Notes under the pieces: generated by a model
The model's database searches: none
What the model was told of the DNA's origin: nothing
The model's input: only the letters and a program-made list of their open reading frames with translations
Translations under genes and position numbers: made by a program
NCBI GenBank assembly: GCA_964650255.1
Contig: CAZYQT010000001.1
Location: 39,964-103,963 of the forward strand
Length of the DNA stretch: 64,000 nt
Reading direction: 5' to 3'
From: an uncultured Candidatus Saccharibacteria bacterium
GTDB lineage: Bacteria > Patescibacteriota > Doudnabacteria > UBA920
In this document: piece by piece, positions 1-64,000 of the stretch
How positions within the stretch are numbered: position 1 is the first letter of the stretch
Layout of the letters: the number at the start of each line of letters is the position of its first letter

Positions 1-1567
1 TGTTTTCTTCATAACCTTTACCATCTTTGCGCGGCACCTGCGCGGTTCCGGTTTTACCAGCAACATAATAGCCTGGCACTTGAGCCCGCTTACCATGGCC
101 GAGCTCAACCACATTCACCATCATCGCAGCAACCGTACTAGCAGTTTTTACACTAATTGGATTACCGACTTCCTTGGGCTGTGTTTCTTCAACCTTTCCG
201 CCAGTGCTAATCCGTGATTGCACCACAAATGGCCGCATCATTTTTCCACCATTAGCCAAAGCACCGTAAGCTTGAATCATTTGTAATGGCGTCACACTGA
301 TCCCCTGCCCGAAGCTAGCAGTGGCGTAGTTAACATCAATGTTACCGTTCAAATTTTCTAAATCTCCCTTTGCTTCTGCAACTTCAATTTCAGTCTTCTT
401 ACCAAACCCGAACCGCTCAATATATTCCTTAAACGTTTTGTTGCCAATTTGGTTTTTGGCAAAAATCATTCCAGTATTAAGTGACTCTTGCAATGCCTGC
501 GACATGGTTTGCAGTCCATGAGCTTTATGGTCTGAATTTTCAATAGTGTATGTACCAAGCGTCACAGAACCGGTGTCTGTGTAAGTAGTGTCCGGAGAAA
601 TTTTACCCTGATCAATGGCTGCGGCGAGTGTAATAGGTTTAAAAATGGATCCTGGTTCGTACGCCCCCAAAGTTGCTTGGTTGTTATAAATTGATGGATC
701 GTCAACTTTAGCATATTCATTAGGATCAAAGGTTGGATAAGTGGCCATGGCCTGAATCGCACCAGTTTTTGGATCCATTATAATCACACTGCCACTGTCA
801 GCCTGATTGTGTTCAACTGCTTCTTTTAAAACCTTTTCGGCTTTGAACTGTATCGTCTTGTCGATGGTAAGCAAAATTGTATCGCCGTTTTTGGCCGCAA
901 CTTTGTCGCGCTTAGCTCCAAAAATCCAAGCTCCGCTTGCTGAGCCTTCTTGAGCCACACTACCCGCTGAGCCGGTTAAATAATTATTAAAGGCTTGTTC
1001 AATTCCATATAAACCAGTTTTGGTTGTACCACTGTCGCCCTTATAGCCCACAAAGCCTAACAACTGGCTTAGAAATGCACTTTCTGGATAGAACCGGATT
1101 GTTTCTGTGTCGAACGCAATCCCAGCCAAGTGAAGATCTTCGATTTTTTTCTTATCTTCATCGGTTAACTGACGCTTAAGTGGGACATACTTCTTGTTGT
1201 TGTCGGAAGTTTTATCTAAAATTTCTTGCTCCGTTAAACCCAAAATTGGTGCCAAAGCTTTTGCAGCACCTTCTCTGTCTGTCATGGAACCCGGGATTGC
1301 ATACACCAAAGGTTTTTCAATAGATGTTGCAACTGTATATGGCTGGCCACTAAATTTATCTGCGATTTGGATTTCACCTCGAGCTGGTTCGATTGTACGC
1401 ACACTCGTTCGCTGACTATCAGCTTGAACTTTGAATTCATTCCCCCGAGCCAATTGCAAATGAGCTAATCTTGCCACAATCGCTGCAAATGACAGAAATA
1501 AAAGAACAGTCATCAAGACCATTCGTTTACGAAACACTTTTTCTAATGAATATCCTCGAGGAGCCAT
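1..1567 (-). CDS. ftsI: Penicillin-binding protein / FtsI-type transpeptidase, 3' end truncated by window edge
   Basis: Minus-strand reading from ATG near 1567 gives MAPRGYSLEKVFRKRMVLMTVLLFLSFAAIVARL (single TM anchor). Further on it gives SIFKP (SxxK) and, near the window start, AGKTGTAQV (KTG) transpeptidase motifs. Position upstream of ftsL-rsmH-mraZ matches dcw order. Absent from the ORF track because it is open at the edge. Confidence 0.8.
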   Translation of the reverse strand, partial: MAPRGYSLEKVFRKRMVLMTVLLFLSFAAIVARLAHLQLARGNEFKVQADSQRTSVRTIEPARGEIQIADKFSGQPYTVATSIEKPLVYAIPGSMTDREGAAKALAPILGLTEQEILDKTSDNNKKYVPLKRQLTDEDKKKIEDLHLAGIAFDTETIRFYPESAFLSQLLGFVGYKGDSGTTKTGLYGIEQAFNNYLTGSAGSVAQEGSASGAWIFGAKRDKVAAKNGDTILLTIDKTIQFKAEKVLKEAVEHNQADSGSVIIMDPKTGAIQAMATYPTFDPNEYAKVDDPSIYNNQATLGAYEPGSIFKPITLAAAIDQGKISPDTTYTDTGSVTLGTYTIENSDHKAHGLQTMSQALQESLNTGMIFAKNQIGNKTFKEYIERFGFGKKTEIEVAEAKGDLENLNGNIDVNYATASFGQGISVTPLQMIQAYGALANGGKMMRPFVVQSRISTGGKVEETQPKEVGNPISVKTASTVAAMMVNVVELGHGKRAQVPGYYVAGKTGTAQVPRKDGKGYEEN

Positions 1568-1590
1568 GTGTTTTGATTCTTTGTGGTGAA

Positions 1591-2016
1591 TTACCGCGCG
1601 CTTAACTGATTAGCTGTTAAAAATTCTTCCCCAGACACTGGGACCATTCCAGAAGTAGCAGCAACATCATTCACTTTAACAATGGAACCAAGCGCTGCTT
1701 GCTGAACGACCAACCGTTTCTGTGTTTCCAGAAGTTCTTCGATTGCAGCCTGCTCCTTCTTTAACTCGTAACCTTTAGAGACGGAAGCATTGATAGTATA
1801 AATATAAAAGCCTAAACCAAGGACAATTAAGGCCAAACCCATTATACTGGTGCGGCTAACCCAAGTTTGAGGCTGAACTCTACTGCGACCTGTCGTAGCT
1901 GCCGCGCTGTAAGCACGACCATAAGCTGAAGTGGTTCGTGGCACAACTTTACTCGTCTTAGTTACAGAAGTAATGCTTGGAATAAAGGTTGATAATGTAA
2001 AGGCTTTGGAAGTCAT
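1591..2016 (-). CDS. ftsL: FtsL-like cell division protein (small bitopic protein with coiled coil)
   Basis: 141 aa with one TM helix (IMGLALIVLGLGFYIYTI) followed by a coiled-coil segment. It lies between rsmH and ftsI as in dcw clusters. Assignment is by synteny plus architecture, not sequence identity. Confidence 0.5.
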   Translation of the reverse strand: MTSKAFTLSTFIPSITSVTKTSKVVPRTTSAYGRAYSAAATTGRSRVQPQTWVSRTSIMGLALIVLGLGFYIYTINASVSKGYELKKEQAAIEELLETQKRLVVQQAALGSIVKVNDVAATSGMVPVSGEEFLTANQLSAR

Positions 2017-2062
2017 TTTTATTTTGATTTTAGATTTAATTTAGAAAATATTTATAAAAGTT

Positions 2063-3028
2063 TTAGAGTTTTCTGATGGCTCGGAGCTTGGCGGATTGAC
2101 TCCGGGAGTTTTTAGTTACCTCGGCTGCGTCCGCGGTTATGGCTTTTTTAGTAAGTAATTCAGCCTGCGGAGTTTGGCCACAAATACATATTGGAAATTC
2201 TTTTGGACAAATACAGCCAGTAGCGGCTTTGGCAAAGAATTCCTTTACCATTCTGTCCTCAAGGGAATGAAACGAAACGATAACCATACTGCCGCCGGGC
2301 TTAACTAGGTCGAGAGCTTTGGGCAAAAATGTTTCCAAATTCTCGAGCTCGTGGTTTACGGCTACCCGCAAAGCTTGGAAAATCCTGCGAGCGCTATCTT
2401 GCCACTTATGCTGCACTGGTTTTGGTAAAGCTTTCTGAATAATTTCTGCCAAATCTGTGGTGTAGTGAAGTGGTTTTTCTTCCCGCGCGCGTACTATGGC
2501 TTTAGCAATTCGGAAACTTTCTTTTTCTTCGCCATAGTCTGTAAATATGCGCGTGAGTTGCGCTTCTGAGTATTCATTGAGCATGAAGCGGGCGTCATCT
2601 TCTTGAGAAGAAAGGTCAAAACGCATATCTAGCGGTTCTTTCTTCTGAAAAGTAATTCCCCTTTCTGCCTGATCAAGCTGGAAACTGGAGAGACCGATAT
2701 CTGCCACAATTCCATCAATAGCATTTAAACCATAGAAGTCTTTGTGGTGCTCGAGCACTTTATCAATTTGAGCAAAGTTACTATGAGCTAATACCAATTG
2801 ATGAGCTTCAATCTCTTTCGCAAAGTTTTGTGAAGCGTTATCAATTGCGGCTTTGTCCATATCAATGGAAAGCACTTTTCCATCTTTACCAACAGCTTTA
2901 AGCAGTTCTGCAGTATATCCCCCACCACCTAAAGTAGCATCAACATAACGCTGCCCAGGCTGAGGATTTAAAAATGTTATCGCTTGTTGTAAAAGTACTG
3001 GGATGTGGGAGTAATCTGCTTGTGGCAT
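2063..3028 (-). CDS. rsmH: 16S rRNA (cytosine1402-N4)-methyltransferase RsmH (MraW)
   Basis: N-terminus HIPVLLQQAITFL...YVDATLGGGGYT is the classic RsmH SAM-binding start. It is 321 aa and lies immediately downstream of mraZ. Confidence 0.9.
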   Translation of the reverse strand: MPQADYSHIPVLLQQAITFLNPQPGQRYVDATLGGGGYTAELLKAVGKDGKVLSIDMDKAAIDNASQNFAKEIEAHQLVLAHSNFAQIDKVLEHHKDFYGLNAIDGIVADIGLSSFQLDQAERGITFQKKEPLDMRFDLSSQEDDARFMLNEYSEAQLTRIFTDYGEEKESFRIAKAIVRAREEKPLHYTTDLAEIIQKALPKPVQHKWQDSARRIFQALRVAVNHELENLETFLPKALDLVKPGGSMVIVSFHSLEDRMVKEFFAKAATGCICPKEFPICICGQTPQAELLTKKAITADAAEVTKNSRSQSAKLRAIRKL

Positions 3029-3029
3029 A

Positions 3030-3464
3030 TTAAACTCCTAAATCCCCGAGTTGCTCAGCAATCTGATTGCTGTTTTTTTCTGTTTGTGTCTTGTACTTAG
3101 CCCAGAGTTCATCACTCCAGATTTCAACGCGATTGTAGAGGCCGGCATAAACCAACTTCTTTTTGATTTTCGCGAATTCTTTCAAGTACCCTGGCAGGAC
3201 AATACGGCCTTGCTTATCGATGTCGCAATCCATTGCTCCTGCAAGCATCAGACGGGAAAAAGCTCTCGTGTTAGCTGTAGAAATCGGGAGACTAGCCAGT
3301 TTCTCAGCGAGCTTTTTCCATTCGTCTAATGTATACAGAACCAAGGAATTATCTAGGCCCCGTGTTACAACGACTTGGTTTTTTGAAATAGCCAAGCGGA
3401 ATTTCTTTGGGATGCTGATGCGCGCCTTGTCATCAATTGTTCCGTTGTATTCACCAATAAACAT
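3030..3464 (-). CDS. mraZ: Transcriptional regulator MraZ
   Basis: MFIGEYNGTIDDKARISIPKKFR matches the MraZ N-terminus. Tandem MraZ half-domains, 144 aa, first gene of the dcw cluster. Confidence 0.9.
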   Translation of the reverse strand: MFIGEYNGTIDDKARISIPKKFRLAISKNQVVVTRGLDNSLVLYTLDEWKKLAEKLASLPISTANTRAFSRLMLAGAMDCDIDKQGRIVLPGYLKEFAKIKKKLVYAGLYNRVEIWSDELWAKYKTQTEKNSNQIAEQLGDLGV

Positions 3465-3515
3465 TACTATTTCCTAGTATTTCTTAAAGATTAGAATCCT
3501 GCAGTAGTAGCTTAT

Positions 3516-3562
3516 CCACTTGTCCACCCACTTATCCCCACTTCATACCACTTCTTGCCACT
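3516..3562 (-). promoter_or_regulatory. Putative MraZ operator: five direct repeats of (A)AGTGG (plus strand CCACT) at 10-bp phasing between a TATAAT -10 element (~3571-3577, minus sense) and the mraZ start
   Basis: CCACT occurs at 3516, 3528, 3538, 3548 and 3558 (spacing 12, 10, 10, 10). Minus sense reads GTGG-type MraZ boxes as described for MraZ autoregulation in other bacteria. Lies in the 5' leader of mraZ. Confidence 0.5.
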
Positions 3563-3625
3563 ACTCAGTAATTATATCCCACTATACCCCATGAAGCAAT
3601 GCGAAGTGAAACACTGACAAACAAA

Positions 3626-3651
3626 AAAACCCTTTTGTTTGAAAGGGTTTT
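3626..3651 (-). terminator. Rho-independent terminator hairpin (AAAACCCTTTT / AAAGGGTTTT) with flanking A/T runs, downstream of the SpoU-family gene
   Basis: A 10-bp stem with a short loop, followed on the minus strand by a T-tract. It sits between the 3741..4217 gene stop and the mraZ promoter region. Confidence 0.5.
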
Positions 3652-3740
3652 CGCATGTGGAACAGAAGTGGGATGAGTTATCCCCGAATCACCTATTTTC
3701 TAGTTAAGTGTTGTTAAGTTAAGTGAATTAATCATCTATA

Positions 3741-4217
3741 TTAATTTCTAAGGCCATACAAAGCTATGCCACACGCCACGGAAACATTCAAGCTTTCCTT
3801 TTTGCCTTGCATGGGAATCTCAATGATATCATCAACTAATTCTAAAGTTTTCTTAGTGTGACCTTTGGTTTCTTCGCCTAAAATTAAAACCATGGGAAAT
3901 TTTGCTTTGTAGTTCCTAAGTGATGTGATTTTGTAATTCACATTATTTTCCAAAGCAACGATTCGCACTTTATCCTTGCGCAGCTTATTGATAAGCCTAG
4001 TTAACGACTTCGCCTGCTCCCAAGGCACAAACTCCTGGGCACCCAAAGCTACCTTGGCGATTTTATTAGCATTGTTCCCTATCGGTGCGCCAGTGTAGCC
4101 AGTTAAATATAATTTATCCACCCCAAAAGTGTCGCAAGCGCGAAAAATTGATCCAACATTGTAGAGCGACCGAATGTTGTGAGCAATAACGAAAAGATGT
4201 TTATTCTTGGTCGACAT
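3741..4217 (-). CDS. SpoU/TrmH-family RNA 2'-O-methyltransferase
   Basis: 158 aa. FVIAHNIRSLYNVGSIFRACDTFGV and LILGEETKGHTKKTLELVD...VSVACGIALY match the SPOUT-fold TrmH/SpoU motifs. Confidence 0.7.
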   Translation of the reverse strand: MSTKNKHLFVIAHNIRSLYNVGSIFRACDTFGVDKLYLTGYTGAPIGNNANKIAKVALGAQEFVPWEQAKSLTRLINKLRKDKVRIVALENNVNYKITSLRNYKAKFPMVLILGEETKGHTKKTLELVDDIIEIPMQGKKESLNVSVACGIALYGLRN

Positions 4218-5085
4218 CCATCATCTTTCTTAACGCTGGCTCAAGCATTACTAAATGACTGGCCCCAAAAACAATATAAATTTTATTATGAGTTTTCAAA
4301 GCCTCTTCAATTTCATGAATAATATGACGGTCTCTCGCCAAATTTCTAAGCTGCGCAGCTGCTCTTAACCCATTCCACTGCTGATCTGGCCATGGAATTG
4401 GGTCTGCACACTGTTTTATGGTTTCTTTATCTTCTAGATCAAACTCCTTGCCAGTGCTCTCCTTCAAAATCCGCTTAAAATTATCCATGGAAAAATCGAA
4501 ACCTTCCCACCCAAATTCAATTTTTACTCTTTCTAGCCACCCGCTAATATATTCATCAAAGGACGGTTTATCTGTCAGCCAATTATACTGATGAATAAGT
4601 GTTGCGATTTCCTCAGCAAAAATCTGTTCTTTGGTGGCACCGCGCTCCAAGGCATAGTTATTCAGATCCGCGCGACTAGGCTCGGGAGATTGTACCTCAA
4701 TACCACTTTCAATGGCTAAAGAAGCTAAATAAGCATTTTCACCATGCCTTTTTAAAATGTCTTCAGCAGATACAGTGGCATTTGTCCGGTGCGCTTCTTT
4801 TTCTTCATCAGATATAGTATTAATAGCTTCAAGGCCTTCAATCAAAATCAGATCAGGGTGTAAATTTTTAACATCCTCGGCAATGACTTTAAAAGCCGGG
4901 TTATCGGGGTTTGAAAAATGGCCTGACCCATACGCAATTAGTGCCTTACCATCTTTTGCTAACTCATACCGGTGAGGCAATTTACGGTTGGTTAAGTCAG
5001 CATATTCCTGAGCAGTCATGATGTCATCAGCAAAATCATGACTAACTCTAAAATCCGCCCCAGAAATTTCTCTATTTTTTTCCAT
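4201..5085 (-). CDS. Hypothetical protein, possibly TraB/GumN (TIKI-domain) family
   Basis: ALIAYGSGHFSNPDNPAFKVIAEDVKNLHPDLILIEG near the N-terminus and YIVFGASHLVMLEP near the C-terminus resemble the GxxH...GxxH signature of TraB/GumN proteins. Weak, from memory only. Confidence 0.35.
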   Translation of the reverse strand: MEKNREISGADFRVSHDFADDIMTAQEYADLTNRKLPHRYELAKDGKALIAYGSGHFSNPDNPAFKVIAEDVKNLHPDLILIEGLEAINTISDEEKEAHRTNATVSAEDILKRHGENAYLASLAIESGIEVQSPEPSRADLNNYALERGATKEQIFAEEIATLIHQYNWLTDKPSFDEYISGWLERVKIEFGWEGFDFSMDNFKRILKESTGKEFDLEDKETIKQCADPIPWPDQQWNGLRAAAQLRNLARDRHIIHEIEEALKTHNKIYIVFGASHLVMLEPALRKMMDVDQE

Positions 5086-5623
5086 ATTTGCTCCTTTGAT
5101 AAATCACTAATCCAATATACACCAAAACCAGCAAGCTGTAATTAATGGCCATGTATACCGGATGAGCCCAGGATACACCGTGCGTGAAGCGCGCATCTGA
5201 CAATGGGAACAAGAAAGGTGTGTCGTAAAATCCCTTGTGCGATGGGATATCGATAAAAATATGCAGTACCCAACCTAGTAACGGCCAAAACACCCACCAA
5301 TTAAATTGCTTGGTTTTGGAGTACCTATAAATCATTCCAATTACAGCAACGAGCAAAAATACTGCAGCAAAAATTACCAAGCTATGAGTGTAATTATAGG
5401 CGTGTTCTGCAAAGGCAACAGTCCAATTTTTAACTGGAATGTTTTTTGGAAACCTATCAGTAAAAATCTTCCCTGTAAAAATTAAATACACGAATAACGG
5501 TGTAAAGCCCACCAGATCTGGTGCTACGCCAAAAAATGCGGCTAAGTACCGCATTTTTCTTTTTGAATGATACTTAGCGTGAAAGACTGCGTTTGTCCAC
5601 AGTGTATGGGCCAGTACGTCCAT
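5072..5623 (-). CDS. Membrane-bound metal-dependent hydrolase-like protein (YdjM/DUF457-like)
   Basis: N-terminal MDVLAHTLW start typical of the YdjM family. Multiple TM helices, 183 aa. Confidence 0.45.
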   Translation of the reverse strand: MDVLAHTLWTNAVFHAKYHSKRKMRYLAAFFGVAPDLVGFTPLFVYLIFTGKIFTDRFPKNIPVKNWTVAFAEHAYNYTHSLVIFAAVFLLVAVIGMIYRYSKTKQFNWWVFWPLLGWVLHIFIDIPSHKGFYDTPFLFPLSDARFTHGVSWAHPVYMAINYSLLVLVYIGLVIYQRSKYGKK

Positions 5624-5628
5624 GCAGA

Positions 5629-6015
5629 TTAGTTACTTGGCTTTGGGTCACGAGCCAAGACTTCTTTTACTTTAGCAATTATCTGGTCGATGGTCTGCTC
5701 GCTCTTCAATAAATAATCCATAATTCCAGCTTCCATGATTTTGCTTACTGTATCTGGGTCGGAAAGATTAGTTAACATTACTACGGGAATTTTTGCGAGT
5801 TCTGGGTCAGCCTTCATTTCCCAAGCCACTCCAAAGCCATCTAGTTTTGGCATCATAATATCCAACAGAACCAAGTCTGGCTTTATCTCCCGCATCTTGG
5901 CCATGGCTTCTTCGCCATCGTAAGCTGGGGTTGCTTCGAATCCAGCCCCATTGAAACCTTCAATTAGAGCAGCGGAAATTAACTTGTCATCTTCAGCGCA
6001 AATGATTTTTGTCAT
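5629..6015 (-). CDS. Stand-alone response regulator receiver (CheY-like, no output domain)
   Basis: MTKIICAEDD...LVLLDIMMPKLDGF...VVMLTNLSD...DYLLK carries the REC domain Asp pocket and Lys. The ORF-track start at 6066 is probably an upstream alternative start. ATG at 6015 preferred. Confidence 0.8.
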   Translation of the reverse strand: MTKIICAEDDKLISAALIEGFNGAGFEATPAYDGEEAMAKMREIKPDLVLLDIMMPKLDGFGVAWEMKADPELAKIPVVMLTNLSDPDTVSKIMEAGIMDYLLKSEQTIDQIIAKVKEVLARDPKPSN

Positions 6016-6043
6016 ATTGATATTATAAGCTTTTTTGGAAAAG

Positions 6044-6541
6044 TTATCCACCCTTAGCGGAATCACTTTTAACCTTGTTCAAGACCAATTCAATAAGATC
6101 GGGGTGAAGAAATTCTAATTTCACCTTGCGGTCAGACATAAAATCTTTTAACCATTGGTGGCGAACGACTTCGTCAGCATAAAATTTTATCGCATTATCT
6201 ATCTGCTGTCTCTTTAAACCATATTTCTCCTGAATAGTACCTCTTGCCATCCACCCCTTGGGAGCTGGCTCTGCAGCAGTACTTTTCTTTTCTATTGCTT
6301 TCACTAAATCTGGGTGGAAATACTCCGCTTCATTACCTTTGGGTTTAAAGAATTTTTTAAACTTACCTGCATAGAATTTATTGTTCCTGTATTTTTTTAA
6401 CTCCGTCAGGATAAAACTCCTACCAACATCAAAATTTTTTTCCATTTCGGAAATAGATAACCACCCTTCAGGTATTGTACTCTTCGATTGAATGTCCGCA
6501 ATAATTTTTTCTACCAAAGCTGGGGCAAAAAACTCTGACAA
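6044..6541 (-). CDS. Repeat protein with ~60-aa P(E/K)GW...HTH-like...(Y/F)FHPDL(V/I) units (short paralog, TTG start in ORF track)
   Basis: Contains PEGWLSISEMEKNF...EYFHPDLVKAIEK and PKGWMARGTIQEKYGL...EFLHPDLIELV. It uses the same repeat unit as the upstream 508-aa ORF. The ORF overlaps 6511..8037 and begins at a TTG just after a T6 run. Confidence 0.5.
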   Translation of the reverse strand: MSEFFAPALVEKIIADIQSKSTIPEGWLSISEMEKNFDVGRSFILTELKKYRNNKFYAGKFKKFFKPKGNEAEYFHPDLVKAIEKKSTAAEPAPKGWMARGTIQEKYGLKRQQIDNAIKFYADEVVRHQWLKDFMSDRKVKLEFLHPDLIELVLNKVKSDSAKGG

Positions 6542-8037
6542 AAATTATTAGTGTTGGCGTAATTTTTAAAATACTCCGGATTTGTTGATCTATACTTATT
6601 AGCTATTGCTTGAAGGGCGCTTTCTCTACCTTTAAACTGCTTGGCCAAATCTGCTCGACTCTTCCACCCCTCTGGGGGCCTTTCATAAGAATTTACTTCT
6701 GCAATAATTTTCGCTACTAAATCAGGATGATAATAGTCATGGGTTTGATTGTTTTTCCCGTAATAATTTTGAATCCACTCTGGATTGTCTGAGGCCAATC
6801 TTTTGGCCATATTCCGGAACCTTTCATGATTCTGAATATCAAGCTGATCAGCTAATTGGGAAACAGTCCTCCACCCCTCCGGAGCATATTTACGGTTTTT
6901 GTGTTGATTAATTAATGTCTTAACTAAATCTGGATGCAAAAATTCTTCCACCCTTTTAATCTTTGGAATCAGATAATCATTAAACCACTCAGGATTATTT
7001 TCGCGATAAGGCTTAACAATTTTTTCTACAGTATGCAGTGCCATCCCTGTTTCTGACTGGATTCCTGTTTTAGTCACCCAACCTTTAGGCGCTTCTTCAA
7101 TTGGTAATAATCTCTCAACTAATTTAGCTACAAAATCAGGATGGAAATACTCAAATGCCCTACTATTGGTAGGATTTTTAAAAGTCTTTATCCAATCATC
7201 TGAAATACCTTCAGCCTTAAACTTCCCAATTAGTTTGCTAACCGTCCAAGAGGTCACTCCTGCCCTATCAGCAATACTAGCCGTAGTGAGCCAATCTGGG
7301 GGAGCAAACTCCAAATTTTGGTTCTCAATTGGTTTTTGCTCTACCGGTTTGACAATTGGTGATTTCAATTGCAGGGCATCCTTAACCATTTCTTTCCATT
7401 GAGGTATATCTCTAAATCTTATCTTCTTAACATTGTTTTCTGGAAAACTGCTTAATTCAGATTTTGTTAAATTGATAAACTCAGAGTATTCCTGACCATC
7501 CTTTAAATAAATAATATATGTAGCATTCTCTGCTTCGTCGTTAACAAATACCGCTTTTCTAATATCAGTTATGTTATAGATATTGTAACCATTCGCTCGA
7601 ACCATATTTGGACTTAACACACCTTCTATAAGCTCATAATCTAAATCTAACTCAGAAAGCAATTCAACCAAAGTGCCATTCCTTGGCCAAAGTGCTTTCT
7701 TTTCGAACCCTGCACCAGCACCAGTTTTAAGCTCGCCCTCTCCCGAAGGTAAAATTACCTTATCAAGCTTAATAACCTTAGATGGTAACTTTAAAAAATT
7801 ACCACTTTCAATTTGGTAATCCATAAAGGCCTTAACATCAAAATGTTTAATTGAATCTCTTTGCTTATTTCTAGAGCCACCAACGCCATAAAAAGCCTCA
7901 GCGCCTAAGGCTTCAACCACATCTTCTAGGGATGTACCATTATCTAACAGCTCTCTTATTTGGGAGCTGACACGTTCTTTGTAGCTAGCCTTACGAGATT
8001 CCTGTGCTAAAAATTCTGAACTCAGGTGTTCTGACAT
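6511..8037 (-). CDS. Repeat protein with four tandem ~60-aa units (xPxGW + helix-turn-helix-like segment + NPEW + (Y/F)(F/Y)HPDLV)
   Basis: Units start at APPDWLTTASIADRAGVTSWTVSKLI, APKGWVTKTGIQSETGMALHTVEKIV, APEGWRTVSQLADQLDIQNHERF and PPEGWKSRADLAKQFKGRESALQAI. Each is followed by NPEW/NPEY and FHPD(L/F)V. No known family recognised. Confidence 0.55.
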   Translation of the reverse strand: MSEHLSSEFLAQESRKASYKERVSSQIRELLDNGTSLEDVVEALGAEAFYGVGGSRNKQRDSIKHFDVKAFMDYQIESGNFLKLPSKVIKLDKVILPSGEGELKTGAGAGFEKKALWPRNGTLVELLSELDLDYELIEGVLSPNMVRANGYNIYNITDIRKAVFVNDEAENATYIIYLKDGQEYSEFINLTKSELSSFPENNVKKIRFRDIPQWKEMVKDALQLKSPIVKPVEQKPIENQNLEFAPPDWLTTASIADRAGVTSWTVSKLIGKFKAEGISDDWIKTFKNPTNSRAFEYFHPDFVAKLVERLLPIEEAPKGWVTKTGIQSETGMALHTVEKIVKPYRENNPEWFNDYLIPKIKRVEEFLHPDLVKTLINQHKNRKYAPEGWRTVSQLADQLDIQNHERFRNMAKRLASDNPEWIQNYYGKNNQTHDYYHPDLVAKIIAEVNSYERPPEGWKSRADLAKQFKGRESALQAIANKYRSTNPEYFKNYANTNNFCQSFLPQLW

Positions 8038-8048
8038 GGCATAGTATG

Positions 8049-9716
8049 TTAAACAAGCGGCAAACTAAAGCTGAAAGTTGAGCCCATATTTTCCCCAGCG
8101 CTTTCAGCCCAAATTTCGCCGCCGTGCGCTTCCACAATCCCCTTACTTACCACCAAACCCAGCCCTGTCCCCTTGCGAGTGGAGTCAAAACTCTTTAATT
8201 GTTTAAATTTAGAAAACAGCACACTCAAGTCTTCGCGACTCACGCCAATCCCAGAATCTTTAATTGTAATAACTGCCCGATTAGCTTTGGTTTCTACACT
8301 TAAATTAATTTCGACTTTGCCGCTATCCGTATATTTAATAGCATTGCTAAGCAAATTATTCATTACCTGCGAAATGCGAACTTTGTCGAAAGATAGCATT
8401 TGTTTTTCTGGACCAATATAGTTCAAAGCCAAGTGTTTGGCCTCTGCTTGCGGTTGATAGGTCTGCAGCTCATCTTTAATGCAGGCTACTATGTCGTTTT
8501 GCTGAGAGTTGATATCAAACTTGCCGGCTTCAATTTTGGCAACATCGAGTAAGTCATTCACCAGTTCCAGCATGTTTGTGGCAGCATCATCAATATGAGC
8601 AATACTCTCTTTTATTTTTGCTGGATCGGTCTGCGCTTTGGCATCGGCTAAACCTTTCATGAGTGACTCGCTAGACCAGCGCACGGCAGTAAGCGGCGCG
8701 CGCAGCTCATGCACCATCATTGCCGTGAATTCCTGGCGGAGCTTTTCCAAAGACTTTTCACTGGTGACATCGTGCAAAATTACCGCCACACCGCGGTGCA
8801 CACCGGTCTTGTCGCGCACTGGGGTTAAGGTAATATCCATCACCTTGTCGTGCAAATATACCTCAGCGATTGTTACGGGCATATTTTTTGCCAAGGCTTC
8901 ATCAATTTTAATGCGCAAATCCACCTTGCCAGCCAAAGCATCCATAATATCAAAGGTGGTCACATTTTTGTTCACTGGCAATTGCAACATGTCCACAACC
9001 GCCGGGTTGGAAATTACCAACTGATACTCCAAATCCACCATAAACACGCCGTCTGTCATTGCCGCAATAATGCCGGAAAGTTTGCCTTTTTCGTTCTCGA
9101 GCACGGCTTGCAGCTGAGATACTGCGAACGCCGCCTGATTAGTAATCGTATAAACTACACCAGCTTGATCTTTGCCAAACTGATTCGGGGTAGATGAGGA
9201 AATGTTAATCATTCCCAGCAGTTGTCCTTCGATAATGACAGGAATATTTAGAAAAGATTCCACGGATGTGCTAAGGCTGTCATCTAAAATTGCACCGCTC
9301 ATGCGTTCATCAATTTTTTCTAAAGACACCTCCTGATTACAAAGCGTGGCAGTAGCGGCTTGCATTTTTTCTTTGACCTGAGAGATGAACGCGTGATTTA
9401 CGCTGTGGTGGACGTGGCATTTAAAAACGATGTTTTTCGGATCAGCATAAAGCATGAACGACACGGTTTCATAATGCAACAAATAACCAATGCTGCCGGT
9501 AACAATTTCAATAATCTTACTAGTGTCGAGCGTGTAACCAAGGCGTTCGTTAATTTCTTGAAGCACCTGAATCTGGTACATGCGTTGCTGAAGCTCTCTG
9601 GACCTAGAACTAACCCCTTCGACTACGGCACGTTCTTGGCTACGTTTGCGAAAATAAAAACCCGCTACCACGCCAAGTAAAAGAAAATCTGCAATGAGTA
9701 AAATTACTATGGTCAT
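8049..9716 (-). CDS. Sensor histidine kinase (N-terminal TM, GAF/PAS-like sensory region, HisKA + HATPase_c)
   Basis: H-box MMVHELRAPLTAV. N-box NLLSNAIKYT. G-boxes DSGIGVS and GTGLGLVVSKGIVEAHGG. N-terminal TM helix. Confidence 0.85.
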   Translation of the reverse strand: MTIVILLIADFLLLGVVAGFYFRKRSQERAVVEGVSSRSRELQQRMYQIQVLQEINERLGYTLDTSKIIEIVTGSIGYLLHYETVSFMLYADPKNIVFKCHVHHSVNHAFISQVKEKMQAATATLCNQEVSLEKIDERMSGAILDDSLSTSVESFLNIPVIIEGQLLGMINISSSTPNQFGKDQAGVVYTITNQAAFAVSQLQAVLENEKGKLSGIIAAMTDGVFMVDLEYQLVISNPAVVDMLQLPVNKNVTTFDIMDALAGKVDLRIKIDEALAKNMPVTIAEVYLHDKVMDITLTPVRDKTGVHRGVAVILHDVTSEKSLEKLRQEFTAMMVHELRAPLTAVRWSSESLMKGLADAKAQTDPAKIKESIAHIDDAATNMLELVNDLLDVAKIEAGKFDINSQQNDIVACIKDELQTYQPQAEAKHLALNYIGPEKQMLSFDKVRISQVMNNLLSNAIKYTDSGKVEINLSVETKANRAVITIKDSGIGVSREDLSVLFSKFKQLKSFDSTRKGTGLGLVVSKGIVEAHGGEIWAESAGENMGSTFSFSLPLV

Positions 9717-10042
9717 TGACTGGTAGATTTATCAGTTAAGGTACAAACTAATTTGATGTTCGGAATTGGCTGATTGTATTCCAAAAAAATATCCGGATAA
9801 TTGTCCAGAAGTAAGCGGAATTGCAGAAGGGCCACTGGCTCAGACAGCTCTTGATACATGGCAATTAGCTTTTGTAAGACTGGCAGGGGTGCGGTGTTAA
9901 TGGCTGTGACTTCGCCGGTTTCTGAAACTTCCAAGCCTGGCACACTAGCAGCGATTTCTTTGGCAATGTTGGTACCAAAAATAACCATGTGCCGACGCAC
10001 TAGCTCGGTTAAAAACTTCTTATATGTTTGAATTGGAACCAT
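9713..10042 (-). CDS. Hypothetical protein (first gene of the kinase operon, ATGA overlap with the kinase)
   Basis: 109-aa ORF with a 4-nt overlap to the downstream kinase start. No recognisable motifs. Confidence 0.4.
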   Translation of the reverse strand: MVPIQTYKKFLTELVRRHMVIFGTNIAKEIAASVPGLEVSETGEVTAINTAPLPVLQKLIAMYQELSEPVALLQFRLLLDNYPDIFLEYNQPIPNIKLVCTLTDKSTSQ

Positions 10043-10210
10043 TTTGTTTTGGTGTCAATCTTGATGGGTGGTTGAAAATATATTACCACATGGGTAGCAC
10101 TCCTCACTCGCCTAGCGGCTCGTTCGTGCGTTTGCGGACTACCCACTTTGCCAATATATTTTCAACCAAATCTCAATTTATTATACCACAAATAGAAATA
10201 GTTAGCCAAA

Positions 10211-11560
10211 CTATTTAAACCCCGCCAACCCGCCGCGCATGAATGTGGTTTTGAATTCTTTCATACGGCCAAAGCCTACTGAGTCGCGAATAATGTCGCG
10301 CGCAAGGAATGCGGGCACGCGTGCCACTGTAAAATCATCATACTTTTGATTAATTTTATCCATAGCTTGCATTAGCTGGGAGCGAGTTTTGGCCCGATCT
10401 ACTGTTTCAAACAAATTCCCCTGCGTTACTTCTGGCACAAGGCCAAACACAGTCACGCCAATCAGGTAAGATTGTTTTTCAATTTCTTTAAGCTGTCCGC
10501 TTTGCTTCAGCAAACTCATGGCCTCCATATAAATTTCCCGGCCATCTTGCAGATAATGATCTAACTTTGCGCCTTTGCCCACATGCATGCGCTCAGGATC
10601 ATGCACATGCACGTGCACACCATTACCCATAACGCCATTTACGCGAAGACGAGCACCAACCATTTCCGACAACTTGTACAGCACAGAGCGCATTACATTT
10701 TGCTGGCGATACTCCTGCGGAATTGTATACATATGACCAATTGATTTCATAGTGCCGTCTGCGGCATCAGTTTGCTCAAACTCTTCTTTCCAGCTACCTT
10801 CGAGCTGGCCCATGCTGTGCAAATGATACCCTTGAATCCCGTAATGGGCTACAAGTTTACTCAAAGGATAATCACGCAAATCTTTAAGCGTACGAATGCC
10901 TAAGGTGCCAAGGTTGCGCTTCATACGGCGGCCAATACCAGGAATATCTTCTAGGTCGAGACGATAATACAACGCGTCCTTATCTTGCGGCCGCACCACA
11001 ACTAAGCCATCCGGTTTTTGTAGGTCTGATGCAATCTTCGCCACTAACTTGCTATAACTAACACCAGCACTACAGCGAATCCAGTCCCCGACTTCGGTCT
11101 TCATGCGGTACTTAATTTCCTGCACAATCTTCACTGCCTCAAACCACGGATCAGTTGGTACCCACTCACCAGCAGAATTCTTCTCACGGATGTTGCACGC
11201 TTTAGTTAAATCCAAAAAGGCTTCATCAATACTATACTTTTCCACCTTGTCTGTATAATCCTCAAACACTTTTAAAAACCGAGCCGTGTAATAACGATAG
11301 CGCTCCGGATGAGTTTTAGTAAGATGAATCTTCGGGTACAACTTGCGCGCCTCCCAAACTGGAGTACCAGTTTTAATGCCCCATCGTTTCGCCTCAACAC
11401 TAGCGGCAATAATGATGCCGCCCAAATGTTCGCACACCCCCACAGGCTCACCACGCCAAGCTGGGTTATCTTGCTGCTCAACCGTAGCAAAATAACTGTT
11501 CATATCGATGTGGGCTATAACAGGTGTTTGAGCTGATTCAATTGGATAATCTCTAGACAT
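10211..11560 (-). CDS. dinB: DNA polymerase IV (Y-family, DinB)
   Basis: IAHIDMNSYFATVEQQDNPAWRGEPVGV and SIDEAFLDLT are Y-family catalytic motifs. Start placed at the internal ATG (MSRDYP...) near 11560. The ORF-track start at 11611 is probably too long. Confidence 0.9.
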   Translation of the reverse strand: MSRDYPIESAQTPVIAHIDMNSYFATVEQQDNPAWRGEPVGVCEHLGGIIIAASVEAKRWGIKTGTPVWEARKLYPKIHLTKTHPERYRYYTARFLKVFEDYTDKVEKYSIDEAFLDLTKACNIREKNSAGEWVPTDPWFEAVKIVQEIKYRMKTEVGDWIRCSAGVSYSKLVAKIASDLQKPDGLVVVRPQDKDALYYRLDLEDIPGIGRRMKRNLGTLGIRTLKDLRDYPLSKLVAHYGIQGYHLHSMGQLEGSWKEEFEQTDAADGTMKSIGHMYTIPQEYRQQNVMRSVLYKLSEMVGARLRVNGVMGNGVHVHVHDPERMHVGKGAKLDHYLQDGREIYMEAMSLLKQSGQLKEIEKQSYLIGVTVFGLVPEVTQGNLFETVDRAKTRSQLMQAMDKINQKYDDFTVARVPAFLARDIIRDSVGFGRMKEFKTTFMRGGLAGFK

Positions 11561-11603
11561 TAAAGTGATAATTTGGCTTATTTTAATGATTATTTTACTA
11601 TAC

Positions 11604-11632
11604 TTGACCAATTTATAATATTATGATATAAT
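11604..11632 (+). promoter_or_regulatory. Sigma70-like promoter for avd: TTGACC (-35), 17-nt spacer, TATAAT (-10). GGAGGA RBS follows at ~11655
   Basis: ttgaccaatttataatattatgatataat lies upstream of the ATG at 11671 in the divergent dinB/avd intergenic region. Confidence 0.5.
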
Positions 11633-11670
11633 GTTAAAGTTCGAATAAAAAACTGGAGGAATTTTGTACA

Positions 11671-12159
11671 ATGTTTAGAACATGTTGCGCGCATCACGCC
11701 AATGTAGACGCTCAGGACGAGCAAATGCAGATGGACGAAATGCAAAGAGTTGATTGGCTGATTGAAAACGGCCACGTCAGCTATCACCCCCCCCCGACTC
11801 GGAATTTAACTCAACCTCCTTTATTTCACGCATTGTATCAATTGTATTGTTCATGGTATATTCGCTGTCAGACTCTGCCCAAAAAAGACCGCTTTGCTAT
11901 TGGACATAGAATTGAAAATTTATTACTAGATATGATCGTGAGTGTAACAGGTGCCTATCATACTAAAGATGTTTCTCGGAAAAAAGAACTTCTGTCCGAT
12001 GCTAACCTTACTTTGGAATCGCTTAAGGTAGTAATGAGACTGGCTAAGGATGTGCACGCTTTAGAAAAGCGCTGGTATATTAAATACGAAGCTCAGTTTC
12101 AAGAAATTGGTAAAATGCTAGGAGGCTGGATATCCAGCCTTACAAAAACAAACAGATAA
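11671..12159 (+). CDS. avd: DGR accessory variability determinant (Avd)-like four-helix-bundle protein (the family also annotated as 23S rRNA intervening-sequence protein)
   Basis: The C-terminal 110 aa align by eye with Bordetella phage BPP-1 Avd. LPKKDRFAIGHRIENLLLDMIVSVTGA corresponds to IPRKHGVAREMFLKCLLGQVELFIVAG. EIGKMLGGWISSL corresponds to EVGRILGSWIARV. The gene lies 35 nt upstream of a DGR template repeat. Confidence 0.75.
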   Translation: MFRTCCAHHANVDAQDEQMQMDEMQRVDWLIENGHVSYHPPPTRNLTQPPLFHALYQLYCSWYIRCQTLPKKDRFAIGHRIENLLLDMIVSVTGAYHTKDVSRKKELLSDANLTLESLKVVMRLAKDVHALEKRWYIKYEAQFQEIGKMLGGWISSLTKTNR

Positions 12160-12176
12160 AAACCTGTTTGTTTTTT
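12144..12176. terminator. Bidirectional rho-independent terminator (AAAAACAAACAG-loop-CTGTTTGTTTTT) overlapping the avd stop codon
   Basis: A 12-bp stem with an A-run on one side and a T-run on the other. It would end avd on the plus strand and the TR transcript on the minus strand. Confidence 0.5.
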
Positions 12177-12193
12177 AATATAAGAGTGACTTC

Positions 12194-12309
12194 GGACTGA
12201 CACCACGCCGATATCGTCGTTCGAATTCCTCGGATTCCACCTGTTGACATTGGCACCCTTGTCATCGGCCTTACCGAAATTCACAAGCTTGCCATCAGAA
12301 GTGCGAGAA
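12194..12309 (-). repeat. DGR template repeat (TR), 116 nt, intergenic, sense on the minus strand
   Basis: Direct repeat of 12607..12722 with 19 mismatches. 18 of these fall on positions that are A in this copy (coding/minus sense) and G, T or C in the other copy. Only 1 of the other 88 positions differs. This copy is rich in AAT/AAC/AAG codons in the target frame. Confidence 0.75.
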
Positions 12310-12501
12310 AGGGAACAAGTTTTTTACCCCATTCCATCTAATCAATACGGCTACATCTCACAAAAATGAGTAGTAGCCGCTGTGTAAATATGTGGCAACA
12401 TTCTTATTAAGAATTTGCACCAGAACAAGGCAAGCAGTTCTTCTCTTATATTATAACGGTGGCGAAGGTAATGCATGCACGACCTTTCATTAGCCACCCC
12501 A

Positions 12502-12510
12502 ATTATACCA
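12502..12510 (-). promoter_or_regulatory. Candidate extended -10 element (TGGTATAAT, minus sense) positioned to transcribe the TR in its sense orientation
   Basis: The same TGnTATAAT element recurs upstream of many minus-strand genes in this window. It lies about 190 nt upstream (minus sense) of the TR. Confidence 0.3.
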
Positions 12511-12525
12511 TAAATAAAACCGAAA

Positions 12526-12547
12526 CGAGCTCCCTGACGGGAGCTCG
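12526..12547 (-). other. GC-rich hairpin CGAGCTCCC-TGAC-GGGAGCTCG about 55 nt downstream of the VR/target stop. Candidate DGR cruciform or target-gene terminator
   Basis: A perfect 9-bp stem with a 4-nt loop, followed in minus sense by a T-rich tract (GTTTTATTTAT). Confidence 0.5.
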
Positions 12548-12601
12548 GCAAATGCATCAAAGGTTCAAAACCCAAAACTCAAAGAATCAAAAGAGAAGAA
12601 A

Positions 12602-14686
12602 CTAACGGACTGACACCACGCCGAGACCGTCGCTCGAAAGCCCCGGATCCCACCTGTCGACACTGGCACCCCTGTCACCGGCCCCACCGAAAAACACAAG
12701 CAAGCCAAAAGAAGTGCGAGAATTAGTCCAATCATACATAGTTTCCAGCATTCGTTCATCGCTATTTTTATATCTAATAGCAAAATCATACAAAGCTTCT
12801 GCTGCATTTCTACGGTGATTCTGGTTAATTTTTAATTCAGCTAAAGCTTTTGAAGCGGCTTGCCAGTCTTTATCCATAAGCTTTCTAATTTCCGTTAACT
12901 TCTCGTCAGTTACCTCTTTAGCTTCTGCTTCGCTTAAAGAATCTACTGTTTTTAAATAATCTCGTAGTACTGCTGTCTGTTGTATATAATCTTTTGAGGT
13001 TGAATTATCAATTACTTCCTGACTTACCAAAGCCCAACCTTCTCTAACAGGTTGCTTTTTAAAGAAATCTTCACCCTCATACCAATCTGTATCATATAGT
13101 GGCTTACCGTCTTTGTCTTTAAAAACTTCCTCTAATCTTTTATTTATATTTTCCATACTTGAGCTTCCTGATATTGCATATCTGAGAACCAGCATTTCGC
13201 CTTTTGCTTTTGCTCGCTCAAGCTCCGCATTACTATAAGGGACGGTACTAAATTCTGCACTCAAACTACGTTTAGTTAAGAAGGCCTCATTAAAGGCCTC
13301 AACACCGTAAAAATTCTCAGCCATAATTTCTTGAGCTTTTTCATAAGTAGTCGCACCTTTTTCGATCCTCTCAATCCTTTCGGAAGAAGATTCCTTTTCG
13401 AAAGTATCTATTACATCCGAAAAGTCGGTGTTCTCAGCCTCATTAATTTCTTCAGCAAGGCTCTTTCTTTTTGATTCTTCTGTTCGAGGTCTATACTCAA
13501 CTGTTCTGATGATTTCTGAAAGTTTATCTTTGTCTACTTTGCTTTCTAACTTATTTGCATAATAGTATTGCAACGCTTGCTGAAAGGTTTCGTTTATATC
13601 ACCGTTATAGAATTTCAAAATGAAATCCCGAACACGGCGAGGTTCCATACGATCATCATAAGTAAACGGCTGGGGCTGATCTTCAGCGATTTGTCGATTC
13701 TTAAGAAGCTCTTTAGCTGTTTTATGGAACTCTTCATACTTAGCCAAAATTTCTGGCAAACCCGGAATATCCTCAAGCTGTTCTGGAGTAAGAGCAGTAT
13801 CTCGAGAGTTTAAGTAATCTTTTTGTGGTACTTCTTGAGATTCCTTATCAATACCAAATAATGACTTAGTTGAATGTGAAAAAGTACTACTTGGAAGCTC
13901 TGAAGCCGCTTTTTTATAGACCCAACGACGTAACTGAGCAGGATCCATTGGCTCACGACCAATATATCCTTTCCCGGGTGGGTTCATTAAAGCGACAATT
14001 TTAGTACGCTCTTTATTTACTGACACTTCCTCGGAAGCATCTTCGGAAAGAACAACCTCCCCACCACGTTCAAGGGCATCTAATACTTCGTGCAAACGAA
14101 TAGCAATATTAGGCGCAGCAGCATTGTACTCATCTAAAATAATAACCTTAACTTTCCCCTTTTCCTGTCTTAGGCCAGATGTAACTTTACCGTCTGCAAA
14201 AATATATTCCGGGTCTTCTTCGCCTCGTTTATGAGGATTAGGAATATACCGCCCCATTAAATCTTCTACGTCCGTAGCACCATTTAAGTTTATGTAATGA
14301 ACTTCATAGCCAAGCTCACTTGCCATTTTTCTAACAGTAGTTGTTTTACCGATTGAAGTACCACCCTCAATAAGAATAGGTTCACCGTTTAAAAATGCTA
14401 CTGCTAAATCTCTTTGCATAGGCAAAGATAGTTCAGTGTCATTTATAAAGTCTTCATATTGTTCTCTCTTAGGAACATAGGCGCTTCCTTTAACTGTAGC
14501 TTTTTCTAAATTTACACCTAAATACGAAACCGAGGTTTCGGTTTCCTTAACTGGCTTTTGGTCTTCTAAGACCTCAGAGGTTTCAACCTTAGTCTCTGGC
14601 TCTAGCCCCTCTCCCATTTCTTCAGGAGTCAAAGCATTAAATTTTGTTTCAGATGATCCTGGCATAGATTTACACTTGGTATGCAA
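12602..14686 (-). CDS. DGR target protein: MoxR-like AAA+ ATPase (AAA_5-type) with a long C-terminal extension ending in the variable CLec-like region
   Basis: Walker A GGTSIGKTT and Walker B VIILDEYNAA lie in the N-terminal third. The C-terminus carries the VR, with a YDWTNS...VVSVR pattern reminiscent of DUF1566/FGE-type DGR variable regions. No signal peptide. An internal ATG (MPGSS, ~14665) may be the true start. Confidence 0.75.
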   Translation of the reverse strand: MHTKCKSMPGSSETKFNALTPEEMGEGLEPETKVETSEVLEDQKPVKETETSVSYLGVNLEKATVKGSAYVPKREQYEDFINDTELSLPMQRDLAVAFLNGEPILIEGGTSIGKTTTVRKMASELGYEVHYINLNGATDVEDLMGRYIPNPHKRGEEDPEYIFADGKVTSGLRQEKGKVKVIILDEYNAAAPNIAIRLHEVLDALERGGEVVLSEDASEEVSVNKERTKIVALMNPPGKGYIGREPMDPAQLRRWVYKKAASELPSSTFSHSTKSLFGIDKESQEVPQKDYLNSRDTALTPEQLEDIPGLPEILAKYEEFHKTAKELLKNRQIAEDQPQPFTYDDRMEPRRVRDFILKFYNGDINETFQQALQYYYANKLESKVDKDKLSEIIRTVEYRPRTEESKRKSLAEEINEAENTDFSDVIDTFEKESSSERIERIEKGATTYEKAQEIMAENFYGVEAFNEAFLTKRSLSAEFSTVPYSNAELERAKAKGEMLVLRYAISGSSSMENINKRLEEVFKDKDGKPLYDTDWYEGEDFFKKQPVREGWALVSQEVIDNSTSKDYIQQTAVLRDYLKTVDSLSEAEAKEVTDEKLTEIRKLMDKDWQAASKALAELKINQNHRRNAAEALYDFAIRYKNSDERMLETMYDWTNSRTSFGLLVFFGGAGDRGASVDRWDPGLSSDGLGVVSVR
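12607..12722 (-). repeat. DGR variable repeat (VR) forming the last ~39 codons of the target gene
   Basis: Counterpart of the TR, with substitutions only at TR-adenine sites (10 A>G, 6 A>T, 2 A>C) plus 1 G>T. The two copies end together in a GC-rich stretch GGCGTGGTGTCAGTCC (IMH-like) right at the stop codon. It encodes ...YDWTNSRTSFGLLVFFGGAGDRGASVDRWDPGLSSDGLGVVSVR*. Confidence 0.75.
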
Positions 14687-15086
14687 CTCCCGTATTCATA
14701 CGGATACTGTATCCTTGATTTTCCAATACTAAAAGATTTCGTTTTGTTATTAAAGCTATGACTGATAAATTCCTGTAGTCTGGAATAGCGATTTGGGATT
14801 GCATTTGAGTATGATCAAAAATTTCCACTTGCCCTGTGGGATATTGCATTAGAAAATCATACACATTTTTATTGATTGTACCGCTGAAAGTAAATAACAA
14901 TTTACCTGGCTTATCCATTCTATTTAACAACTCTGAAGTTCTATCTACTTTAATGAAGCCGACTTTCTTTAAAGATTGTTGTAGCTCTTGCACCTGGGTT
15001 TCATCTTCAGCGATGATTAAACCCACTTCCTTTTGACCAGAAGCTATACTCAAAAATTTCTTTAATTCGTCTCTTGTTTGTTCCAT
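14670..15086 (-). CDS. Hypothetical protein (138 aa) between the VWA and AAA+ genes
   Basis: ORF overlapping the upstream and downstream genes by a few nt (operon-like). No confident motif. Confidence 0.4.
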   Translation of the reverse strand: MEQTRDELKKFLSIASGQKEVGLIIAEDETQVQELQQSLKKVGFIKVDRTSELLNRMDKPGKLLFTFSGTINKNVYDFLMQYPTGQVEIFDHTQMQSQIAIPDYRNLSVIALITKRNLLVLENQGYSIRMNTGVAYQV

Positions 15087-15103
15087 AATATGCTTTAAAT
15101 ATA

Positions 15104-17296
15104 CTAAAATTTGTTGTAATTAGCAATTACCTCTTCAATTAAACCAGCCAATTTCCCAGCCATTTCCTCAATATTTACATTGGCCAGACTGTTTGGGTAA
15201 TACTTAGAAACATGTCCAGTACCAGAACCAATCCCCAAGCCAATTAACTTTTGATCGGTTTCCTCTATTACCTTTTTTATCATTCCTTTTAAGGGATACT
15301 GAGAACTTGGATGCTTAGACGATTCAACCGGCTCACCGTCAGACAAAACAATTAGAAACTTTTGATCCACTTTTTGTTTAGCCAAACGCTCTGAAGTTTG
15401 TTCTATAGCCCAACCATCGTCATTGTATGCAGCACCTCGACCCCGTACCTCGCTTAATATTTGTCCCATATTCTCTCGAATTTCTTTCGAGATAGGTTGT
15501 CCAAAATTCTGGTATTCATATATCTTGTCGTTGAATCCTAAAACTTCCAAATTTATTGATAAGCGATTCAAAACTTCAGTTAGTACAATCACTGCTTTGA
15601 AAGTTTCTTCTATTTTTTCACCTGCCATAGAACCTGAAAGATCAACTAATAAAGAAATAGCATAATCTTTTTCTTGAGGGAGTTCCCGTTTTTGCCAAGC
15701 CCGACTTTCCATGGCCGGTACGTCTTTGGCTTTTTCCTGAATACGGCGTTTAATGTCTATACGTTTGCCAGATTTGTGTCCGCCTTCCCAACCGCGCGCA
15801 CGACGCGCCACAAAGATGTCGCGCAAATCTTGCTCGAGTTTGTCTATAATAGGTAAAACTTCCCGTCTATACTGTTCATATATATTGGCATCTTTTTCCA
15901 TTTCCTTTGCCAACATGTCGCGATATTTTTGAATTTCAGATTCATCTATTTCATGACTTTTCCTTTTCTCTGACTTTGGAACGGTTTCTAATTCATTTAC
16001 AGGTTCAAATTCACTAGATTCTTTTTTGCCGCTTTTCCGTTCCTCAGCTTTTTTAGGATTATCCGATAGCTTCCCTTGAAGCTCTTCATTTAGCTCTTTT
16101 TCAAACTGATCCAAGGCAGCCTGAGCTCGCTCCGCAAGTTCCTGCTTTTGAGCTTCCGGCATTGATTCAATATACTCCTTAATTTTCTGCTTTAATTCTT
16201 CTGACAATGAATCGAGGTTAATTGGAGCGCCCTTTGATTTCTCGGATTCACTTGAGGATTCGCCATGCTCTTTCTGTTCTCCTTCAGTGCTTTCTTGGCC
16301 TTGTTGTTCTTGATTCTTTTGCTGCTGCTTTTTAATAGCTTCCTCAATAGCCTCTTCTAATTGTTGTTGTTGTTCAGGAGTCAATTTATCTTTCAACTCT
16401 TGAGGCAAACCCTGGCCAGAGCCACCCTCTCCTTTGCCCTGAGCATCTTTCATCATTTCCTGCATTTGCTGATCCTTCATATCCTCTTCGATCAACTTTT
16501 TGAAATCAGGCCAAACTCTATCACGGTTAATTTCGTAACTCTTTTTAGCGTATTGAGTGATTAATTCTTCACTGCTGTCGGCTTCCTGGCGAGACGGATA
16601 TCGCCACCAAGAATCTTGAGCCGCAGTCAAAGTTTTATTGACCACTTCTTTAACATCGTCTGGTAAATCTTCGCTTAATTCAAATTCTTCGCCCTTAGTT
16701 TCCTTAAACCACTGCTTGATATATTCAAAACCGGCCTGCATAAAACGAGGCTTATAACCCAGCTCATCGGTAGCAGTATTTTTTGCTTTTGCCTCAAAAT
16801 CTAAATCTTGCTCATAGGCGATCCCCATTTGCTCCTTAAACTTTGGATAGCTTTCAGCCACAAAATTATTATCCCGTGGGTCTTCAATGGCATTCATCAT
16901 AAAAGCAAACCCGGGTTCTTGCCATTGCTCGAGAGGAATAAAATCTGCTCTTGAAATTCTTCTATGACCCCCTTCATGTGAAATAACAAACCGCAAATAA
17001 TCCATAGGTTTGTCCAGCAAGTCCTGTGGGTCTATCTTAATAATATTTTTCTCAAAATCCCAATGCCAACCTTCACCTGGCTCATTGAGTTTTACCGGAA
17101 TCCGAAAATCCTTGCCAATAAAATAAGCAAGGGAAGATAGGATTTGCTGTTTGTATTTTATTTCAGACTGTTGTTCTGGAGTAAAGCTAGATAAAATCTT
17201 TTGCTCTTTATTCTCTCTTATAGCTTTATAATTAGGTCTAGCTTCTACCACCATACTAGCCCGGCCTATATCTGAAGTGCTTTCAAAATTCTTCAT
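15104..17296 (-). CDS. VWA-domain protein with an N-terminal HExxH metallopeptidase-like domain (DUF2201-type MoxR partner)
   Basis: SHEGGH (HExxH) near the N-terminus. Long K/E-rich low-complexity coiled region. C-terminal VWA with MIDAS DLSGSM. Genomic pairing with a MoxR-like AAA+ ATPase. Confidence 0.7.
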   Translation of the reverse strand: MKNFESTSDIGRASMVVEARPNYKAIRENKEQKILSSFTPEQQSEIKYKQQILSSLAYFIGKDFRIPVKLNEPGEGWHWDFEKNIIKIDPQDLLDKPMDYLRFVISHEGGHRRISRADFIPLEQWQEPGFAFMMNAIEDPRDNNFVAESYPKFKEQMGIAYEQDLDFEAKAKNTATDELGYKPRFMQAGFEYIKQWFKETKGEEFELSEDLPDDVKEVVNKTLTAAQDSWWRYPSRQEADSSEELITQYAKKSYEINRDRVWPDFKKLIEEDMKDQQMQEMMKDAQGKGEGGSGQGLPQELKDKLTPEQQQQLEEAIEEAIKKQQQKNQEQQGQESTEGEQKEHGESSSESEKSKGAPINLDSLSEELKQKIKEYIESMPEAQKQELAERAQAALDQFEKELNEELQGKLSDNPKKAEERKSGKKESSEFEPVNELETVPKSEKRKSHEIDESEIQKYRDMLAKEMEKDANIYEQYRREVLPIIDKLEQDLRDIFVARRARGWEGGHKSGKRIDIKRRIQEKAKDVPAMESRAWQKRELPQEKDYAISLLVDLSGSMAGEKIEETFKAVIVLTEVLNRLSINLEVLGFNDKIYEYQNFGQPISKEIRENMGQILSEVRGRGAAYNDDGWAIEQTSERLAKQKVDQKFLIVLSDGEPVESSKHPSSQYPLKGMIKKVIEETDQKLIGLGIGSGTGHVSKYYPNSLANVNIEEMAGKLAGLIEEVIANYNKF

Positions 17297-17386
17297 AGAA
17301 ATACTAAAATATTCTATAACTTAACTAAATTATGCCACAAATTGCTATGTTTTTCAAACAAAACACAAACTTGATATACTGACTAT

Positions 17387-17596
17387 ATGGGAATATTTGT
17401 GATTATTATGCTTGTTTACTTCCTAGCTGGAATTTTAATGGCATTATGGGACTTTAGAAAGATTCTATTTAAAAACCCGGGCAATCAAACTGCCAGCAGT
17501 CTTTTCATTGAACCACCAAAATTTTTAGATAACCTCTCTATCAGTACAGCGTTAACATTCATCCTAATTTGGCCAGTTAAATTATTGCTCAAATAG
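17387..17596 (+). CDS. Small membrane protein (hypothetical)
   Basis: 69 aa, two hydrophobic helices. First ORF of the AT-rich plus-strand block. Confidence 0.3.
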   Translation: MGIFVIIMLVYFLAGILMALWDFRKILFKNPGNQTASSLFIEPPKFLDNLSISTALTFILIWPVKLLLK

Positions 17597-17647
17597 CCAG
17601 AAAGAATTTCTCTTTTAAATAAAAGGTAAAGTAAGTATAATTGTTAT

Positions 17648-18076
17648 ATGAAATATATTTTCCTCGCTATTGCCACAATAGCCTTACTGGGAGCTAGTTG
17701 TAATTCTAGCACCAAACAAACTAGTGATTCCTTTGAGCGCAATTTAAAGTGCAAAGAAATTGCCACCCAGTTAGATCAGCAAAAAAGAGAAGATGAACAA
17801 AAATCAAAAGATGCAAAGCTTCTCGTTTTCACCTCTTTTGATAGCAGCGAAACTAAATATAGTGAGAAGTTGAATACATGTCTATATTCCTACACTCTAA
17901 ATATGTACGGAACAGGTGGGGTGCCAAATTCTCAAAGCAGATATCTGATTGATAGCTTAACCAACGAGGTATTGGCTCAATATACTACATCTGACGCGCA
18001 ATCTACCCAAGAAAGAACTGACGCACAAAAAGCATTCTATGATAAATACAGCGAACTATATTTAGGAACTAAATAA
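17648..18076 (+). CDS. Putative lipoprotein
   Basis: Signal peptide plus lipobox LLGASC. 142 aa, AT-rich codon usage. Confidence 0.5.
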   Translation: MKYIFLAIATIALLGASCNSSTKQTSDSFERNLKCKEIATQLDQQKREDEQKSKDAKLLVFTSFDSSETKYSEKLNTCLYSYTLNMYGTGGVPNSQSRYLIDSLTNEVLAQYTTSDAQSTQERTDAQKAFYDKYSELYLGTK

Positions 18077-18083
18077 AATCAAA

Positions 18084-18785
18084 ATGCTATTTAAAAACTT
18101 CTTTCGTAAAGATTTAAACTTAAAGAATCGGTGGTGGCATCGGTTACTACTCGTACTTTTCTTCGTTTCATTCGCTGTCAGCTTATTGTATGCAACATTT
18201 CACACTGGACAACCAGACAGATATCGCCAGGTTAGTAGTCTGAAAGATAGGATGACTAATAATTTAACAAAAATTGGAGATTTAGTTAAACCAGGAGAAA
18301 GAATCGGTGAAAACGAGAATAGAATCAATGATGATCTCTACTATAAAAACGGAGGCTTTTTACTAAGTCAAAATATTTATTGTGCAAAGAATGTTACAAA
18401 CCATGTTGATGACTTTGCCAAGTCTAATGGAGCATCACATTTTAAAGGCAATGATGCTATTATTATGGCTAGTTCACAAGTATCATCCGATGAGTTCAAA
18501 CACTACCTTACTTCAGAATCAGGTAACTGTATAGAAATTGCCAATCTGAGTGATTACGAAAATAAGAACATAATATGGTCTGGAATAGACAAGGTTGTGG
18601 AAAGGTCTGTATTCACAAACTCTATGGATGTATGGACACTAGACCATACGAAAACAAACCTTAATAGGATATTTAATCCCGCCTATCTTGGGATATTAAT
18701 ATTATTTGGAATTATTATGATTCTATACTACAAAGTATTGCTATATATAATTTTCGGTAATAATAAACAATATGAAAATAAATAA
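18084..18785 (+). CDS. Membrane protein with N- and C-terminal TM helices (hypothetical)
   Basis: 233 aa. 8-nt gap to the upstream gene. Confidence 0.45.
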   Translation: MLFKNFFRKDLNLKNRWWHRLLLVLFFVSFAVSLLYATFHTGQPDRYRQVSSLKDRMTNNLTKIGDLVKPGERIGENENRINDDLYYKNGGFLLSQNIYCAKNVTNHVDDFAKSNGASHFKGNDAIIMASSQVSSDEFKHYLTSESGNCIEIANLSDYENKNIIWSGIDKVVERSVFTNSMDVWTLDHTKTNLNRIFNPAYLGILILFGIIMILYYKVLLYIIFGNNKQYENK

Positions 18786-19008
18786 AGATAGAATAATTAT
18801 TATAGTTTTAATACTCTTACTAATTTGGTTCGCCACTGCCATTATTAGATTAGAAAATTATCATTATGCCGTTCAGGTAGGAATGTGTGAAAATACTACT
18901 GAAATTGAACCATTTAAACAGCGTATGGAATTAGAGGATTGCTTAAATCATACCCAAACTAGAACGAGTCCCATCTGGCACTTATTCTATGGGTTGAGAA
19001 TATTTTAA
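18772..19008 (+). CDS. Small membrane protein (hypothetical)
   Basis: 78 aa with an N-terminal TM. Overlaps the upstream gene by 14 nt. Confidence 0.35.
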   Translation: MKINKDRIIIIVLILLLIWFATAIIRLENYHYAVQVGMCENTTEIEPFKQRMELEDCLNHTQTRTSPIWHLFYGLRIF

Positions 19009-19012
19009 ATTT

Positions 19013-19459
19013 ATGTGGTTTTTGTATGTAGTTGGTGTTGTTATAATCATCAGTATCATTCAATGGTTAATTAACAAACGCCGAGAAAAGATTAGAGAAC
19101 AAGTTGCTCACGATCTATTCGATAAATCAGACACAGAAACAATACTAGAAAATTACAAAAATAAACTTTCTGCAATCCTAATTACAACACCAAGAGAAAT
19201 TCCTAAGAGGATATCTTCTTGGGAACTAGCTCGCCTACCTAAATATGCTGCTAAAATAGCTGGGTCTGATTGTCCAAAATGTGAAAGCGGTTATTTAAAA
19301 GTAATATATACATACAACGGTTATGGTAGATTGCCATCCGTGTTTAGTTGCAGTAGTAAAGAATGTAATTATATTATTGGTTTAAAACAAGCCAAAGTGG
19401 AATATGAAAAAAATAACATCAATTCTTTTGCAAAAGATTTCAACCAAGTTTATCCATAA
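19013..19459 (+). CDS. TM-anchored protein with a C4 zinc-ribbon-like motif (CPKC...CSSKEC)
   Basis: 148 aa, N-terminal TM. Cys pairs are spaced as in zinc ribbons. Confidence 0.4.
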   Translation: MWFLYVVGVVIIISIIQWLINKRREKIREQVAHDLFDKSDTETILENYKNKLSAILITTPREIPKRISSWELARLPKYAAKIAGSDCPKCESGYLKVIYTYNGYGRLPSVFSCSSKECNYIIGLKQAKVEYEKNNINSFAKDFNQVYP

Positions 19460-20584
19460 ATGAGCTACTATAATAAAATTAAACTGGAGCTAACAAATCT
19501 GATAGGCTCTTTTAATTCGGCTAATAAACAGCTAGACGACAAATTGGTACTTCTCAAGCAAGAAGAAGACTCACTACAGAGAGAGAAAGATAAATATAAC
19601 CAGATAAAAAAGGAGGTGTTGCAGTTAGCTTTAGAAAGACAGAGGGGCTTTCCTACCTTAGCTAAAGCCTATGATGAATATTTTGCCTTACAAGATAAAT
19701 CTCTCATAGATTTTCTTAGATACAAGGATAGGCCAGCTCCAAGCGCTAGTGACATTGTAAAGGAGTATTCTAGAATAAAGAGAGAAGCTTTGAAAGACAA
19801 GAAAATCTTTCAATATTTGATTGAATACTACGAATCAATTTGCCCATTTCTTATTGAGTTAAAAGAAGAGGAATTATCTGATATAACTGAAGAAGATAAA
19901 CAATATCTGGTTGAGTATTCTGAAGAGGAGCTGGAAGATGAGGTTACAAAATACCTAACCAAAGAAGAATATAGGAAATTACCTACTGCCCAGAGAAACC
20001 AGCAAGCATTGGATAGATATTGGAAAAGGCCCAAATCTAAATGGCATATAGGGAAAATATACGAACGTTATGTAGGGTACTTATTTGAACAGCAAGGATA
20101 TCAAGTAGATTATTTTGGAATATTTAAAGGCTTGGAAGATTTAGGTAGAGATATCATAGCAACTAACAAGAATGAGATTGTCATTATTCAATGTAAAAAT
20201 TGGTCACAATTTAGGACAATATACGAAAAACATATTTTCCAATTTTTTGGCACTGTGTTCCAATATCGTGACGAGAATCCAAATAAAAAAGTTAGGGCTA
20301 TTTTTTATACCACTACCCAACTTTCTGATTTAGCGAGAAGATTTAGCAAAGAGCTAGGCATAGAATTACAAGAACAATTCAAATTCGATAAAAACTACCC
20401 TAGCATTAAATGTAATATCAACAAGCTAACTAAAGAAAAAATATACCACTTGCCTTTCGACCAAAAATACGACCACACTAAAATAACTCCAAAAACAGGA
20501 GAGCTATATGTTGCAACTGTAAAAGAAGCAGAGGATGCAGGTTTCAGAAGAGCTTTCCGTTGGAAAGGAGAATCGAATAAATAA
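19460..20584 (+). CDS. Mrr-like restriction endonuclease (PD-(D/E)xK, Mrr_cat) domain protein with an N-terminal coiled coil
   Basis: IGKIYERYVGYLFEQQGYQVDY...GRDIIATNKNEIVIIQCKNW matches the Mrr catalytic-domain pattern (G..E...LF...G+.V....G.D+.....+...IQCK.W). Confidence 0.6.
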   Translation: MSYYNKIKLELTNLIGSFNSANKQLDDKLVLLKQEEDSLQREKDKYNQIKKEVLQLALERQRGFPTLAKAYDEYFALQDKSLIDFLRYKDRPAPSASDIVKEYSRIKREALKDKKIFQYLIEYYESICPFLIELKEEELSDITEEDKQYLVEYSEEELEDEVTKYLTKEEYRKLPTAQRNQQALDRYWKRPKSKWHIGKIYERYVGYLFEQQGYQVDYFGIFKGLEDLGRDIIATNKNEIVIIQCKNWSQFRTIYEKHIFQFFGTVFQYRDENPNKKVRAIFYTTTQLSDLARRFSKELGIELQEQFKFDKNYPSIKCNINKLTKEKIYHLPFDQKYDHTKITPKTGELYVATVKEAEDAGFRRAFRWKGESNK

Positions 20585-20592
20585 TAATCTAT

Positions 20593-21246
20593 ATGACAAA
20601 CTTAGACGAATCCAATATTGATACTGACTACCCTGAGTCAGTTAAAAAAATAATTGAGGAAATAAACAAGCATAGGATAAAAGCTTTTGAAAAAACTCTT
20701 CCTGAAGGACTAACCTATGAAGATGTTAAGAGTGAGCTCGTAGAAACGTTGAAAGTGTATCATACCTGGCTAGACCATTGCTTCAAATACATTTTTGATA
20801 GTGAGAAGGTAATCGGACAACAGGTCAAAGAGATTAAATCAAAATTTGAGCAAAATGTACTTGAAGAGTTATTTAATAAGGAGCTTACAATTATACGGTG
20901 TGCTTTTGTCTATGCCTGGCTACAAAACTTTGAATTGACAGATTACGGAAAGAAAAATAATCAAGATACTTTTAAGTCACTATATAATCATTATAATCAT
21001 TCGTTAGAAAATATACTTAAATTAAATGGTAGACTAGAGGATAAAAATTGGATATTAGAAGGGCTTAATAAGTACACTTCCCCTACTAAATTTAGTCATG
21101 ACGATTTTATTGAAAAGGCTGCGGAAGGAGTAGCTAGAATCCCTTTTGAAAGCACAGAAGGCCGGCTCGGAGGTGGGCTTTATGATGGACTAACGCTCCT
21201 GATACAAAATACAATACAAAATGATAAGACCACCTTACTTGAATAA
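20593..21246 (+). CDS. Hypothetical protein (217 aa), last gene of the AT-rich plus-strand block
   Basis: ORF contiguous with the Mrr-like gene (9-nt gap). No recognisable motif. Confidence 0.4.
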   Translation: MTNLDESNIDTDYPESVKKIIEEINKHRIKAFEKTLPEGLTYEDVKSELVETLKVYHTWLDHCFKYIFDSEKVIGQQVKEIKSKFEQNVLEELFNKELTIIRCAFVYAWLQNFELTDYGKKNNQDTFKSLYNHYNHSLENILKLNGRLEDKNWILEGLNKYTSPTKFSHDDFIEKAAEGVARIPFESTEGRLGGGLYDGLTLLIQNTIQNDKTTLLE

Positions 21247-21279
21247 AAAAAGAGCTAAGCTGCCCTATTTGCATTGTAT

Positions 21280-21440
21280 TTAAGTTGATTTCTCCCACTT
21301 TCTTTGGACTTTTGGTCTTGGTTTTGGTATTTAGTTTTGGGGTATTTAAGTCAGTAGTTTAGTCTTGGTTTTAGGGTTTAGTTGGTTTTAAAGATATTTT
21401 TGGTTTTTAGTTAGATATTGTGTACCTTGTAGTACGGTGT
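21280..21440. repeat. GT-rich low-complexity tract (degenerate TTTTGG / TTTAGTTTTGG-like units)
   Basis: tttggacttttggtcttggttttggtatttagttttggggtatttaagtcagtagtttagtcttggttttagggtttagttggtttt... no ORF, strong strand asymmetry (G+T on the plus strand). Confidence 0.45.
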
Positions 21441-21759
21441 CGTTCAGTGGATTCTCTGGTGAGAGTAATAGTCAACGGTTTGGCTATTAACATTGAGTAG
21501 TAAAAACAGTAGTTTTAGCTTCTCAACTGGTTGAACCCTAGTTCAACTAGTTCTTCCACCAGTTCCTCATACACTGAACACCTCCATCATATCTGAAAAA
21601 TATCCTTTGTCAAGCGGAATTTTTGCACTAGCTAAAACTAAGAGCTTTTGTTAAAATAGGTTTTAGCTGCGTCGTAGAGATGCACCACCTTGAAAAAGGA
21701 TCATGTGCATGGTATGATGTGCGTGACAACCGAGCTCAAAAGCCACATTGGCTCGAAAT

Positions 21760-21790
21760 AAAGCCGCCCGAATGGGCGGCTTTATCATTT
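21760..21790. terminator. Bidirectional rho-independent terminator AAAGCCGCCC-GAAT-GGGCGGCTTT with a flanking T-tract
   Basis: A perfect 10-bp GC-rich stem, A-run upstream and T-run downstream. Lies just past the stop of the minus-strand gene 21821..22195. Confidence 0.55.
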
Positions 21791-21820
21791 AAAAATTTCC
21801 ATGCTAAAGAAGGTGCGCAC

Positions 21821-22195
21821 TTACATCTTCGCATTTCCCCTGCGCACTTCAACGTGCAAGGCTTTGTGGAAAAGGATTACTGACAAAACAACAGCCAAAT
21901 AACTTAACCAAAAATAAACATGATGGTACATTTCGCGGCCGATCAACACTGAAGTAACGGCCATGTCAACCAAAATCATGATGATCAGCCATACTATGGC
22001 CGTGAAAAAGCATTCCAAATAATTGATTACCCCCATGCGACGAATCACTGCTGTGGTAATCATTATCAATACAACAAAAAATAAAATCTTGACTACCAAG
22101 TTATCGATATCAAGATAATTTATAAAAATGACTTTGGTTAAAACAAAAAGCACCTCGCTAACAATTGTTCCAATGACTAGCGAAGCGATATTCAT
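21821..22195 (-). CDS. Polytopic small membrane protein (hypothetical)
   Basis: 124 aa, 3-4 TM helices. Confidence 0.4.
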   Translation of the reverse strand: MNIASLVIGTIVSEVLFVLTKVIFINYLDIDNLVVKILFFVVLIMITTAVIRRMGVINYLECFFTAIVWLIIMILVDMAVTSVLIGREMYHHVYFWLSYLAVVLSVILFHKALHVEVRRGNAKM

Positions 22196-22737
22196 TAGAC
22201 TGAAGTTGCTTTAGCGCGCTTAGTAGTTTTACGAGCAGTTGTTTTTCTAGCAGTATTCTTGCGCGTGGTTTTTTTCTTGGCTGCTGGAGTAATAAAATCA
22301 TCAAAACTCCAAGCTTGGCTTTCGGCTACCGGGACTTTTACTGTTGATACAGAAGCTGCTGGCGCTGGAGCCATAAAAGAATTCAAACTTTCCATGCGAG
22401 AGCTGGCTTTAGCCTTTTTGCGACCACGCCAATTATGTGGCACAAAGCCATGGAACAATCCAGCTGGAGCTTGGGCATTCGGGCCATAAACCAAAGCGTA
22501 CCATTCAAGACCCAACACAACTCCATACCAACCGCCCAAGAAAAGCATCAACAACATTGTCGTAAAGTCTAAAGCTGGGATTGCGCCTTGCGGCATGCCA
22601 AAAGAGTAAGTATCGTAGTCAACAGTTAAAAGTAGGTCATACAAAACAAATACAGAGCGGTGCAACATACCAAAAAGGACCATGCCGAGAATTGAACAAA
22701 GGAATAAATAAAGCGCTTTAATTGTGGTTTTTTTCAT
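22195..22737 (-). CDS. Membrane protein with a basic C-terminal tail (TTRKNTARKTTARKTTKR)
   Basis: 180 aa, N-terminal TM helices, Lys/Arg/Thr-rich repeats at the C-terminus. Confidence 0.45.
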   Translation of the reverse strand: MKKTTIKALYLFLCSILGMVLFGMLHRSVFVLYDLLLTVDYDTYSFGMPQGAIPALDFTTMLLMLFLGGWYGVVLGLEWYALVYGPNAQAPAGLFHGFVPHNWRGRKKAKASSRMESLNSFMAPAPAASVSTVKVPVAESQAWSFDDFITPAAKKKTTRKNTARKTTARKTTKRAKATSV

Positions 22738-23049
22738 TTTTTGTTTCTAATTTGCTGGGAAGTGAGCTTTTATTTATTATAGCACAATTTAGACAAAACC
22801 TCAACTTGAACAGTGGATAAATAATTAAGAAGTGCGCTAACAGCGCGGTAACACATGATTGGCGGGGTTTAGAGCTGACATCAAAAGCAACTTGAGTAGT
22901 TTGAAGTAAAGGAGTATAATAGGATAAACGCATATCTAAGGAGGATTTTACCATCGCAAACCGAGTACTCTTGTTAATGAAGTAGCTTGAGAAGATTAAA
23001 ATGACAAAAAATCCAGATAGCTCCGAGGCGACTTCTGGTAAGGAGAACG

Positions 23050-23526
23050 ATGTCAGTAGCAACAATAATGTACACCAGCCCAGCATACTGGTATGATTTC
23101 AAGTATTTGGCTGAAAGGATGAAAGCGAAAATTTGGGAAACTCCTGAAGCCAAATCCAGACTAACTATGAGGACTATTAAGATAGCTCTTCGATTTCTAA
23201 GAGAAGTTCAAAAGGATGAATATCAACGTTATTTTCCAATCGTGGAGAGGCCTCAACCCTATGAACTTGCCTTGAAAGCCTTTAAATGTCTGGGGAAACC
23301 GCCATTTCAGGAATTTTCAGATATAGCTGTTCACAAAGAAACATTAGACAAATATCTTAAGGACATTCAAAGCATTGAAAAACATATTACCGAAGGAATT
23401 GAACACAACGTACCTGACGAAGCTTTGATGGAAATGGCAAAGTTTTTTGAAACAGTTAGCCAGCTCGATAGAGAAATCGCTAATAGTAATCGAAGCCGCC
23501 AACGACATCAACACGGCTGTTTCTAA
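23050..23526 (+). CDS. Hypothetical protein (158 aa)
   Basis: AAGGAG RBS upstream. No recognisable motifs. Confidence 0.4.
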   Translation: MSVATIMYTSPAYWYDFKYLAERMKAKIWETPEAKSRLTMRTIKIALRFLREVQKDEYQRYFPIVERPQPYELALKAFKCLGKPPFQEFSDIAVHKETLDKYLKDIQSIEKHITEGIEHNVPDEALMEMAKFFETVSQLDREIANSNRSRQRHQHGCF

Positions 23527-23570
23527 AAGCAGCACGGAATCCAAAGACGATCCCCTACAGATCGTCTCTT

Positions 23571-24578
23571 TTATTTTATCGACAAAATACTCTTTTTGTA
23601 TGAATCCAGGTGATCCAAAGCCACCCCAGTCCCCTTGGCCACACAAAGCAATGGTTCTTCAGCCACATAACACGGCACACCAACTGCCTGCGAAATGTAA
23701 TGGTCTAAGTTACGAAGCTGCGCTGTTCCACCAGTCATAATCATCCCCTTGTCAATAATATCACTCGCAAGTTCCGGCGGGGTATCTTGCAAAACTGTTT
23801 TAATGGCACGTACCATTTCTTTTAACTCTTCTTGGATTGCTTCCACCACTTCGTTAGTGGACATGGTTACAGTTTTTGGAAGTCCTGAAATATTATCACG
23901 ACCCTTAATTTCCATAACTTCTTCTTCGGGAAGAGCCATAGCAGAACCAATGGTAATTTTAATTTCTTCGGCAGTGCGATCACCAATGGCCAGACCGTGT
24001 TTCTTGCGCACGTATTCAATAATGGCAGCATCAAGTTTGTTGCCCGCAGTGCGCACTGAAGTTGAATTCACAATTCCGCCCAAGCTTAATACTGCGACAT
24101 CTGTTGTGCCGCCGCCCATATCAATAATTAAATTTCCTGATGCAGATGAAATTGGAATTCCCGCCCCAATCGCAGCCGCCACAGTTTCTTTAATTACAAA
24201 AGCTGATTTTGCGCCAGCTGCAACTGCGGCATCAATTACTGCCCGGCGCTCAGTAGAAGTAATACCACCTGGAACAGAAATCATTACTTCGGGACGGAAG
24301 AAACGCACCTTACCCAGAGATTTATTAATAAAATATCGCAACATAGCTTCGGTCACACGGTAATCAGCGATCACACCATCTTTCATCGGTCGGCTAGCAA
24401 CAATAGTTTCCGGTGTACGGCCAAGCATTTCTTTGGCTTCCTGGCCAACAGCTAAAACGCGGTTATCCTCAATGGAAATCGCTACTACTGTTGGCTCATT
24501 TATAACAATGCCTTTTTTGGGAAAAAACACCAAGGTGTTGGCAGTTCCCAAATCTATTCCGATCTTACTTTGAAACAT
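23571..24578 (-). CDS. mreB: Rod shape-determining protein MreB (actin homolog)
   Basis: IGIDLGTANTLV, the phosphate-2 IIDMGGGTTDVAVLSLGG and the adenosine motif MTGGTAQLRNLD. 335 aa. Confidence 0.9.
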   Translation of the reverse strand: MFQSKIGIDLGTANTLVFFPKKGIVINEPTVVAISIEDNRVLAVGQEAKEMLGRTPETIVASRPMKDGVIADYRVTEAMLRYFINKSLGKVRFFRPEVMISVPGGITSTERRAVIDAAVAAGAKSAFVIKETVAAAIGAGIPISSASGNLIIDMGGGTTDVAVLSLGGIVNSTSVRTAGNKLDAAIIEYVRKKHGLAIGDRTAEEIKITIGSAMALPEEEVMEIKGRDNISGLPKTVTMSTNEVVEAIQEELKEMVRAIKTVLQDTPPELASDIIDKGMIMTGGTAQLRNLDHYISQAVGVPCYVAEEPLLCVAKGTGVALDHLDSYKKSILSIK

Positions 24579-24668
24579 ATACCATTCATTATACAGGGCC
24601 GGACCAGCTTGGGCAATGCTGCTAAAACTCCCACAAACGCCATAAAACTGCTATAATTAGAGCACTTT

Positions 24669-25991
24669 ATGAAACCATCTACTCGCTACACTCTTATTGC
24701 TGTTGGCTTTGTTGTATTTTTGATTTTGGCCCCTCTTTTAGTCTTGTACGTTAGTGGCCGAACTATTAACCTTGATGGTAAAGAAAGCAGTGCTACAGGA
24801 ATTTTAGACGCCAAAAGCAATCCGACAGGAGCAAAACTTTTTATCGATGGCAAAGAGCACAGTTCCACCCCTGCGATCGCGCGATTTTTGAAACAAGGAG
24901 AATATCAATTTACCTTAAGCAAAGAGGGTTATTTTGATTGGACCAAGCGGTTACCGATTGAGGCGGGTAAAGTTACTTATGCGCAAGAAGGTGTAACTGA
25001 AGTACAACTTTTGAAGAAGAGCGAACCAAAAGTATTGGTGCCACAAGGAGTATCAAGTTTTGTCATAATGAACGATGTCTTGTGGTTTGTTAATGGCAAC
25101 AGAGTTGTAAGAGCGCCGTTTAATAATCCTGCTGATCAAACAGTTATTCAACTTAATTTTCATCCTACTATCCTTACAGAGCTGCGAAACAGGCGACATA
25201 TTTACTTAGGCAACAACTCCATACTAGATACTCAAACTCAAGCTTTAGTTAAGCTGACCTTACCTAACACGGAATACATTGCTCACCCATGGGACATTGC
25301 TGTCTCCCCTAACAATGTAATTTTGTTTTTGGGCGGCGATGGCAATCTATACGCCCACGACCCAGGTGCTCAAAAAAATCGGCTGATCAAAGAAAAGGTA
25401 TTCGCATTCACTATGGAAGATAATACGGGCTACATTATAGATGACCAAGCTCGTAACCATTACGAAGATAGCAAATCAAATATCTCTAGCGCGTTCTGGG
25501 ATGGTAGTAATTTTCAAGACTATCAGATTATTTTAAGCGGGGCCTATGGCACACAACTGTATATTACTGACAACAAAGAGTTGTTCTGCAATTGCGCTGG
25601 CAAGTTAAGTCGAGTAGGCCAAAGTTTAGAACCGCTGGCGCAAAACGCTGATGCCTTAAACGTATTATTGGATTTAAAAACTAATGAGCTATCATTCATA
25701 ACCTCTGGCAACGAACTGATGTTTTACAACTTCCTCAGAGCCAAACCACAATTGCTCACTCGCGGCGGCTTAACCCCGCAAACAGCTTTCTTAGTTCGGT
25801 CCAGCATTGGTTACGGATTCATAGGAACTCAATCCGGCCTTGAGGCAATTGAAATTGATGCACGCGATAAACCAAATCGGTATCAACTATTAAACGGCAA
25901 ACAGGTGTGGCAGATCGCTATTACAGATAATCAAAAAACCATCATTGCTCTGCAAGATGGCGCTTTGGTCAGCGTTGATATTAGGAACTAG
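24669..25991 (+). CDS. PEGA-domain membrane-anchored protein
   Basis: N-terminal TM, then GAKLFIDGKEHSSTPAIARFLKQGEYQFTLSKEGY, which is a typical PEGA-domain pattern. An extended -10 TGCTATAAT lies at ~24649-24657. Confidence 0.55.
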   Translation: MKPSTRYTLIAVGFVVFLILAPLLVLYVSGRTINLDGKESSATGILDAKSNPTGAKLFIDGKEHSSTPAIARFLKQGEYQFTLSKEGYFDWTKRLPIEAGKVTYAQEGVTEVQLLKKSEPKVLVPQGVSSFVIMNDVLWFVNGNRVVRAPFNNPADQTVIQLNFHPTILTELRNRRHIYLGNNSILDTQTQALVKLTLPNTEYIAHPWDIAVSPNNVILFLGGDGNLYAHDPGAQKNRLIKEKVFAFTMEDNTGYIIDDQARNHYEDSKSNISSAFWDGSNFQDYQIILSGAYGTQLYITDNKELFCNCAGKLSRVGQSLEPLAQNADALNVLLDLKTNELSFITSGNELMFYNFLRAKPQLLTRGGLTPQTAFLVRSSIGYGFIGTQSGLEAIEIDARDKPNRYQLLNGKQVWQIAITDNQKTIIALQDGALVSVDIRN

Positions 25992-25994
25992 GCC

Positions 25995-26402
25995 CTAGAG
26001 AGCGTCTAAGGCTTGATTAACCAGCGCATCAGCTTCTTTGTTGTACTCACGACGCACGTGCACAAATGAATAGGAATTAAACTTTTTTAACAAAGCTAAA
26101 ACCTTCGCAGCCAACTCTTGCAGAGCTGGTTGTTTTATTTTGTACACACCTTGCATTTGTTTCACTATCAATTCCGAATCCATTTGGATTTTTAAATCTG
26201 TAGCGCCAAGGTTAACTGATTCTTCCAGTGCCTTAATAAGCGCACTGTATTCAGCCACATTGTTGGTAGTGTCGCCAATGTATCCGCCGTAAGAATACAA
26301 CAACTCCCCTGCCTCACTTTTAATTACTAATCCAATCCCTGCTGGCCCAGGATTACCGCGCGCACCGCCATCAGTATTAATAACAACTAATTTTTTATTC
26401 AT
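25995..26402 (-). CDS. rnhA: Ribonuclease HI
   Basis: INTDGGARGNPGPAGIG...AEYSALIKALE...REYNKEADALVNQAL matches the RNase H catalytic D, E, D, D context. Confidence 0.85.
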   Translation of the reverse strand: MNKKLVVINTDGGARGNPGPAGIGLVIKSEAGELLYSYGGYIGDTTNNVAEYSALIKALEESVNLGATDLKIQMDSELIVKQMQGVYKIKQPALQELAAKVLALLKKFNSYSFVHVRREYNKEADALVNQALDAL

Positions 26403-28203
26403 TTATGATTTTTTGTTCTACTGTGATTGTTTCTATTACTTCGACTGTTTGAATTATAGCAGGGCTTGGCTCAATTTCCGAAAAATGAATATCAAGCAAA
26501 CGCATCTTTAACTTCTTTAAGCCTTGCCAGGTATCAGCCATAAGTTCGCCGGCAATGGACAGCTTGTTGCCAACATCGAGGCGCGGTGCCAAATACCCCA
26601 TGCTAAAACCAATGCAATCAAGCATAGCTTCACCCAACATTACCTTCATTTGCAAATGTTGCTGCTCAGATCCCACTGTCTTGTAACTGATGATGCGGCA
26701 ATCTTCCAACGAAAAAATTGGTCTCGTATTCCCTGCCCCATATGGTTCGAGCTGGCAGATATCATCAAACACAGTTAAGGTTAAATCTTCTTCGGCCAAT
26801 GAAGCGTCGATCTCTAATGTCGGCGGTCCATCTGGAGTTGGATGTTCATCCGCATATTTAAGAATTTCTGTATAAAGTTCGCTTAACTCAGCGGTTTTTG
26901 CGGTCAGACCAGCGGCCTGTTTATGACCACCAAATTTTACCAATCGGTGCTGGACAGCTTTTAAACATTCGACAATATTAAAACTACTATTCCCTACACG
27001 GGCTGAACCTGTGGACTCTAACTCTCCGCGCTCCAAAATAATTGCTGGTCGATGATACAAATCAGCAATTCGGCCAGCTACGATCCCTACCAAACCTTTT
27101 GGCCAACCATCGCTATGGAGCAACAAAACTTTTTTGTCACTTAACAGTTCGGCTTGTTCTTTGGCCTCGGAAACCAGACGGTTCGTTAAGTCTCGACGAC
27201 GACGATTAATATCTTCCAATCGATTCGCCAAAGTAATCGCTTCAGCGAAATCTGTGGCAGTCAAAAGAGCCAAGGCAACATCGGCGTGCTCCAAGCGACC
27301 AGCTGCATTAATGCGCGGAGCAATTGTGAACCCAATAGTCTGGCTATCGATTGCATCTTTTAAAATATCAATCCCAGCGTTCTCAATTAATTGCCGCAAA
27401 CCCAACCACTTGGTTTTTGGTAAAACTTTTAACCCAAATTTTACTAAGATCCGATTCTCTCCCATCAATGAATGGCAATCCGCAACTGTACCAATCGCCA
27501 CTAAATCCAGTAGCCATTTATCCCACTCTGGCTGATAATCTTCAGCTGATATTTGTTTTTGCTCAATTACATTTTCTGCTTGCATCAACAAAGCCTTAGC
27601 TAACTTGTATGCTACCCCTACTCCAGTAATTTGATCATCAGGATACTGCTCGTCAGGGTTTTTTGGATTGATAAGAGCCAGTGGCTTAGGTTTTTCGCCA
27701 GTAATCTCGTGGTGATCAGTAATAATTAAATCAATGCCATTGTCACGACAAAAATCCGCAACATCAGCAGAGTTGGTTCCGCAGTCCACAGTAATAACCA
27801 GCTGCACACCTTGATCTTTAATTTTCTGAAAAGCTTCAAGGTTTAAACCATACCCTTCTGTAAAACGATCCGGAATGTAACTGGCTACCTCAACATCTAG
27901 ATAACGAAAGGTTTGCTGTAAAACTGCATTGGCTGTTACCGCATCGGCGTCGTAGTCTGCATATACCAGAATTTTTTCCTTGTTTTTTATAGCTTCCCAC
28001 ACCCGGTCAACAGCAACCTGCATTTCAGAGAATAAAAACGGGTTATAAAGATTGTGGTAATCTGGGTTTAAAAAAGTTTCCGCTCGACTAGCATTGTCCA
28101 CCCCCCGATTATGCAGCAATTGCACCACCAAAGAGCGCAATTCTGGAAATTGCTCTAAAACTTCCTTTGAAACAGCGGGTTTATGTCGCCACTCTTTAGC
28201 CAT
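26395..28203 (-). CDS. recJ: Single-stranded-DNA-specific exonuclease RecJ
   Basis: DHH family motifs ILVYADYDADAVT, VITVDCGT and LIITDHHE. 602 aa with a C-terminal OB-like region. Confidence 0.9.
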   Translation of the reverse strand: MAKEWRHKPAVSKEVLEQFPELRSLVVQLLHNRGVDNASRAETFLNPDYHNLYNPFLFSEMQVAVDRVWEAIKNKEKILVYADYDADAVTANAVLQQTFRYLDVEVASYIPDRFTEGYGLNLEAFQKIKDQGVQLVITVDCGTNSADVADFCRDNGIDLIITDHHEITGEKPKPLALINPKNPDEQYPDDQITGVGVAYKLAKALLMQAENVIEQKQISAEDYQPEWDKWLLDLVAIGTVADCHSLMGENRILVKFGLKVLPKTKWLGLRQLIENAGIDILKDAIDSQTIGFTIAPRINAAGRLEHADVALALLTATDFAEAITLANRLEDINRRRRDLTNRLVSEAKEQAELLSDKKVLLLHSDGWPKGLVGIVAGRIADLYHRPAIILERGELESTGSARVGNSSFNIVECLKAVQHRLVKFGGHKQAAGLTAKTAELSELYTEILKYADEHPTPDGPPTLEIDASLAEEDLTLTVFDDICQLEPYGAGNTRPIFSLEDCRIISYKTVGSEQQHLQMKVMLGEAMLDCIGFSMGYLAPRLDVGNKLSIAGELMADTWQGLKKLKMRLLDIHFSEIEPSPAIIQTVEVIETITVEQKIINE

Positions 28204-28224
28204 GTGGTCATAATACCACAGACC

Positions 28225-29835
28225 TTAAATCACTGACAGCAAGCTCCGACCGTTCATCTCTTTAGGTTGCTGAATGTTCAAAAGTTCTAAAATGGTTGGG
28301 GCAATATCTGACACAATCCCCGCCGGAATATTGGCTGAAAGTGATAGATAGTCGCGATTTTTTGGCTCAGCGAAGGCAAATTCCTTAGCTATCAAAATAA
28401 ATGGCACCGGACTTGTGGAGTGTTCTTTATCGATTTCAGCAGTCTTTTTATCGATCATAACTTCAATATTTCCATGGTCTGCCGTAATAATTAGTGCCCC
28501 ACCGACTTCTAGCGTAGCGTCGGATAATTCCTGCAAAAACCGATCCAAGTAATGAACCGCTTTAATTCCTGCTTCTAAATTGCCAGTGTGACCCACCATA
28601 TCGCCATTGGCATAATTAGCCACGTATAAAGAAAAGTCACCAGTCTTGATTTTATCAACCAAGGTTTCCGTTAACTCTTGTCCGGACATTTCTGGATTTG
28701 CGGCGTAGTTGCGATTATTTTGTGGGCTAGAAATAATTTTTCGCTCTTCACCTGGGAACGGTTCGCTTCGACCGCCATTAAAAAATGAGGTAACGTGAGC
28801 ATATTTTTCACTCTCCGCAATATGGAACTGCTTCAATCCTTTTTCAGAAATCACTTCGGCTAAATTGTTCCCTAAGTTAATTGACGGGAAGGCTACGTGC
28901 ACCGGCATGCCAAAAAAATATTCTGTCATGGTTACAAAAAATAAATTTTGTAGCGGCGCGTGCTTTTTTTCAATCCCCATCTTTTCTGGTTGAACAAATG
29001 CCTGCGTTAATTGCAAAGCACGATCGGAACGGTAATTAAAAAATATCACTGCGTCATTATCGGTTATCGTAGCCACTGGATGCATACCACCTTCACCTGG
29101 CTCCCGTTCAATGATAGCAGTCGGCACAATCATTTCGTCGTACACACTCTGGTTGTATGAATTCAAAATTGCATCTTCAGCCGTATCAGCCGCATTACCA
29201 GCACCTGTTGTCATTAGCTGATAAGTCATCTCAGTTTGATCCCAATGCTTTCCCCGATCCATTGCATAAAATCTACCGGTGATTGTGGCAATTTTGCCAA
29301 CTCCAATGTCACGAATTTTTTCTTCTGTTTTTTTGAGAATATCAAAGCCATCCTTTTCACCAGTATCGCGGCCATCAGTAAACATATGAATGAAAACATT
29401 TTGCAGACCTTGTTCAGCAGCCAGACCTAAAAGTGCGTGCAAATGCTCTTCGCTGCTATGCACCCCGCCGCCGCTAACCATACCCATTAAATGAAGCTTG
29501 GAATTATTTTTTTTCACATGCTCACATGCTTGCAAAAAAGCCTCATTACGAAAAAAACTTCGATCTTGAATGGCTCTGTTGATGCGCGGTAAATCCTGAC
29601 CGACAATTCGACCGGCCCCAATATTTAAGTGACCAACTTCAGAATTACCAACTTCGCCCCATGGCAGTCCCACCACTGGACCAGATGCCAACAAAGACAA
29701 TGAAGGATAACGAGCGATTAAGCGGTCCAAGGACTCTGGCCTAGCCAAAGCAATAGCATTCCCATGGCTATATGAAGCCACGCCAAAACCGTCCAAAATT
29801 ACTAAAACTACTTTTTTAAACGGTTGGGTCGGCAT
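28225..29835 (-). CDS. gpmI: 2,3-bisphosphoglycerate-independent phosphoglycerate mutase
   Basis: VVLVILDGFG...NSEVGHLNIGAGR iPGM signature. 536 aa. Confidence 0.9.
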   Translation of the reverse strand: MPTQPFKKVVLVILDGFGVASYSHGNAIALARPESLDRLIARYPSLSLLASGPVVGLPWGEVGNSEVGHLNIGAGRIVGQDLPRINRAIQDRSFFRNEAFLQACEHVKKNNSKLHLMGMVSGGGVHSSEEHLHALLGLAAEQGLQNVFIHMFTDGRDTGEKDGFDILKKTEEKIRDIGVGKIATITGRFYAMDRGKHWDQTEMTYQLMTTGAGNAADTAEDAILNSYNQSVYDEMIVPTAIIEREPGEGGMHPVATITDNDAVIFFNYRSDRALQLTQAFVQPEKMGIEKKHAPLQNLFFVTMTEYFFGMPVHVAFPSINLGNNLAEVISEKGLKQFHIAESEKYAHVTSFFNGGRSEPFPGEERKIISSPQNNRNYAANPEMSGQELTETLVDKIKTGDFSLYVANYANGDMVGHTGNLEAGIKAVHYLDRFLQELSDATLEVGGALIITADHGNIEVMIDKKTAEIDKEHSTSPVPFILIAKEFAFAEPKNRDYLSLSANIPAGIVSDIAPTILELLNIQQPKEMNGRSLLSVI

Positions 29836-29837
29836 CT

Positions 29838-31094
29838 TTATTTAGTTTTTAATTCTTCCTCAATACTTAGCAGGCGGTTATATTTGGCCAAACGCTCCCC
29901 CCGCGCCAAACTCCCAGCCTTAATAAATTCGGCTCCAACCGCCACCGCTAAATCTGCAATAAAGTCATCGCTAGTTTCGCCGCTACGGTGAGATATCACT
30001 ACGCTGTAGTGATACTTTTGCGCCAACTTTACTGCGGCCATGGTTTCGGTCAAAGTCCCAATTTGGTTCAACTTAATTAATACTGCGTTAGCAATCCCGG
30101 AAATAATACCCGCTTCGATACGCTGTGTGTTCGTAACAAATAAGTCATCGCCAACTAGAGTTACAGAGTGACCAAGTATGGTGGTAAGTTTTTGCCATCC
30201 TTGAAAATCATCTTCAGCACAACCATCTTCAATCATTTCCAGACCAAAAGTGTTATGCCAACTTTGATACAATTTATACATACTCGCTGGCTTGTAATGC
30301 TTTCGGTCTGCTCTTAAACTATAAATTTCTTTATCTGCATCAAAAAATTCGCTAGCAGCGGCATCAATACCCAAAGCAAAATCCTTGCCCAATTTAAAGT
30401 TCGCCTGTTTAACAGAATCGGCTAGCAAGCGCAGTGCCTTTTTGTTAGATCCCAAGTGAGGAGCGAAACCGCCTTCATCACCCAAACCCACACTTAATCC
30501 CTTCTTTACCAAAGTGGCTTTAATTTGTTTAATTACCGCGTGTGACCGACTTAACTTATCTGCGAACGATCCTTTCAAAGGAATAAGAAAAAATTCTTGG
30601 ATATCTAATCCTGAGTCGGCATGCACTCCTCCATTGATCACATTAAGTAACGGCGTAGGTAAACTCAAATTTTTAAAACGGTAGTGCTCAGCGAGAAATT
30701 TATACAAAGGCTTTCTAGAAAGCACTGCGGCCAACCGTGCAGAAGCTAGAGAGACTGACAAAATTGCATTCGCTCCAAGCTTGGATTTATTGGCTGTACC
30801 ATCAGCTGCAATCATTAAACGGTCAATCTCAGAGAGATTAGCCAGAGATTTTCCTTTCAATAGTTTAAAAATTTTGGTGTTAACATTTGCGCAAGCTTTT
30901 TTAACACCCAACCCACTAAACCTTTTTTTATCTCCATCGCGCAATTCCAAAGCCTCATGACTGCCCGTTGATGCCCCACTCGGCACACTGGCAATTGCAA
31001 AAGCATCCCCTGACCAAACCGTAGTTTCGATCGTGGGATTGCCTCGACTGTCTAATATTTCGCGTGCGCGAATTTTTGTAATAGTTGGTTTCAT
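29838..31094 (-). CDS. eno: Enolase
   Basis: ITKIRAREILDSRGNPTIETTV N-terminus. 418 aa. Confidence 0.95.
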   Translation of the reverse strand: MKPTITKIRAREILDSRGNPTIETTVWSGDAFAIASVPSGASTGSHEALELRDGDKKRFSGLGVKKACANVNTKIFKLLKGKSLANLSEIDRLMIAADGTANKSKLGANAILSVSLASARLAAVLSRKPLYKFLAEHYRFKNLSLPTPLLNVINGGVHADSGLDIQEFFLIPLKGSFADKLSRSHAVIKQIKATLVKKGLSVGLGDEGGFAPHLGSNKKALRLLADSVKQANFKLGKDFALGIDAAASEFFDADKEIYSLRADRKHYKPASMYKLYQSWHNTFGLEMIEDGCAEDDFQGWQKLTTILGHSVTLVGDDLFVTNTQRIEAGIISGIANAVLIKLNQIGTLTETMAAVKLAQKYHYSVVISHRSGETSDDFIADLAVAVGAEFIKAGSLARGERLAKYNRLLSIEEELKTK

Positions 31095-31261
31095 TTTTAT
31101 TTCAGGTCAGTCAGTTACTATAAAGGTACAAAAGATAATGTTCGCTGGCGTCTGGCGATTGCAAGAAATCTGCATTCTGGTTCGGGGATTTTTTGCGAAA
31201 GCCAGCCCGCGCATTATCTTTTTTATTTGTTGAATTTTATTTCAGTTAGTTTCTGTCGAAG

Positions 31262-31307
31262 TCAATTTATTATACCACAAAATAAGGTCGTGACCCAAGT
31301 CACGACC
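31262..31307 (-). promoter_or_regulatory. pgk terminator hairpin (GGTCGTGAC-CCAA-GTCACGACC, 31286-31307) immediately followed by the eno extended -10 promoter TGTGGTATAAT (31269-31279)
   Basis: A perfect 9-bp palindrome plus a T-tract in minus sense, then TGnTATAAT. The 20-nt string tcaatttattataccacaaa is identical to 10173-10192. Confidence 0.5.
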
Positions 31308-31318
31308 CTAAATCAATA

Positions 31319-32548
31319 TCATTTTAATAAGGCTTTCAACCCTGGCAGCTCATTACCAGCTAAATATTCCAGCATTGCCCCGCCACCAGTGGAAACATGG
31401 TCAATATTTTCTAACTGATGGGCTTGCCGAATCGCGGCCACGGTTTCCCCACCACCAGCTGCACCGAACGCAGTTCTTGTACTCACACTCCCAACCACGC
31501 GTGCTAAAGCCATGGTCCCTGCCCGGAAAGGTTTCTTTTCAAAATACCCCAATGGCCCATTCCAACAAATTGTTTTCGCTGATTTTAAAATTTTTGAGTA
31601 CTCTAGAATAGCCTTTGGTCCAATATCATAAATCTTTTCTGAATTCTTAATTTCATAGGCGTTTTTTACAATCGCGGTCTCTTTAGGATTTTTGGTATCA
31701 AACACAGCTACATCACGCGGAAGCACTATCTTGTCTTTGAAGTTTTTTAATAACGTCCATGCAAGCTGAATACTTTCCTTCTCAATAACCGATTCGCCAA
31801 TGTTATAACCTTGAGCTGATAAAAAAATGTTTGCCAACCCACCACCAAGCAAAATTTTATCAGCTTGCTTGCCAAGCCTTTCCAATGTTTTCGCTTTATC
31901 AGAGATTTTAATCCCGCCCATCATTAAAACAAACGGTGCTTTAGATTTAGTCGTAATATAATCCAAATTTTTGATTTCTTTTTCCAACTGTGGCCCGACA
32001 AATGATGGCAACAACTTTGTGATCGCAACAACCGATGCCGCTTGGCGATGCGTGACTGCGAAAGCATCATCAACATAAACTTCACCAAGCGAAGCTAGAA
32101 GCTTTGCAAACTCCGGATTATTTTCTTCTTCACCAGGATAAAATCGTAAATTTTCAAGCAATACGATATCTTTGGCTTGCATTGCTTTAACTGCATTTTT
32201 AACTCCTGCTTTTTTAATATCCCCTCTCACAAAAACTAAATGCTCTACTGGGTAATCAACTACCTTGTCTTCGGTCTCTACGAACTTTACATCGAGTAGC
32301 TCAGACAAGCGTCGCGCCATAGGTAGCAGCGACATAGCATCATTCCATTTCCCTTCTGGTCGTCCTGCATGGGATAAAATAATCACCTTGGCATTGTGCT
32401 GTCTTAAAAATTTAATAGTTGGTACAGCACAAACTAACCGAAAATCATCAATAATTTTGCCGGTCTCATCGACTTCCTCGTTTAGATCAACTCTCAATAA
32501 AACAGTCTTGTCTTGTATATCTGCTGATTTTAGGTAATTATATGGCAT
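31319..32548 (-). CDS. pgk: Phosphoglycerate kinase
   Basis: VLLRVDLN N-terminal motif and GGGA...STGGGA C-terminal motifs. 409 aa. Confidence 0.95.
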   Translation of the reverse strand: MPYNYLKSADIQDKTVLLRVDLNEEVDETGKIIDDFRLVCAVPTIKFLRQHNAKVIILSHAGRPEGKWNDAMSLLPMARRLSELLDVKFVETEDKVVDYPVEHLVFVRGDIKKAGVKNAVKAMQAKDIVLLENLRFYPGEEENNPEFAKLLASLGEVYVDDAFAVTHRQAASVVAITKLLPSFVGPQLEKEIKNLDYITTKSKAPFVLMMGGIKISDKAKTLERLGKQADKILLGGGLANIFLSAQGYNIGESVIEKESIQLAWTLLKNFKDKIVLPRDVAVFDTKNPKETAIVKNAYEIKNSEKIYDIGPKAILEYSKILKSAKTICWNGPLGYFEKKPFRAGTMALARVVGSVSTRTAFGAAGGGETVAAIRQAHQLENIDHVSTGGGAMLEYLAGNELPGLKALLK

Positions 32549-32622
32549 TTTTTAATGTTTTCACTTGACTTTATTTTTATTTTATGGTTAAATATAATTA
32601 AATCTACGGAGGTCAGCTAACT

Positions 32623-32856
32623 ATGATTTTAGAAAGCGCGCAAAACGCGCATAAAGTTTTGAAACCGCAAGTAAAACGAGCAAAATCCACTTGGGTTTTT
32701 AGCACCCTACTGATCTTGGCATTGGTTTGTACTCTTGCAACAGCATGCTTGAGTTTCACAGAGCACGGAGATCTGTGTACTTTGAGTCTAATGTTTACAG
32801 GCCTTAGCTGGGCTACTGTTCTAGCATACGTTTTTCCAAACTCCAAAGCAGATTAA
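32623..32856 (+). CDS. Small hydrophobic protein (hypothetical, possibly spurious)
   Basis: 77 aa with a GGAGG RBS 11 nt upstream and a TATAAT upstream. Low complexity. Confidence 0.25.
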   Translation: MILESAQNAHKVLKPQVKRAKSTWVFSTLLILALVCTLATACLSFTEHGDLCTLSLMFTGLSWATVLAYVFPNSKAD

Positions 32857-33071
32857 TTATGGACAGTCACTTACTGCACGGCCATGACGATGAGGGTGGT
32901 TATGGCCATGAAGGCTCTAAAAACGTTTCAAACCCGAATGCGATACGCAATCTCGTAATCGGTCTCATCCTCGCAACGATCATTGTTGTAATTATTGCAA
33001 CAGTGTTCATTTACTGGCAGTTGACGCCGGCTTCACCACCCCCTAGTCAATTGCCTTTTTATTTTGCTTTT

Positions 33072-34109
33072 TTACATAATACTCCGACCGACTAATACTG
33101 CTTGCTCAATTAGCCGATTCGAGTAACCAAACTCGTTATCATACCAAGCCACCACTTTAATAAAGTCGCCGTCAATGACTTGAGTAAGAGAAAGGTCAAC
33201 TATACACGAAGCAGGATTACCAACTATATCGGAGGATACTAACGGCTCATTACTAACCACCAATTTACCTTTGTATAAAGGATTATTGCTGGCTTCAATA
33301 AATGCCTGGTTAACTTCTTCAATTGTGGTTTTATTTTTCAGCAACACTGCGAAGTCACACAAACTACCAACTGGTGTTGGCACACGAAACGCAATCCCAT
33401 TAAACAAACCTTTTAATTCTGGCAAAACTTGAGTAGCTGAAATTGCGGCCCCTGTTGATGTAGGGATAATGTTCACAGCCGCAGCGCGGGCGCGGCGCAT
33501 GTCATTACTTTTCCCACCAGGCGGCGGGCCATCAACTAAATTTTGCTCTGCGGTATAACTGTGAATTGTTGACATCATTATTTTCTGAATGCCAAACTTG
33601 GCCAAGAGTACAGCTGTCACTGGAGTAATACAATTCGTAGTACAAGATGCGTTACTAATAATTGCCTGGTCTGTATACTGGTCTTCATTTGCTCCAAGCA
33701 CAATTGTTGGGGTAATCCCCTCATCTTTAGCAGGGGCAGAAATAATTACACGTTTTGCACCAGCTTGTAAATGCGCTCCGGCTTTTTCGCTGTCAGTAAA
33801 ACGACCAGTGCTTTCAATTACGACCTCTGCGCCAAGCTTGCCCCATGGTAAAGCAGAAGGTTCCTTTTCCGCAGACACCGGATACTTTTTGCCGTCAACA
33901 ATAATGTTGGTTTCATCAAAAGAAATATCGTGGCCAAACTGGCCATAATTACTGTCGTACTTTAATAGATGAGCCAGCACCTCTGGACTGGTTAAATCAT
34001 TAATCCCAACAACGTCAACTTCAGGCATACCCAAAGCTAACTTAAAAGCCTGGCGGCCAATGCGACCAAACCCATTAATCCCAACCTTCACAATTTTATT
34101 TGAAGTCAT
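33072..34109 (-). CDS. gap: Glyceraldehyde-3-phosphate dehydrogenase
   Basis: VGINGFGRIGR NAD-binding N-terminus and the ASCTTNC active site. 345 aa. Confidence 0.95.
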   Translation of the reverse strand: MTSNKIVKVGINGFGRIGRQAFKLALGMPEVDVVGINDLTSPEVLAHLLKYDSNYGQFGHDISFDETNIIVDGKKYPVSAEKEPSALPWGKLGAEVVIESTGRFTDSEKAGAHLQAGAKRVIISAPAKDEGITPTIVLGANEDQYTDQAIISNASCTTNCITPVTAVLLAKFGIQKIMMSTIHSYTAEQNLVDGPPPGGKSNDMRRARAAAVNIIPTSTGAAISATQVLPELKGLFNGIAFRVPTPVGSLCDFAVLLKNKTTIEEVNQAFIEASNNPLYKGKLVVSNEPLVSSDIVGNPASCIVDLSLTQVIDGDFIKVVAWYDNEFGYSNRLIEQAVLVGRSIM

Positions 34110-34153
34110 ACTATTTTGTTTTAGTTTCTATTTAGAAAAATTTTATTACAACT

Positions 34154-34390
34154 TTACCTTACGCTAGGCGAAGATTCCTGCACCTCAAGTTGAAAATTAC
34201 TCGAGCGCATATCATGATTTTTACCTGCAGAAGCTTGTTTTTTTGGCGAATAATCAATGTACTCAGCAGTTTGCAATGCTGTTGCGCGCCAATAAAGCAC
34301 AGAGCCCATAGCAATAATTCCCCCAAAAATCAGGAGAAGTACGCGTAGTTGTGGATTTTTAGCCTTAAGGCCAGTTCCTTCTATTCCCAT
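34154..34390 (-). CDS. Small membrane protein (hypothetical)
   Basis: 78 aa, one TM helix. Confidence 0.3.
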   Translation of the reverse strand: MGIEGTGLKAKNPQLRVLLLIFGGIIAMGSVLYWRATALQTAEYIDYSPKKQASAGKNHDMRSSNFQLEVQESSPSVR

Positions 34391-34408
34391 ACTATTATTA
34401 TACTATAC

Positions 34409-35287
34409 TTATAGAATATTTTGCGTTTTAAATGCCTTTAATTTTTTAATTGCTGCGTTTTTAACGCCCTCTATGGCAGGATGCAGATATTTGCGTGGGT
34501 CAACCTCATCTGGATGCGAAGCCAGGAAAACCCGCAACTCTTTAGTGAAACTTACCCGCAACTCTGTGTCGATGTTGATAATGGCAATACCAGCAGCAAT
34601 GGCTTCGGCAATGGTATTGTCTGGCACCCCACTGGCGCCATGTAGCACCATAGGGATATTAACCAAGTCGTGAATCTTTTTGATGCGTGGAACATCGACA
34701 TGGGCAGTAACCTTACCGCTCATTTTAATGATGCCATGAATCGTGCCAACAGATGCTGCTAAAACATTGATACCAGTGGCATCAAAAAAGTTTTTCGCTT
34801 CTTCCGGGTCTGTGAGCAAAGTTTCCGCTTCACTTACCGAAACCCAATCTTCGCTACCGCGCATTCGGCCAATCTCCCCTTGAACCCAAGCGCCGTGCTC
34901 CTTTGCAAATTCAACCATCGCTTTGGTGTCACGAATGTTTTCATCAACAGAAAGACCAGAGTGGTCTATCATTACAGATGAATAACCCAACTCTATCCCG
35001 CGTTTCAGCTGATCCATATCTTTACCATGATCCATGTGCAGAGCAATGGGTACTGTTGCTTTTTTAGCCATAGTAGCCATGATCTCGAAGAGAGTTTCTA
35101 GCCCTGCGTACTTAATGGCGCCTTCGCTGGTCTCTAAAATGACTGGCACCTGTAACTCTTCTGCAGCCGCAATAATTCCTAAAGTGGTCTCTAGGTTCAT
35201 TGTATTAAAAGCCGGGTAAGCAAACTTGCCAACTACTGCGCTACCTGTAGGATCGTTTTTGAAAAGTTCTTTAATGTGTACTAACAT
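34409..35287 (-). CDS. fba: Fructose-bisphosphate aldolase, class II
   Basis: ALHMDHGKD and VLHGASGVPD zinc-aldolase motifs. 292 aa. Confidence 0.9.
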   Translation of the reverse strand: MLVHIKELFKNDPTGSAVVGKFAYPAFNTMNLETTLGIIAAAEELQVPVILETSEGAIKYAGLETLFEIMATMAKKATVPIALHMDHGKDMDQLKRGIELGYSSVMIDHSGLSVDENIRDTKAMVEFAKEHGAWVQGEIGRMRGSEDWVSVSEAETLLTDPEEAKNFFDATGINVLAASVGTIHGIIKMSGKVTAHVDVPRIKKIHDLVNIPMVLHGASGVPDNTIAEAIAAGIAIINIDTELRVSFTKELRVFLASHPDEVDPRKYLHPAIEGVKNAAIKKLKAFKTQNIL

Positions 35288-36354
35288 TAGTCTTTCTTCT
35301 TGCCAACCAATGCGGCGACTTTGGATTTAGTCCGTTCATCCACCATTGCAATCGGCTTAAATGATTTCATTTTTTTCAATCGAGCCTCCACCTCTTTCCG
35401 AGTTAACAGCCCTTCAATTGGACCAATATGCATAACCACACTTCCGGCGTTCACAGGACCCCATCGCAACGCTTCGCTATGCGGCATGCCGCAAGCCAAA
35501 GCTGCTATGTAAGCCGTGGTAAAACTGTCCCCTGCTCCAGTTGCTTCAATACGAGGCCCAGGAAATTCTGGAATGTAGAAATAACCTTCATCGCTGTAGC
35601 TGTAAGCTCCTTTGCGACCATCGGTGAGCGCAACTGCTTTGGGGCCGAGCTTTCGTAAGCGCTTGCAGAGCTCTTCCGGATCCTCAACATTACCAACCCA
35701 GCTTTGAGCTTCTTCTTTATTTAAAGACAACAGTGAGGTCCGCTCCAGCATCAGTTTGTTAAACTTTGGGCCCTTGCGAAGCTGAAAAGTGCCTGGATTG
35801 AAGCCTAAATTCGCTTTCGTTGCATCTAAATATTTTGCCAAGTCTTTATAAATCGCTTCGAAGCCGGCGCCCATACTGGTCAAGTACACCCACTTACTTG
35901 GTGCCAATTTCGGCAATTTGTATTTGCGATGCTCGTGATATACGAAAATAGTCCTCTCGCCTTTATAATTTAAAACTGTTGATGCATTAGTAGAATGTTT
36001 GTCATCAATTACAATATAATCTTGATGGACTTTTTCCTTTTGCATGCGATGCACGATTTCCCGACCACCAGCATCATGAGCAACTACAATATACAACGCA
36101 GTATCTAAGCCTAACCGACTGGAACCAATGGCGTTGTTAGCAGCATTACCAGCCACGCTGCGATTAAATTTATCAACAGGAAGTTTATCACCCCAATTAA
36201 TTATCGCCTTCTTCTGACCCTTAATTTTTTTAATCTCAATGTCGTGAATTTCCAAAAAAGTATCAATGGTGGGGTCACCAATTGAGATCATGTCGAACTT
36301 ATACTTTATTTTGCCAGATGCCTTCTTGGCTGTTTTTTTTGCTGCTTTCTTCAT
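35287..36354 (-). CDS. PfkB-family carbohydrate kinase (candidate phosphofructokinase/ribokinase-type)
   Basis: TGAGDSFTTAYIAALA PfkB signature 2. Sits between fba and transketolase. Confidence 0.7.
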   Translation of the reverse strand: MKKAAKKTAKKASGKIKYKFDMISIGDPTIDTFLEIHDIEIKKIKGQKKAIINWGDKLPVDKFNRSVAGNAANNAIGSSRLGLDTALYIVVAHDAGGREIVHRMQKEKVHQDYIVIDDKHSTNASTVLNYKGERTIFVYHEHRKYKLPKLAPSKWVYLTSMGAGFEAIYKDLAKYLDATKANLGFNPGTFQLRKGPKFNKLMLERTSLLSLNKEEAQSWVGNVEDPEELCKRLRKLGPKAVALTDGRKGAYSYSDEGYFYIPEFPGPRIEATGAGDSFTTAYIAALACGMPHSEALRWGPVNAGSVVMHIGPIEGLLTRKEVEARLKKMKSFKPIAMVDERTKSKVAALVGKKKD

Positions 36355-37343
36355 TGAGCTTGTTTCCTTGTTAATACTTTTTTAATTGCTTGCTTAATTG
36401 ATTCTTTATCCATGCCAAATTTTCTAATCAGTTCTTCTGGCTGGCCACTTTCTCCAAATGTATCTGGCATACCGACCATTTCAATCGGGACGGGATATCT
36501 TTGCGCGAGCACTTCGGCCACTGCACTACCAGCGCCGCCCATAATTTGATGCTCCTCAATCGTAACCACAGCCTTAGTTAACTTTGCGGCCCAGACGATT
36601 GTTTCTGCATCAATCGGCTTTATGGTGTGATTATTTATCACTAAAACATTAATGCCTTCTTTCTCGAGCTCTAAGGCAGCCATAAGTCCATTATACAAAA
36701 TTGGACCACTGCCAATAACCGCGACATCCGAACCCTCCTTCATGACAATGGCTTTACCAATTGTAAATGGAGTTTCTTCTGTGGTCATAACCGGAGTTTT
36801 CTCTCTGCCCAGACGGAAATAAGCAGGCCCAGCAGTTGTGCCTAAAGCAACGGTAGTTCGACGCGCTTCAATTGCATCGCACGGAACAACCACAGTCATG
36901 TTTGGCACAGTTCTTACAATAGCGATATCCTCTAAGGCCTGATGAGTCGCTCCATCTGGCCCAACAGACAATCCAGTATGCGAACCCGCAATCTTTACGT
37001 TGGTTTTGGAATAAGCGACAGACACGCGCATTTGGTCCCAGCTTCGTCCAGGACTAAAGGTCGCGTAACTAGCCACAAAAGCGGTTTTGCCGGCCAAGGC
37101 TAGACCTGCGGCAACGCCCATCATGTTTTGTTCGGCCACACCGCATTCAATAAATCGCTCTGGATATTTTTTAGCAAATTCTAACACCCGAGTGCTTTCA
37201 GCTAAATCGCCAGTTAGGGCAACTACATCTTTATGATGCCCGCCCAACTCTAACAAACCTTCACCAAAACCATTGCGGCTCGGTACTTGCTCAATATCTG
37301 GCAGCCCTATTTTGGGATTAAGTTTTGCTTGTTGGTTTAGCAT
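36351..37343 (-). CDS. Transketolase, C-terminal (pyrimidine-binding) subunit
   Basis: FIECGVAEQNMMGVAAGLALAGK...ATFSP matches the Pyr and C-terminal domains of split transketolases. 330 aa. Confidence 0.9.
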   Translation of the reverse strand: MLNQQAKLNPKIGLPDIEQVPSRNGFGEGLLELGGHHKDVVALTGDLAESTRVLEFAKKYPERFIECGVAEQNMMGVAAGLALAGKTAFVASYATFSPGRSWDQMRVSVAYSKTNVKIAGSHTGLSVGPDGATHQALEDIAIVRTVPNMTVVVPCDAIEARRTTVALGTTAGPAYFRLGREKTPVMTTEETPFTIGKAIVMKEGSDVAVIGSGPILYNGLMAALELEKEGINVLVINNHTIKPIDAETIVWAAKLTKAVVTIEEHQIMGGAGSAVAEVLAQRYPVPIEMVGMPDTFGESGQPEELIRKFGMDKESIKQAIKKVLTRKQAQ

Positions 37344-37638
37344 TAGTTGTTACATTTTTATTTCGGATAAAATTGATGATAGTTAAAGCTACAAAAATAA
37401 CGAACCAGATCCCTGAAATCACCAAAGAGAAAGAATAAATTGCCATATACACAACTGTGGCTTTATCTGGTGCTGGCGAGAATTGAACTCTATCTGAAAA
37501 TAATCCGCCGCCGCCTAAATACTGGCGCTGGGGCGAAATACCTTGGTTATGGAGTCTCAACAATAAATAGAATACCACTGCTATCGCAAAAAACCCTAGT
37601 GCTAAGTAAAGATATTTTTTTGTTTTAATTGGATTCAT
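37318..37638 (-). CDS. Small membrane protein (hypothetical)
   Basis: 106 aa, two TM helices. Confidence 0.35.
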   Translation of the reverse strand: MNPIKTKKYLYLALGFFAIAVVFYLLLRLHNQGISPQRQYLGGGGLFSDRVQFSPAPDKATVVYMAIYSFSLVISGIWFVIFVALTIINFIRNKNVTTNAKPTSKT

Positions 37639-39417
37639 TTAAGCGTCTAAATATTGTTTTATTTTATCTTTATTGTGCTGATAGAAGAATGAAATTATTA
37701 ACAAAATTGCACCAAGGCTAATAAACGAAATAATTCTATACACCATGTCCAAACTTTGAACATCATACAAGAACACTTTCAAAATCACCAAAGCTAGTAG
37801 ACCTAAAGCCACTTTACGCACAGCTTTGAATTCATGCACAAAACTAACTAACATCAACACTACACCGTATGCTAGCCACCACAAACTAATGGACAAGTTG
37901 CGCTGGTTAGAATTAATATTGGCAGCAAAATACTGAATGATATCCCAGGTTACAAAAATACCAAGTAAGATAGAAATAATGTACTGCAAACCACTTAACA
38001 CATCATTTTCAAATTCAGAGTGCTCCATGCTTGAGTAAATTCCGTAAATAATCCCAAGCGCAAGTAATCCGAGAATTTCCAAACCGAATTTATAGTTGAA
38101 TAATAGAATGTGTTCGTTATATGGATACTGATACAAGAATGCCGTGACAATACCAATAATTACTACGCCGAGAGACAGGACTCGCAGTTCCAAACGTTTC
38201 TGCACCCGCCCAATTCCCATGCCAAGCAGGCCCACTAGATACAACACAACAATTTCAGCGCGCTGTCCAAATTGCCAGACTATGGCCAATGTAACCAAAA
38301 TACTTCCAACGGTTGAGTTTACATAATTAACCCATTCGTATTCTAGCCTATCCACAATTGCGTACATTCCGAATACCCATGCACTCAAAGCAACTAAAAT
38401 TAACGGTGCCAGGTCGCGGTAGTTGTTAAACACAATTACGCACAGAGGTGCTAAAAATACTACTGACATTGCACCTAGTACTGCAGCGTACTCTTGCAAA
38501 GCTTGATTATTACCACCCTCTGGTTTGAACTTATGAATCAAGGCTGTAACCACTGCGGAAAACAGAGCAAAGTTGGCTGCCAAGAAAATCGCGGTCTGAC
38601 TGGCAACGCCGCTATCATAACTCACCACTCTGAAGGTTAATAAATTAATTAAAGTTCCAAACAACGAAATTGCAAACAAATACATTTTATTGCTACGCCA
38701 GACAGTCATCATTACACCAATATTGAGCAAAGTTAAGTACACAAGATTGATCATATAATTGTCCGTGTATGACCCAAGCAGAATTGGCACTACGTAACCG
38801 CCACACCAAGCCAATGCTCCTAAAATAAACGATTCGGTCCAGTATGCAGTGGCCAGGCCAACAATTGTAACCATTATCATTAGCACCAAGGCGGTGTTAA
38901 CATCAATTAGATTGTACAAACTGTAGCTGGCCAAAATTGTTAAATGCCAAATCGCTAGCGCGCCGCCCCCGAGTACCAAAGCATAATTTTTGTATTTTTG
39001 GTTCCAAAGACAGTACAAAATGAGCAACAATAATCCAATGCCCGCTCCAATTAGCAAGCGTAGTTTAACACTAATCCAGCCTTGGTCTATTGCATACTTC
39101 AAGAAAAAACCAATACCCAACACCAATGCCACGATACCAATTTTTGGCAATGCGTTAATGAATGTTTTGCTATCCATTGGTTGAGACATCTGACTGGCTG
39201 GTGCGCCAGGCTTAGTTTTTACCTGCGCCAAAGTTGCCTTGGCAGCAGACATCGAAACTGGAGCCGCACTCGAAGACGATGGCGCAGCAGTCGTAGCCCC
39301 ACTGGGAGCTTTCTTAGAATTGGCTCTTGCCCAATTTTCTAAATGTGATACTCGGCCTGATAGCCTGGCTAAGTATATGGCCACACCTATCAAGAGTAAA
39401 AGAATTATTAATTCCAT
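37639..39417 (-). CDS. Large polytopic membrane protein (hypothetical, ~14 TM)
   Basis: 592 aa, very hydrophobic, N-terminal Ala/Ser-rich segment. Confidence 0.5.
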   Translation of the reverse strand: MELIILLLLIGVAIYLARLSGRVSHLENWARANSKKAPSGATTAAPSSSSAAPVSMSAAKATLAQVKTKPGAPASQMSQPMDSKTFINALPKIGIVALVLGIGFFLKYAIDQGWISVKLRLLIGAGIGLLLLILYCLWNQKYKNYALVLGGGALAIWHLTILASYSLYNLIDVNTALVLMIMVTIVGLATAYWTESFILGALAWCGGYVVPILLGSYTDNYMINLVYLTLLNIGVMMTVWRSNKMYLFAISLFGTLINLLTFRVVSYDSGVASQTAIFLAANFALFSAVVTALIHKFKPEGGNNQALQEYAAVLGAMSVVFLAPLCVIVFNNYRDLAPLILVALSAWVFGMYAIVDRLEYEWVNYVNSTVGSILVTLAIVWQFGQRAEIVVLYLVGLLGMGIGRVQKRLELRVLSLGVVIIGIVTAFLYQYPYNEHILLFNYKFGLEILGLLALGIIYGIYSSMEHSEFENDVLSGLQYIISILLGIFVTWDIIQYFAANINSNQRNLSISLWWLAYGVVLMLVSFVHEFKAVRKVALGLLALVILKVFLYDVQSLDMVYRIISFISLGAILLIISFFYQHNKDKIKQYLDA

Positions 39418-39446
39418 TTTTGTTTAATTAATTGTTTATTTTAAAA

Positions 39447-40355
39447 TTATTCATGTTCACTTGTTATTTGCCCGCGCAAGGTGCGCAGTTCCTTTAAGGC
39501 TTCTTCAGCTTGATGCCCTTTCGGCGGTGCACCTGCAATGTCTGCACTATCTGGTGGTGCCCCGTGCCACTCGTAACGACCTTCCATAAAATCTACACCT
39601 TTGCCTGGAATAGTATGTGCAATTATTACTGTAGGCTTTTCAAAAACAGCAGCTGCTTCTGCATAAGCGTTAATTATCGCATCCATATTGTGGCCATCAA
39701 TTTCTAAAACATGCCAATTAAAAGCTTCGTATTTAGCTCGCAAACCTTCCAGTGGCATAACATTTTCTGTGAAGCCATCAATTTGAATATTGTTGCGATC
39801 AATAATTGCAGTAAGGTTATGAAGTTTTTCTTTACCCGCAAGCATGGCTGCTTCCCAAATTTGACCTTCTTGCTGTTCACCATCGGACATAACTAAGTAC
39901 ACACGGTTTTTTAAGTTGTCCATGCGGAAGGCCAAAGCTATTCCCACGGCCTGGGAAGCCCCCTGCGCCAACGGGCCAGAAGAGGTTTCCAAACCTGGCA
40001 AAGCCAAATTGTGTGGGTGGCCATGAAGGCGCGTACCGAATTTGCGCAAAGTCTTTAATTCATCCTTTGGAAAATACCCAGATTCAGCCAAAGCTGCATA
40101 CAACACAGGACACGTGTGGCCACATGACAGTACCAATCGATCTCGACCTGCCCAATCCGGATGCGCAGGATCGTGCTTCATCACTTTAAAATACAATGCT
40201 GTAAAAATATCTGCTAATCCTAAAGGACCGGCACTATGTCCAGAGCCGGCCGCAACTAGCATGGCAATAATATCCTGCCGAATATCGTTCGCTTTATATT
40301 GAAGTTCCTGCGAGTTCAATGTTGTGAAAATTTTGTTTGATGTTTTCTGTTTCAA
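39447..40355 (-). CDS. Transketolase, N-terminal (TPP-binding) subunit
   Basis: GSGHSAGPLGLADIFTALYF...GHPH...GHTCPVLYAALAESGYF matches the thiamine-diphosphate-binding half. 302 aa. Confidence 0.9.
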   Translation of the reverse strand: MKQKTSNKIFTTLNSQELQYKANDIRQDIIAMLVAAGSGHSAGPLGLADIFTALYFKVMKHDPAHPDWAGRDRLVLSCGHTCPVLYAALAESGYFPKDELKTLRKFGTRLHGHPHNLALPGLETSSGPLAQGASQAVGIALAFRMDNLKNRVYLVMSDGEQQEGQIWEAAMLAGKEKLHNLTAIIDRNNIQIDGFTENVMPLEGLRAKYEAFNWHVLEIDGHNMDAIINAYAEAAAVFEKPTVIIAHTIPGKGVDFMEGRYEWHGAPPDSADIAGAPPKGHQAEEALKELRTLRGQITSEHE

Positions 40356-40953
40356 ATAACGCTGAACCTACCACGAGATAGTCCGCGCCAGCTTCCAGGA
40401 GGGCTGCGGCATTACTTGCCTTAACCCCACCATCTACTTCAATTATAGCATTTGGAGCCATGTTTCTCAATGTTTTTACCCGCTCAATGCTCTCGGGAAT
40501 AAAAGGACTTCCCTGCCTGCCCGGCTCAACAGAAAGAATTGTAAATTGCTTAATGTTGTCTGTGTGATACCTCAAAACAGACACTGGCGTTTCTGGATTG
40601 ATGGCAATTGCTGGCAGCATGCCAAGCTTTGTTATTGCCTCCACCGCATTTTCCAGTTGAACTTCATTATCAAAAGCTTCGTAGTGCACGATTATTGTAG
40701 AAAACCCAGCGGTTTTGTAGTGGTCGAAGTTTTGTGGCTTGATAACCATTAGGTGCGCTTCCCATGTGTATTTTTTTGATAGTTCGCCTATTTCAGCAAA
40801 ATCATGAATCGCTAAGGTTTCGTTAGGCACAAATAAGCCATCGCAAAAATCCACTTGAATTGATTTAACCTTGCCCTTGGGCAAGGTTTGTATTTTAACT
40901 AGTTTTTCCGCAAATCCTTGCGGGGTTTTCTCTAAAAGCGCTGGAATTATCAT
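40294..40953 (-). CDS. rpe: Ribulose-phosphate 3-epimerase
   Basis: SIQVDFCDGLFVPN...HLMVIKP...VEPGRQGSPF...VDGGV Rpe motifs. 219 aa. Confidence 0.85.
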   Translation of the reverse strand: MIIPALLEKTPQGFAEKLVKIQTLPKGKVKSIQVDFCDGLFVPNETLAIHDFAEIGELSKKYTWEAHLMVIKPQNFDHYKTAGFSTIIVHYEAFDNEVQLENAVEAITKLGMLPAIAINPETPVSVLRYHTDNIKQFTILSVEPGRQGSPFIPESIERVKTLRNMAPNAIIEVDGGVKASNAAALLEAGADYLVVGSALFETENIKQNFHNIELAGTSI

Positions 40954-41062
40954 GTTTTTGTAGGTTTTCTGGACTCTATTGACAAATAGAGAATATTATG
41001 ATATAATGAATCAAACAAACTTTGGATTAGAATTTCAAACACTTAATTTAGGGGGACTATAA

Positions 41063-41524
41063 ATGAACTTTAGAGAAGAAAGAACTTTTCCTATCACAGT
41101 AGACTACAACAGAAGTCTTGAGGAAATGATCGCGGCTGGTAATTACCATGGTCATATATCGGATATGATCAAAGGATGCCCCATCTCCGGAGAAGGCGTC
41201 CATCATCTAGATCTCGTTCTCGTCGCAATTGAGGGCGAAATGTACATCGATAGCGTACGAATCGCACTTTCACAGCGCGGACTGCGCGCTGCAACGATCG
41301 AAGAATTGTTAGCTCTCGGCGAGCAGCATCCCGAACTCCAACGAAACTTTCCCATCATGGCCCTAGGATCAGTTTGGGATTGTCCGCACACAGGTGCTTC
41401 TACGGTCCCAAGCCTTTACCAACACGGCCGGGAAGGTGCTAAGGAACGTACATTGTATGACGTATCTGATACCGGTGGTTTTTGGGGAATGGGACGTTAC
41501 GCGGCTATCCGAGAGACTATCTAG
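41063..41524 (+). CDS. Hypothetical protein (153 aa), GC-richer than its neighbours
   Basis: GGGGG RBS, then an ORF with Arg/Ala/Gly-rich composition unlike the surrounding AT-rich genes. Confidence 0.4.
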   Translation: MNFREERTFPITVDYNRSLEEMIAAGNYHGHISDMIKGCPISGEGVHHLDLVLVAIEGEMYIDSVRIALSQRGLRAATIEELLALGEQHPELQRNFPIMALGSVWDCPHTGASTVPSLYQHGREGAKERTLYDVSDTGGFWGMGRYAAIRETI

Positions 41525-41589
41525 CTAGCCTTCTCACAACTTGAACAATGGCTCATGCATTCGTGTATGAGCCATTTAATTATATCAAT

Positions 41590-42033
41590 TTATTTTTCTA
41601 AAGAACTAATCTTCTTCACTCTTCTTACATGCCTTGCCTCGCTAGAATACGGGGTCTTCAACCACACACCCACAATTGCCTGTGCTTCCTTTTCAGAAAT
41701 ATAATCACTTGGGAGGCAGAGCACGTTAGACATATCATCCTTGCGGGACATCTCGGCCTCTTTGGTATTCCAAACTAAAGCAGCGCGAACATGATTAAAC
41801 TTGTTCGCGACAATACAGACGCCCTGACCACTGCGGCAAATCAAGAGCCCTAAATTTTGCATAGGGTTTTGTGATACCTTCTTACCTACGATTTTTGCGT
41901 AATCAGGATAATCATCCCCTGCCTTCAATTTCTTTGCTCCTACATCTACAAATTCCTGTTTCTGCTTTGTCAGAAATTTTTTCAGCTGTTCTTTTAATTT
42001 GTAACCGCCGTGGTCAGCGCCTATGTATATCAT
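41590..42033 (-). CDS. rpiB: Ribose-5-phosphate isomerase B
   Basis: MIYIGADHGGYKLK...LLICRSGQGVCIVANK RpiB/LacAB family motifs. Confidence 0.85.
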   Translation of the reverse strand: MIYIGADHGGYKLKEQLKKFLTKQKQEFVDVGAKKLKAGDDYPDYAKIVGKKVSQNPMQNLGLLICRSGQGVCIVANKFNHVRAALVWNTKEAEMSRKDDMSNVLCLPSDYISEKEAQAIVGVWLKTPYSSEARHVRRVKKISSLEK

Positions 42034-42045
42034 AAAATTTGAAAA

Positions 42046-42729
42046 TTAAAGTGAGATGATTTTATTAAAGTCATCTGGCAAAAGTGATGCGCCGCCAATC
42101 AATAAGCCAGATACATGTGGCTGTTCAAGAAAACTTTGTGCATTAGTACCGTTCACACTACCACCATACAAAACTTTTGGCACCGCATGTTTTGTATTAA
42201 TGTACAACGCAATTTGCTCTGCATGATCAGGGGTAGCAGCGTTCTTAGTACCAATGGCCCACACAGGCTCGTATGCCACCACGACTTTGCGCGGGTCAAC
42301 ATCTTCTAAACTAGCAGCAACCTGATGCCCAACCACGTCTGCTACTTCCAAAGTATCTTCTTTCACAGTGGTGCCATAACCAACACAAATAATCGGTGTA
42401 ACTTTGTAATCGAGCAAAGCCTGCACCTTAGCGTTTACCAACTCATCGGTTTCGCCCATAGCCCGCCGTTCGCTGTGGCCAACAATACAATATTTCACAC
42501 CCATACTAGCCAATTGCGCCGGCGAAACCTCCCCAGTGTATGCACCTTTTATGTAATGCGAACAGTTTTGCGCGCCAACGTGTGGATATTCAATTGATTC
42601 CAAAAACAAAATCGGTGGACATATTACCACATCATTTGTAGTCGATACATCAATTTTCGATGCCAAAGCCACTGCCTCGTGCACAGTCATTGGATTCAAT
42701 TTCCAGTTACCCACTATTAGTTTACGCAT
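42046..42729 (-). CDS. tpiA: Triosephosphate isomerase
   Basis: LIVGNWKLN...YCIVGHSERR...VAYEPVWAIGTK...LYGGSV. 227 aa. Confidence 0.9.
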   Translation of the reverse strand: MRKLIVGNWKLNPMTVHEAVALASKIDVSTTNDVVICPPILFLESIEYPHVGAQNCSHYIKGAYTGEVSPAQLASMGVKYCIVGHSERRAMGETDELVNAKVQALLDYKVTPIICVGYGTTVKEDTLEVADVVGHQVAASLEDVDPRKVVVAYEPVWAIGTKNAATPDHAEQIALYINTKHAVPKVLYGGSVNGTNAQSFLEQPHVSGLLIGGASLLPDDFNKIISL

Positions 42730-42741
42730 ATATTTTTTAAA

Positions 42742-43743
42742 TTAACCCTCTCTTAAAAACTTCGCGGTTTCTTCTGGGGGCATTGGATTTACAGGAATAC
42801 CAGTACCGAATTCAAACCCAGCCCACATTGTTAATCGCGGGAAAATTGTTAAGTGCCAATGATAACTCCCCTCTTCATGCATAGTAACACGATCACGTTT
42901 GACCGGCATGGTGTGAATGTAAAAATTAAGTGATGGATCGGAGAGTTTTGTGTAAAGTGCGCCAACTGCTCGCTTGAGAGCATGGGCTAAGTGAGTAATT
43001 TCCTTGGCCGAAATATCTTCGTAGCGCGCTGAATGGCGCTTTGGTAAAATCCAAGTTTCGAATGGACTGCGTGATGCGTATGCAGAAATAACCATAAAGT
43101 GATCGTCTTCATACACCATCCGGTCTTTAAGACGCGATTCAAACTTCATAATGTCGCAGTACACACAAATCTTGTTGTTCTGATAGTAATGATACGCCCC
43201 GGTCATTTCCGCATGAATATGCGGTGGCACCATAGGCGTAGACATTAATTGATAGTGCGGATGCACTAAAGAAGCACCGGAGTCACGGCCATGGTTATGG
43301 AAAATCTGCACGTATGCGGTCTTTTCATTTTTCGAAAGCTCTATAATTCGATCTTTGAAATTATTGAGCGTCAAAGCAATAAGCTGGGCGGACTGCAAAG
43401 CCACGGGCTCGTTATGCTTGCGAGTAATAATAACTTCGTGATCACCATAACCAGCGCGCGAATTATAAAACTCATGATGATTGTAATCCTGGCCGAACTC
43501 GAGCGCTCGATACTTATTTGGGATCACCCGCAGTTGCCAATCTTTAGTGTTGGGAATGCGGCAAACATCATCACACAAATCAGGATTTTTATTTTCATTA
43601 CCAGGGCAAAATACACAATCAGGATCGAATTCTGGTACCCCAGCCATCACACTATAAGTTTTAAAATCTTGCGGTCTTTTACCGCGACCAGGCGCTATTA
43701 GTACCCACTGCTTGGTGATCGGGTTTTGTCTAAATTGGGACAT
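42742..43743 (-). CDS. galT: Galactose-1-phosphate uridylyltransferase-family protein (HIT-like)
   Basis: CVFCPGNE zinc knuckle and LVHPHYQL (HxHxQ) active site. 333 aa. Confidence 0.75.
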   Translation of the reverse strand: MSQFRQNPITKQWVLIAPGRGKRPQDFKTYSVMAGVPEFDPDCVFCPGNENKNPDLCDDVCRIPNTKDWQLRVIPNKYRALEFGQDYNHHEFYNSRAGYGDHEVIITRKHNEPVALQSAQLIALTLNNFKDRIIELSKNEKTAYVQIFHNHGRDSGASLVHPHYQLMSTPMVPPHIHAEMTGAYHYYQNNKICVYCDIMKFESRLKDRMVYEDDHFMVISAYASRSPFETWILPKRHSARYEDISAKEITHLAHALKRAVGALYTKLSDPSLNFYIHTMPVKRDRVTMHEEGSYHWHLTIFPRLTMWAGFEFGTGIPVNPMPPEETAKFLREG

Positions 43744-43747
43744 TCAT

Positions 43748-44128
43748 TTAAGCTTTCTGTTTATCTAAATAATTTTGAAGAATGATTTGTGCTGCCAAAC
43801 TATCAACATTTTTCTTGCCCCCTGGGAGCTTGCCAGCCATCACACTGGACAATCGTTCGTCCATGTACTCAATTGGGATAGAAAGTTTTGCCTCCAACTG
43901 ATCGCAAAATTCCTGCACGCGGCGGGTTGAATCCGTTAGTTCACCAGACATATTTAATGGCAACCCAATAATTATCCGCCCTATTTCTTCTTCAGCAACA
44001 AGGACATCAATTTTTTTCCAAAAATCTTGAGGTGACCATATATCAAGCTCGCGTGCCAGGGTGTGTGTTTCGTCAGAAATAGCTAACCCGACACGCTTGC
44101 TACCATAATCAATTCCTAATATTTTCAT
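43748..44128 (-). CDS. ruvX: Putative pre-16S rRNA nuclease / Holliday-junction resolvase YqgF (RuvX)
   Basis: MKILGIDYGSKRVGLAISD start. 126 aa. Confidence 0.85.
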   Translation of the reverse strand: MKILGIDYGSKRVGLAISDETHTLARELDIWSPQDFWKKIDVLVAEEEIGRIIIGLPLNMSGELTDSTRRVQEFCDQLEAKLSIPIEYMDERLSSVMAGKLPGGKKNVDSLAAQIILQNYLDKQKA

Positions 44129-45735
44129 TCAGCGGTGTAATTTGAGCTGCCAACAGGAGCAATTGGATTCATTTGTGGTGTGCGCAAACAAACATTTTGC
44201 TCTTTAATGATAGAAATTCCATTGCCGCCGGAAGACCCAGCTCCAATTGGAGTAAACACAAACTTATTAACCATATTTTCAACAATTCCAGCAACAATTT
44301 GACTAGCTACATTCTCTGCGTTATTAGTCCCAAGCTGAATGGTTCCAGAGATCGCAGCTTGTTGTGTATTAAATATCGCGGACATAGTTTTGTTAATCTG
44401 CCCAGTAACTAAGTCGCGGCCACTCTTCAAACCAGGGCTAAGAACTTCTTTGGTAGCTGCGCTTTCTGCGGCAGAACGAGTCTGGTTAGCCAAGGTAGTG
44501 TAATAATCTTCCCACCATTCTGGATAATTCTTTTCATCACCGCCAAGTCTGGCCAGTTTGGTCAGGAACTGAGGATCATTCGGGTCCAAAACTATATCCG
44601 TCCCTTGATTAGCCCGCGCTTTAGCCGTAAAAATTTGTTTCAGCTCTTCCGGATTTGTATTCACACAAAAATATTGTGGTAAAAATTTCTGGATGATATC
44701 TTGTTCAGTTGGATCAGCTACAAACTTCTTCATGTACTCAACTGAATAGTATCGGCCCAAGTCCTGTGAGTAGTAAAGTTGGCTGGCAATGGCAAAACTT
44801 TTTTCAATATGAGCCACTAACTTGTCTAACATTGTGGTGGCAAACTTAGCAAATGATCTTGCTAAACCAGTGCGAATACCAACTTCTGCCGCAGCCTTAA
44901 TATCGATTACTAATTGGGTCCCAAGTGGTCCGAATTGAGCGTTGGCGGTTTTGATGAAAGCAAGACCTCCATTGCTTGTATTTTCTGAGCCACTGCTGGC
45001 TACTTCAAAATCCTTCGGGGTTAAAGCAAACTTGCTAGACAGTTGATTAAATTCAGTCTGAGCCGCGCCTAACTTGTTATCAATAATTGAGTACTGGCCA
45101 TATACCTGCGGCCAAGGCTCAGTAGCTGTTCCTTGCGAATAATTTGCAGCAGTGCTTAAGAATGAACCAAAAGTATCGAAGGCGGCAATATAAGCCTTGT
45201 GCATTCCAATGGCATCTTTAGGTACAGCAACTCCTCTAATGTTATTTGCCAGTGCTTTAGTCTTTTGTTGGGCTGTCAAAATTTGAACCGCATCAGCATT
45301 GTCCCCAAAAGTCTGATTAACCGCCACCTGAGTTTCATCGTTATAATTTGTAATCATAGAACCAAGTCGATTCAGATAATCAACCACAGCGGCTTTATCA
45401 GAGCGAGACTGAATTGCGATTTCCGAATCTGAGACCGTCGGCAAACTAACTTTCTGGTCAACATTTAAAGCTGTCTCCACTTCTTTTCGGACAATATCTT
45501 CAGTGGCGATCTTTTCGAGTAGCTGCTGGCTGGCTACATAGTCTGGCTGAATTGCATCGAGCAAAGCCTGATACTGTCTGGCTTCCTCTTCGGCAATTTT
45601 CCTCTGAGCATCGTAATCTGTGTTATCACGAAACACAAAGCTCCCTGGGTTAACATAAACCAAGGTGACTAAGATTACTAGCATTACTCCGATCAAGCCA
45701 AGTAAGTATTTACGAGGTATATTTGTCATGTCCAT
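44125..45735 (-). CDS. Hypothetical membrane-anchored extracytoplasmic protein
   Basis: 536 aa, N-terminal TM (LLGLIGVMLVILVTLVYV), remainder Ala/Gln/Thr-rich. Confidence 0.45.
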   Translation of the reverse strand: MDMTNIPRKYLLGLIGVMLVILVTLVYVNPGSFVFRDNTDYDAQRKIAEEEARQYQALLDAIQPDYVASQQLLEKIATEDIVRKEVETALNVDQKVSLPTVSDSEIAIQSRSDKAAVVDYLNRLGSMITNYNDETQVAVNQTFGDNADAVQILTAQQKTKALANNIRGVAVPKDAIGMHKAYIAAFDTFGSFLSTAANYSQGTATEPWPQVYGQYSIIDNKLGAAQTEFNQLSSKFALTPKDFEVASSGSENTSNGGLAFIKTANAQFGPLGTQLVIDIKAAAEVGIRTGLARSFAKFATTMLDKLVAHIEKSFAIASQLYYSQDLGRYYSVEYMKKFVADPTEQDIIQKFLPQYFCVNTNPEELKQIFTAKARANQGTDIVLDPNDPQFLTKLARLGGDEKNYPEWWEDYYTTLANQTRSAAESAATKEVLSPGLKSGRDLVTGQINKTMSAIFNTQQAAISGTIQLGTNNAENVASQIVAGIVENMVNKFVFTPIGAGSSGGNGISIIKEQNVCLRTPQMNPIAPVGSSNYTAE

Positions 45736-45788
45736 TTATTTTTTGTTTAATTTGTTTTTATTTATTATTTATTTCAGTAATGTTTGGC

Positions 45789-47375
45789 TCACTCAACCAG
45801 TTCCCCGCCAAACACTTTCAGAGCATCACTTAAGGCGTCAACGGTTTGAGCAAAAGCAGGTTCTGACTTACTAGTATTAATAACTGCTTTAAATATGAGG
45901 TTTTTACCACTAACAGCAATAATCGCATCGGAAATTAACGAGGCGTGCTTCTTATTATCTAAATGCTCCTTATGAAATAAATATTTCACTCCAACAGTCA
46001 CTCGCCCATTTCCCACTTCGAGGACAGGAGAATTTCTAAGCAATGTTGCCACAGGGCTATTTTCAATTTTGACCTTATTAATTACTTCTGGCCACCACTG
46101 GCTCAATTCTTCCAAGCTAAGATCAGTGTCTAACTCCGTTTCTAATTTCGCTTCTTCTATTGACTCGATTGGTGCTGAGACTGACTCTGATACTTTTGAC
46201 TTTGGCGCTTCTTGAGCAGTTGTAACCACTGGTGATTCTACCGAAGGTTTATTAGGCGCAACTGCAGTGGCTGCAGAATTAGCTGGGGTTGCAGCACCAC
46301 TCTGGCCGTGCATGCTTGCTTCAATTGAAGCAAGCAGTAAAGGCAGCTCGGGTGATGGCGCAAAGGCCAACTCTTTATATGACCGCAAAAATAACCTAAT
46401 GATAAACATTAAATGCGGCAAGCTTAAGTTTTCTACCTGCTGAGCAAAAACTTCATTACTAGCCATGTCGCTGCCACCGGTCAATTTGGCGTTCAAAATC
46501 TTTCGCAAATACACTAAAATACTGCGATTCAGTACTGCTGGATCTACTCCGCCACTCAAAATGGTGTCATAAAAATCTGGCAAAGATGCAGCATCACGAT
46601 TAATAACTAACCCGAGCAGTGTTTGAATTGTAGCCAGAGAAGTTACACCTAAAAGATTTTCTATGTCATCCAAAGAAGTCTTCTCGCCTTTTGATGATAC
46701 CATCGATGCAACCATATTCAAACGAGTAAGAGCGTCGCGCATACTACCTTCGGCTTGCTGGACAATTGCGTCTACAGTGCCATCTGGCAACTTTAACTTT
46801 TGATCCTTAATAATTGCTTCGAGCGCCATGGACATTTGTGCAGGATTAATACGCTTAAAATCAAAACGCTGAGTGCGTGAGGCAATTGTCGCTGGAACTT
46901 TTTCAATATCAGTGGTAGCCAAAATAAATATGGCGTGCTCAGGTGGTTCTTCCAAAGTTTTCAGCAGTGCATTGAAAGCTGCCTTGGATAGCATGTGGAC
47001 CTCGTCAATAATGAACACTTTTTTAGACATCTGTGCTGGGCGGAACTGCGCGTGCTCAATAAACTCGCGCACATTGTCTACGCCAGTATGGGAGGCAGCA
47101 TCAATTTCAATAATATCCAAAGAATGACCACCGGCAATGCTGGTGCAAATATCGCACTTGCCGCAAGGTGCGCCAGCTTTCAAATTCGGGCAGTTTGCTG
47201 CCTTTGCTAAAAGCCTGGCCAAAGTGGTTTTTCCCACTCCCCGGCTGCCTGTGAACAAATAAGCATGGGCCAATTCCCCAGCTTCTGCTGCGTTTTTCAG
47301 GGTTTGCACAATTGGCTCTTGCCCAACCACGTCCGCAAAGGTTTGCGGCCTATATTTTTGATAAAACACAGCCAT
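45789..47375 (-). CDS. dnaX: DNA polymerase III subunits gamma/tau
   Basis: YRPQTFADVVGQE...AYLFTGSRGVGKTTLARLLAKAANC...CGKCDIC. Walker A and zinc module. 528 aa. Confidence 0.9.
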   Translation of the reverse strand: MAVFYQKYRPQTFADVVGQEPIVQTLKNAAEAGELAHAYLFTGSRGVGKTTLARLLAKAANCPNLKAGAPCGKCDICTSIAGGHSLDIIEIDAASHTGVDNVREFIEHAQFRPAQMSKKVFIIDEVHMLSKAAFNALLKTLEEPPEHAIFILATTDIEKVPATIASRTQRFDFKRINPAQMSMALEAIIKDQKLKLPDGTVDAIVQQAEGSMRDALTRLNMVASMVSSKGEKTSLDDIENLLGVTSLATIQTLLGLVINRDAASLPDFYDTILSGGVDPAVLNRSILVYLRKILNAKLTGGSDMASNEVFAQQVENLSLPHLMFIIRLFLRSYKELAFAPSPELPLLLASIEASMHGQSGAATPANSAATAVAPNKPSVESPVVTTAQEAPKSKVSESVSAPIESIEEAKLETELDTDLSLEELSQWWPEVINKVKIENSPVATLLRNSPVLEVGNGRVTVGVKYLFHKEHLDNKKHASLISDAIIAVSGKNLIFKAVINTSKSEPAFAQTVDALSDALKVFGGELVE

Positions 47376-47503
47376 AATACATTAATTATACCACACCTAC
47401 AGCTCGTTTCGAAGCGAACATTTTCATCTTACTTTTGAGAAAAACTTTATATGGAATTGAGGATATAATCGGTATCATATACATAGTTAAGACTAAGCTA
47501 AAA

Positions 47504-47890
47504 ATGAAAGATTTCCTAAAATGGCATAATCTGAAAAAAAGGATCGACGATCGCCCAAGAAGGCCATATTTTCATGAAAGAGAAATCTGGTGGTGTTCAA
47601 TGGGTTTGAATGTGGGCTTTGAACAGGACGGGAAAGGGCAAAGTTACTCTCGGCCAATTTTAGTTATTAAAAAATATAATAAGGAGGTATTTCTGGGTTT
47701 ACCGCTTACAACTCAAGAAAAAGTTGGAAAGTACTACATAAATGTCCGTATAGGAGATTTGATACAGAGAAAGATTATAATATCCCAAATAAGGCTATTC
47801 GACTCCAAAAGATTGAGAAAAAAAATCGCGACAATTGATGAAGCGCAATTTTTTAGTATAAAAAAAGCGGTCATCCGCTTATTGGGATAA
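47504..47890 (+). CDS. MazF/PemK-family endoribonuclease toxin-like protein
   Basis: REIWWCSMGLNVGFEQDGKGQSYSRPILVI...LGLPLTTQ resembles the MazF/PemK core (GEIWxVDL...G.EQ.G.RP.LVIS...PLTS). Start placed at the internal ATG (MKDFLKW). The ORF-track start at 47435 is probably too long. Confidence 0.5.
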   Translation: MKDFLKWHNLKKRIDDRPRRPYFHEREIWWCSMGLNVGFEQDGKGQSYSRPILVIKKYNKEVFLGLPLTTQEKVGKYYINVRIGDLIQRKIIISQIRLFDSKRLRKKIATIDEAQFFSIKKAVIRLLG

Positions 47891-47983
47891 CCAACTTATT
47901 TTCTGCCCACCTTTTTCAAAGTGGGTCGAGGCCGAAGCCGTTTGTAACCAAATCTTATAGCTCCCACACTACTTTGTCAAGTG

Positions 47984-48649
47984 CTATTTCTTAAACACTA
48001 TCAATTTGTAACCAATGAAGTTCCAAATTAGCGACACTGCAGTCGCCATAATTTTGGCCACGTTCTTAATCGTATCAGCATTTACAGATGTTTCTAAGTA
48101 AGGGGTAATATAATTTGATGCCACTACAATTATTACGCTGTTAATTAACAGGCCAATTAGACTGACAATAATAAATGTAGTGAACTGGCTACCAACCCCC
48201 TGCTTTTGTCCAAAGCGCAGGGCAAACGCCATCCAAAGTATAAATTCAATAACTACGAATCCAACTAAAACCAATAGGAAAAAAGAACTATGAGCATAGT
48301 TTGCTGCCCCTAAGAAAACTGCCAAAAATGTGGCGAATCCTAAGCCGCCAACTAAAACCAAACGAACAAAGTTTTGGAAAATTGTGGTTCCGCTATTTTG
48401 CGCAAAAGACCAAGCTCGGTTCCACAAATAACTCTGGATAATTGCGATCGCAAAGCTAATTGCGTTCAGGGCACCTAAACTGAAATCAGAAGTAACATTA
48501 AAAGATTTGGTGATGTAATTCAAAATTACAATATCCAAAGCTGTATTTAGACTGCCAATCGCCGCGAAGCGCAGCAATTGCATTATTACTGGCCTGCGCT
48601 GCAAAATTCCTGTAACCCGGACACTCAGCGGACTAGATAGTGCTGTCAT
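47984..48649 (-). CDS. GtrA-family membrane protein
   Basis: MQLLRFAAIGSLNTALDIVILNYITK GtrA-like start, 4 TM helices. ATG MQLLRF is the likely start. Confidence 0.6.
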   Translation of the reverse strand: MTALSSPLSVRVTGILQRRPVIMQLLRFAAIGSLNTALDIVILNYITKSFNVTSDFSLGALNAISFAIAIIQSYLWNRAWSFAQNSGTTIFQNFVRLVLVGGLGFATFLAVFLGAANYAHSSFFLLVLVGFVVIEFILWMAFALRFGQKQGVGSQFTTFIIVSLIGLLINSVIIVVASNYITPYLETSVNADTIKNVAKIMATAVSLIWNFIGYKLIVFKK

Positions 48650-48683
48650 GATAAAAATGTTTTAAAGATTTACTAAAGATTAT

Positions 48684-49307
48684 TTAAAGTTCGTCTTCAT
48701 CATCGTTTACAGGTGCTTCTATATCCTGATCTGCCATACCAACACTAGCTTCTGTATCTGCGTGCCCAGCACCATGCTTTATTACATGCTCAACTGCAGC
48801 CCATTCGGAATCAGTATCTTGCGGCACCACGATTGTTACTTCATCCCCTGCATCAGCTTTAAAATAAGTTAAAGAGGCAAGTAAAACCTTGTAGGATTTA
48901 CCTTCCGCAATAACTTTATAATCGCCTTTTTCATCTTGCATAAGCACACCCATAACTTTGCGACGTTCAACTGGTGCAATTTGCTTGTATATAAACGAGC
49001 CATCTTCCGCAATGGTTAGCTTAAGCATGTCGCCTTCAATGAGTTTGCTCTTAGATGCATAGTTAGCTGGTACTGGATATTGCTTGCCCTCAGGTCCAAC
49101 CATATTCTGACCATCAAACACACCCTCAATAACTTTGTCGCCATCGGAAGAAGCCATGCTGTGGGCCTTTTCAAAAATAGCAGCACTAGTGGAGCGAGCC
49201 GGAGATACCCCAGAACTTTCCCGCAGTAATTGCTTTGCGGATTGAATGTTCTTTTCGGCAGCATCGATCATTTGCATGACCAAAGCTAAATTGGCAGTTT
49301 TGTCCAT
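48684..49307 (-). CDS. Hypothetical protein with an acidic C-terminal tail
   Basis: 207 aa. TGTGGTATAAT promoter at 49367-49377 upstream. Confidence 0.4.
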   Translation of the reverse strand: MDKTANLALVMQMIDAAEKNIQSAKQLLRESSGVSPARSTSAAIFEKAHSMASSDGDKVIEGVFDGQNMVGPEGKQYPVPANYASKSKLIEGDMLKLTIAEDGSFIYKQIAPVERRKVMGVLMQDEKGDYKVIAEGKSYKVLLASLTYFKADAGDEVTIVVPQDTDSEWAAVEHVIKHGAGHADTEASVGMADQDIEAPVNDDEDEL

Positions 49308-49532
49308 AATTTAGAAATATTTCTTTATTTTTGTTTGTATTTCGATAGGTTTATATCGTTGGCTGAATTATACCACATCTGTGTGATTTGGCAAATAAAA
49401 ATAATGGCGATAACTAAGGCGTTGACAAAAAGTAGTAAATAAGGTATATTGAAATATTGTCAGATCCAAATCTGGTAATAAACAAAGACCGAATTTTCAA
49501 TTTTTTTGTTACAAACAGGAGGAAATTAAAAA

Positions 49533-50183
49533 ATGCATAATCCAAAAGAAGACTTAGAAAAGGCTGAAAAGCTATTGGCAGAAGGTGAGCGCAAAGCTCT
49601 ACAGGATAAAGCACAAGAGCAGCTGTTTTCCATCCGATCATCAGGTATCGGATTCAAAACGATCGACGCTGGCTGGGCCGAAAAAACGGTTAAGGACTTA
49701 GCCGAACTTGTCGGCTATGCCTACAGCGCCCAGCTCGGAGACACACTCAACAAATCGATGAAGGGAGTGAACATCCCGGTGGAAAAAGAGGCGTTCGATC
49801 TCAACGAATTCCTCTTCGGCGGAAAAACCATCGATCTTATAAGATCGATGGCGTTCAAAGACGCCGAGCTGATCAAGAGCGTAATGCTCGGCAACGAAAA
49901 CCCTGATCTTGTGAGTTGGCTGTGGCAGCACCGGGTGAGCATTGTCACCAAAATACACCAAAAGTTTCTAAAACAGAAAGCTGCTGAGGTGTTTCCCAAC
50001 ATCAGCCATTCAGTCCCGCTTAGCACTCAATCGAGCGAAAATCCCGAAAGTGCAAAAGCGGCTACGGCTACAGCGAGCTCTACGCCAATACAGCAACCCA
50101 CAGCGCCGATCAACTCCGCAGTGAAACCTGCAGAAAATCCTGGCAACAGGAGATTCGCTACGGTACCACCCGCGGCCTCGTAA
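49533..50183 (+). CDS. Hypothetical protein (216 aa)
   Basis: AGGAGG RBS 7 nt upstream. The C-terminal third is Ala/Thr/Pro-rich low complexity. Confidence 0.45.
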   Translation: MHNPKEDLEKAEKLLAEGERKALQDKAQEQLFSIRSSGIGFKTIDAGWAEKTVKDLAELVGYAYSAQLGDTLNKSMKGVNIPVEKEAFDLNEFLFGGKTIDLIRSMAFKDAELIKSVMLGNENPDLVSWLWQHRVSIVTKIHQKFLKQKAAEVFPNISHSVPLSTQSSENPESAKAATATASSTPIQQPTAPINSAVKPAENPGNRRFATVPPAAS

Positions 50184-50242
50184 AATCGAAGTTCTAGTTA
50201 TTAGGATTAAATCCGGTAAACACAAGTTGTTTGCCGGTTTTT

Positions 50243-51781
50243 TTATCTCACTTTATAAACAATAATGTTGTTTTTGCTATAGATCTTTTCAAAATTTTCA
50301 TGACTGGGATCTTGCCTATCAATATAATCACTCAAGTTCCCATTACGTTTGGCATCAATAAACACAAACTCGGCATTTAAATCTTTAGCAACTTCGTCAT
50401 GAAGTGTTGTAACAGATCCCCAATCTTGCTTTTCATCGTCAGCCACATCGCGCCATTTCCAATACAAATCTGGGTCGTAAATAAACATGAAAGTCGGGTC
50501 CATACCAACCGGATAATAATTCTGACTGTCCCAGTAAAATAACTGCGGAAATTGATCCCACTGCGTGTTAATAACAATATCCCCTGGTTGGCTTTGCTCA
50601 GCCATTTTCTTAGCAACAATTTCAAACCGATGAGCTGACTCACCATCAGCTAAATAGGAATTTACGTTGTGGAAGTTGTACCAACAGGTCAAAACAATAG
50701 CACAAGCAACCACTACCAATGCCAGCCCAGCCTGCCAATGCTCCTGGCAGGTTTTTTTTATTTCTTGCCACTTCAGTTGAGCTAAATATGGAGACAAAGT
50801 TATGGCCGCAGAGAGCACTGCAAATGGCACAAAATATTCAATGAACCTGCGGTGGCGCATGCACAGAACAAATAAAATTATAGTTGCAGCATTAATCCAC
50901 AAACTTTCCCATTTAATTTTTTTGTGATAAAACTCATGCCCAGCAACAATTAAACTCAAAATCCAGGCTAACAAAATTGGAACATCAGACTTTAAAAACC
51001 AACTCAAGCTATATGGCAACCACTCATTTCCAGCTGGCACCTGGCTCCCTGCTCCAAGGCCAGTAAGAAAAATTTGATTATACAAAGACAACAACAAATT
51101 GGCGTGATGCGGGTGGAGCACTAACCCAAGAACTATTCCTGCCGCGCTGGCAATTAATGGAATGAAAGCAAACTTGCGCTCTAAAATAAATATGGCGGCA
51201 AAGTAGGCGCCTAGAATTAGCGGAACAAACACGAACCCGCCATAAGTCCACACAAATAAAAAACTTGCTGCGACAATCCCTACGGCAGCCCAATTATTTT
51301 TGGTCCGCTGCCAGACAACGACCAAGGCCATAATTACGCTGAGCAAAGCCAAGGACAAAGTATTGGCTTTAACAAGATTAATTCGAAACAGAAAATCTGT
51401 TGAGCCCAACAATAGCAATGCAATCCACCATGGCTTTCCAGGAACTTTAAGCTGGCTAAGTAGCAAATAAAACGCTGCTATAAATATCATTGCAAATAAA
51501 ACTACTGACAAATACAACGAATCAGTATTGTTAAATGGGATTAGCAAAACATGATACAGAAAGTGTTGATCAGCAAACCCATCTTTCCAGGTAGTGTAAG
51601 TTAAATACGGAAACGAGCTGGTCAGTTGACCATGCTCAATTAACTGAGAAACTTTAGCATGATAAAAACCATCCGGATCTGCTAGCAATCCCCTGTTTGA
51701 GATTTGGAGGAAACCCATGACAGCAAGGCCCAAAACCAGACTAATGAAAGAATTGTTATTGAACTTGATAAATTTCCACAT
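50243..51781 (-). CDS. Polytopic membrane protein, possibly a GT-C-fold glycosyltransferase (ArnT/PMT-like)
   Basis: 512 aa, more than 10 TM helices with a C-terminal soluble domain. Adjacent to a paralog-like membrane protein and a GtrA gene. Confidence 0.4.
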   Translation of the reverse strand: MWKFIKFNNNSFISLVLGLAVMGFLQISNRGLLADPDGFYHAKVSQLIEHGQLTSSFPYLTYTTWKDGFADQHFLYHVLLIPFNNTDSLYLSVVLFAMIFIAAFYLLLSQLKVPGKPWWIALLLLGSTDFLFRINLVKANTLSLALLSVIMALVVVWQRTKNNWAAVGIVAASFLFVWTYGGFVFVPLILGAYFAAIFILERKFAFIPLIASAAGIVLGLVLHPHHANLLLSLYNQIFLTGLGAGSQVPAGNEWLPYSLSWFLKSDVPILLAWILSLIVAGHEFYHKKIKWESLWINAATIILFVLCMRHRRFIEYFVPFAVLSAAITLSPYLAQLKWQEIKKTCQEHWQAGLALVVVACAIVLTCWYNFHNVNSYLADGESAHRFEIVAKKMAEQSQPGDIVINTQWDQFPQLFYWDSQNYYPVGMDPTFMFIYDPDLYWKWRDVADDEKQDWGSVTTLHDEVAKDLNAEFVFIDAKRNGNLSDYIDRQDPSHENFEKIYSKNNIIVYKVR

Positions 51782-53342
51782 CTGGATTTTGATAAACTAA
51801 TTTTAAATAAGGCCTGCCTGTTGTGTCCAAACCGCCGTGGGAGCGAATTTCTTCATCCACTAAAATGTAATTGATATTTTCACGCTCAACAAAAAACTTT
51901 AATGGATCAATTCCATTAGGATGACTTGCTAATAACAACGGCACCGCTCCATACTTCAATTGAAAATTAACAGTCTGATCATAATGCCCCAAATAAACCG
52001 AGCATCCAGTTAGGCCTGGTATTCTATTACCAGTTTTATACGACGCCAAAATTATAGAGTTGCAACTGCTGGACCCAAATTTTAATTGATTAATGCCATC
52101 CAGCTCGGTTTTTTTAAGAAACCATAAATCTTTGTTAAACGAAATCTGGCGATATGTATTAATTACTAAAGAAATGTTTGTGGCTAAGAAAATGGCCATC
52201 AATAAAACCCCCGCGAGCCTGGCTAATTTGCCGCTATTTTCGCTAATATTAGTAAGCCAATTTTTTATACCGAAGAACGCCAACAAACCCATTGGCACGA
52301 ACATTCCCAAGCTTAGCTTCTGCTGGAATCTCGAAGTTATAGGATTAAACATCAATAATGAACTACCAACCAACCAAATTACTAAAAAGATTTTCTCATT
52401 AGTATTTTTTTTGTCCGACGTAAGTAGCCAAAATAATATAAATATAAAAAAGAATGCATATACCAACACCCAATTCATTACATTGGGCGACTCGACATTG
52501 GTTTGAAAAAAAGCCCAAATACTTAATGGGGCGCTATGCATGAATAATATCGCTTGGTAAAGTATGACAGGAGTTACACAAATAATCACCTTTAACCAAT
52601 CATAAAATACATATAGATTGCGATCTAGCCAATAAACATAAGCGGCGTACATTCCGGTGATGAGCAAAACTGAAACTAAATCGTAAGGGTGGATCAAGCC
52701 GAGAAGAACTATTAAACTTGATAGATATAACCACGAATACCTTTTTCGAGGCCTCAAGTATAAACTGAATATCAACAAAATAAAGGCTAGGCTAATTGGA
52801 TTCAGCACAGAAGCAAAAATAGAAAAGAAAATCGAACTTTCACTCTGAGTTAAATCCAGGGAATAAATTCCAAAAAACCAACCTAACCCAGATCCTAAAA
52901 ATAAAAACCATAAACTCCAAAGTTTGTCTTTATGATGAAGCCCGAGTGTTTTCAAAAAATGAGACAGACCATACAATAACAGAAACAAACCAAGTGTTCT
53001 CAGTAGCAAGATCGCAACATAGCTATTAACTGATATAGCCCTAGCTATTAAACCAAAAATGAAAAATAAAGGATGAAAAAACAAATTTGGATTTGGTAAT
53101 TCAGTCGAATTGAGCTGGGAAAACAAAAGGTGCCCTACCCTAGCCTGCTCAATCCAAGCCGCATAGGAACCATAATCCGCCCAGTTATGTAAGGTTAAAT
53201 TCATCAAAACATATCCATGAGGCTCATAGACCACCTTAGATAAGACAAAAGGAGCCCAAATGGCCGCCAAGCCAATAGCAACTAATCCAATAATAGAATA
53301 ACGGTACATGGCATAATTGTAATACAGCGTAGACAAAAACAA
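51756..53342 (-). CDS. Polytopic membrane protein, possibly a GT-C-fold glycosyltransferase-like (hypothetical)
   Basis: 528 aa, more than 10 TM helices, C-terminal soluble domain. Confidence 0.4.
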   Translation of the reverse strand: MFLSTLYYNYAMYRYSIIGLVAIGLAAIWAPFVLSKVVYEPHGYVLMNLTLHNWADYGSYAAWIEQARVGHLLFSQLNSTELPNPNLFFHPLFFIFGLIARAISVNSYVAILLLRTLGLFLLLYGLSHFLKTLGLHHKDKLWSLWFLFLGSGLGWFFGIYSLDLTQSESSIFFSIFASVLNPISLAFILLIFSLYLRPRKRYSWLYLSSLIVLLGLIHPYDLVSVLLITGMYAAYVYWLDRNLYVFYDWLKVIICVTPVILYQAILFMHSAPLSIWAFFQTNVESPNVMNWVLVYAFFFIFILFWLLTSDKKNTNEKIFLVIWLVGSSLLMFNPITSRFQQKLSLGMFVPMGLLAFFGIKNWLTNISENSGKLARLAGVLLMAIFLATNISLVINTYRQISFNKDLWFLKKTELDGINQLKFGSSSCNSIILASYKTGNRIPGLTGCSVYLGHYDQTVNFQLKYGAVPLLLASHPNGIDPLKFFVERENINYILVDEEIRSHGGLDTTGRPYLKLVYQNPDVEIYQVQ

Positions 53343-53392
53343 AAAGGGTAAGTGTGATGTTAATCACTCTTACCCTTTTGAAATACGACACC

Positions 53393-54775
53393 TCAGCTTT
53401 CGACCTCGACTACAACGGCTTGCGAGCCTTTGTTATCAGAGAAGCTGTCTGTATCATTTATTGATAATTCCAATCCTCCGTTTATTGTGCCTGTCCAATC
53501 ATTGCCTACGTGGAAGCCTGGTTGTTCAGACGTTTTTGCAACCAAGGCCCTAAAAGGGGCTGATGGTACAAGCAGTCCCGACCATGATCCGCTGCCAGCG
53601 CAACCCGCATAGATCGGGTTTTTGCCGCCATTGGTCCACTGATCCGATCCGCAATGAATACGAACCCGCTTACCCGGAAAAGATAAGCCGGTGTTAAACC
53701 ATTTAACATTTGCTGGGACTGTGACCGTGTAGGTCTGCCCAACAGTGAATGGCGCTTCGGTTGTGTTGTTATCACCACCGCCACGCCTATCGTTTGATTG
53801 AGCACTACCCGATGCCAAATCGGTATCAGATATTGCTACGTACATATTACCGAAACCGTAAGGCTGAACCCAGCTTTTACCGTCCGGCAAGTAAATACGG
53901 ATAAGTGGCTCCCCGCAATTGATAGTCGACGCTTCGATATCAGCAATGCGGAAGACAGTGTCCTTGGGAAGAGAGGTGATAACCTCTGCTCCGTCTTTGT
54001 TGCCCGTTGTCTTGGCGACAGCTTTAATGCCACCTTTATCAATCCCCGGGCACCCACTGACAGTTCCGATCTCATCTGCGGCCGCTTCTTCATTTGTAAC
54101 TCTCCAAACGATCGCGTTTTCAGTTTTGATATGCTGATCACGCTGCGTCTTGAGAGCATTAATAATGTTCTCGCGCCCCTTGGCGTTCTGTTCATTATTG
54201 CGGGCGATCACACTAGCTCGAATATGAGCAGGAAATAACCCACAAAGAATCCAGACCGCAAAAGTGGCAGTAGTTAAACCAGCCAGCACCTTAGTGCTTT
54301 TAACGTTATCCGATGGCCAGGCAATCACAATTGTGACACCAGTCATCAGTAACCCCAAAAAGAATGGTGCATAAACTGAGTATAAGAACATTGGGAAAGC
54401 CAGCGCCGTGACTCCGACATACATCGGAATAATAACCAGTACGCTACTCAGGCTCGGCTGCTTAGCACGCCAGTCTGATCCTAACAGACCAGACACAGCT
54501 CCAGCTGCCCTCAGTGCGCCCTGCAAGCATGACTGGAGAATCCAAAGAGATATCCCAGCCAAAAAGCAGATGACAGCCAAAGCCCTCGTTTGATGAGAAC
54601 CAATGACGACAAAGGCCGACACTGAAAGCACAACCATAGAACCTAAATACACAGCGAGTACGCGTGCGCCATAATGAGTGCCGAGAGCCCAGCCGATCGA
54701 TCCATAAACTCGGACAAATCGGGCGATGCTCCCAGCATGCAACAGAACAAACAATAATATTACTAAACTTTCCAT
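53393..54775 (-). CDS. Membrane protein with an N-terminal 6-TM region and a C-terminal Gly/Ser/Thr-rich extracytoplasmic domain
   Basis: 460 aa. GC-richer than its neighbours. Confidence 0.45.
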   Translation of the reverse strand: MESLVILLFVLLHAGSIARFVRVYGSIGWALGTHYGARVLAVYLGSMVVLSVSAFVVIGSHQTRALAVICFLAGISLWILQSCLQGALRAAGAVSGLLGSDWRAKQPSLSSVLVIIPMYVGVTALAFPMFLYSVYAPFFLGLLMTGVTIVIAWPSDNVKSTKVLAGLTTATFAVWILCGLFPAHIRASVIARNNEQNAKGRENIINALKTQRDQHIKTENAIVWRVTNEEAAADEIGTVSGCPGIDKGGIKAVAKTTGNKDGAEVITSLPKDTVFRIADIEASTINCGEPLIRIYLPDGKSWVQPYGFGNMYVAISDTDLASGSAQSNDRRGGGDNNTTEAPFTVGQTYTVTVPANVKWFNTGLSFPGKRVRIHCGSDQWTNGGKNPIYAGCAGSGSWSGLLVPSAPFRALVAKTSEQPGFHVGNDWTGTINGGLELSINDTDSFSDNKGSQAVVVEVES

Positions 54776-54785
54776 TCTTTTTCTC

Positions 54786-55346
54786 CTACGATTTTCCGTG
54801 TTTCTTTTTCCAAACCTTTAACCATGACTCACCAGCATAAGAAGCATTGTCGATAATACTACCAATCTCAGCGTTCTTTGCTTTTAGCGAACCCACAACC
54901 GTACCGGCACCAGACTGCAAATGGTCAAGAAGACTCTTCGCAACCATGTAATCTTCGATAACGGTTTTTTGGTATGCTTTCCATGGGCCAGGTGTCATAC
55001 CGGCATCGTGCTCGATTGCTTTCAATGTAGCTTCGGGGGTTTCCCGACATTTTAGCCTTCGATACAGCTCACGCTGGTCAGCATTGGTGAACGTTGCAAG
55101 CTTTTTTTCCCACGCTATTACTACCGCGGGTTTGGCCATTTCCAACGCCTTGTCAATGATCGTTTCATCGTATTCCGATTCCTTGACCATGTGGTCGATA
55201 ATGCGGTCCATCGTTTTCTCAACGACTGTAATGCCTGTGGACTGAGTTAGATGCTCAAACACAGGCCTTAGGATACCTTTCACAGCTCCGACCCCGCCCA
55301 TAATTGCGATGTCGAGCCCAATTAGTTGTGCAATTTTTTTCAACAT
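54786..55346 (-). CDS. Hypothetical protein (186 aa)
   Basis: ORF with tight spacing in a minus-strand operon. No motif recognised. Confidence 0.35.
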   Translation of the reverse strand: MLKKIAQLIGLDIAIMGGVGAVKGILRPVFEHLTQSTGITVVEKTMDRIIDHMVKESEYDETIIDKALEMAKPAVVIAWEKKLATFTNADQRELYRRLKCRETPEATLKAIEHDAGMTPGPWKAYQKTVIEDYMVAKSLLDHLQSGAGTVVGSLKAKNAEIGSIIDNASYAGESWLKVWKKKHGKS

Positions 55347-55361
55347 ATAATTCTCCCGATT

Positions 55362-56060
55362 CTATCCTTTGAGCAAGATCTCCTCAACGGTCTGCTTAGA
55401 CCGCTGATCTTTAAACGAAAAAGCTTCATCGTAAGACTTAACTTTAATTCGCACTGTGATTCCGTTCTTGTCTGTAACAGCGACTTGCTTGGTTCCGTTG
55501 CTATCGCAGTCTTTGCCATCAATCTTGAACATCTGAGTTGCGGAAATCAACACATTCCCCTGAGCTGGATGACCATCTTGGTCAAACAGCTTGATAGAAA
55601 CTTTGTGATAACCGTCTGGACCCGGCAGCCCTGGATCAACTACAATTCGGGTTGCCGGCTTCGGCAGATCCTTATTGCAGTCGATACTAACTGTCATTGC
55701 ATTGTCCGGATGCGGATCGTTCACAGGAGCGATGCCAGCCACAATTTTTTTGTACGCGTCTGGTTTTATTCCTGGAAACTCCACCTGTGTAGTGTTCTTA
55801 TCGATTCTAATGGTTCCGTCCAAGACTTTGCCATTCACAACCCCAACCACAATGTAAGTAGATTTATCATACGGATTTACCGTACCTGCTTTAAGCGTTA
55901 CGTCAACCAAACCATTGGGCTTGGTTGTCGCCAAAGTCAACCCATCACCAGCACCCGGCCTTACTATGTAGTAAGGGGCGCGGCGGTCGGTTCCTTCTTT
56001 TTTCTTTTCATCACCTTTTTTATCAGTCATGTTATTCTCCTTGCCTATCTTAGAGACCAA
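55362..56060 (-). CDS. Hypothetical protein, beta-rich (Ig-like?)
   Basis: 232 aa. Lys/Asp/Gly-rich with a V/T/K alternation suggestive of beta strands. Likely start at the internal MTDKKG. Confidence 0.35.
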   Translation of the reverse strand: MVSKIGKENNMTDKKGDEKKKEGTDRRAPYYIVRPGAGDGLTLATTKPNGLVDVTLKAGTVNPYDKSTYIVVGVVNGKVLDGTIRIDKNTTQVEFPGIKPDAYKKIVAGIAPVNDPHPDNAMTVSIDCNKDLPKPATRIVVDPGLPGPDGYHKVSIKLFDQDGHPAQGNVLISATQMFKIDGKDCDSNGTKQVAVTDKNGITVRIKVKSYDEAFSFKDQRSKQTVEEILLKG

Positions 56061-57348
56061 TGGTTAAGCCAAGGGCCACGAAGATGACGGTTATACCAAA
56101 CTGGAGACCTAACACGAGGTTGAATCTCCAATTAAAACAAATTGGGATTAACCCGATGAATAGTAGCGCTTGACCGTATTCGCGGTTGGAAAGATTGATC
56201 TCCCCAACAACGAGCAGTAGCAGTGCGAGCGTAAACCCGACTGCGGCTTTAGCGAATCTTGCCTTGCTTGGAATAGTGCTCCACCAAGAAGAGATCTTAG
56301 TCTTGGCTTTAGCCGTAAGAGCAGAAGCTGCGGACTTGATTTTCTTCCAGAAATAATAACCAAGGTTTGAGATTTTTTCCCTCAAATAGGAGAACGCTTT
56401 TTTGAGCTTTCTCCCAACACCACGGAACTTATTTTTGACCGCATCTTTCTTAGCAGGGTCCATCTTCTTCCAATGCTGGCGCAACTTCCACAGCCCAAAG
56501 GCCATGACTGCCGCTGCGAGGATTAAAAGAATAACCGTTCGGTTGGCCAAGAAAAATTGGTAGAGAAATTCAAAAGCAGAAACGATCCAGCCCCATGCGA
56601 TTCCCAAAGCTTGCGACGCCTCGGCACCGATTTCTTGCCACGGTGCCACATAAAATGCAGAACCAATAGCTACTATCGACACGAGCCAGCCTAATTCTTT
56701 GCGATGAGCCTGGAAGTAATCATTCGTCGCTACACTTACGCGCGCCCACAAAGATTTGTAGGTGCCCGCGAGTTTTGCCTTACGAATTTTTTCACTTCGG
56801 CGTTGATATTTACCATACACCCATTGAAACGGTTTTTTAATTCCCTTTCCAACGGAACGAAATTGACGACCAAAGAATCCTGCAATATCAGAACGCAGGA
56901 CTATAAACGCCTTGTAACGAGCAATTCGAGCCTTGCGGCGGCGACTTGCTCTAGCGGCTTTATTCAACAGCTTTAGTTTTGCAGCTGCTGCCTTATCTCG
57001 CCGAGCTTCCTCTCTTTCAATCGGAATCAGCATCGCTTTTGCATGAATTAGGGCGCGTTGGGCATCAGCATACTCCCGCTCAGATTGAGCATTCGTAAGT
57101 CTTATCTCAGCCTTTCCCTTTTCGCGAAAAATGTCCTTAAGGACTTCAATAATTTCAGCGATACCTTTGCCGCGCTTCAATTCTTCTTGAAGTTCATCTA
57201 ACTGTTCCGGATCAGGCTCAACCACCTCGCTAGAGGAATAGCTGACCGATCCGGATGGTGGTTTCGAAGTCCTTTTCGGGAAGATTCTCGAAAAAGATGT
57301 GCTTATCCGTTTACGCAAATCACGTAATTTCAACCATTCCTTTGACAT
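56050..57348 (-). CDS. Coiled-coil / basic protein with C-terminal TM helices
   Basis: 432 aa. Arg/Lys/Ala-rich helical N-terminal half, hydrophobic C-terminal half. Confidence 0.4.
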   Translation of the reverse strand: MSKEWLKLRDLRKRISTSFSRIFPKRTSKPPSGSVSYSSSEVVEPDPEQLDELQEELKRGKGIAEIIEVLKDIFREKGKAEIRLTNAQSEREYADAQRALIHAKAMLIPIEREEARRDKAAAAKLKLLNKAARASRRRKARIARYKAFIVLRSDIAGFFGRQFRSVGKGIKKPFQWVYGKYQRRSEKIRKAKLAGTYKSLWARVSVATNDYFQAHRKELGWLVSIVAIGSAFYVAPWQEIGAEASQALGIAWGWIVSAFEFLYQFFLANRTVILLILAAAVMAFGLWKLRQHWKKMDPAKKDAVKNKFRGVGRKLKKAFSYLREKISNLGYYFWKKIKSAASALTAKAKTKISSWWSTIPSKARFAKAAVGFTLALLLLVVGEINLSNREYGQALLFIGLIPICFNWRFNLVLGLQFGITVIFVALGLTIGL

Positions 57349-57584
57349 ATATGTTACTCCTTATCCGTATTCAGTTTTTAATGTGCTTCAAAGCCATTTA
57401 GACTTTGGGGAAGTTACCTTCCCAGAGCAGAATTATATTGATAAAACCCTGTTCCAGAAAGATAATTGCTTTTATTTAATTAAACCATATTATAGCACTT
57501 TTTAACAAATATGTCAATATTTAAATACTATTGCTGTCTCTAATACAAAAAGTGGCTTATTTATGAGGATTTAAAAATTGCCCA

Positions 57585-57625
57585 CCAAAAAAAAGACCGG
57601 TATTTTTCAAATACCGATCTTTTGT
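57585..57625. terminator. Bidirectional rho-independent terminator (AAAAGACCGGTATTT-TTC-AAATACCGATCTTTT)
   Basis: A near-perfect 12-bp stem with one mismatch, A-run upstream and T-run downstream. Located after the stop of 57639..57920. Confidence 0.5.
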
Positions 57626-57638
57626 TAGATTCCCGGCT

Positions 57639-57920
57639 TTACTTCAAAGCCGATCTCGTCTTTGCTAGCTCGCCAGCATCATCAATCGAACCCTTTTTCT
57701 TATCTAAATCCTCAAGCATGGCAGCCATTTCTTGAAGGGCAGCTGCATGTTGATTATTCAACGCTGTGGTTGATTTCACGTAAGCAGAACCAAGAGCCAA
57801 ATATATCGCACCTTTAGTCTCCTCATCTAGATCTTGGGATATAACATCCTGAAGCAATGACTTTGCTCTCTCCCAATCACCTTGAGCAATCAAGCTTTCA
57901 AAATTATCTTTAGTGTCCAT
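57639..57920 (-). CDS. Small hypothetical protein (93 aa, helical)
   Basis: ORF immediately downstream of 57929..59158. Confidence 0.35.
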   Translation of the reverse strand: MDTKDNFESLIAQGDWERAKSLLQDVISQDLDEETKGAIYLALGSAYVKSTTALNNQHAAALQEMAAMLEDLDKKKGSIDDAGELAKTRSALK

Positions 57921-57928
57921 GATTGTTT

Positions 57929-59158
57929 TTATTCTTTATATTGCTCTAACAAAATTCGAAGCATAAAACTCTTCATTGGGTCACCTTTTAATTTTTCCAA
58001 TGAGTCACTAACCATCTCACGAATCCTTTCCTTGGCTTCTGCCCCAGTCTTACTTCCAAGTTTTGTGCGCTCGAACAATGGCTTCAGTTTTTCAGAAACT
58101 TTTGCAAAGTCAGTTTTCTTGATGATTTCTTTTATATCTGCTGCCATACGCTTATCGATTGCGTTATCCAAACTTTCCATTTTATCTATAAACATATCGG
58201 CTCCATCAGGATGACTAACCGCCACTCTCTCGATACCATGCTCGCCATCGCCTTCACCTCTTTCAAAGTGCTCATACAAAGATTCTAAATCCTTCAAAGT
58301 TTTCGGTCCTGGCTTTTTCAAAATAGCACGAGCATTGCCAATCAACTTTTTTTGAGCCTGTTTTGTTAAGTCCTCAGCTAAATTCATTTCTCGAAACAAT
58401 TTTACACGCACATCCTCATATTTATCCACCACATTCTTATACTCTTGCTCCTGAAAACCAACTTTTGACATAAGCTCCATAGTCTTTGCGCACTCTTCAT
58501 CAAATTTTGCTAAATCCACTTTATATTTATCCTGCAAGTCTTTTTTGATCTGCTGCGTTTCTTTAGACCACCACTTCCAAGGCTTGGCCCAAGAAGTATT
58601 AGACTCATACTTGTCCATTGCAGCAGCTTTTTCTTTCAAATCGCTACCACCGCGTTTAAGAAGCTTGGAAACATTGTCAGAGTGCAATTTAAGTTTTCTT
58701 TCAGACTCACGGATATCTTTCAAATCCTTTACATATTCAGCCATTGCCTCAGGGTCATCTTTAATCTCTTTATCAATATGTTTCTGAACGGCTGCTGCTA
58801 CTTCCTTAGGATCCAAAATTCCTTTTAACTGTTCTGAGTACAAAGTCTGCATTTCTTTCACAACAGTGTTGCGATTTTCAAATGCTTCGTATCTGGATTC
58901 CAAACCCTCTAAATCATCACTAGGATTAAACTCCTGAGCATCACCGTAGACCTCATGCACAAATTTAACGAAATCTTTATTATTTGCTTTTTTAATATCA
59001 AAAGGCGGCTTCTCCGGCTCAATCTGATCAATGTCCGGATCCTCAACCACATCTTGCTTAGTCTCAGCCTTAGCTGAGTCTTTGGCATATTGTCTATACC
59101 CTTTTTTCCTATCAGATTTAGCTTTATATGCTCGCCATTTTTCACCTACATAACCCAT
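57929..59158 (-). CDS. Hypothetical coiled-coil protein (K/E/D-rich)
   Basis: 409 aa. TGTGATATAAT promoter at 59187-59197 upstream. Confidence 0.4.
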   Translation of the reverse strand: MGYVGEKWRAYKAKSDRKKGYRQYAKDSAKAETKQDVVEDPDIDQIEPEKPPFDIKKANNKDFVKFVHEVYGDAQEFNPSDDLEGLESRYEAFENRNTVVKEMQTLYSEQLKGILDPKEVAAAVQKHIDKEIKDDPEAMAEYVKDLKDIRESERKLKLHSDNVSKLLKRGGSDLKEKAAAMDKYESNTSWAKPWKWWSKETQQIKKDLQDKYKVDLAKFDEECAKTMELMSKVGFQEQEYKNVVDKYEDVRVKLFREMNLAEDLTKQAQKKLIGNARAILKKPGPKTLKDLESLYEHFERGEGDGEHGIERVAVSHPDGADMFIDKMESLDNAIDKRMAADIKEIIKKTDFAKVSEKLKPLFERTKLGSKTGAEAKERIREMVSDSLEKLKGDPMKSFMLRILLEQYKE

Positions 59159-59221
59159 ATACTTAGATATTTACTTAATTAAGCCCATTATATCACAAAA
59201 ACCAGGCGCTGCTAACGCTCC

Positions 59222-61765
59222 CTAAATAGTCTTCTCTATAGCCGCTGGTCCTGCGGCCATCATGTCGGCCACCTGACTAGCCTCCAAAATTTCTTCTTCT
59301 ACCTCAGCCCGCGGACGCCCAAACTTTAAGCGCGACAACTGACGGATTGCTTGTGCAGTAGCCAATTGTTCAGCTGTTGGCTTATCAAGCGGATAAGTAG
59401 CCATATTGAAAGGCTTACTCGCTGTTCCGTTAATCATTAACTTCACAAACGCGTTGAAGCGGTCAACATTCAGTAAATCAAATGAGTTAAACACGGGCGC
59501 AAATTCCTTAGCCATAACTTCGGCATCTTCCACACCAATACGGAACGTCACCATACTACCAGCATTACCAAACACAGCATCTCGTAAATCACTGCTACCT
59601 GCTCCATGAGCGCCCGCACCTTGCTCAAGCTGCGCTAAAAACTGATGCCCAATAATTAAATTTAATTTGTACTTTCTAGCTTCAGACAAAATTGATGAAA
59701 ACGCGTCTGTAATAAAGTTTTGGAATTCATCAACATACAAATAGAAGTCTTTACGCTGGTCTTCTGGAGTATCTGCGCGCGACATTGCGGCCATTTGAAT
59801 CTTTGACACCAAAATTAAACCAAGCAATTTTGCATTCATTTCACCAGTTTTACCTTTCGCTAAATTCACAAGCAAGATTTTGCCGTTATCCATAACGTCT
59901 CGGAAATTAAAGGCGCTCTTTGGCTGGCCAACAATATTGCGCATCATGCTATTCTCAACGAACCGGCCAACTTTAGACACCAAGTAACCAAGCATTTCCG
60001 ACTTGTGAAAGTCACTGGTCTTAGCCATTTCTTTTTCCCAAAAGGCGCGCACTACTGGATCGCTCAACTTGCCAACTTTATACTTCTGGAATTCAGTATC
60101 AGTAAAAATACGAGGAATTTCTACTAGCGTACCAGGGTGCTCGGAGTCGGCCATTAAAGTTAACATGGCATTACGCATGTTGTGCTCAAACATTGGCCCA
60201 AGCATAGCTGGGTCGGTAACGAGTTTGTAGAAAATTGAAATCATTTCCTGTACCGCAAAATCCTTCTCCCCTTCTTTCAAACTCTCGAGCATGTTCAAGC
60301 CCATTGGGCGTTCAACATCGAACGGTTCAAAAAGAATTACATCTTCTGCGCGCTCTTTTGGAATGTGGGGCAAAATGTCCTCAATAAAGTCGCCGTGCGG
60401 ATCGATCACGCACAAACCTTCACCATTTTTAATGTCCTGCACAGACATGTACTTCATGAGCTCGGTTTTACCTACACCAGTTCGCCCAAGAATGTACATG
60501 TGACGACGACGGTCATCGCGCGCCGCCCGAATAGGAGTCTCAATCCCCCGGTAAATATTGCGCCCGAGCAGGACGCCATCATCAGACAAATTAATTGGCG
60601 GCGGCGCTTTCTTGGACTGTAGCCACTTAATATTCGGCGTTTCCAAAAATGGCGTTGGCAAATGCCACAAACTAGCCAACTCTTCAGTATTCAATATGGC
60701 TTTGCCGCCATAATGCCTGTATATACGAAAGATAAAATCTTTCACAATCGCCGCTTGCTTGCGACCTTTTATTTTAAAGCCATTAAACGGCGGCATATTG
60801 TACTGCAAAAAGGACGAAACAATGTTATTTAAATTCACTGCGGCAGCACCTGGATTCATCGATGAGCAAACAACCCGAATATTAGTTTTAAACCCTGGGC
60901 GACTAGCCTTTTCCTCAAAACGCTTCACCATTTCCTGCTGCATTGGTGTTAGATTAATCGGGCTAGACAAACCGCTCAAATCTTCATGATGTCCTGCAGT
61001 AGGGTCCTTTTTCCCAAATGTACTGTCTTTAATTAAACCAAAAATTTCACCGGCAACTTTCGAACCAGATCCTTTTACAACCGTATTCGGATTTTTACCT
61101 TGCTGAATTTCTAACGCCATATGGCGCGGCTTATGCTGCCAGTGGTGGCCTGCTGGAGATAGAATAAATTGGATTGCAGCGCCATCACCTTCCCCTAACT
61201 TTGACATAGCATTAGTCAAAGAGTTTAATGGATCAGTTTCCATCAATTTATATGTGCGGATCGGGAAAACATATGACCGATTCAATTGCAATTCCGCAGC
61301 AGCAATTTGGCCACCTTTCTGAAACGGATTATATCCACGAATAACTTCTATAAATGCATCTGGATATTGAGCTTGTAGTTGTTTTTCAATTAGTTCTTGT
61401 AGGTACTGCGGGCAGTTAATATAAAAAGATATTTTTTTGTCTGTACAAGCAATTTCGAAACTAATGTAATCTTTTGGTTGGAAAAACCAATTGCTATGAC
61501 TGATCTCTGAAAGCGATGTAAACAACTGCTCAACAACGGAAATTAAATTCTTCTTGCCTTCTTCGTTGTTGGTTAACTGCTGATTGCTTTCATCAGCATT
61601 ATCTTTTGGCATTTGAATTTCCAAGAACACCCAATTTTTGGTGCGCGGCATTATCACTTTGGCGTAATACCAGTGACGATGAATATAGTACGCGGCAACT
61701 GCCAAAAAGACCGTTACCAGAACGGCTAGAAGAGCAATAACTATAACTACAGTATTAAGTTCCAA
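59222..61765 (-). CDS. VirD4/TraG/TraD-like type IV coupling-protein-family ATPase (FtsK/HerA superfamily)
   Basis: N-terminal TM. Walker A ILGRTGVGKTE. Walker B LYVDEFQNF. C-terminal IIGHQFLAQLEQ...AVFGNAGSMVTFRIGVEDAEVMAKEF matches the TraG-D_C / TrwB C-terminal motif. 847 aa. Confidence 0.6.
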   Translation of the reverse strand: MELNTVVIVIALLAVLVTVFLAVAAYYIHRHWYYAKVIMPRTKNWVFLEIQMPKDNADESNQQLTNNEEGKKNLISVVEQLFTSLSEISHSNWFFQPKDYISFEIACTDKKISFYINCPQYLQELIEKQLQAQYPDAFIEVIRGYNPFQKGGQIAAAELQLNRSYVFPIRTYKLMETDPLNSLTNAMSKLGEGDGAAIQFILSPAGHHWQHKPRHMALEIQQGKNPNTVVKGSGSKVAGEIFGLIKDSTFGKKDPTAGHHEDLSGLSSPINLTPMQQEMVKRFEEKASRPGFKTNIRVVCSSMNPGAAAVNLNNIVSSFLQYNMPPFNGFKIKGRKQAAIVKDFIFRIYRHYGGKAILNTEELASLWHLPTPFLETPNIKWLQSKKAPPPINLSDDGVLLGRNIYRGIETPIRAARDDRRRHMYILGRTGVGKTELMKYMSVQDIKNGEGLCVIDPHGDFIEDILPHIPKERAEDVILFEPFDVERPMGLNMLESLKEGEKDFAVQEMISIFYKLVTDPAMLGPMFEHNMRNAMLTLMADSEHPGTLVEIPRIFTDTEFQKYKVGKLSDPVVRAFWEKEMAKTSDFHKSEMLGYLVSKVGRFVENSMMRNIVGQPKSAFNFRDVMDNGKILLVNLAKGKTGEMNAKLLGLILVSKIQMAAMSRADTPEDQRKDFYLYVDEFQNFITDAFSSILSEARKYKLNLIIGHQFLAQLEQGAGAHGAGSSDLRDAVFGNAGSMVTFRIGVEDAEVMAKEFAPVFNSFDLLNVDRFNAFVKLMINGTASKPFNMATYPLDKPTAEQLATAQAIRQLSRLKFGRPRAEVEEEILEASQVADMMAAGPAAIEKTI

Positions 61766-61777
61766 AACAATTTTGTT

Positions 61778-62137
61778 TTAATGTGTGCTTGCTAAATCCA
61801 AAGCAGCATCTTGGTCGGTAGCTGCTTCCGTAGGGCCATTAACTAAGGTCAGAAAGTTTTTTTCATACAACGCGTTTTTTGTTGCCAATGTCTCATCTGG
61901 CGATGGCACAGTTTCTTGCGGTGAATTCTGAACAGCTTCTGGCACAACAGGCTCACTCGCAGGACTACCCAAGTCTTCGACTGCATCACCTTGCGGCTCT
62001 TCTGCATTTTGATTAGGGATAGCTTGATGATCCGGTGTTCTGCTCAACTCAGCTGCATGCTCAGCAGTCTGATGCAAAACTTCTTCCGATTCTAGAGAAG
62101 GAAAATTGCCCTTTTTTGGGTCTGAATCTAATGCCAT
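61778..62137 (-). CDS. Acidic Pro/Glu-rich hypothetical protein
   Basis: 119 aa, low complexity. Extended -10 TGGTATAAT at 62180-62188. Confidence 0.35.
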   Translation of the reverse strand: MALDSDPKKGNFPSLESEEVLHQTAEHAAELSRTPDHQAIPNQNAEEPQGDAVEDLGSPASEPVVPEAVQNSPQETVPSPDETLATKNALYEKNFLTLVNGPTEAATDQDAALDLASTH

Positions 62138-62236
62138 TTGTGTTGTTTTTGTTTCAATTAATCTCTAAATTACCCAATTATTATACCATATTATTGGGCA
62201 AAATAAAAAACCGCCGAAGCGGTTTATATTTTTTAT

Positions 62237-63517
62237 CTAGTAACCCCGATAGTCATGCATGGTCAGCTGGGCTTCGACTTGTTTAATAGTCTCAATAACC
62301 ACGGACACCACAATCAGCAAACCAGTACCACCCAAAGTTAGGGACTGCGTGCCAGTCCAGTGTTGAACCAAGAATGGCAACACAGCAATCGCACCCAAGA
62401 ACAAAGATCCTGGTAAAGTAATTCGATTTAAAACTTTATACAAATAGCCTGCAGTTTGTTGTCCTGGCCGAAGTCCTGGAATAAACCCACCGCTACGTTG
62501 CATATTCTCGGCAATATCATCGGGATTAGTAACAACATTAGTATAGAAGTATGTGAATGCCACAACAAGCAAGAAGTAAATTACTCCATACCAGAGCCCC
62601 TGAGTGTTTGTAAAGCTAATTGCTTTGGTTGCGAAATCAGCAATGGCTTCGGTTTTAGCATTCACAAAGAACTGAGCAATAATCGCTGGGAATAACATTA
62701 AAGACAAGGCGAAAATAATTGGAATAACCCCAGCTTGGTTTAGACGCATTGGTAAGTGTGATTCCACTCCCCCAACCTGTCTTTCCCCGCGCATGCGTTT
62801 AGCATAGGACACTGGAATATTGCGCTGCGCCTCCGTAACCAGAATTACACCGGCAATTACTAGGATAATAGCAGCTATAAAAGCAATAATCATTGGTAGC
62901 ATGCTTGGTTGATACAACTGGATTAAAGAACTCAAGCTGGCTGGCAAACGCGCCACAATACCTGCAAAAATAATCAATGATAAACCATTCCCAATTCCAT
63001 ATTCAGAGATAATTTCTCCAATCCACATAACTAACATCGTTCCAGCTGTAACAGCCAGTAAAGTCAAAAACCACTGAAACCCACTAAAGTCGCTCAATAC
63101 ACCGACACTACTTTGACTCTGAATTAATCGAATTGTCCCAAACCCGGATAGCACTGCTAGTGGAATGGTCATGAACCGAGTGTATTGGTTAATCTTAGTC
63201 CGACCAGCTTCACCGCTTTCTTTCTGCAGTTCCTTCAAAGATGGCACAATCATGGTCAAAAGCTGCATAATAATTGAAGCAGTAATGTATGGTCCAACCC
63301 CGAGCATAGCAATCGAGAAGTTAGTTAAACCACCACCCGAGAAAATATCCAACAAATTCAAAAATTGATTGCCTTGGAAGTAATCTCTTAATCCACCGAC
63401 ATTAATACCAGGGATTGGGATGTGTACCAAAACCCGAGTTGCTAACAATAGCAAAATCACTGCGATAATTTTCCAGCGCAGATCTTTTGTTTTCCAAATA
63501 AGAGAAAGAGTATTCAT
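62237..63517 (-). CDS. secY: Preprotein translocase subunit SecY
   Basis: MLGVGPYITASIIMQLL and the 10-TM architecture. 426 aa. Confidence 0.95.
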   Translation of the reverse strand: MNTLSLIWKTKDLRWKIIAVILLLLATRVLVHIPIPGINVGGLRDYFQGNQFLNLLDIFSGGGLTNFSIAMLGVGPYITASIIMQLLTMIVPSLKELQKESGEAGRTKINQYTRFMTIPLAVLSGFGTIRLIQSQSSVGVLSDFSGFQWFLTLLAVTAGTMLVMWIGEIISEYGIGNGLSLIIFAGIVARLPASLSSLIQLYQPSMLPMIIAFIAAIILVIAGVILVTEAQRNIPVSYAKRMRGERQVGGVESHLPMRLNQAGVIPIIFALSLMLFPAIIAQFFVNAKTEAIADFATKAISFTNTQGLWYGVIYFLLVVAFTYFYTNVVTNPDDIAENMQRSGGFIPGLRPGQQTAGYLYKVLNRITLPGSLFLGAIAVLPFLVQHWTGTQSLTLGGTGLLIVVSVVIETIKQVEAQLTMHDYRGY

Positions 63518-63550
63518 AATGTTTATTTTACACTAACGGCTTAATTAACA

Positions 63551-63985
63551 CTACTGGATGCTGCCGCCAGCTTTTTCTATAGTAGCTTTCGCAGTTTCCG
63601 ATACCGGAACCTTGAAAGTCAGTTTTCGAGCTAATTTTCCTTGTAAGATTTTAACGCGGCTAGAACCAGTTGGCACCAAACCTTGACCACGCAAAGAAGC
63701 AATTGTTACTTCGTCGCCATCTTTAAATACGGAAAGCGCATCTAATTTAATTACAGTGGCTTTGTCTTGCAAACTGTTAAAACCACGGCGCTTTGGCAAT
63801 TGACGAATCAACGGCTGGCGACCACCTTCAAAACGAGCTGGCATTTTGCTGTGACCAGTACGCTTGGTCTGACCCTTGTTACCACGAGTAGCATATGTTC
63901 CGTGCCCACTACCAAGTCCGCGACCAACTACTTTGCGGCGTTTTGTGGATTTCGGATGTTTCTTTAATTGATGAAGCTTTATCAT
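63551..63985 (-). CDS. rplO: 50S ribosomal protein L15
   Basis: KRRKVVGRGLGSGHGTYATRGNKGQ L15 signature. Directly upstream of secY, as in the spc operon. Confidence 0.9.
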   Translation of the reverse strand: MIKLHQLKKHPKSTKRRKVVGRGLGSGHGTYATRGNKGQTKRTGHSKMPARFEGGRQPLIRQLPKRRGFNSLQDKATVIKLDALSVFKDGDEVTIASLRGQGLVPTGSSRVKILQGKLARKLTFKVPVSETAKATIEKAGGSIQ

Positions 63986-64000
63986 AAATTTATAAAAGTT

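Follow-up and report, generated by a model that had tools for sequence, protein, structure and literature searches.

A truncated B3-type DGR without a reverse transcriptase at the edge of a strain-specific island in a CPR genome

In the DGR of Bordetella phage BPP-1, the elements are ordered mtd-VR / avd / TR / brt. A layout with an inverted avd has been described as architecture B3, TR-(avd)-RT, and accounts for 90% of the DGRs of CPR bacteria, whose targets include the Midasin/AAA 'UVR4' class (Wu et al. 2018, PMC5758913). In the MoxR-vWA ternary conflict systems, too, a CLec/FGS domain is diversified by a DGR; such an operon combines the genes for a vWA protein and an AAA+ ATPase of the MoxR clade with that for another small protein (Kaur, Burroughs, Iyer, Aravind 2020, PMC7159879). 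Here, we analyzed a DGR locus in a 64-kb stretch (the window) of a 114.5-kb contig from a Patescibacteria/CPR genome and compared it with related loci. The features of the locus are listed in Table 1.

Table 1. Features of the DGR locus, its island and the neighbouring backbone gene (window coordinates).
Feature	Position	Strand	Remarks
DinB / DNA polymerase IV (Y-family)	gene 10211-11560 (ORF 10211-11611)	-	Pfam IMS, IMS_C, IMS_HHH_1
Sigma-70-like promoter TTGACC-17-TATAAT	11604-11632	+	promoter scan, 11/12 positions matched
Chimeric avd ORF	11671-12159	+	Pfam bAvd PF22296, E=6.9e-16
First 39 codons of backbone 97-aa gene (P0138/P0139 type)	11671-11787	+	fused in frame to avd
Poly-C tract C9	11787-11795	+	left junction of island; homology to intact DGRs starts here
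Strain-specific island, 9,895 bp	11788-21682	.	replaces 326 bp of island-free allele
Avd core (bAvd four-helix-bundle accessory protein)	11788-12159	+	PF22296 spans ORF residues 59-156; no start codon of its own
AT-rich 14-bp hairpin	12160-12192	.	between avd stop and TR 3' end; RNAfold
TR	12193-12309	-	117 nt; direct repeat with VR; 28 adenines
VR-TR spacer	12310-12605	-	about 73% identity to L003 spacer
GC-rich hairpin and T-run in spacer	12526-12547	-	terminator scan; target-gene terminator or post-VR inverted repeat
Target (variable protein), 694 aa	12602-14686	-	N-terminal AAA_5 (MoxR/midasin-like) ATPase, C-terminal C-type-lectin/FGE-like domain with VR
VR	12606-12722	-	117 nt; final 39 codons of target gene
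Conserved 138-aa partner protein	14670-15086	-	co-occurs with target and VWA protein
VWA / CobT_C partner protein	15104-17296	-	Pfam CobT_C E=6e-16, VWA
Rest of island	17297-21682	+	small membrane/uncharacterised ORFs, Mrr_cat nuclease 19460-20584, 217-aa ORF, 430 nt G/T-rich non-coding DNA

The TR/VR statistics, the codon bias, the bAvd protein and the CLec-fold VR domain identify the locus as a genuine DGR. TR and VR share 84% identity over the repeat, and, read on the minus strand, TR adenines account for 18 of the 19 mismatches (hypergeometric P=3e-13); in the RT-bearing relative L011, 22 of 24 mismatches are at adenines. Of 28 adenines in TR, 27 fall at the first or second position of a codon in the frame of the target, and 18 of the 28 differ in VR. 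At their 3' ends, where a DGR would have an IMH in VR and a distinct IMH* in TR, the two repeats are identical over the final 19 nt and diverge directly beyond. VR lies at the 3' end of the target ORF, inside a domain of the C-type-lectin (CLec)/FGE-like fold, and the same protein has a Pfam match to AAA_5 (dynein/midasin-related; E=2.9e-12). The preliminary description of this DNA had placed TR in the same sense as the target on the minus strand and avd on the opposite strand, and both assignments agree with the mapped features. The 90% cluster of the target has a single member and contains no VR variants, and a Logan contig of SRR8893623 is identical to the window.

The target is accompanied by two further genes. 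In L003, L007, L014-L017, L020, L021, L025, L026, L028 and other loci, the 138-aa protein is found together with the target and the VWA protein, and at about 15 of the related loci the VWA/CobT_C protein is a conserved neighbour of the target. In the spacer, the GC-rich hairpin has a 9-bp stem, lies about 58 nt downstream of VR and also has a terminator-like appearance; it is kept with compensatory changes in L003, L007 and L011. The AT-rich hairpin was predicted by RNAfold in both the window and L003, and equivalent hairpins of other sequence are found in L007 and L011. A bidirectional terminator had been described for avd, and this hairpin would serve both as such a terminator and to structure the 3' end of the TR RNA. 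In an Rfam scan of the region 10-22.5 kb, all matches were chance ones below the threshold, and the window contains no tRNAs.

The orientation of avd had been regarded as atypical. However, it corresponds to the published B3 architecture, and the RT gene is found directly upstream of avd, on the opposite strand, in 52 of the 56 related GTDB loci with an Avd relative. The order in L003, L007-9 and L010-12 is RVT_1 (-), bAvd (+), AAA_5 target (-), the ~138-aa protein and CobT_C, and in intact relatives the RT gene is divergent from avd and only a few nucleotides from its start codon. An inverted avd is thus the normal layout for the CPR lineage. The window has the TR-(avd) part of the B3 order, without the RT that would complete it. 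Because the RT is missing, the window represents a truncated B3 derivative rather than a complete member. Loss of or damage to the RT recurs among relatives with the same Avd family: in L022, avd has no adjoining RT and the target is split, and in L029 and L034 the RT is truncated or split. Viral contigs contain only distant Avd relatives (34-42% identity).

The statement that no RT is encoded in the 64 kb was borne out by each of the searches. Pfam detected no RVT_1 in the submitted ORFs of at least 200 aa, and for the other large ORFs the identity followed from their synteny with L001, an annotated locus. A tblastn search with the intact L007 RT against all six frames of the window gave a best E of 0.07, and the motif expression SQ...YxDD had no match in the window. 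An ORF with an RNase H / RVT_3 domain at about 25998-26402 was considered as a candidate and rejected, being RNase HI, a part of the backbone. No RT was found in a further ~8 kb to the left (Logan contig L077) or in the ribosomal-protein cluster to the right (L076).

Comparison with related strains showed that the cassette ends at the edge of an island. The island-free locus L013 is 98.3% identical to the window at 10730-11787 and 99.85% identical at 21683-22333, with only 326 bp between these segments in place of the 9,895 bp of the window. The loci L001 and L004-6 are likewise syntenic on both flanks and lack the island. Backbone identity to L013 stops at 11787. From exactly this position the window is homologous to the L003 and L014 DGRs, and homology to the intact cassettes ends where the RT gene would begin. 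This places the DGR at one end of a variable island, with the RT beyond the breakpoint. The rest of the island (17297-21682) shares no homologous sequence with the other DGR loci, and PHROGs found nothing phage-like in the island cargo; this part is unrelated to the DGR. The island is young, with flanks that are 98-99.8% identical to the empty allele. In metagenome contigs, DNA-pattern scans for the avd 5' region and the backbone junction had no match. One further strain contig, that of P0140, gives no information, since it already stops 87 nt upstream of dinB.

The breakpoint has left its trace in avd itself. The Avd core is 48-77% identical to 13 aligned Avd homologues, and with P0123, the truncated Avd of L003, the identity is 85%. 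The relatives begin with M..TPLFQ, about 10-15 residues ahead of the PPLFHALYQ of the window. The first 39 residues of the chimeric ORF match the N-terminus (residues 1-39) of P0138 at 100% identity, P0138 being the product of a 97-aa gene that is the divergent neighbour of dinB in L004-6 and L013; of residues 40-97 of P0138 there is no trace anywhere in the window. The poly-C tract at the fusion varies in length (C9 in the window, C13 in L003 and C16 in L014). The preliminary description had assigned avd a promoter of its own. The TTGACC-17-TATAAT element is indeed present, but it belongs to the backbone 97-aa gene and sits within a stretch that is 97-98% identical to island-free L013. The RBS, the ATG and the 39 initial codons likewise come from this gene and not from avd. 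Since the left breakpoint lies in the first avd codons, the RT, the avd start and the upstream region were not carried along.

Considering these data together, we regard it as quite probable that the window holds a CPR-type B3 cassette that was cut at the edge of an island and lost its RT, next to an unrelated backbone dinB, and that it is now a non-autonomous and probably frozen remnant. The comparative data establish the truncation of the cassette, the island and the irrelevance of DinB. By itself the element would be unable to make cDNA, and a recently stranded, frozen DGR remnant is the most likely interpretation. Of the options raised in the preliminary description, an RT-less remnant is the one that matches the comparative data. 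The minus strand reads VWA/CobT_C, the 138-aa protein, the AAA_5-CLec target ending in VR, the spacer and TR, followed by avd on the opposite strand. This cassette forms the left end of the 9.9-kb island, with a breakpoint at the poly-C in the first avd codons, leaving the RT gene, the avd start codon and the region upstream of avd beyond it. Whether through chance or selection, avd has come to lie in frame behind the promoter, the RBS, the ATG and 39 codons of the 97-aa gene. In this proposal, the adenine-specific TR/VR differences would have been made by the RT in the donor or an ancestor. The target operon may still be functional with a fixed VR.

Because the junction lies in a homopolymer, it could be suspected to be an assembly or binning artefact, the real genome having an RT after avd. 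Errors are common in homopolymers, an N10 gap adjoins the poly-C in the assembly of L014, and the termini of the Logan contig L002 at 11205 and 21320 hint at graph complexity near the island. However, L002, an independent assembly of SRR8893623, crosses the left junction at 100% identity, so the window contig and L002 give the identical junction. A C9 tract is also far below any assembler k-mer in length and is unable to cause a false join, and the join is in frame, at the position where the empty allele continues differently. We therefore consider an artefact highly improbable. The replacement of the RT by DinB for mutagenic cDNA or DNA synthesis is another explanation, following from the suggestion that some other enzyme supplies the cDNA. 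A Y-family polymerase next to avd had been reported correctly: the IMS catalytic, IMS_HHH and IMS_C little-finger domains were all found. Only position speaks for such a role, dinB filling the RT slot of the relatives. However, the synteny of dinB is unchanged in the DGR-free loci L001, L004-6, L013 and L070, which share as its neighbours the 107-109-aa protein, a histidine kinase, a response regulator and the 97-aa gene, and the same gene and neighbours thus occur in DGR-free strains and species. DinB homologues are found at 60-86% identity throughout Patescibacteria, and none of the 59 related DGR loci has a DinB within 10 kb. A literature search for a functional link between DGRs and Y-family polymerases found nothing relevant, and the broader idea of another source of cDNA is likewise unsupported. 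DinB is a housekeeping backbone gene outside the DGR and irrelevant to it, its adjacency is coincidental, as had been allowed for, and its role as a substitute RT was rejected on synteny; we give this explanation practically no credence.

Unlike these, the possibility that the element is non-autonomous but active deserves some weight, although we think it unlikely. A compatible DGR RT elsewhere, whether or not accompanied by an Avd and a TR of its own, would then use the TR RNA and the chimeric Avd and still diversify VR. All cis parts and Avd are intact (TR, VR, the Avd core, the target, the 138-aa protein and the VWA protein), the mismatches between TR and VR show a pattern no less clean than that of the intact, RT-bearing relatives, and avd is fused in frame behind a strong predicted promoter. 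In addition, co-transcription of TR and RT is not required, and more than one DGR is present in about 10% of DGR-bearing complete genomes (Wu et al. 2018, PMC5758913). Against this, the RT nearly always adjoins avd in the family (52/56), the ~72 kb inspected contains no RT, and L022, the only other clean RT-less case that we found, has a disrupted target. The chimeric Avd carries a 39-aa N-terminal extension, and its function is putative. Furthermore, because the island is young, with flanks nearly identical to the empty allele, the intactness of the parts needs no selection to explain it. A still more speculative version, to which we attach slightly less probability, is a portable, non-autonomous 'DGR satellite', in which an island-borne Avd-TR-target module would be served by an RT in trans while the captured promoter and start keep Avd expressed; relatedly, the variable poly-C could act as a slipped-strand on/off switch for Avd. 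The stranded remnant remains our preferred reading.

The locus serves mainly as a caution for annotation: in CPR DGRs avd is inverted as a rule, and a polymerase gene in the RT slot can be the product of a breakpoint and need not point to a new mechanism. It represents a clean and datable case of the stranding of a DGR cassette, with an empty-site allele for comparison and a breakpoint at a homopolymer that lies between avd and the divergent RT gene. If VR variation appears in reads, the locus would become a natural test case for the trans-complementation of DGRs.

Among known systems, the CPR B3 DGRs (Wu et al. 2018, PMC5758913) are the closest. The window resembles them in the inversion of avd relative to TR and target, in an AAA_5/midasin-like ATPase target with a C-terminal VR ('UVR4' type), in the TR adenines at codon positions 1 and 2 and in its Patescibacteria/CPR host, and its gene order is that of L003, L007 and L014. 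It differs from them in lacking the RT and the native avd 5' end, so that any expression of avd would be as a fusion with 39 codons from a chromosomal gene that is unrelated to it. The degenerate or orphan remnants L022, L029 and L034 likewise have a missing or damaged RT; however, the parts retained in the window are intact, and the loss is due to a clean break at the boundary of an island and not to decay in place. Compared with BPP-1, avd is on the opposite strand and after TR instead of before it, both the RT and the 140-nt TR-RT spacer are absent, and a fusion with an AAA+ ATPase of cytoplasmic type takes the place of the phage tail fibre as target. With its AAA_5 protein, VWA/CobT_C protein and co-occurring 138-aa third gene, the target operon may be likened by domains and gene context to the MoxR-vWA ternary systems (PMC7159879), from which it differs in the fusion of the CLec domain to the AAA_5 ATPase and in its location in a CPR genome.

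The Avd ORF of the window lies on the plus strand, and both copies of a 117-nt direct repeat and the target ORF lie on the minus strand, as the preliminary description had stated. Read on the minus strand, the two copies share 84% identity over 117 nt, and 18 of their 19 differences fall at adenines of the intergenic copy (hypergeometric P=3e-13), 27 of whose 28 adenines occupy codon position 1 or 2. These adenine-specific differences and the codon bias identify the intergenic copy as a DGR template repeat (TR) and the genic copy as its variable repeat (VR). The described promoter pattern and the hairpin between avd and TR were also recovered. The hairpin beyond the VR is kept in three related DGR loci (L003, L007 and L011) with compensatory changes (GAGCTCCC vs CGACTCCC), and is either the target-gene terminator or a DGR post-IMH inverted repeat. 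The 265-aa C-terminal CLec/VR domain of the target (12605-13399, −) has free-standing counterparts of ~290-330 aa in other candidate phyla radiation (CPR) genomes (P0146-P0159), which share its C-terminal LGVxxSR motif. The variable domain thus appears to be modular, with fusion to AAA_5 only in some cases.

Features of the DGR locus and the surrounding island
Feature	Position	Strand	Remarks
Y-family polymerase (DinB)	10211-11560/11611	−	449/466 aa; IMS, IMS_HHH_1, IMS_C domains (Pfam)
Promoter-like TTGACC-17-TATAAT	11604-11632	+	pattern scan
Avd ORF	11671-12159	+	162 aa; Pfam bAvd PF22296 over residues 59-156, E=6.9e-16
Poly-C tract (C9)	11787-11795		within first avd codons
RT-less DGR cassette	11788-17296		island left part
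Hairpin	avd stop to TR end		structure prediction
TR	12193-12309	−	intergenic repeat copy; repeat comparison
GC-rich 9-bp hairpin + T-run	12526-12547	−	~55-75 nt downstream of VR in window and relatives
Target ORF	12602-14686	−	694 aa; AAA_5 ATPase domain (Pfam)
VR	12606-12722	−	genic repeat copy; last 39 codons of target ORF
138-aa ORF, then 730-aa VWA/CobT_C protein	beyond target, region ~10.2-17.3 kb	both −	Pfam
Cargo, 4.4 kb	rest of island		small ORFs, Mrr_cat nuclease, G/T-rich non-coding tail; unrelated to DGR

The reported lack of a reverse transcriptase (RT) in the window was borne out. None of the large ORFs scanned with Pfam matched RVT_1, a tblastn search of all six frames with the RT of L007 gave only chance matches (best E=0.07), and an RT motif regular expression found nothing in the window. 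The polymerase near avd, on the minus strand, is indeed of the Y family, judging from its domains.

The window Avd has 19 database relatives. In L003 (a 787-kb contig) the gene order is RVT_1 (−), bAvd (+), AAA_5 target (−), 138-aa protein and VWA/CobT_C. The same order was found in L007-9, where RT and avd are divergent with start codons 4 nt apart, and in L010-12, where a contig-end fragment comprises RT motifs 4-7. These relatives all carry TR/VR pairs, whose differences fall at adenines in 15/15, 14/14 and 22/24 cases. When GTDB representative genomes were scanned with an Avd alignment, 56 loci emerged; 52 of them have an RT gene immediately upstream of avd in the opposite orientation, and about 15 carry the trio of AAA_5 target, ~138-aa protein and VWA protein. 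An inverted avd, previously called atypical, is therefore the lineage norm. Loss of RT recurs in the family, as seen in decaying copies from other CPR genomes: in L022, avd and a split target (2109-5563) lack an adjacent RT, and an RT fragment lies 9 kb away, the RT of L029 is cut off after motif 4 (1316-2838), and that of L034 is divided into two ORFs (7390-8221).

At the nucleotide level the window aligns with the intact L003 and L014 cassettes from 17247 leftwards, and the homology breaks off exactly at 11787. Over residues 1-39 the Avd ORF matches the N-terminus of P0138 at 100% identity. P0138 is a 97-aa backbone protein, encoded divergently next to dinB in the island-free loci L004-6; its residues 40-97 were not found anywhere in the window. 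The ORF is thus a chimera. As read from the sequence, it comprises the backbone promoter, RBS, ATG and 39 codons, followed by Avd from about the sixth codon on, so that the promoter taken for avd's own belongs to the 97-aa gene, captured in frame by avd as a curiosity. The poly-C tract coincides with the island breakpoint; C13 (9909-9921) and C16 (9960-9975) occupy the equivalent site in L003 and L014. Variable-length poly-C in early avd codons is confined to this sub-clade. With C13, the L003 avd is no longer in the frame set by its ATG (ATG ACT TAT AAA TTA C13 ...), and no canonical start is present near avd or RT in that locus. The tract at the divergent avd/RT start may be a fragile or phase-variable (slipped-strand on/off) site, or a homopolymer error in long-read assemblies.

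In L013, from another sample, 326 bp replace 9,895 bp of the window, and the flanks are 98.3% (10730-11787) and 99.85% (21683-22333) identical. The more distant L001 (DinB 86% identical) lacks the 11.6-21.7 kb region and is syntenic on both sides, with enolase, iPGM, RecJ, RNase H, PEGA and MreB on one and DinB, a 107-aa protein, histidine kinase, response regulator, SpoU, MraZ and RsmH on the other. The synteny and empty alleles define a two-part island, an RT-less DGR cassette plus unrelated cargo. Its right end (21250-21682) consists of short, degenerate G/T-rich repeats (GGTTTT/TAGTTT) that span ~430 nt and are non-coding. In another CPR genome, a full DGR of the same family (L007, 6249-13552) adjoins mraZ/rsmH/ftsI; the chromosomal site thus differs among genomes, consistent with horizontal cassette movement.

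The left junction is very improbable as an assembly artefact, because the independent Logan assembly of SRR8893623 reproduces 11205-21320 exactly, including that junction; its contig ends at 21320, inside the G/T-rich tail. The preliminary description had also allowed that something else might supply cDNA synthesis, and had named DinB as the only polymerase nearby. DinB shares 60-86% identity with DNA polymerase IV genes across Patescibacteria, its neighbours are unchanged in island-free, DGR-free genomes, no DinB was found within 10 kb of related DGR loci from the GTDB scan, and the collection of papers searched revealed no functional link between DGRs and Y-family polymerases. DinB occupies the RT slot because the breakpoint placed the cassette beside it, and its involvement in DGR synthesis is hardly credible; the adjacency is coincidental, as had been allowed.

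The homology end at 11787 and the empty site in L013 support the suggested RT-less remnant, with RT absence due to truncation; its inactivity we only infer. The A-to-N pattern would predate the truncation. With flanks that are still 98-99.8% identical to the empty allele, the island is young, so that the intact TR, VR, Avd and target operon require no ongoing selection. This argues against an RT elsewhere in the genome serving the TR in trans and keeping the module active, and no RT was found in ~8 kb further left of the window or in the ribosomal-protein cluster to the right; such an arrangement is unlikely. The target's 90% cluster has a single member, and two metagenome DNA-pattern scans (avd 5' region and backbone junction) gave no matches. 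The element is probably a non-autonomous, inactive remnant, now frozen.

Elsewhere in the window, two ORFs (165 and 508 aa; 6044-8037) with ~207-nt periodic repeats and the motif F.HPDLV... lie between the response regulator and histidine kinase. They are missing at the same position in L001 and L004-6, indicating a second strain-variable insertion. Seven consecutive large ORFs (186-528 aa; 50243-59158) without Pfam matches adjoin an 847-aa TraG/VirD4-like coupling ATPase (59222-61765); this CPR cluster may serve type-IV-like secretion or DNA uptake.

Sequence comparisons show the cassette to be a truncated B3 DGR without RT, with avd predicted to be grafted transcriptionally and translationally onto a host gene. 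Some CPR DGR targets carry a Midasin AAA-ATPase domain (Wu et al. 2018, PMC5758913), and MoxR-vWA operons with a lectin-like domain diversified by a DGR are a known theme (Kaur et al. 2020, PMC7159879). The locus is thus unremarkable, a truncated representative of a known DGR class: it shares the inverted avd with the CPR architecture B3, defined as TR-(avd)-RT (Wu et al. 2018, PMC5758913), and differs from it in the absence of RT.

Follow-up and report, generated by a model that had tools for sequence, protein, structure and literature searches.

The prototype diversity-generating retroelement (DGR) is that of BPP-1 (mtd-VR/avd/TR/brt). As portrayed in the parts of PMC5758913 and bioRxiv 10.1101/2023.10.23.563531 drawn on here, it transfers sequence from a template repeat (TR) to a variable repeat (VR) in an adenine-specific way, with Avd as a cofactor; the 3' boundary is fixed at a GC-rich IMH, an inverted repeat rich in GC lies downstream of the VR, and the RNA that flanks the TR is structured. 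An Avd-binding stem-loop just downstream of TRs has been reported by Handa et al. (bioRxiv 10.1101/2023.10.23.563531). For CPR bacteria, the sections of Wu et al. 2018 (NAR 46:11, PMC5758913) used here give an architecture, B3, with the order TR-(avd)-reverse transcriptase (RT), and a class of targets, UVR4, that match Midasin/AAA-ATPase (P-loop NTPase, category g1). Finally, Kaur, Burroughs, Iyer and Aravind 2020 (eLife 9:e52696, PMC7159879) have described MoxR-vWA "ternary" conflict systems in which a DGR diversifies an FGS (formylglycine-synthase-like C-type lectin) domain. In these, the third component is VMAP, iSTAND, FtsH or a beta-propeller, the vWA protein carries the FGS variable domain as a fusion, and the hosts are typically multicellular cyanobacteria and proteobacteria.

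The locus considered here lies in a 64-kb stretch of DNA, the whole of which is called the window (Table 1). Judged from its sequence, the cassette matches architecture B3 minus the RT. As in the B3 and UVR4 descriptions cited above, the host belongs to the Patescibacteria/CPR; a target with a C-terminal VR, a TR and a reverse-strand avd follow each other in equal order and on equal strands; the target is an AAA_5 ATPase; the changes are A-to-N at codon positions 1 and 2; and TR and VR have a GC-rich IMH-like end in common. The VR probably belongs to the Midasin/AAA class UVR4, an assignment made by description rather than with the alignments of that paper. Unlike in B3, there is no RT, and dinB takes its position; the 5' leader with its own promoter and the poly-C tract treated below are not described for B3 in the sections of PMC5758913 used here. 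With BPP-1, the locus shares all the features listed above for the prototype. It differs in that its avd, in inverted orientation, separates the TR from the RT position, in that its conserved RNA structure is mostly upstream of the TR rather than in a 140-nt downstream spacer, in that its target is a cytoplasmic-type AAA+ ATPase rather than a phage tail fibre, and, again, in the lack of an RT. Given the match to B3 (and probably to UVR4), the kind of element is already known, and since this DGR type has been catalogued, the TR/VR pair is no discovery in itself.

The best reading of the locus, to which we give a probability of roughly 0.6, is that it is an RT-less, incomplete and currently non-autonomous copy of a CPR-type DGR within an island of about 10 kb. 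It provides a clean natural case of a DGR cassette from which only the RT is missing, with every other part intact, and bears on how hypervariable genes become "frozen." DGR finders that are anchored on the RT would miss such loci.

Table 1. Features of the cassette and its flank, in window coordinates
Feature	Position	Strand	Evidence or remark
DNA polymerase IV (DinB, Y family), flanking gene outside the element	10211..11560	-	Pfam IMS 1.6e-37, IMS_C, IMS_HHH_1
Promoter-like TTGACC-17-TATAAT (with TG), then GGAGG and ATG 11671	11604..11632	+	11/12 consensus match only
avd (accessory variability determinant), 162-aa ORF	11671..12159	+	Pfam bAvd 6.9e-16
C9 homopolymer within avd ORF, codes PPP	11787..11795	+	run scan and blastn
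Hairpin AAACAAACAG-GTTTTTAT-CTGTTTGTTT, between TR and avd stop codon	12146..12173	.	seen in sequence
CCGAAGT motif straddling TR 3' end	12189..12195	-	alignment A2, columns C303-T309
TR, non-coding	12193..12309	-	repeat search and mismatch table
Structured ~186-nt 5' leader of DGR RNA, starts GGCUAAUGAAAG	12310..12495	-	18-locus alignment A2
Leader helix H5	12380-12373/12354-12347	-	alignment A2
Leader helix H3	12433-12422/12335-12324	-	alignment A2
Leader helix H1	12486-12477/12474-12465	-	alignment A2
Putative extended -10 promoter TGgTATAAT of TR-containing RNA	12502..12510	-	consensus conserved in relatives
GC-rich hairpin CGAGCTCCC-GTCA-GGGAGCTCG and T-tract	12526..12547	-	terminator scan; 59 nt past VR
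VR, final 39 codons of target gene	12606..12722	-	repeat search and mismatch table
IMH-like GC-rich 3' end of VR, GGCGTGGTGTCAGTCC	12607..12622	-	identical to TR 3' end 12194-12209
DGR target, AAA_5 (MoxR/Midasin-like) ATPase, 687 aa, C-terminal variable tip	12602..14665	-	Pfam AAA_5 2.9e-12
138-aa small protein, middle gene of operon	14670..15086	-	conserved in relatives
VWA/CobT_C-like protein, 730 aa, gene 1 of operon	15104..17296	-	Pfam CobT_C 6e-16, VWA 1.6e-6

The repeat pair and its relatives

A first-pass annotation of this DNA had proposed a DGR from two direct repeats of 116 nt. A repeat search recovers the pair with one base more (117 nt, 84% identity) as the sole direct-repeat family reported, and blastn finds no third copy in the 64-kb window. 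Alignment of the two on the minus (coding) strand gives the 19 mismatches that had been claimed, 18 of them at adenines (A>G 10, A>T 6, A>C 2) and one G>T. The earlier tally of 18 changed sites among 28 TR adenines is reproduced, whereas the non-A sites number 89, not 88; 88 of these are identical and one differs (Fisher one-sided p = 3.4e-13). In the target frame, every one of the 19 differences is at codon position 1 or 2, again as annotated, and most of the TR adenines, when read in the VR frame, are in codons of the AAY/AAG/GAY type. The intergenic position of the TR and the GC-rich end shared by the two copies are likewise borne out: the 16 nt of GGCGTGGTGTCAGTCC match exactly at the ends of TR and VR and nowhere else in the window, the copies diverge 1 nt beyond this sequence, and the mismatch table has VR mutagenesis halting upstream of it. 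The VR does form the end of an intact target ORF, and this ORF (12602-14686) does have 694 aa when read from a TTG; the likely start, however, is the ATG at 14665, which yields 687 aa, and this exact product is already among public gene calls.

At least 25 Patescibacteria loci carry a homologous cassette, in which a VWA gene, a 138-aa gene and an AAA_5 gene with a VR are followed by a structured RNA with the TR, in some cases by avd, and by an RT. Their TR/VR pairs are 114-123 nt long, with mismatches almost only at TR adenines, and the window's TR aligns with theirs. Non-A mismatches usually number 0-2 per pair (six in L017); thus, the single G>T of the window is ordinary. The RT adjoins avd in every one of these cassettes except L029, whose contig ends at the avd 5' end, and in most loci with an Avd homologue the RT is directly divergent from avd. 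The complete order of target, TR, reverse-strand avd and RT is present in L002, L003, L009 and L096. Among the loci with enough DNA and a full VWA/138-aa/AAA_5 operon, the window, along with the Logan contig of the same locus (L001), stands alone in that no RT was found.

Because the VR bears the A-specific signature, both the sequence pattern and the comparison with the family show that it was written by a DGR process. The view that TR and VR are a genuine template/variable pair made by a DGR is strongly supported by their sequence, by the avd next to the TR, by the homologous cassettes, and by the predicted promoter and the structured RNA ahead of the TR. The competing idea, that a duplicated gene fragment has diverged by ordinary mutation or gene conversion, has nothing to recommend it beyond the existence of the repeat. 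It is refuted by the restriction of the changes to adenines (18/28 versus 1/89) and to codon positions 1 and 2, by the adjacent avd, and by the equal pattern in at least 25 orthologous cassettes with RTs, so that we find it hardly conceivable.

The missing reverse transcriptase

All searches of the 64-kb window for an RT or an RT remnant were negative. Pfam RVT_1 has no match among the 40 window ORFs scanned; a regular expression for YxDD/SQ motifs, applied to the window ORFs, retrieves no YxDD ORF; tblastn of the window with two cassette RTs yields nothing; and a DGR-RT HMM (120 sequences) run against the six-frame window gives a best E of 0.19, compared with 1e-70 for the positive control, L051. 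An RT is also absent from about 10 kb to the left, so that the inspection covers 64 kb plus this flank of a MAG that may be incomplete. In a search of 5.8 billion proteins, none of the best 120 matches is an RT of the 114,566-nt source contig. The nearest RTs among these matches are 74% and 71% identical, and neither is tied to the window genome: the first comes from another sample, as does the best candidate, P0177, and the second lies on a contig of 2,808 nt, the length also of a contig with a different Avd. The first-pass annotation did not remark on the absence of an RT.

Since the window holds no RT, the locus is a record of mutagenic retrohoming in an incomplete cassette and not a demonstrably working DGR; the earlier call is thus partly supported, in that it holds for the origin of the repeats. 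With the gene missing from its usual place, the hypervariable tip of the protein is probably frozen. In the sequence of events that we favor, an RT-Avd complex would have reverse-transcribed the TR RNA with misincorporation opposite adenines, and the resulting cDNA would have taken the place of the VR, thereby recoding up to 19 codons of the C-terminal tip of the ATPase. The RT may then have been lost through rearrangement or deletion at a homopolymer tract, with the result that the VR would be frozen in the absence of an RT acting in trans, and avd would have gained a new promoter-like site, RBS and ATG. Given that the target operon, the TR RNA gene and avd are intact, either the loss of the RT would be recent or the remaining parts are still used.

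DGRs can act on remote targets, and the RT, Avd and the TR RNA are all diffusible. Thus, the cassette might still be active, with a cognate RT working in trans from another contig or a second DGR of the same genome. The promoter and structure of the TR RNA, the expression signals of avd and the target gene are all intact and look expressible, and there is one non-A mismatch per 89 sites, as would suit continued use. However, in most related loci the RT directly adjoins avd, neither the window nor the 10 kb to its left contains one, and among the best 120 protein matches there is no RT of at least 70% identity from the source contig or sample. An RT in trans is consequently possible but on the unlikely side.

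Avd, the poly-C tract and the dinB junction

The avd gene adjoins the TR on the opposite strand. Its product scores 59.1 bits against Pfam PF22296 (bAvd; cutoff 40) and 68.5 bits (E = 5.3e-19) against NCBIfam DivGenRetAVD, under the curated cutoff of 80. It is 82-89% identical to the Avds of RT-bearing cassettes, and its best match among GTDB representatives, which do not include this genome, has 82% identity. The homology to other Avds is confined to residues 40-162, and residues 1-39 are a unique N-terminal extension (alignment A1); by tblastn, the similarity to L002 and L096 begins at residue 40 and that to L009 at residue 51. The promoter-like site upstream, to judge from its consensus match, could express this N-terminally extended avd.

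In blastn, homology to the RT-bearing sister locus L002 ends at window position 11787, exactly at a C9 run that is the window's only G/C run of at least 8 nt. A poly-C tract stands at the equivalent place in L002 (C13), L096 (C10) and L009 (C16/C23), and overall 14 of 90 avd loci have a poly-C/G tract of 7-23 nt at the divergent avd/RT start, usually as the sole such run in 10-20 kb. It can be speculated that the tract is a contingency element of this DGR lineage, acting through strand slippage as an on/off switch for the expression of Avd or the RT and also as a fragile site, and that it here mediated the loss of the RT to leave a "locked" receptor variant with a re-promoted avd; in a related reading, an RT in trans drives the orphan cassette. 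Both are decidedly unlikely in our estimation. If either were true, DGR mutagenesis in the CPR would be gated or shut down by homopolymer instability. The recurrence of poly-C where avd and the RT begin makes it a candidate regulator that can be put to the test.

Beyond the tract, dinB occupies the place that the RT has in relatives. The relatives without a DGR have the gene order MreB, two small genes, DinB, a 107-aa gene, HisK and MraZ/MraW. Compared with this synteny, the window has about 10 kb extra, and the cassette lies within this island (about 11.56-21.68 kb), just upstream of the housekeeping dinB. DinB has 3668 homologues at E < 1e-30, and copies 81-86% identical to it sit in the matching synteny of genomes without any DGR. 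SecY and MraW proteins identical to those here are contained in ENA assembly ERZ27258499.

Illumina assemblies often break at homopolymer tracts. Hence, the true genome might read avd, poly-C, RT, with the contig being chimeric at the homopolymer, and several observations point this way: the related contigs L029, L027 and L085 stop at the poly-C or no more than about 20-60 nt away, the tract of L009 is surrounded by N-gaps, and the breakpoint in the window coincides with the tract to the base. On the other hand, a C9 run falls far short of the length needed to bridge de Bruijn k-mers, and the identical junction occurs in two assemblies, the NCBI MAG contig and Logan contig L001, an independent assembly of SRR8893623 that reproduces window 11205-21320 at 100% identity; the evidence for the junction comes from one sequencing run. 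Exact-pattern scans of JGI metagenomes for the RT-less junction and for the TR 3' end gave no match, in a collection that evidently lacks these samples, as the TR 3' end of L002, which fits the second pattern, is not retrieved either. Moreover, the 225 nt from the C tract to dinB extend the ORF in frame and include a promoter-like site and an RBS, and the DGR-free synteny puts dinB at the edge of the island in any case. We therefore consider an artefact improbable.

Reverse transcriptase activity, together with an A/T mutation bias, occurs in some Y-family polymerases, e.g., human Pol eta. It is thus conceivable that the adjacent DinB has functionally replaced the RT and makes the adenine-biased copy of the TR; it sits exactly at the RT place of the relatives, and in a second, unrelated DGR (L051) dinB is immediately downstream of the RT. 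Nevertheless, L051 retains its RT, the other 80-odd DGR loci have no dinB in the flanks examined, and the recognition among Avd, RT and RNA is highly specific in the DGR that has been studied. The gene itself is a highly conserved Pol IV orthologue of the ordinary kind and keeps its chromosomal position in DGR-free relatives. The substitution of a Y-family polymerase for the RT was rejected on these grounds, and we rate it as far-fetched.

The target operon

In related cassettes, the VWA/CobT_C-like protein keeps its position (52-80% identity), the 138-aa gene sits between the VWA and AAA genes (32-81%), and the target orthologues (50-86%) likewise have the VR at their ends. The AAA_5 domain of the target comprises residues 104-254 (Pfam). 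The protein clusters of the target and of Avd have one member each, and no VR variants of the target protein are found there. A single-sequence AF2 model of the VR domain has a pLDDT of 40, too low to be of use, and a profile of 17 C-terminal domains matches no PDB entry; one of the 17 touches Pfam FGE-sulfatase (9.4e-4), with the rest of the Pfam scan being essentially negative. The fold of UVR4 is likewise unassigned in the sections of Wu et al. 2018 (PMC5758913) used here.

DGR targets in CPR organisms are mostly unannotated; here, the target is the ATPase in a trio of the AAA+/vWA type, a hint that it may function in sensing or conflict. Like the MoxR-vWA systems (PMC7159879), the locus has three genes, for a MoxR-clade AAA+ ATPase, a vWA protein and a third component, and a DGR-diversified, ligand-sensing tip; by analogy, this likeness suggests a sensor or conflict role. 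Unlike in those systems, the ATPase is the protein with the VR, the third gene is an unrelated ORF of 138 aa and the locus belongs to a CPR bacterium, so that the trio lies outside the ternary systems and there is a resemblance only. The 138-aa protein has no match in Pfam, PADLOC or NCBIfam, and no defence system could be assigned to the island genes with PADLOC or NCBIfam (best PADLOC match mad8, 4.8e-5, in the ATPase core only).

The template RNA and its hairpins

In the intact relatives, a terminator hairpin is followed by a separate promoter, a structured leader of about 190 nt fused to the TR, and a further terminator. The same parts can be recognized in the window. The first hairpin, with a stem of 9 bp, is predicted to be the terminator of the target operon. 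The same CTCCC-nnnn-GGGAG hairpin is present 37-81 nt past the VR in nine related loci. It is possibly a DGR target-recognition inverted repeat as well; since it is also terminator-like, this role in homing is one that we infer. Next comes the extended -10 sequence, and TGnTAnAAT is found at the equivalent alignment position in most of 24 loci.

RNAalifold, applied to the 18 loci of alignment A2, predicts 38 pairs, 23 of them with compensatory changes, and 95.8% of the cells in these columns are paired. The covariation is 0.564, compared with 0.254 for shuffled alignments (0/500) and 0.07-0.14 for slid controls. Helix H2 is invariant and hence gives no covariation signal, and the compensatory changes in H5 seem to have arisen on the lineage of the window. 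Rfam and tRNA scans of the 64-kb window return no matches. According to the family comparison, the TR of B3-type CPR DGRs makes up the 3' portion of an RNA that would have a promoter of its own and whose 5' leader of about 190 nt is supported by covariation; this architecture could guide the biochemistry of RT priming. The promoter and the helices are preserved in the window. Given that the TR, leader, avd and target all look functional, with 88/89 non-A identity and derived changes in H5, the locus fits an element that is still in use, which argues against a frozen one.

Toward the 3' end, CGCC of the leader (12464-12461) may pair with GGCG (12209-12206) at the end of the TR. The CCGAA of the motif that straddles this end is invariant in 18/18 loci of A2, and the GT that follows is nearly so; we infer that this is the region where cDNA initiation is set up. 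The last hairpin, between the TR and the avd stop codon, is predicted from its sequence to be a bidirectional terminator and, by analogy with Handa et al., is possibly an Avd-binding stem-loop; an equivalent stem is present in the A2 relatives.

The Template and Variable Repeats

Within 9-17 kb, a repeat search recovers a single long direct-repeat family, consisting of two 117-nt copies that are 84% identical and whose starts are spaced 413 nt apart: the intergenic template repeat (TR, 12193-12309) and the variable repeat (VR, 12606-12722), which is the last 39 codons of ORF 12602-14686. There is no third copy in the 64-kb window. The first-pass annotation had described such a pair with adenine-specific mismatches, and tabulation by TR base confirms that this is real: on the minus (coding) strand, the 19 TR-to-VR changes are A>G (10), A>T (6), A>C (2), and G>T (1), placing 18 of 19 at TR adenines. 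Its length of 116 nt needs correction by one, as does its count of 88 non-adenine sites; the TR has 28 adenines, of which 18 differ as had been stated, and 89 other bases, of which one differs (Fisher p = 3.4e-13). All 19 differences do lie at codon position 1 or 2 of the ORF, and both copies do share a GC-rich 3' end, the 16-mer GGCGTGGTGTCAGTCC, which occurs in the window only at these two ends and beyond which divergence starts after one base. At the G>T site, the TR carries the G that is conserved in relatives (alignment A2, the RNA leader plus TR of 18 loci), and thus the single non-A change arose on the VR side. Ordinary divergence between paralogues has a negligible probability of explaining the pair.

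Downstream of the VR, the order is a hairpin with a T tract, a -10 box, a leader of ~186 nt, the TR, a CCGAAGT motif, and a terminator hairpin, on which an avd ORF of 162 aa converges from the opposite strand. Avd was identified by Pfam bAvd (59.1 bits, cutoff 40), while NCBIfam DivGenRetAVD gives E = 5e-19, under its curated cutoff. The gene at the place expected for the reverse transcriptase (RT) encodes a Y-family DNA polymerase, DinB (IMS, IMS_HHH_1, and IMS_C domains, E = 1.6e-37). The earlier reading as a diversity-generating retroelement (DGR) stands insofar as this is a true TR/VR pair with Avd, but the cassette is without its RT. The remaining DNA is small-genome housekeeping (MraZ/MraW, MreB, RecJ, a glycolysis block, DnaX, SecY); neither tRNA genes nor Rfam matches were found in the window.

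Features of the cassette, the adjoining island, and the poly-C tracts (positions in the window unless a locus is named)
Feature	Position	Strand	Remarks
Target operon	17296 to 12602	minus	three genes
VWA/CobT_C protein		minus	730 aa
138-aa protein		minus	no known domain found
AAA_5 (MoxR/Midasin-like) ATPase		minus	687 aa; VR at end
GC-rich hairpin and T tract	12526-12547		3' of VR
Extended -10 box	12502-12510	minus	TGgTATAAT
Bidirectional terminator hairpin	12146-12173		beyond CCGAAGT
Poly-C tract, window	11787-11795		C9
Poly-C tracts, other avd loci	L002 9909; L096 9262; L009 9825/9855/9960; L027 61; L029 1; L032 3325; L035 10006; L040 4989; L057 10000; L059 333; L062 10000; L082 9998
Island genes	17648-21246	plus	142, 233, 78, and 148 aa, no matches; 217 aa, unknown
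Island gene, Mrr_cat		plus	374 aa; restriction-endonuclease-like (Mrr-type nuclease); C-terminal 'sunset' domain
TrwB/TraG-like ATPase	59222-61765
Several large ORFs after the ATPase	50243-59158		no Pfam matches

Related Cassettes and the Target

About 50 Avd homologues are detectable; locus contexts were obtained from exact look-ups plus 80 loci from GTDB species representatives, all Patescibacteria-like MAGs. By local tblastn, the RT is directly divergent from avd in most avd loci, with start codons 4 nt apart in L003. The VWA/138-aa/AAA_5 operon is also present in closer relatives (L002, L003, L009-L012, L015, L020, L022, L024, L045, L096, and others). TR/VR pairs were recovered in at least 25 related loci; they are 114-123 nt long, mostly spaced 241-476 nt apart (1,031 nt in one case), and mismatched almost exclusively at TR adenines (15/15 in L002, 19/19 in L009, 15/15 in L096, 22/22 in L045), with usually 0-2 non-A differences per locus and six in L017. 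Given this likeness in length and A-specificity, the window's pair is typical of the family, and its one G>T calls for no special explanation. Wu et al. 2018 (PMC5758913) assign 90% of their CPR set to architecture B3, TR-(avd)-RT, the arrangement of the RT-bearing relatives, and describe a CPR VR class, UVR4, in which the targets match the Midasin AAA-ATPase domain; on that account, this kind of DGR is already known.

The VR recodes the extreme C-terminus of the AAA_5 ATPase, which is encoded with a vWA partner. In combining ATPase, vWA partner, and DGR, the locus is reminiscent of the MoxR-vWA sensor/conflict systems, where an FGS/C-type-lectin domain undergoes DGR diversification (Kaur et al. 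2020, PMC7159879). However, in those systems the variable domain is on the vWA protein rather than on the ATPase, and the hosts are multicellular bacteria. PADLOC gave no convincing match for the island genes, a profile search yielded no PDB relative of the target C-terminal domain, and an AF2 model of the VR domain, made from a single sequence without an alignment, has a pLDDT of 40. Pfam FGE-sulfatase is touched by only one distant family member. The TR encodes a motif ending ...NVNRWNPRNSNDDIGVVSV, and more distant relatives end in ...LGFRVAVV; as sequences, these ends recall canonical lectin-type VRs, a resemblance that may or may not extend to the fold.

A Structured Template RNA

Alignment of the VR-TR interval from 24 loci revealed a conserved extended -10 box followed by the conserved blocks GGCTAATGAAG, CTCGCC, ACTGCTT, TTCTGG, CACATATTTATACA, and GGATGGAA. 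For the 18 loci of A2, the RNAalifold prediction has 38 pairs; compensatory double changes occur in 23, and explicit counting finds 95.8% of cells paired. The covariation score is 0.564 versus 0.254 for column shuffles (0/500 as high) and 0.07-0.14 after a shift of the partners by 1-3 columns. Predicted helices H1, H3 (long-range), and H5 of the leader are well supported by this covariation. A predicted four-pair contact, between CGCC of the leader and GGCG at the TR 3' end, is invariant and hence beyond such a test. The VR-TR spacer (12310-12510, minus) is therefore more than filler: it carries the extended -10 promoter and a leader of ~190 nt, which makes the TR the 3' part of a discrete structured ncRNA. 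Rfam has no model for the leader RNA.

In BPP-1, the template needs flanking RNA on both sides, which wraps around RT-Avd and places the cis-primer, and stem-loops predicted to bind Avd are common immediately 3' of TRs (Handa et al., bioRxiv 10.1101/2023.10.23.563531). By analogy, we infer that most of the RNA scaffold in the window's DGR lineage lies upstream of the TR, and the post-TR hairpin may double as an Avd-binding element.

Probable Loss of the Reverse Transcriptase

No RT, nor even a remnant of one, was detected in the window by any of four approaches. Pfam finds no RVT_1 domain in 40 ORFs, including all of at least 250 aa; scanning six frames for YxDD and [ILV]GxxxSQ motifs gives no plausible ORF; two RTs from sister cassettes, used as tblastn queries, give a best E-value of 0.07; and a profile HMM of 120 DGR RTs, which reaches 1e-70 on a control locus, gives a best E of 0.19 (6 bits) on the six-frame translation.

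Between 17247 and 11787, the window is homologous at the DNA level to the RT-bearing sister cassette L002; the homology ends at 11787, at a C9 run that is the sole G/C homopolymer of at least 8 nt in the window. Sister cassettes have C tracts at this place too, separating the avd start from the RT start: C13 (L002), C10 (L096), and C16/C23 (L009). Past the C9 tract lie 225 nt of unrelated sequence, containing a promoter-like TTGACC-17-TATAAT (11/12 of the sigma-70 consensus), GGAGG, and ATG, and then dinB. Avd aligns with its L002 and L096 counterparts from residue 40 on, and with that of L009 only from residue 51; the window avd has a unique 39-residue N-terminal extension, MFRTCCAHHANVDAQDEQMQMDEMQRVDWLIENGHVSYH (11671-11786), in frame through C9. 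In L002 and L096, avd lacks a canonical start codon upstream of the conserved core, having only ATT or ATC after a TAA stop.

These features are best accommodated, at a probability of roughly 60%, by a model in which the RT was lost at the poly-C tract, leaving a non-autonomous cassette whose VR is probably frozen. An assembly chimera would mimic this, and both available assemblies rest on one run, SRR8893623. However, the independent Logan assembly of that run (L001) matches 11205-21320 at 100% identity, and nine C's are too short to bridge assembly k-mers; the junction is thus not obviously an artefact, and a chimera is improbable.

Alternatively, the cassette could still be serviced by an RT in trans. 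The 10 kb left of the window holds no detected RT, and a search of 5.8 billion proteins with the L002 RT found none on the 114,566-nt source contig among the best 120 matches, in which only two RTs exceed 70% identity. One, P0177, belongs to another sample (ERR14149686); the other, P0178, is on a 2.8-kb contig, equal in length to the contig that carries a different Avd. These negatives argue against a cognate RT in trans, which we regard as unlikely though conceivable, the MAG being possibly incomplete. On the other hand, the TR RNA gene, avd, and target are all intact, as are the promoter, helices, and post-TR hairpin; TR and VR agree at 88/89 non-A sites; and the H5 sequence departs from that of L096, L002, and L009 through compensatory changes, so that pairing is kept. 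All of this points towards continued use or very recent RT loss.

The Poly-C Tract

Of 90 avd loci, 14, spread over diverse Avd lineages, have a poly-C run of 7-23 nt, most commonly C9, at the avd 5' end, in the gap between the starts of the divergent avd and RT genes. The surrounding DNA is AT-rich, and the run is usually its sole G/C homopolymer of at least 8 nt within 10-20 kb. Immediately before C9, L057, L059, and L082 have an ATG that is shifted by one nt from the avd frame. The GTG start codon of the L096 RT adjoins the tract, and several contigs terminate at or close to it. From these sequences, a slipped-strand switch and a fragile site are candidate roles for the tract. No paper was found that connects DGRs with homopolymeric tracts.

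The Island and dinB

DinB has 3668 homologues at E < 1e-30, and its nearest relatives (81-86% identical) share the synteny PGK, enolase, iPGM, RecJ, RNase H, PEGA, MreB, two small genes, and DinB, followed by a 107-aa gene, HisK, RR, SpoU, MraZ, and MraW, with no DGR there. With so many homologues and such conserved synteny in genomes lacking a DGR at this place, dinB is no DGR component, and that DinB acts as the mutagenic polymerase is very improbable.

Relative to the DGR-free genomes, the window has ~10 kb of extra DNA, roughly 11.56-21.68 kb, comprising the RT-less cassette and six divergently transcribed genes that those relatives lack. Thus, the cassette belongs to an island upstream of dinB, and the edge of this island falls between avd and the missing RT. 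The closest intact sister is L096 (1-20117), with identities of 89% for Avd, 83% for the target, and 89% for the RNA gene. Its cassette is flanked by a type I R-M system and a T4SS/conjugation-like block (TraC-like, PrgI, TraG/TrwB-like, M23 peptidase), which suggests that the cassette travels on mobile elements.

In L092 (7623-9899), a close relative, the same intergenic spot upstream of dinB has another insertion, whose 758-aa product matches the SBBP repeat faintly, supporting a variable hot spot there. L051 (1-1560), on a 3.2-kb contig, represents another DGR lineage, with an Avd 37% identical. A frameshift at a C10 run splits the L051 RT, which lies directly upstream of dinB (88% identity over 33 aa) and points the same way, so that its position and orientation relative to dinB are those of the window cassette. 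Together, L051 and the window would reflect either a recurrent insertion spot upstream of dinB or some link between DGRs and Pol IV.

Follow-up and report, generated by a model that had tools for sequence, protein, structure and literature searches.

[quoted passage not shown] The CPR 'UVR4' targets, with their 'B3' cassette architecture, match the AAA domain of midasin, while the fold around VR was left unclassified (Wu et al. 2018, PMC5758913). DGR-diversified cytoplasmic NTPase and vWA-MoxR systems have also been published (PMC7159879, PMC10907252), therefore a non-secreted DGR target is not surprising in itself. The vWA-MoxR (VMAP/iSTAND) ternary conflict systems of cyanobacteria and Thiohalocapsa (Kaur et al. 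2020, PMC7159879; Dore et al. 2024, PMC10907252) are predicted to be cytoplasmic, contain trypsin- or caspase-like peptidases and a large VMAP protein as the third component, and use a DGR to rewrite a TvpA-related FGE/CLec domain on the vWA component. The reported RT lineages are different, with CPR clade 2 in CPR DGRs versus clade 5 in vWA-MoxR systems (PMC10907252, PMC8144416). A mechanistic template is provided by NorQ/NorD-type pairs, in which a finger of the VWA protein occupies the hexamer pore while the ATPase remodels the linker (PMC13036017).

Positions 12602-17296 of the window (the whole 64 kb stretch of DNA that was analysed) hold one operon of three genes on the minus strand: gene 1, encoding the 730-aa VWA partner (15104..17296), gene 2 (138 aa, 14670..15086) and gene 3, the DGR target (12602..14665), separated by gaps of 17 and 4 nt. 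We number gene 3 from the ATG at 14665 (687 aa), the start chosen by gene callers for a 100% identical protein (P0001, 687 aa), rather than from the TTG at 14686 (694 aa). On the upstream side of the operon, a sigma-70-like promoter candidate (17329..17357, minus strand; TTGAAA-17-CATAAT) is proposed purely on its consensus match, with 10/12 matching positions and a TG extension. A GC-rich hairpin with a 9-bp stem, 4-nt loop and T-rich tail, 55 nt past the gene 3 stop codon (12526..12547, minus strand), is likely the operon terminator, or alternatively may be the DGR target-site hairpin. Judged by its sequence, the locus is a member of the published CPR AAA-CLec family: it comes from the same phylum, its target has an AAA_5/midasin-like N-terminal half and a C-terminal VR, and its relatives share the cassette order of target, TR, reversed avd and RT. 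The unusual architecture claimed in the preliminary description is thus not supported, since the AAA-CLec fusion is the commonest one among CPR targets in the account of Paul 2017 cited in PMC10907252, and midasin-like UVR4 targets had been described (PMC5758913). This copy differs from the family in the loss of its RT.

The N-terminal MoxR-like AAA+ ATPase proposed previously for gene 3 is confirmed by Pfam AAA_5 (residues 104-254, 13925..14377, E 2.9e-12). Walker A (GGTSIGKTT, aa 101-109, 14339-14365), Walker B (VIILDEYNAA, aa 174-183, 14117-14146), sensor-1 (ALMNPPG, 13973-13993) and the QLRRW motif (13922-13942), all on the minus strand, are invariant or nearly so across 33 homologues. Against solved structures the family profile matches midasin (1e-28), CobS (1.6e-3) and NorQ (3e-3), so that the sequence places this ATPase in the AAA_5 group of MoxR/CobS/NorQ/midasin type. 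ATPase and VR are encoded in a single uninterrupted ORF, and as the same fusion is found in more than 100 full-length homologue clusters (50-86% identity), it is not a frameshift artefact, in line with the original reading of one protein. The last 258 aa (12605..13378, minus strand) are modelled confidently as a C-type-lectin/FGE fold with TvpA as the top match, which bears out the CLec-type variable domain suggested before and gives a nearest relative to the fold that was unclassified in Wu 2018. Identity to TvpA (Treponema denticola variable protein, 2y3c) and to other CLec-fold DGR variable proteins (Mtd, TaqVP, Lcl-type DUF1566) is 11-15%, and the gene 3 module differs from them by a long helical insert (model residues ~131-206). 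The tip also exists by itself as a second target and is carried by other AAA_5 proteins, in 856 clusters altogether, always in the C-terminal position.

Gene 1 consists of a gluzincin-like domain (aa ~25-280), a charged E/K/Q-rich linker (aa ~270-480; E+D+K+Q = 51%) and a VWA/MIDAS domain (aa ~547-724). Its Pfam matches (CobT_C, 6e-16; VWA, 1.6e-6) and PDB sequence matches (CobT, 1.4e-17; midasin MIDAS, 4e-10; NorD, 7e-6) agree with the VWA/MIDAS partner expected from the preliminary description. The MIDAS motif DLSGS (DxSxS; aa 552-556, 15629..15643, minus strand) has an invariant D552 and S556, with S554 conserved to at least 90%. The HExxH motif, also pointed out earlier, is HEGGH (aa 107-111, 16964..16978, minus strand), with H107, E108 and H111 invariant or at least 90% conserved in 27 orthologues; E138 within IEDPR (16874-16888, minus strand), invariant in the same orthologues, is a candidate third zinc ligand. 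The AF2 model of the N-domain (pLDDT 83) has exclusively gluzincins among its top 16 Foldseek matches. No Pfam family was matched by this domain in any of the 27 orthologues, so the suggestion of DUF2201_N is not supported. For the 138-aa gene 2 product, searches of Pfam and of PDB sequences gave no match; its alignment contains the motif YDF..QYPTGQVEIFD. In contrast to the vWA-MoxR systems, the third component here is therefore a 138-aa protein without a match instead of VMAP, and the peptidase-like domain is gluzincin-like and N-terminal to VWA.

None of the three proteins contains a 19-residue window with a mean Kyte-Doolittle hydropathy above 1.4 or a hydrophobic N-terminus, and so the earlier statement that the target has no signal peptide or TM segment agrees with hydropathy, the measure used here. 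Because there are no TM- or signal-like segments and the ATPase needs cytosolic ATP, the sequences suggest that the trio is cytoplasmic. Could the lectin tip nevertheless be exported by an unrecognised route, to act as a surface or secreted adhesin that binds host-cell surfaces? This general idea has been offered for the DGRs of episymbiotic CPR bacteria, an attachment role is assumed in CPR reviews (PMC10221324), characterised DGR targets are mostly surface or secreted binders and TvpA itself is a surface lipoprotein. However, TvpA-type proteins have a surface anchor or belong to a phage fibre, whereas the gene 3 tip is covalently joined to an ATPase with conserved catalytic motifs, dependent on cytosolic ATP, and neither the target nor its two obligate partners have a signal peptide, lipobox or TM segment. 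Since an absence of membrane signals was already noted for CPR clade-2 targets (Roux 2021, PMC8144416), we consider an adhesin quite improbable.

Gene 3 has at least 427 homologue clusters, and the 69 genomic loci that we recovered, all from Patescibacteria-type MAGs, contain the trio wherever upstream sequence exists: gene 1 is present in every such locus and gene 2 separates the VWA gene from the AAA gene in almost all of them. A DGR is found in 32 of the 44 informative loci, with an adenine-specific TR 250-460 nt past the stop codon, followed by reversed avd and then an RT with LGNLTSQ/YSDD motifs. We compared natural variation in clusters of at least 90% identity by counting the columns that hold at least three residue types, for the last 45 aa and for the remainder of the protein separately. 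These numbered 14 versus 0 (P0021), 16 versus 4 (P0068) and 9 versus 2 (P0040), so hypervariation in DGR-linked relatives is confined to the lectin tip, while in the DGR-less cluster P0057 the tail is static across 12 members. As the trio exists without a DGR in the remaining 12/44 loci, hypervariation is dispensable for the module. The commonest neighbours of the trio were serine recombinases and HEPN proteins, in a census that had no background control and in which neighbours are mostly housekeeping genes. The cassette of one related locus (L003) is flanked by type I R-M genes, and an Mrr-like nuclease lies near the operon in the window.

What would the trio do? One answer is a housekeeping MoxR-VWA maturation chaperone, which serves a single dedicated client complex by inserting a metal or by assembling it, with the lectin as the client-docking domain. 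NorQ/NorD, CobS/CobT and midasin are the best matches of genes 1 and 3 among solved structures and share with gene 1 the charged linker followed by a MIDAS domain, PHROGs labels the two proteins as CobS-like and CobT-like, and the trio with its static tail persists where the DGR is missing. However, unlike the operon, none of these relatives has a lectin domain, DGR or HExxH domain, and the scores are far below family cutoffs (35.7 bits versus 759 for the CobT equivalog). Client genes such as CobN or NOR are not found nearby, nor is any client gene conserved beside the trio, as flanks vary between loci. A fixed client would also leave unexplained why the binding face is a target of hypervariation in 32/44 loci, and a recognition repertoire accounts more readily than one client for lectin modules that stand alone or are duplicated. 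We therefore regard the chaperone role as unlikely.

The window itself contains both repeats, each 117 nt long: VR (12606..12722, minus strand), which makes up the final 39 codons of gene 3, and TR (12193..12309, minus strand), from which 14 of these codons differ. Of 28 TR adenines 18 are substituted in VR, and only one of the 19 mismatches, G>T, falls elsewhere (chance of at least 18/19 on adenines, 1e-10). Within the window, the conserved 3' end of the repeat is found at these two sites only, against 0 expected. The avd ORF (11671..12159, plus strand, opposite to the operon) is identified by Pfam bAvd (6.9e-16) and NCBIfam DivGenRetAVD (5e-19). Its relatives align to aa 40-162, and because this homology begins near 11788 the first ~40 codons are probably outside the gene. 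The homology shared with intact DGR loci breaks off at 11783..11787, which corresponds to the RT start codon. Against L003, a 921-nt stretch of 86% nucleotide identity stops at window 11783 (L003 9275), with the L003 RT starting at 9271. No RT was found in the window (tblastn with the RTs of two relatives, best E 0.4) or in ~10 kb of adjoining sequence around its left end. This comparison indicates that this copy lost its RT gene through a deletion with its boundary exactly at the start codon. The earlier designation as a DGR target consequently stands as far as the VR/TR relation goes but not for a working local DGR, and the tip is probably no longer rewritten, that is, a fixed allele.

Whether TR and avd are decaying leftovers, so that any function of the protein would rely on a single fixed tip, appears to us evenly poised. 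The clean removal of RT, its absence from the window and adjoining sequence, the non-adenine mismatch (1/19) and the static tails of DGR-less relatives argue for such a relic. On the other hand, TR, avd and the three operon ORFs are all intact, and TR is 86% identical to that of a relative and free of extra damage. The contig is only 114.6 kb of a larger genome and CPR genomes often have several DGRs (PMC10907252), so an RT from a second one may act in trans. The question concerns current activity and is compatible with a sensor role of the family, hence our estimate does not exclude other readings. Directly after avd, where relatives have RT, lies dinB (11611..10211), and this placement might suggest that DinB, a Y-family polymerase, took over as the mutagenic polymerase of the element. 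We disfavour this as extremely improbable, since DinB is beside the cassette in 0/69 related loci, the sudden loss of homology at the RT start is what a deletion or rearrangement would give, and DinB has an ordinary Pol IV score (243 bits); dinB of the window is unrelated to the DGR.

Starting from the observed domain identities, TR/VR relation and conservation of the trio, we propose by analogy, as a moderately probable reading, that this three-gene cytoplasmic module of Patescibacteria acts in a conflict-type system, as its sensor or as an adaptor for substrates, a role that PMC10907252 had put forward for CPR AAA-CLec targets. The ATPase would form a hexamer that docks onto and remodels the VWA protein, as in NorQ/NorD (PMC13036017) and CobS/CobT. 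The ring would then carry six hypervariable lectin tips binding a changing cytoplasmic ligand, most plausibly proteins of phages or other invaders, and ATP hydrolysis would couple recognition to the metallopeptidase-like domain that is tethered to VWA. The system is not recognised by PADLOC, which gives only weak ATPase-level matches (mad8, 4.7e-5) and nothing for the partners. In the literature on CPR AAA-CLec targets, with Paul 2017 represented by its citation in PMC10907252, we found no mention of the VWA-zincin partner or of the 138-aa gene. The conserved trio with a zincin-VWA partner thus goes beyond the published accounts that we found, as does the placement of the lectin tip on the ATPase, whereas the vWA-MoxR conflict systems published so far have it on the VWA protein.

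The repeat diversified by the DGR in the window lies in a protein that joins a MoxR-like ATPase to a lectin-like tip, encoded by the last of three genes that look like one operon (12602-17296). The genes, all on the minus strand, encode the VWA partner of 730 aa (17296..15104), a small protein of 138 aa (15086..14670) and the target of 687 aa, counted from its ATG (14665..12602). Public gene calls use this start (cluster P0001, 100% identical), and with an in-frame TTG (14686) as start the protein would be 694 aa long. We regard the three as an operon because the ORFs are consecutive and separated by gaps of only 17 and 4 nt, with a promoter-like site ahead of the VWA gene (17357-17329) and, 55 nt past the target stop, a GC-rich hairpin (stem 9 bp, loop 4 nt) that ends in a T-rich tail (12547-12526, minus strand). 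This hairpin probably terminates the operon; DGR target sites, too, make use of a hairpin 3' of the variable repeat (VR), and it may serve both roles. The core observation of the preliminary description, a VR-bearing AAA_5 protein in an operon with a VWA partner, is thus confirmed, and the ATPase and VR-bearing parts belong to one gene rather than to two. Divergent from the operon, on the plus strand, lies a block (17387-21246) that encodes an Mrr-type restriction endonuclease (19460-20584, about 2 kb from the operon), a 217-aa unknown protein and several small proteins that resemble TM proteins or lipoproteins and match no Pfam family. GC drops there to 0.33-0.36 and the GC skew flips sign, which suggests an inserted island.

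In the target, Pfam AAA_5 matches residues 104-254 (E 2.9e-12). Walker A (GGTSIGKTT) and Walker B (VIILDEYNAA), both quoted in the preliminary description, are accompanied by sensor-1 (ALMNPPG) and QLRRW motifs; all four are invariant or nearly so in 33 homologues, and the arginine residues are intact. About 400 N-terminal residues are strongly conserved, followed by a variable linker and then by the C-terminal region. Compared with solved structures, the family profile matches the midasin AAA domain (E 1e-28), CobS (1.6e-3) and NorQ (3e-3), and in PHROGs the target matches a phage CobS-like family. Given these matches, and since Pfam AAA_3, the MoxR-proper model, does not match the target, the protein is MoxR-like only in the broad sense, as a member of the AAA_5 branch. 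Assignment to CobS/CobT proper failed, with 35.7 bits for the TIGR01651 CobT equivalog against a cutoff of 759, and PADLOC did not recognise the system, returning weak ATPase matches only.

With that qualification, the proposed pairing of a MoxR-like ATPase with a VWA protein stands. The C-terminus of the partner is a VWA domain (Pfam CobT_C 6e-16, VWA 1.6e-6) in which the DxSxS signature of the MIDAS site is conserved as DLSGS (aa 552-556), and the linker ahead of it consists to 51% of E, D, K and Q. A profile of 27 orthologues matches the solved chains of CobT (1.4e-17) and NorD (7e-6), as well as the C-terminal MIDAS of midasin, with 4e-10 for the isolated domain and 1e-7 for the MIDAS together with its linker within the full-length chain. 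The suggested DUF2201_N was not recovered, as the N-terminal ~280 aa match no Pfam family in any of the 27 orthologues (E ≤ 0.05). Within this region H107-E108-x-x-H111 and E138 are conserved, and in an AF2 model (pLDDT 83) the HExxH motif lies on one helix and E138 on the helix that follows. The domain is predicted to be zincin-like, with a candidate gluzincin fold. A search with this domain brought back mainly truncated orthologues and no distant relatives. The 138-aa protein is also conserved, with the motif YDF..QYPTGQVEIFD, and gave no Pfam match in 25 orthologues (E ≤ 0.1) and no match among PDB sequences, PHROGs or PADLOC. No hydrophobic segment resembling a TM helix or a signal peptide occurs in any of the three proteins (top 19-residue hydropathy 1.09, 0.76 and 1.40), in agreement with what had been said of the target, and the trio therefore looks cytoplasmic by sequence.

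What is the fold around the VR? The Pfam DUF1566 and FGE-sulfatase HMMs, named earlier as candidates, match neither target nor partner, and the fold of the tip becomes visible only by structure prediction. The last 258 residues of the target (12605-13378), modelled from an alignment of 101 homologues, gave a mean pLDDT of 94.8 and a pTM of 0.92. The model confidently places the VR within a C-terminal CLec/FGE-type fold nearest to TvpA, in line with the variable tip anticipated in the preliminary description. Scores against other structures were 8.4 for CarF, 7.9 for both PvdO and the C-terminal (DUF1566-type) domain of Legionella Lcl, 7.4 for an FGE paralogue, about 7 for EgtB and OvoA, 6.8 for Mtd, 5.5 for TaqVP and about 5 for dozens of classical C-type lectins. 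In the model, the residues changed in the VR fall on the final strands and on the C-terminal loop. The tip is a module in its own right. In a full HMMER scan of 1.84 billion representatives it turned up in 856 clusters, at or near the C-terminus in all 150 matches listed. Among the best 149 matches, 97 proteins are 260-449 aa long and 40 are longer, and AAA_5 was found on seven of ten long ones tested. Stand-alone tips also serve as second DGR targets, either just downstream of the ATPase gene, ~300 to 1250 nt past its stop (loci L010, L012, L023, L025, L026, L033 and L048 of the relatives), or between the VWA and small genes (L031, L032, L037, L068 and L074), and one relative has two tandem full-length ATPase-lectin paralogues (L007, 10001-14712). 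The window has neither a stand-alone lectin copy nor a tandem paralogue.

The VR (12722-12606) and the template repeat (TR, 12309-12193) form a pair of direct repeats, each of 117 nt, on the minus strand. They differ at 19 of 117 positions, 18 of which are TR adenines (chance P = 1e-10); 18 of the 28 TR adenines are thus substituted, 14 codons are changed, and the sole exception is a G>T mismatch turning GAT into TTT. The accessory gene avd is present on the opposite, plus strand (11671..12159; bAvd 6.9e-16), and its match to DivGenRetAVD (5e-19, 68.5 bits) is under NCBI's 80-bit cutoff. The designation as a DGR target is therefore borne out by the adenine-biased repeats and avd, but not by a cognate reverse transcriptase (RT), which is absent from the window. 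Neither a scan for YxDD/GNxxSQ motifs nor tblastn with the RTs of two relatives (best E 0.4) revealed one in the 64 kb. The ~10 kb at the left end of the window (L076, which overlaps its first ~2 kb) hold cell-wall and housekeeping genes only and no RT. At the right end, where the edge is inside a SecY/ribosomal-protein operon, a 2.9 kb ribosomal/SecY contig likewise carries only housekeeping genes.

Comparison with L003, an intact relative, shows where the element was interrupted. The two are 86% identical over 921 nt, a stretch reaching from the VR past the TR and across avd, and homology ends at position 11783, corresponding to L003 9275, while the L003 RT starts at 9271. Because homology stops there, we conclude that the RT was lost by a deletion or rearrangement beginning at its start codon. 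A dinB gene follows the position of the RT start, on the same strand as the lost RT and next to avd (within 10211-11787), which raises the possibility that DinB substitutes for the missing enzyme. It is, however, an ordinary Pol IV (243 bits), its linkage to the cassette is seen in none of 69 related loci, and the break in homology at the RT start is sharp. DinB was rejected as a substitute and, since the arrangement is seen nowhere else among the loci examined, the adjacency is taken as coincidental. The avd ORF (162 aa) continues for ~40 codons past the Avd-homologous region into the rearranged sequence (11671-11787), and at 11604-11632 the plus strand carries a strong promoter-like site (TTGACC-17-TATAAT with TG). 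Expression of avd may now depend on foreign sequence. Two genes past dinB there is a GAF-PAS-HisKA-HATPase sensor histidine kinase (8049-9716), which is unlinked to the cassette in other loci. In another relative, L004, the RT position (7377-8476) is occupied by two short ORFs, of 181 and 155 aa, that match no Pfam family, and tblastn aligns RT residues 129-311 only. This RT looks split or degraded; RT decay beside an intact target would then have occurred a second time, independently.

The family of the target is large, with at least 427 clusters of homologues; the best 120 of these are full-length, 50-86% identical and labelled by source as Patescibacteria or as 'MoxR-like ATPase'. A scan of one genome per species gave 69 loci, essentially all in CPR MAGs (a few taxon labels look like binning errors), and in every locus with sequence upstream of the ATPase, tblastn places the VWA and small genes immediately before it. 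In 44 informative loci the ATPase gene is intact and followed by at least 2.5 kb of sequence. An adenine-specific TR is present in 32 of them, mostly 250-460 nt past the stop codon and with 13/13 to 23/24 mismatches at adenines, and is followed by a reversed avd and then a forward RT with LGNLTSQ/YSDD motifs. The remaining 12 of 44 have the trio, but neither a TR nor avd nor an RT lies within 10 kb of it; loci of this kind are L015, L016, L019, L035, L042, L046, L061, L062, L065, L067, L071, L072 and L073. Among 150 flanking ORFs, taken up to 3.5 kb from the cassette (L002-L047, raw counts), large serine recombinases (4-6) and HEPN_LA2681 (4) are commonest, with HEPN_Cthe2314 (2), DNA methylases, HNH and TraG, which hints that the cassette often resides in mobile or defence-type regions. 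Type I R-M genes flank the L003 cassette.

Natural variation follows the presence of the DGR. We counted alignment columns with at least three residue types in the last 45 residues and in the rest of the protein, within clusters of ≥90% identity, and obtained 14 versus 0 for cluster P0021, 16 versus 4 for P0068, 9 versus 2 for P0040 and 13 versus 20 for P0019. In contrast, P0057, which corresponds to the DGR-less L015/L016, has a static tail, with zero such columns in 12 full-length members from many contigs. The restriction of variation to the lectin tip in DGR-linked relatives is evidence that the DGR acts on this target family in nature. The window's own allele is a single sequence (P0001, one member); with P0057 as the natural control, this RT-less allele is therefore predicted to be static.

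Taken together, the preliminary interpretation was partly supported: the domains and the fold stood, while DUF2201_N did not, and the architecture can hardly be called unusual, because the ATPase-lectin fusion is already in the literature (Wu 2018, PMC5758913), being reported as the commonest DGR target architecture in CPR (Paul 2017, as cited in PMC10907252). Wu et al. described 'UVR4' targets with a midasin-like domain, leaving the VR fold unclassified, and a 'B3' architecture in 90% of CPR DGRs (PMC5758913), which fits the order target, TR, reversed avd, RT of our relatives. CPR clade-2 targets were noted to lack membrane signals, with their genuinely non-membrane status left open (Roux 2021, PMC8144416). 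Analogous DGR-diversified vWA-MoxR systems are known (Kaur et al., PMC7159879). However, in these VMAP systems (Kaur 2020) the third protein is large and begins with a peptidase, cyclase or adaptor domain, and the FGE/CLec domain is on the vWA component, whereas in the trio the third protein has 138 aa and no match, and it is the ATPase that bears the variable domain, the vWA protein having an N-terminal zincin-like domain instead. Relative to the cited literature, what appears new is the confident, model-based CLec/FGE assignment nearest to TvpA, the invariant zincin-VWA partner with a third small gene, the variable domain on the ATPase unlike in VMAP systems, the DGR-plus and DGR-minus trios with matching hypervariable and static tails, and the precise RT deletion in the window, although Paul 2017 may already report some of these. 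The locus adds no new kind of element, and the main practical message for the window is that its DGR is incomplete.

How could such a trio work? We infer a mechanism with moderate confidence, by analogy with NorQ/NorD, where a hexameric ATPase holds the VWA finger in its pore and remodels the linker of its partner (PMC13036017). By this analogy the ATPase ring would show six variable lectin tips, and ligand binding would be coupled by ATP hydrolysis to the VWA-tethered zincin-like domain. Since an intracellular binder here diversifies rapidly, its target would be a changing one, e.g. phage or mobile-element proteins. The gene neighbourhoods, with the R-M genes around L003 and the Mrr-type nuclease in the window, agree with this only weakly. 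The same mode of action was already suggested for CPR AAA-CLec targets (Dore et al., PMC10907252). A more specific version, which we offer as a speculation that is rather unlikely to hold as a whole, is that the trio would be a DGR-programmable, ATP-driven recognition-and-processing machine, in which the hypervariable lectin tips of a hexameric AAA_5 ring serve as substrate receptors, and the ring passes the cytoplasmic (invader) proteins so bound to a VWA-tethered gluzincin protease, or activates this protease.

CPR DGR targets are numerous, and the analysis gives a concrete picture of the commonest one: a cytoplasmic MoxR-like ATPase that bears a confidently modelled, TvpA-like lectin tip, always with a zincin-VWA partner and a small protein. 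Some trios have a DGR and others lack one, with hypervariable and static tails, and these natural controls make the system well suited to experiment. CPR bacteria rarely carry CRISPR. If the specific version were true, the placement of the variable domain, on the ATPase and not on the vWA subunit, would mark a distinct branch of NTPase conflict systems, and the trio would be an antibody-like adaptive sensor/effector, which could help to explain how CPR bacteria cope with phages.
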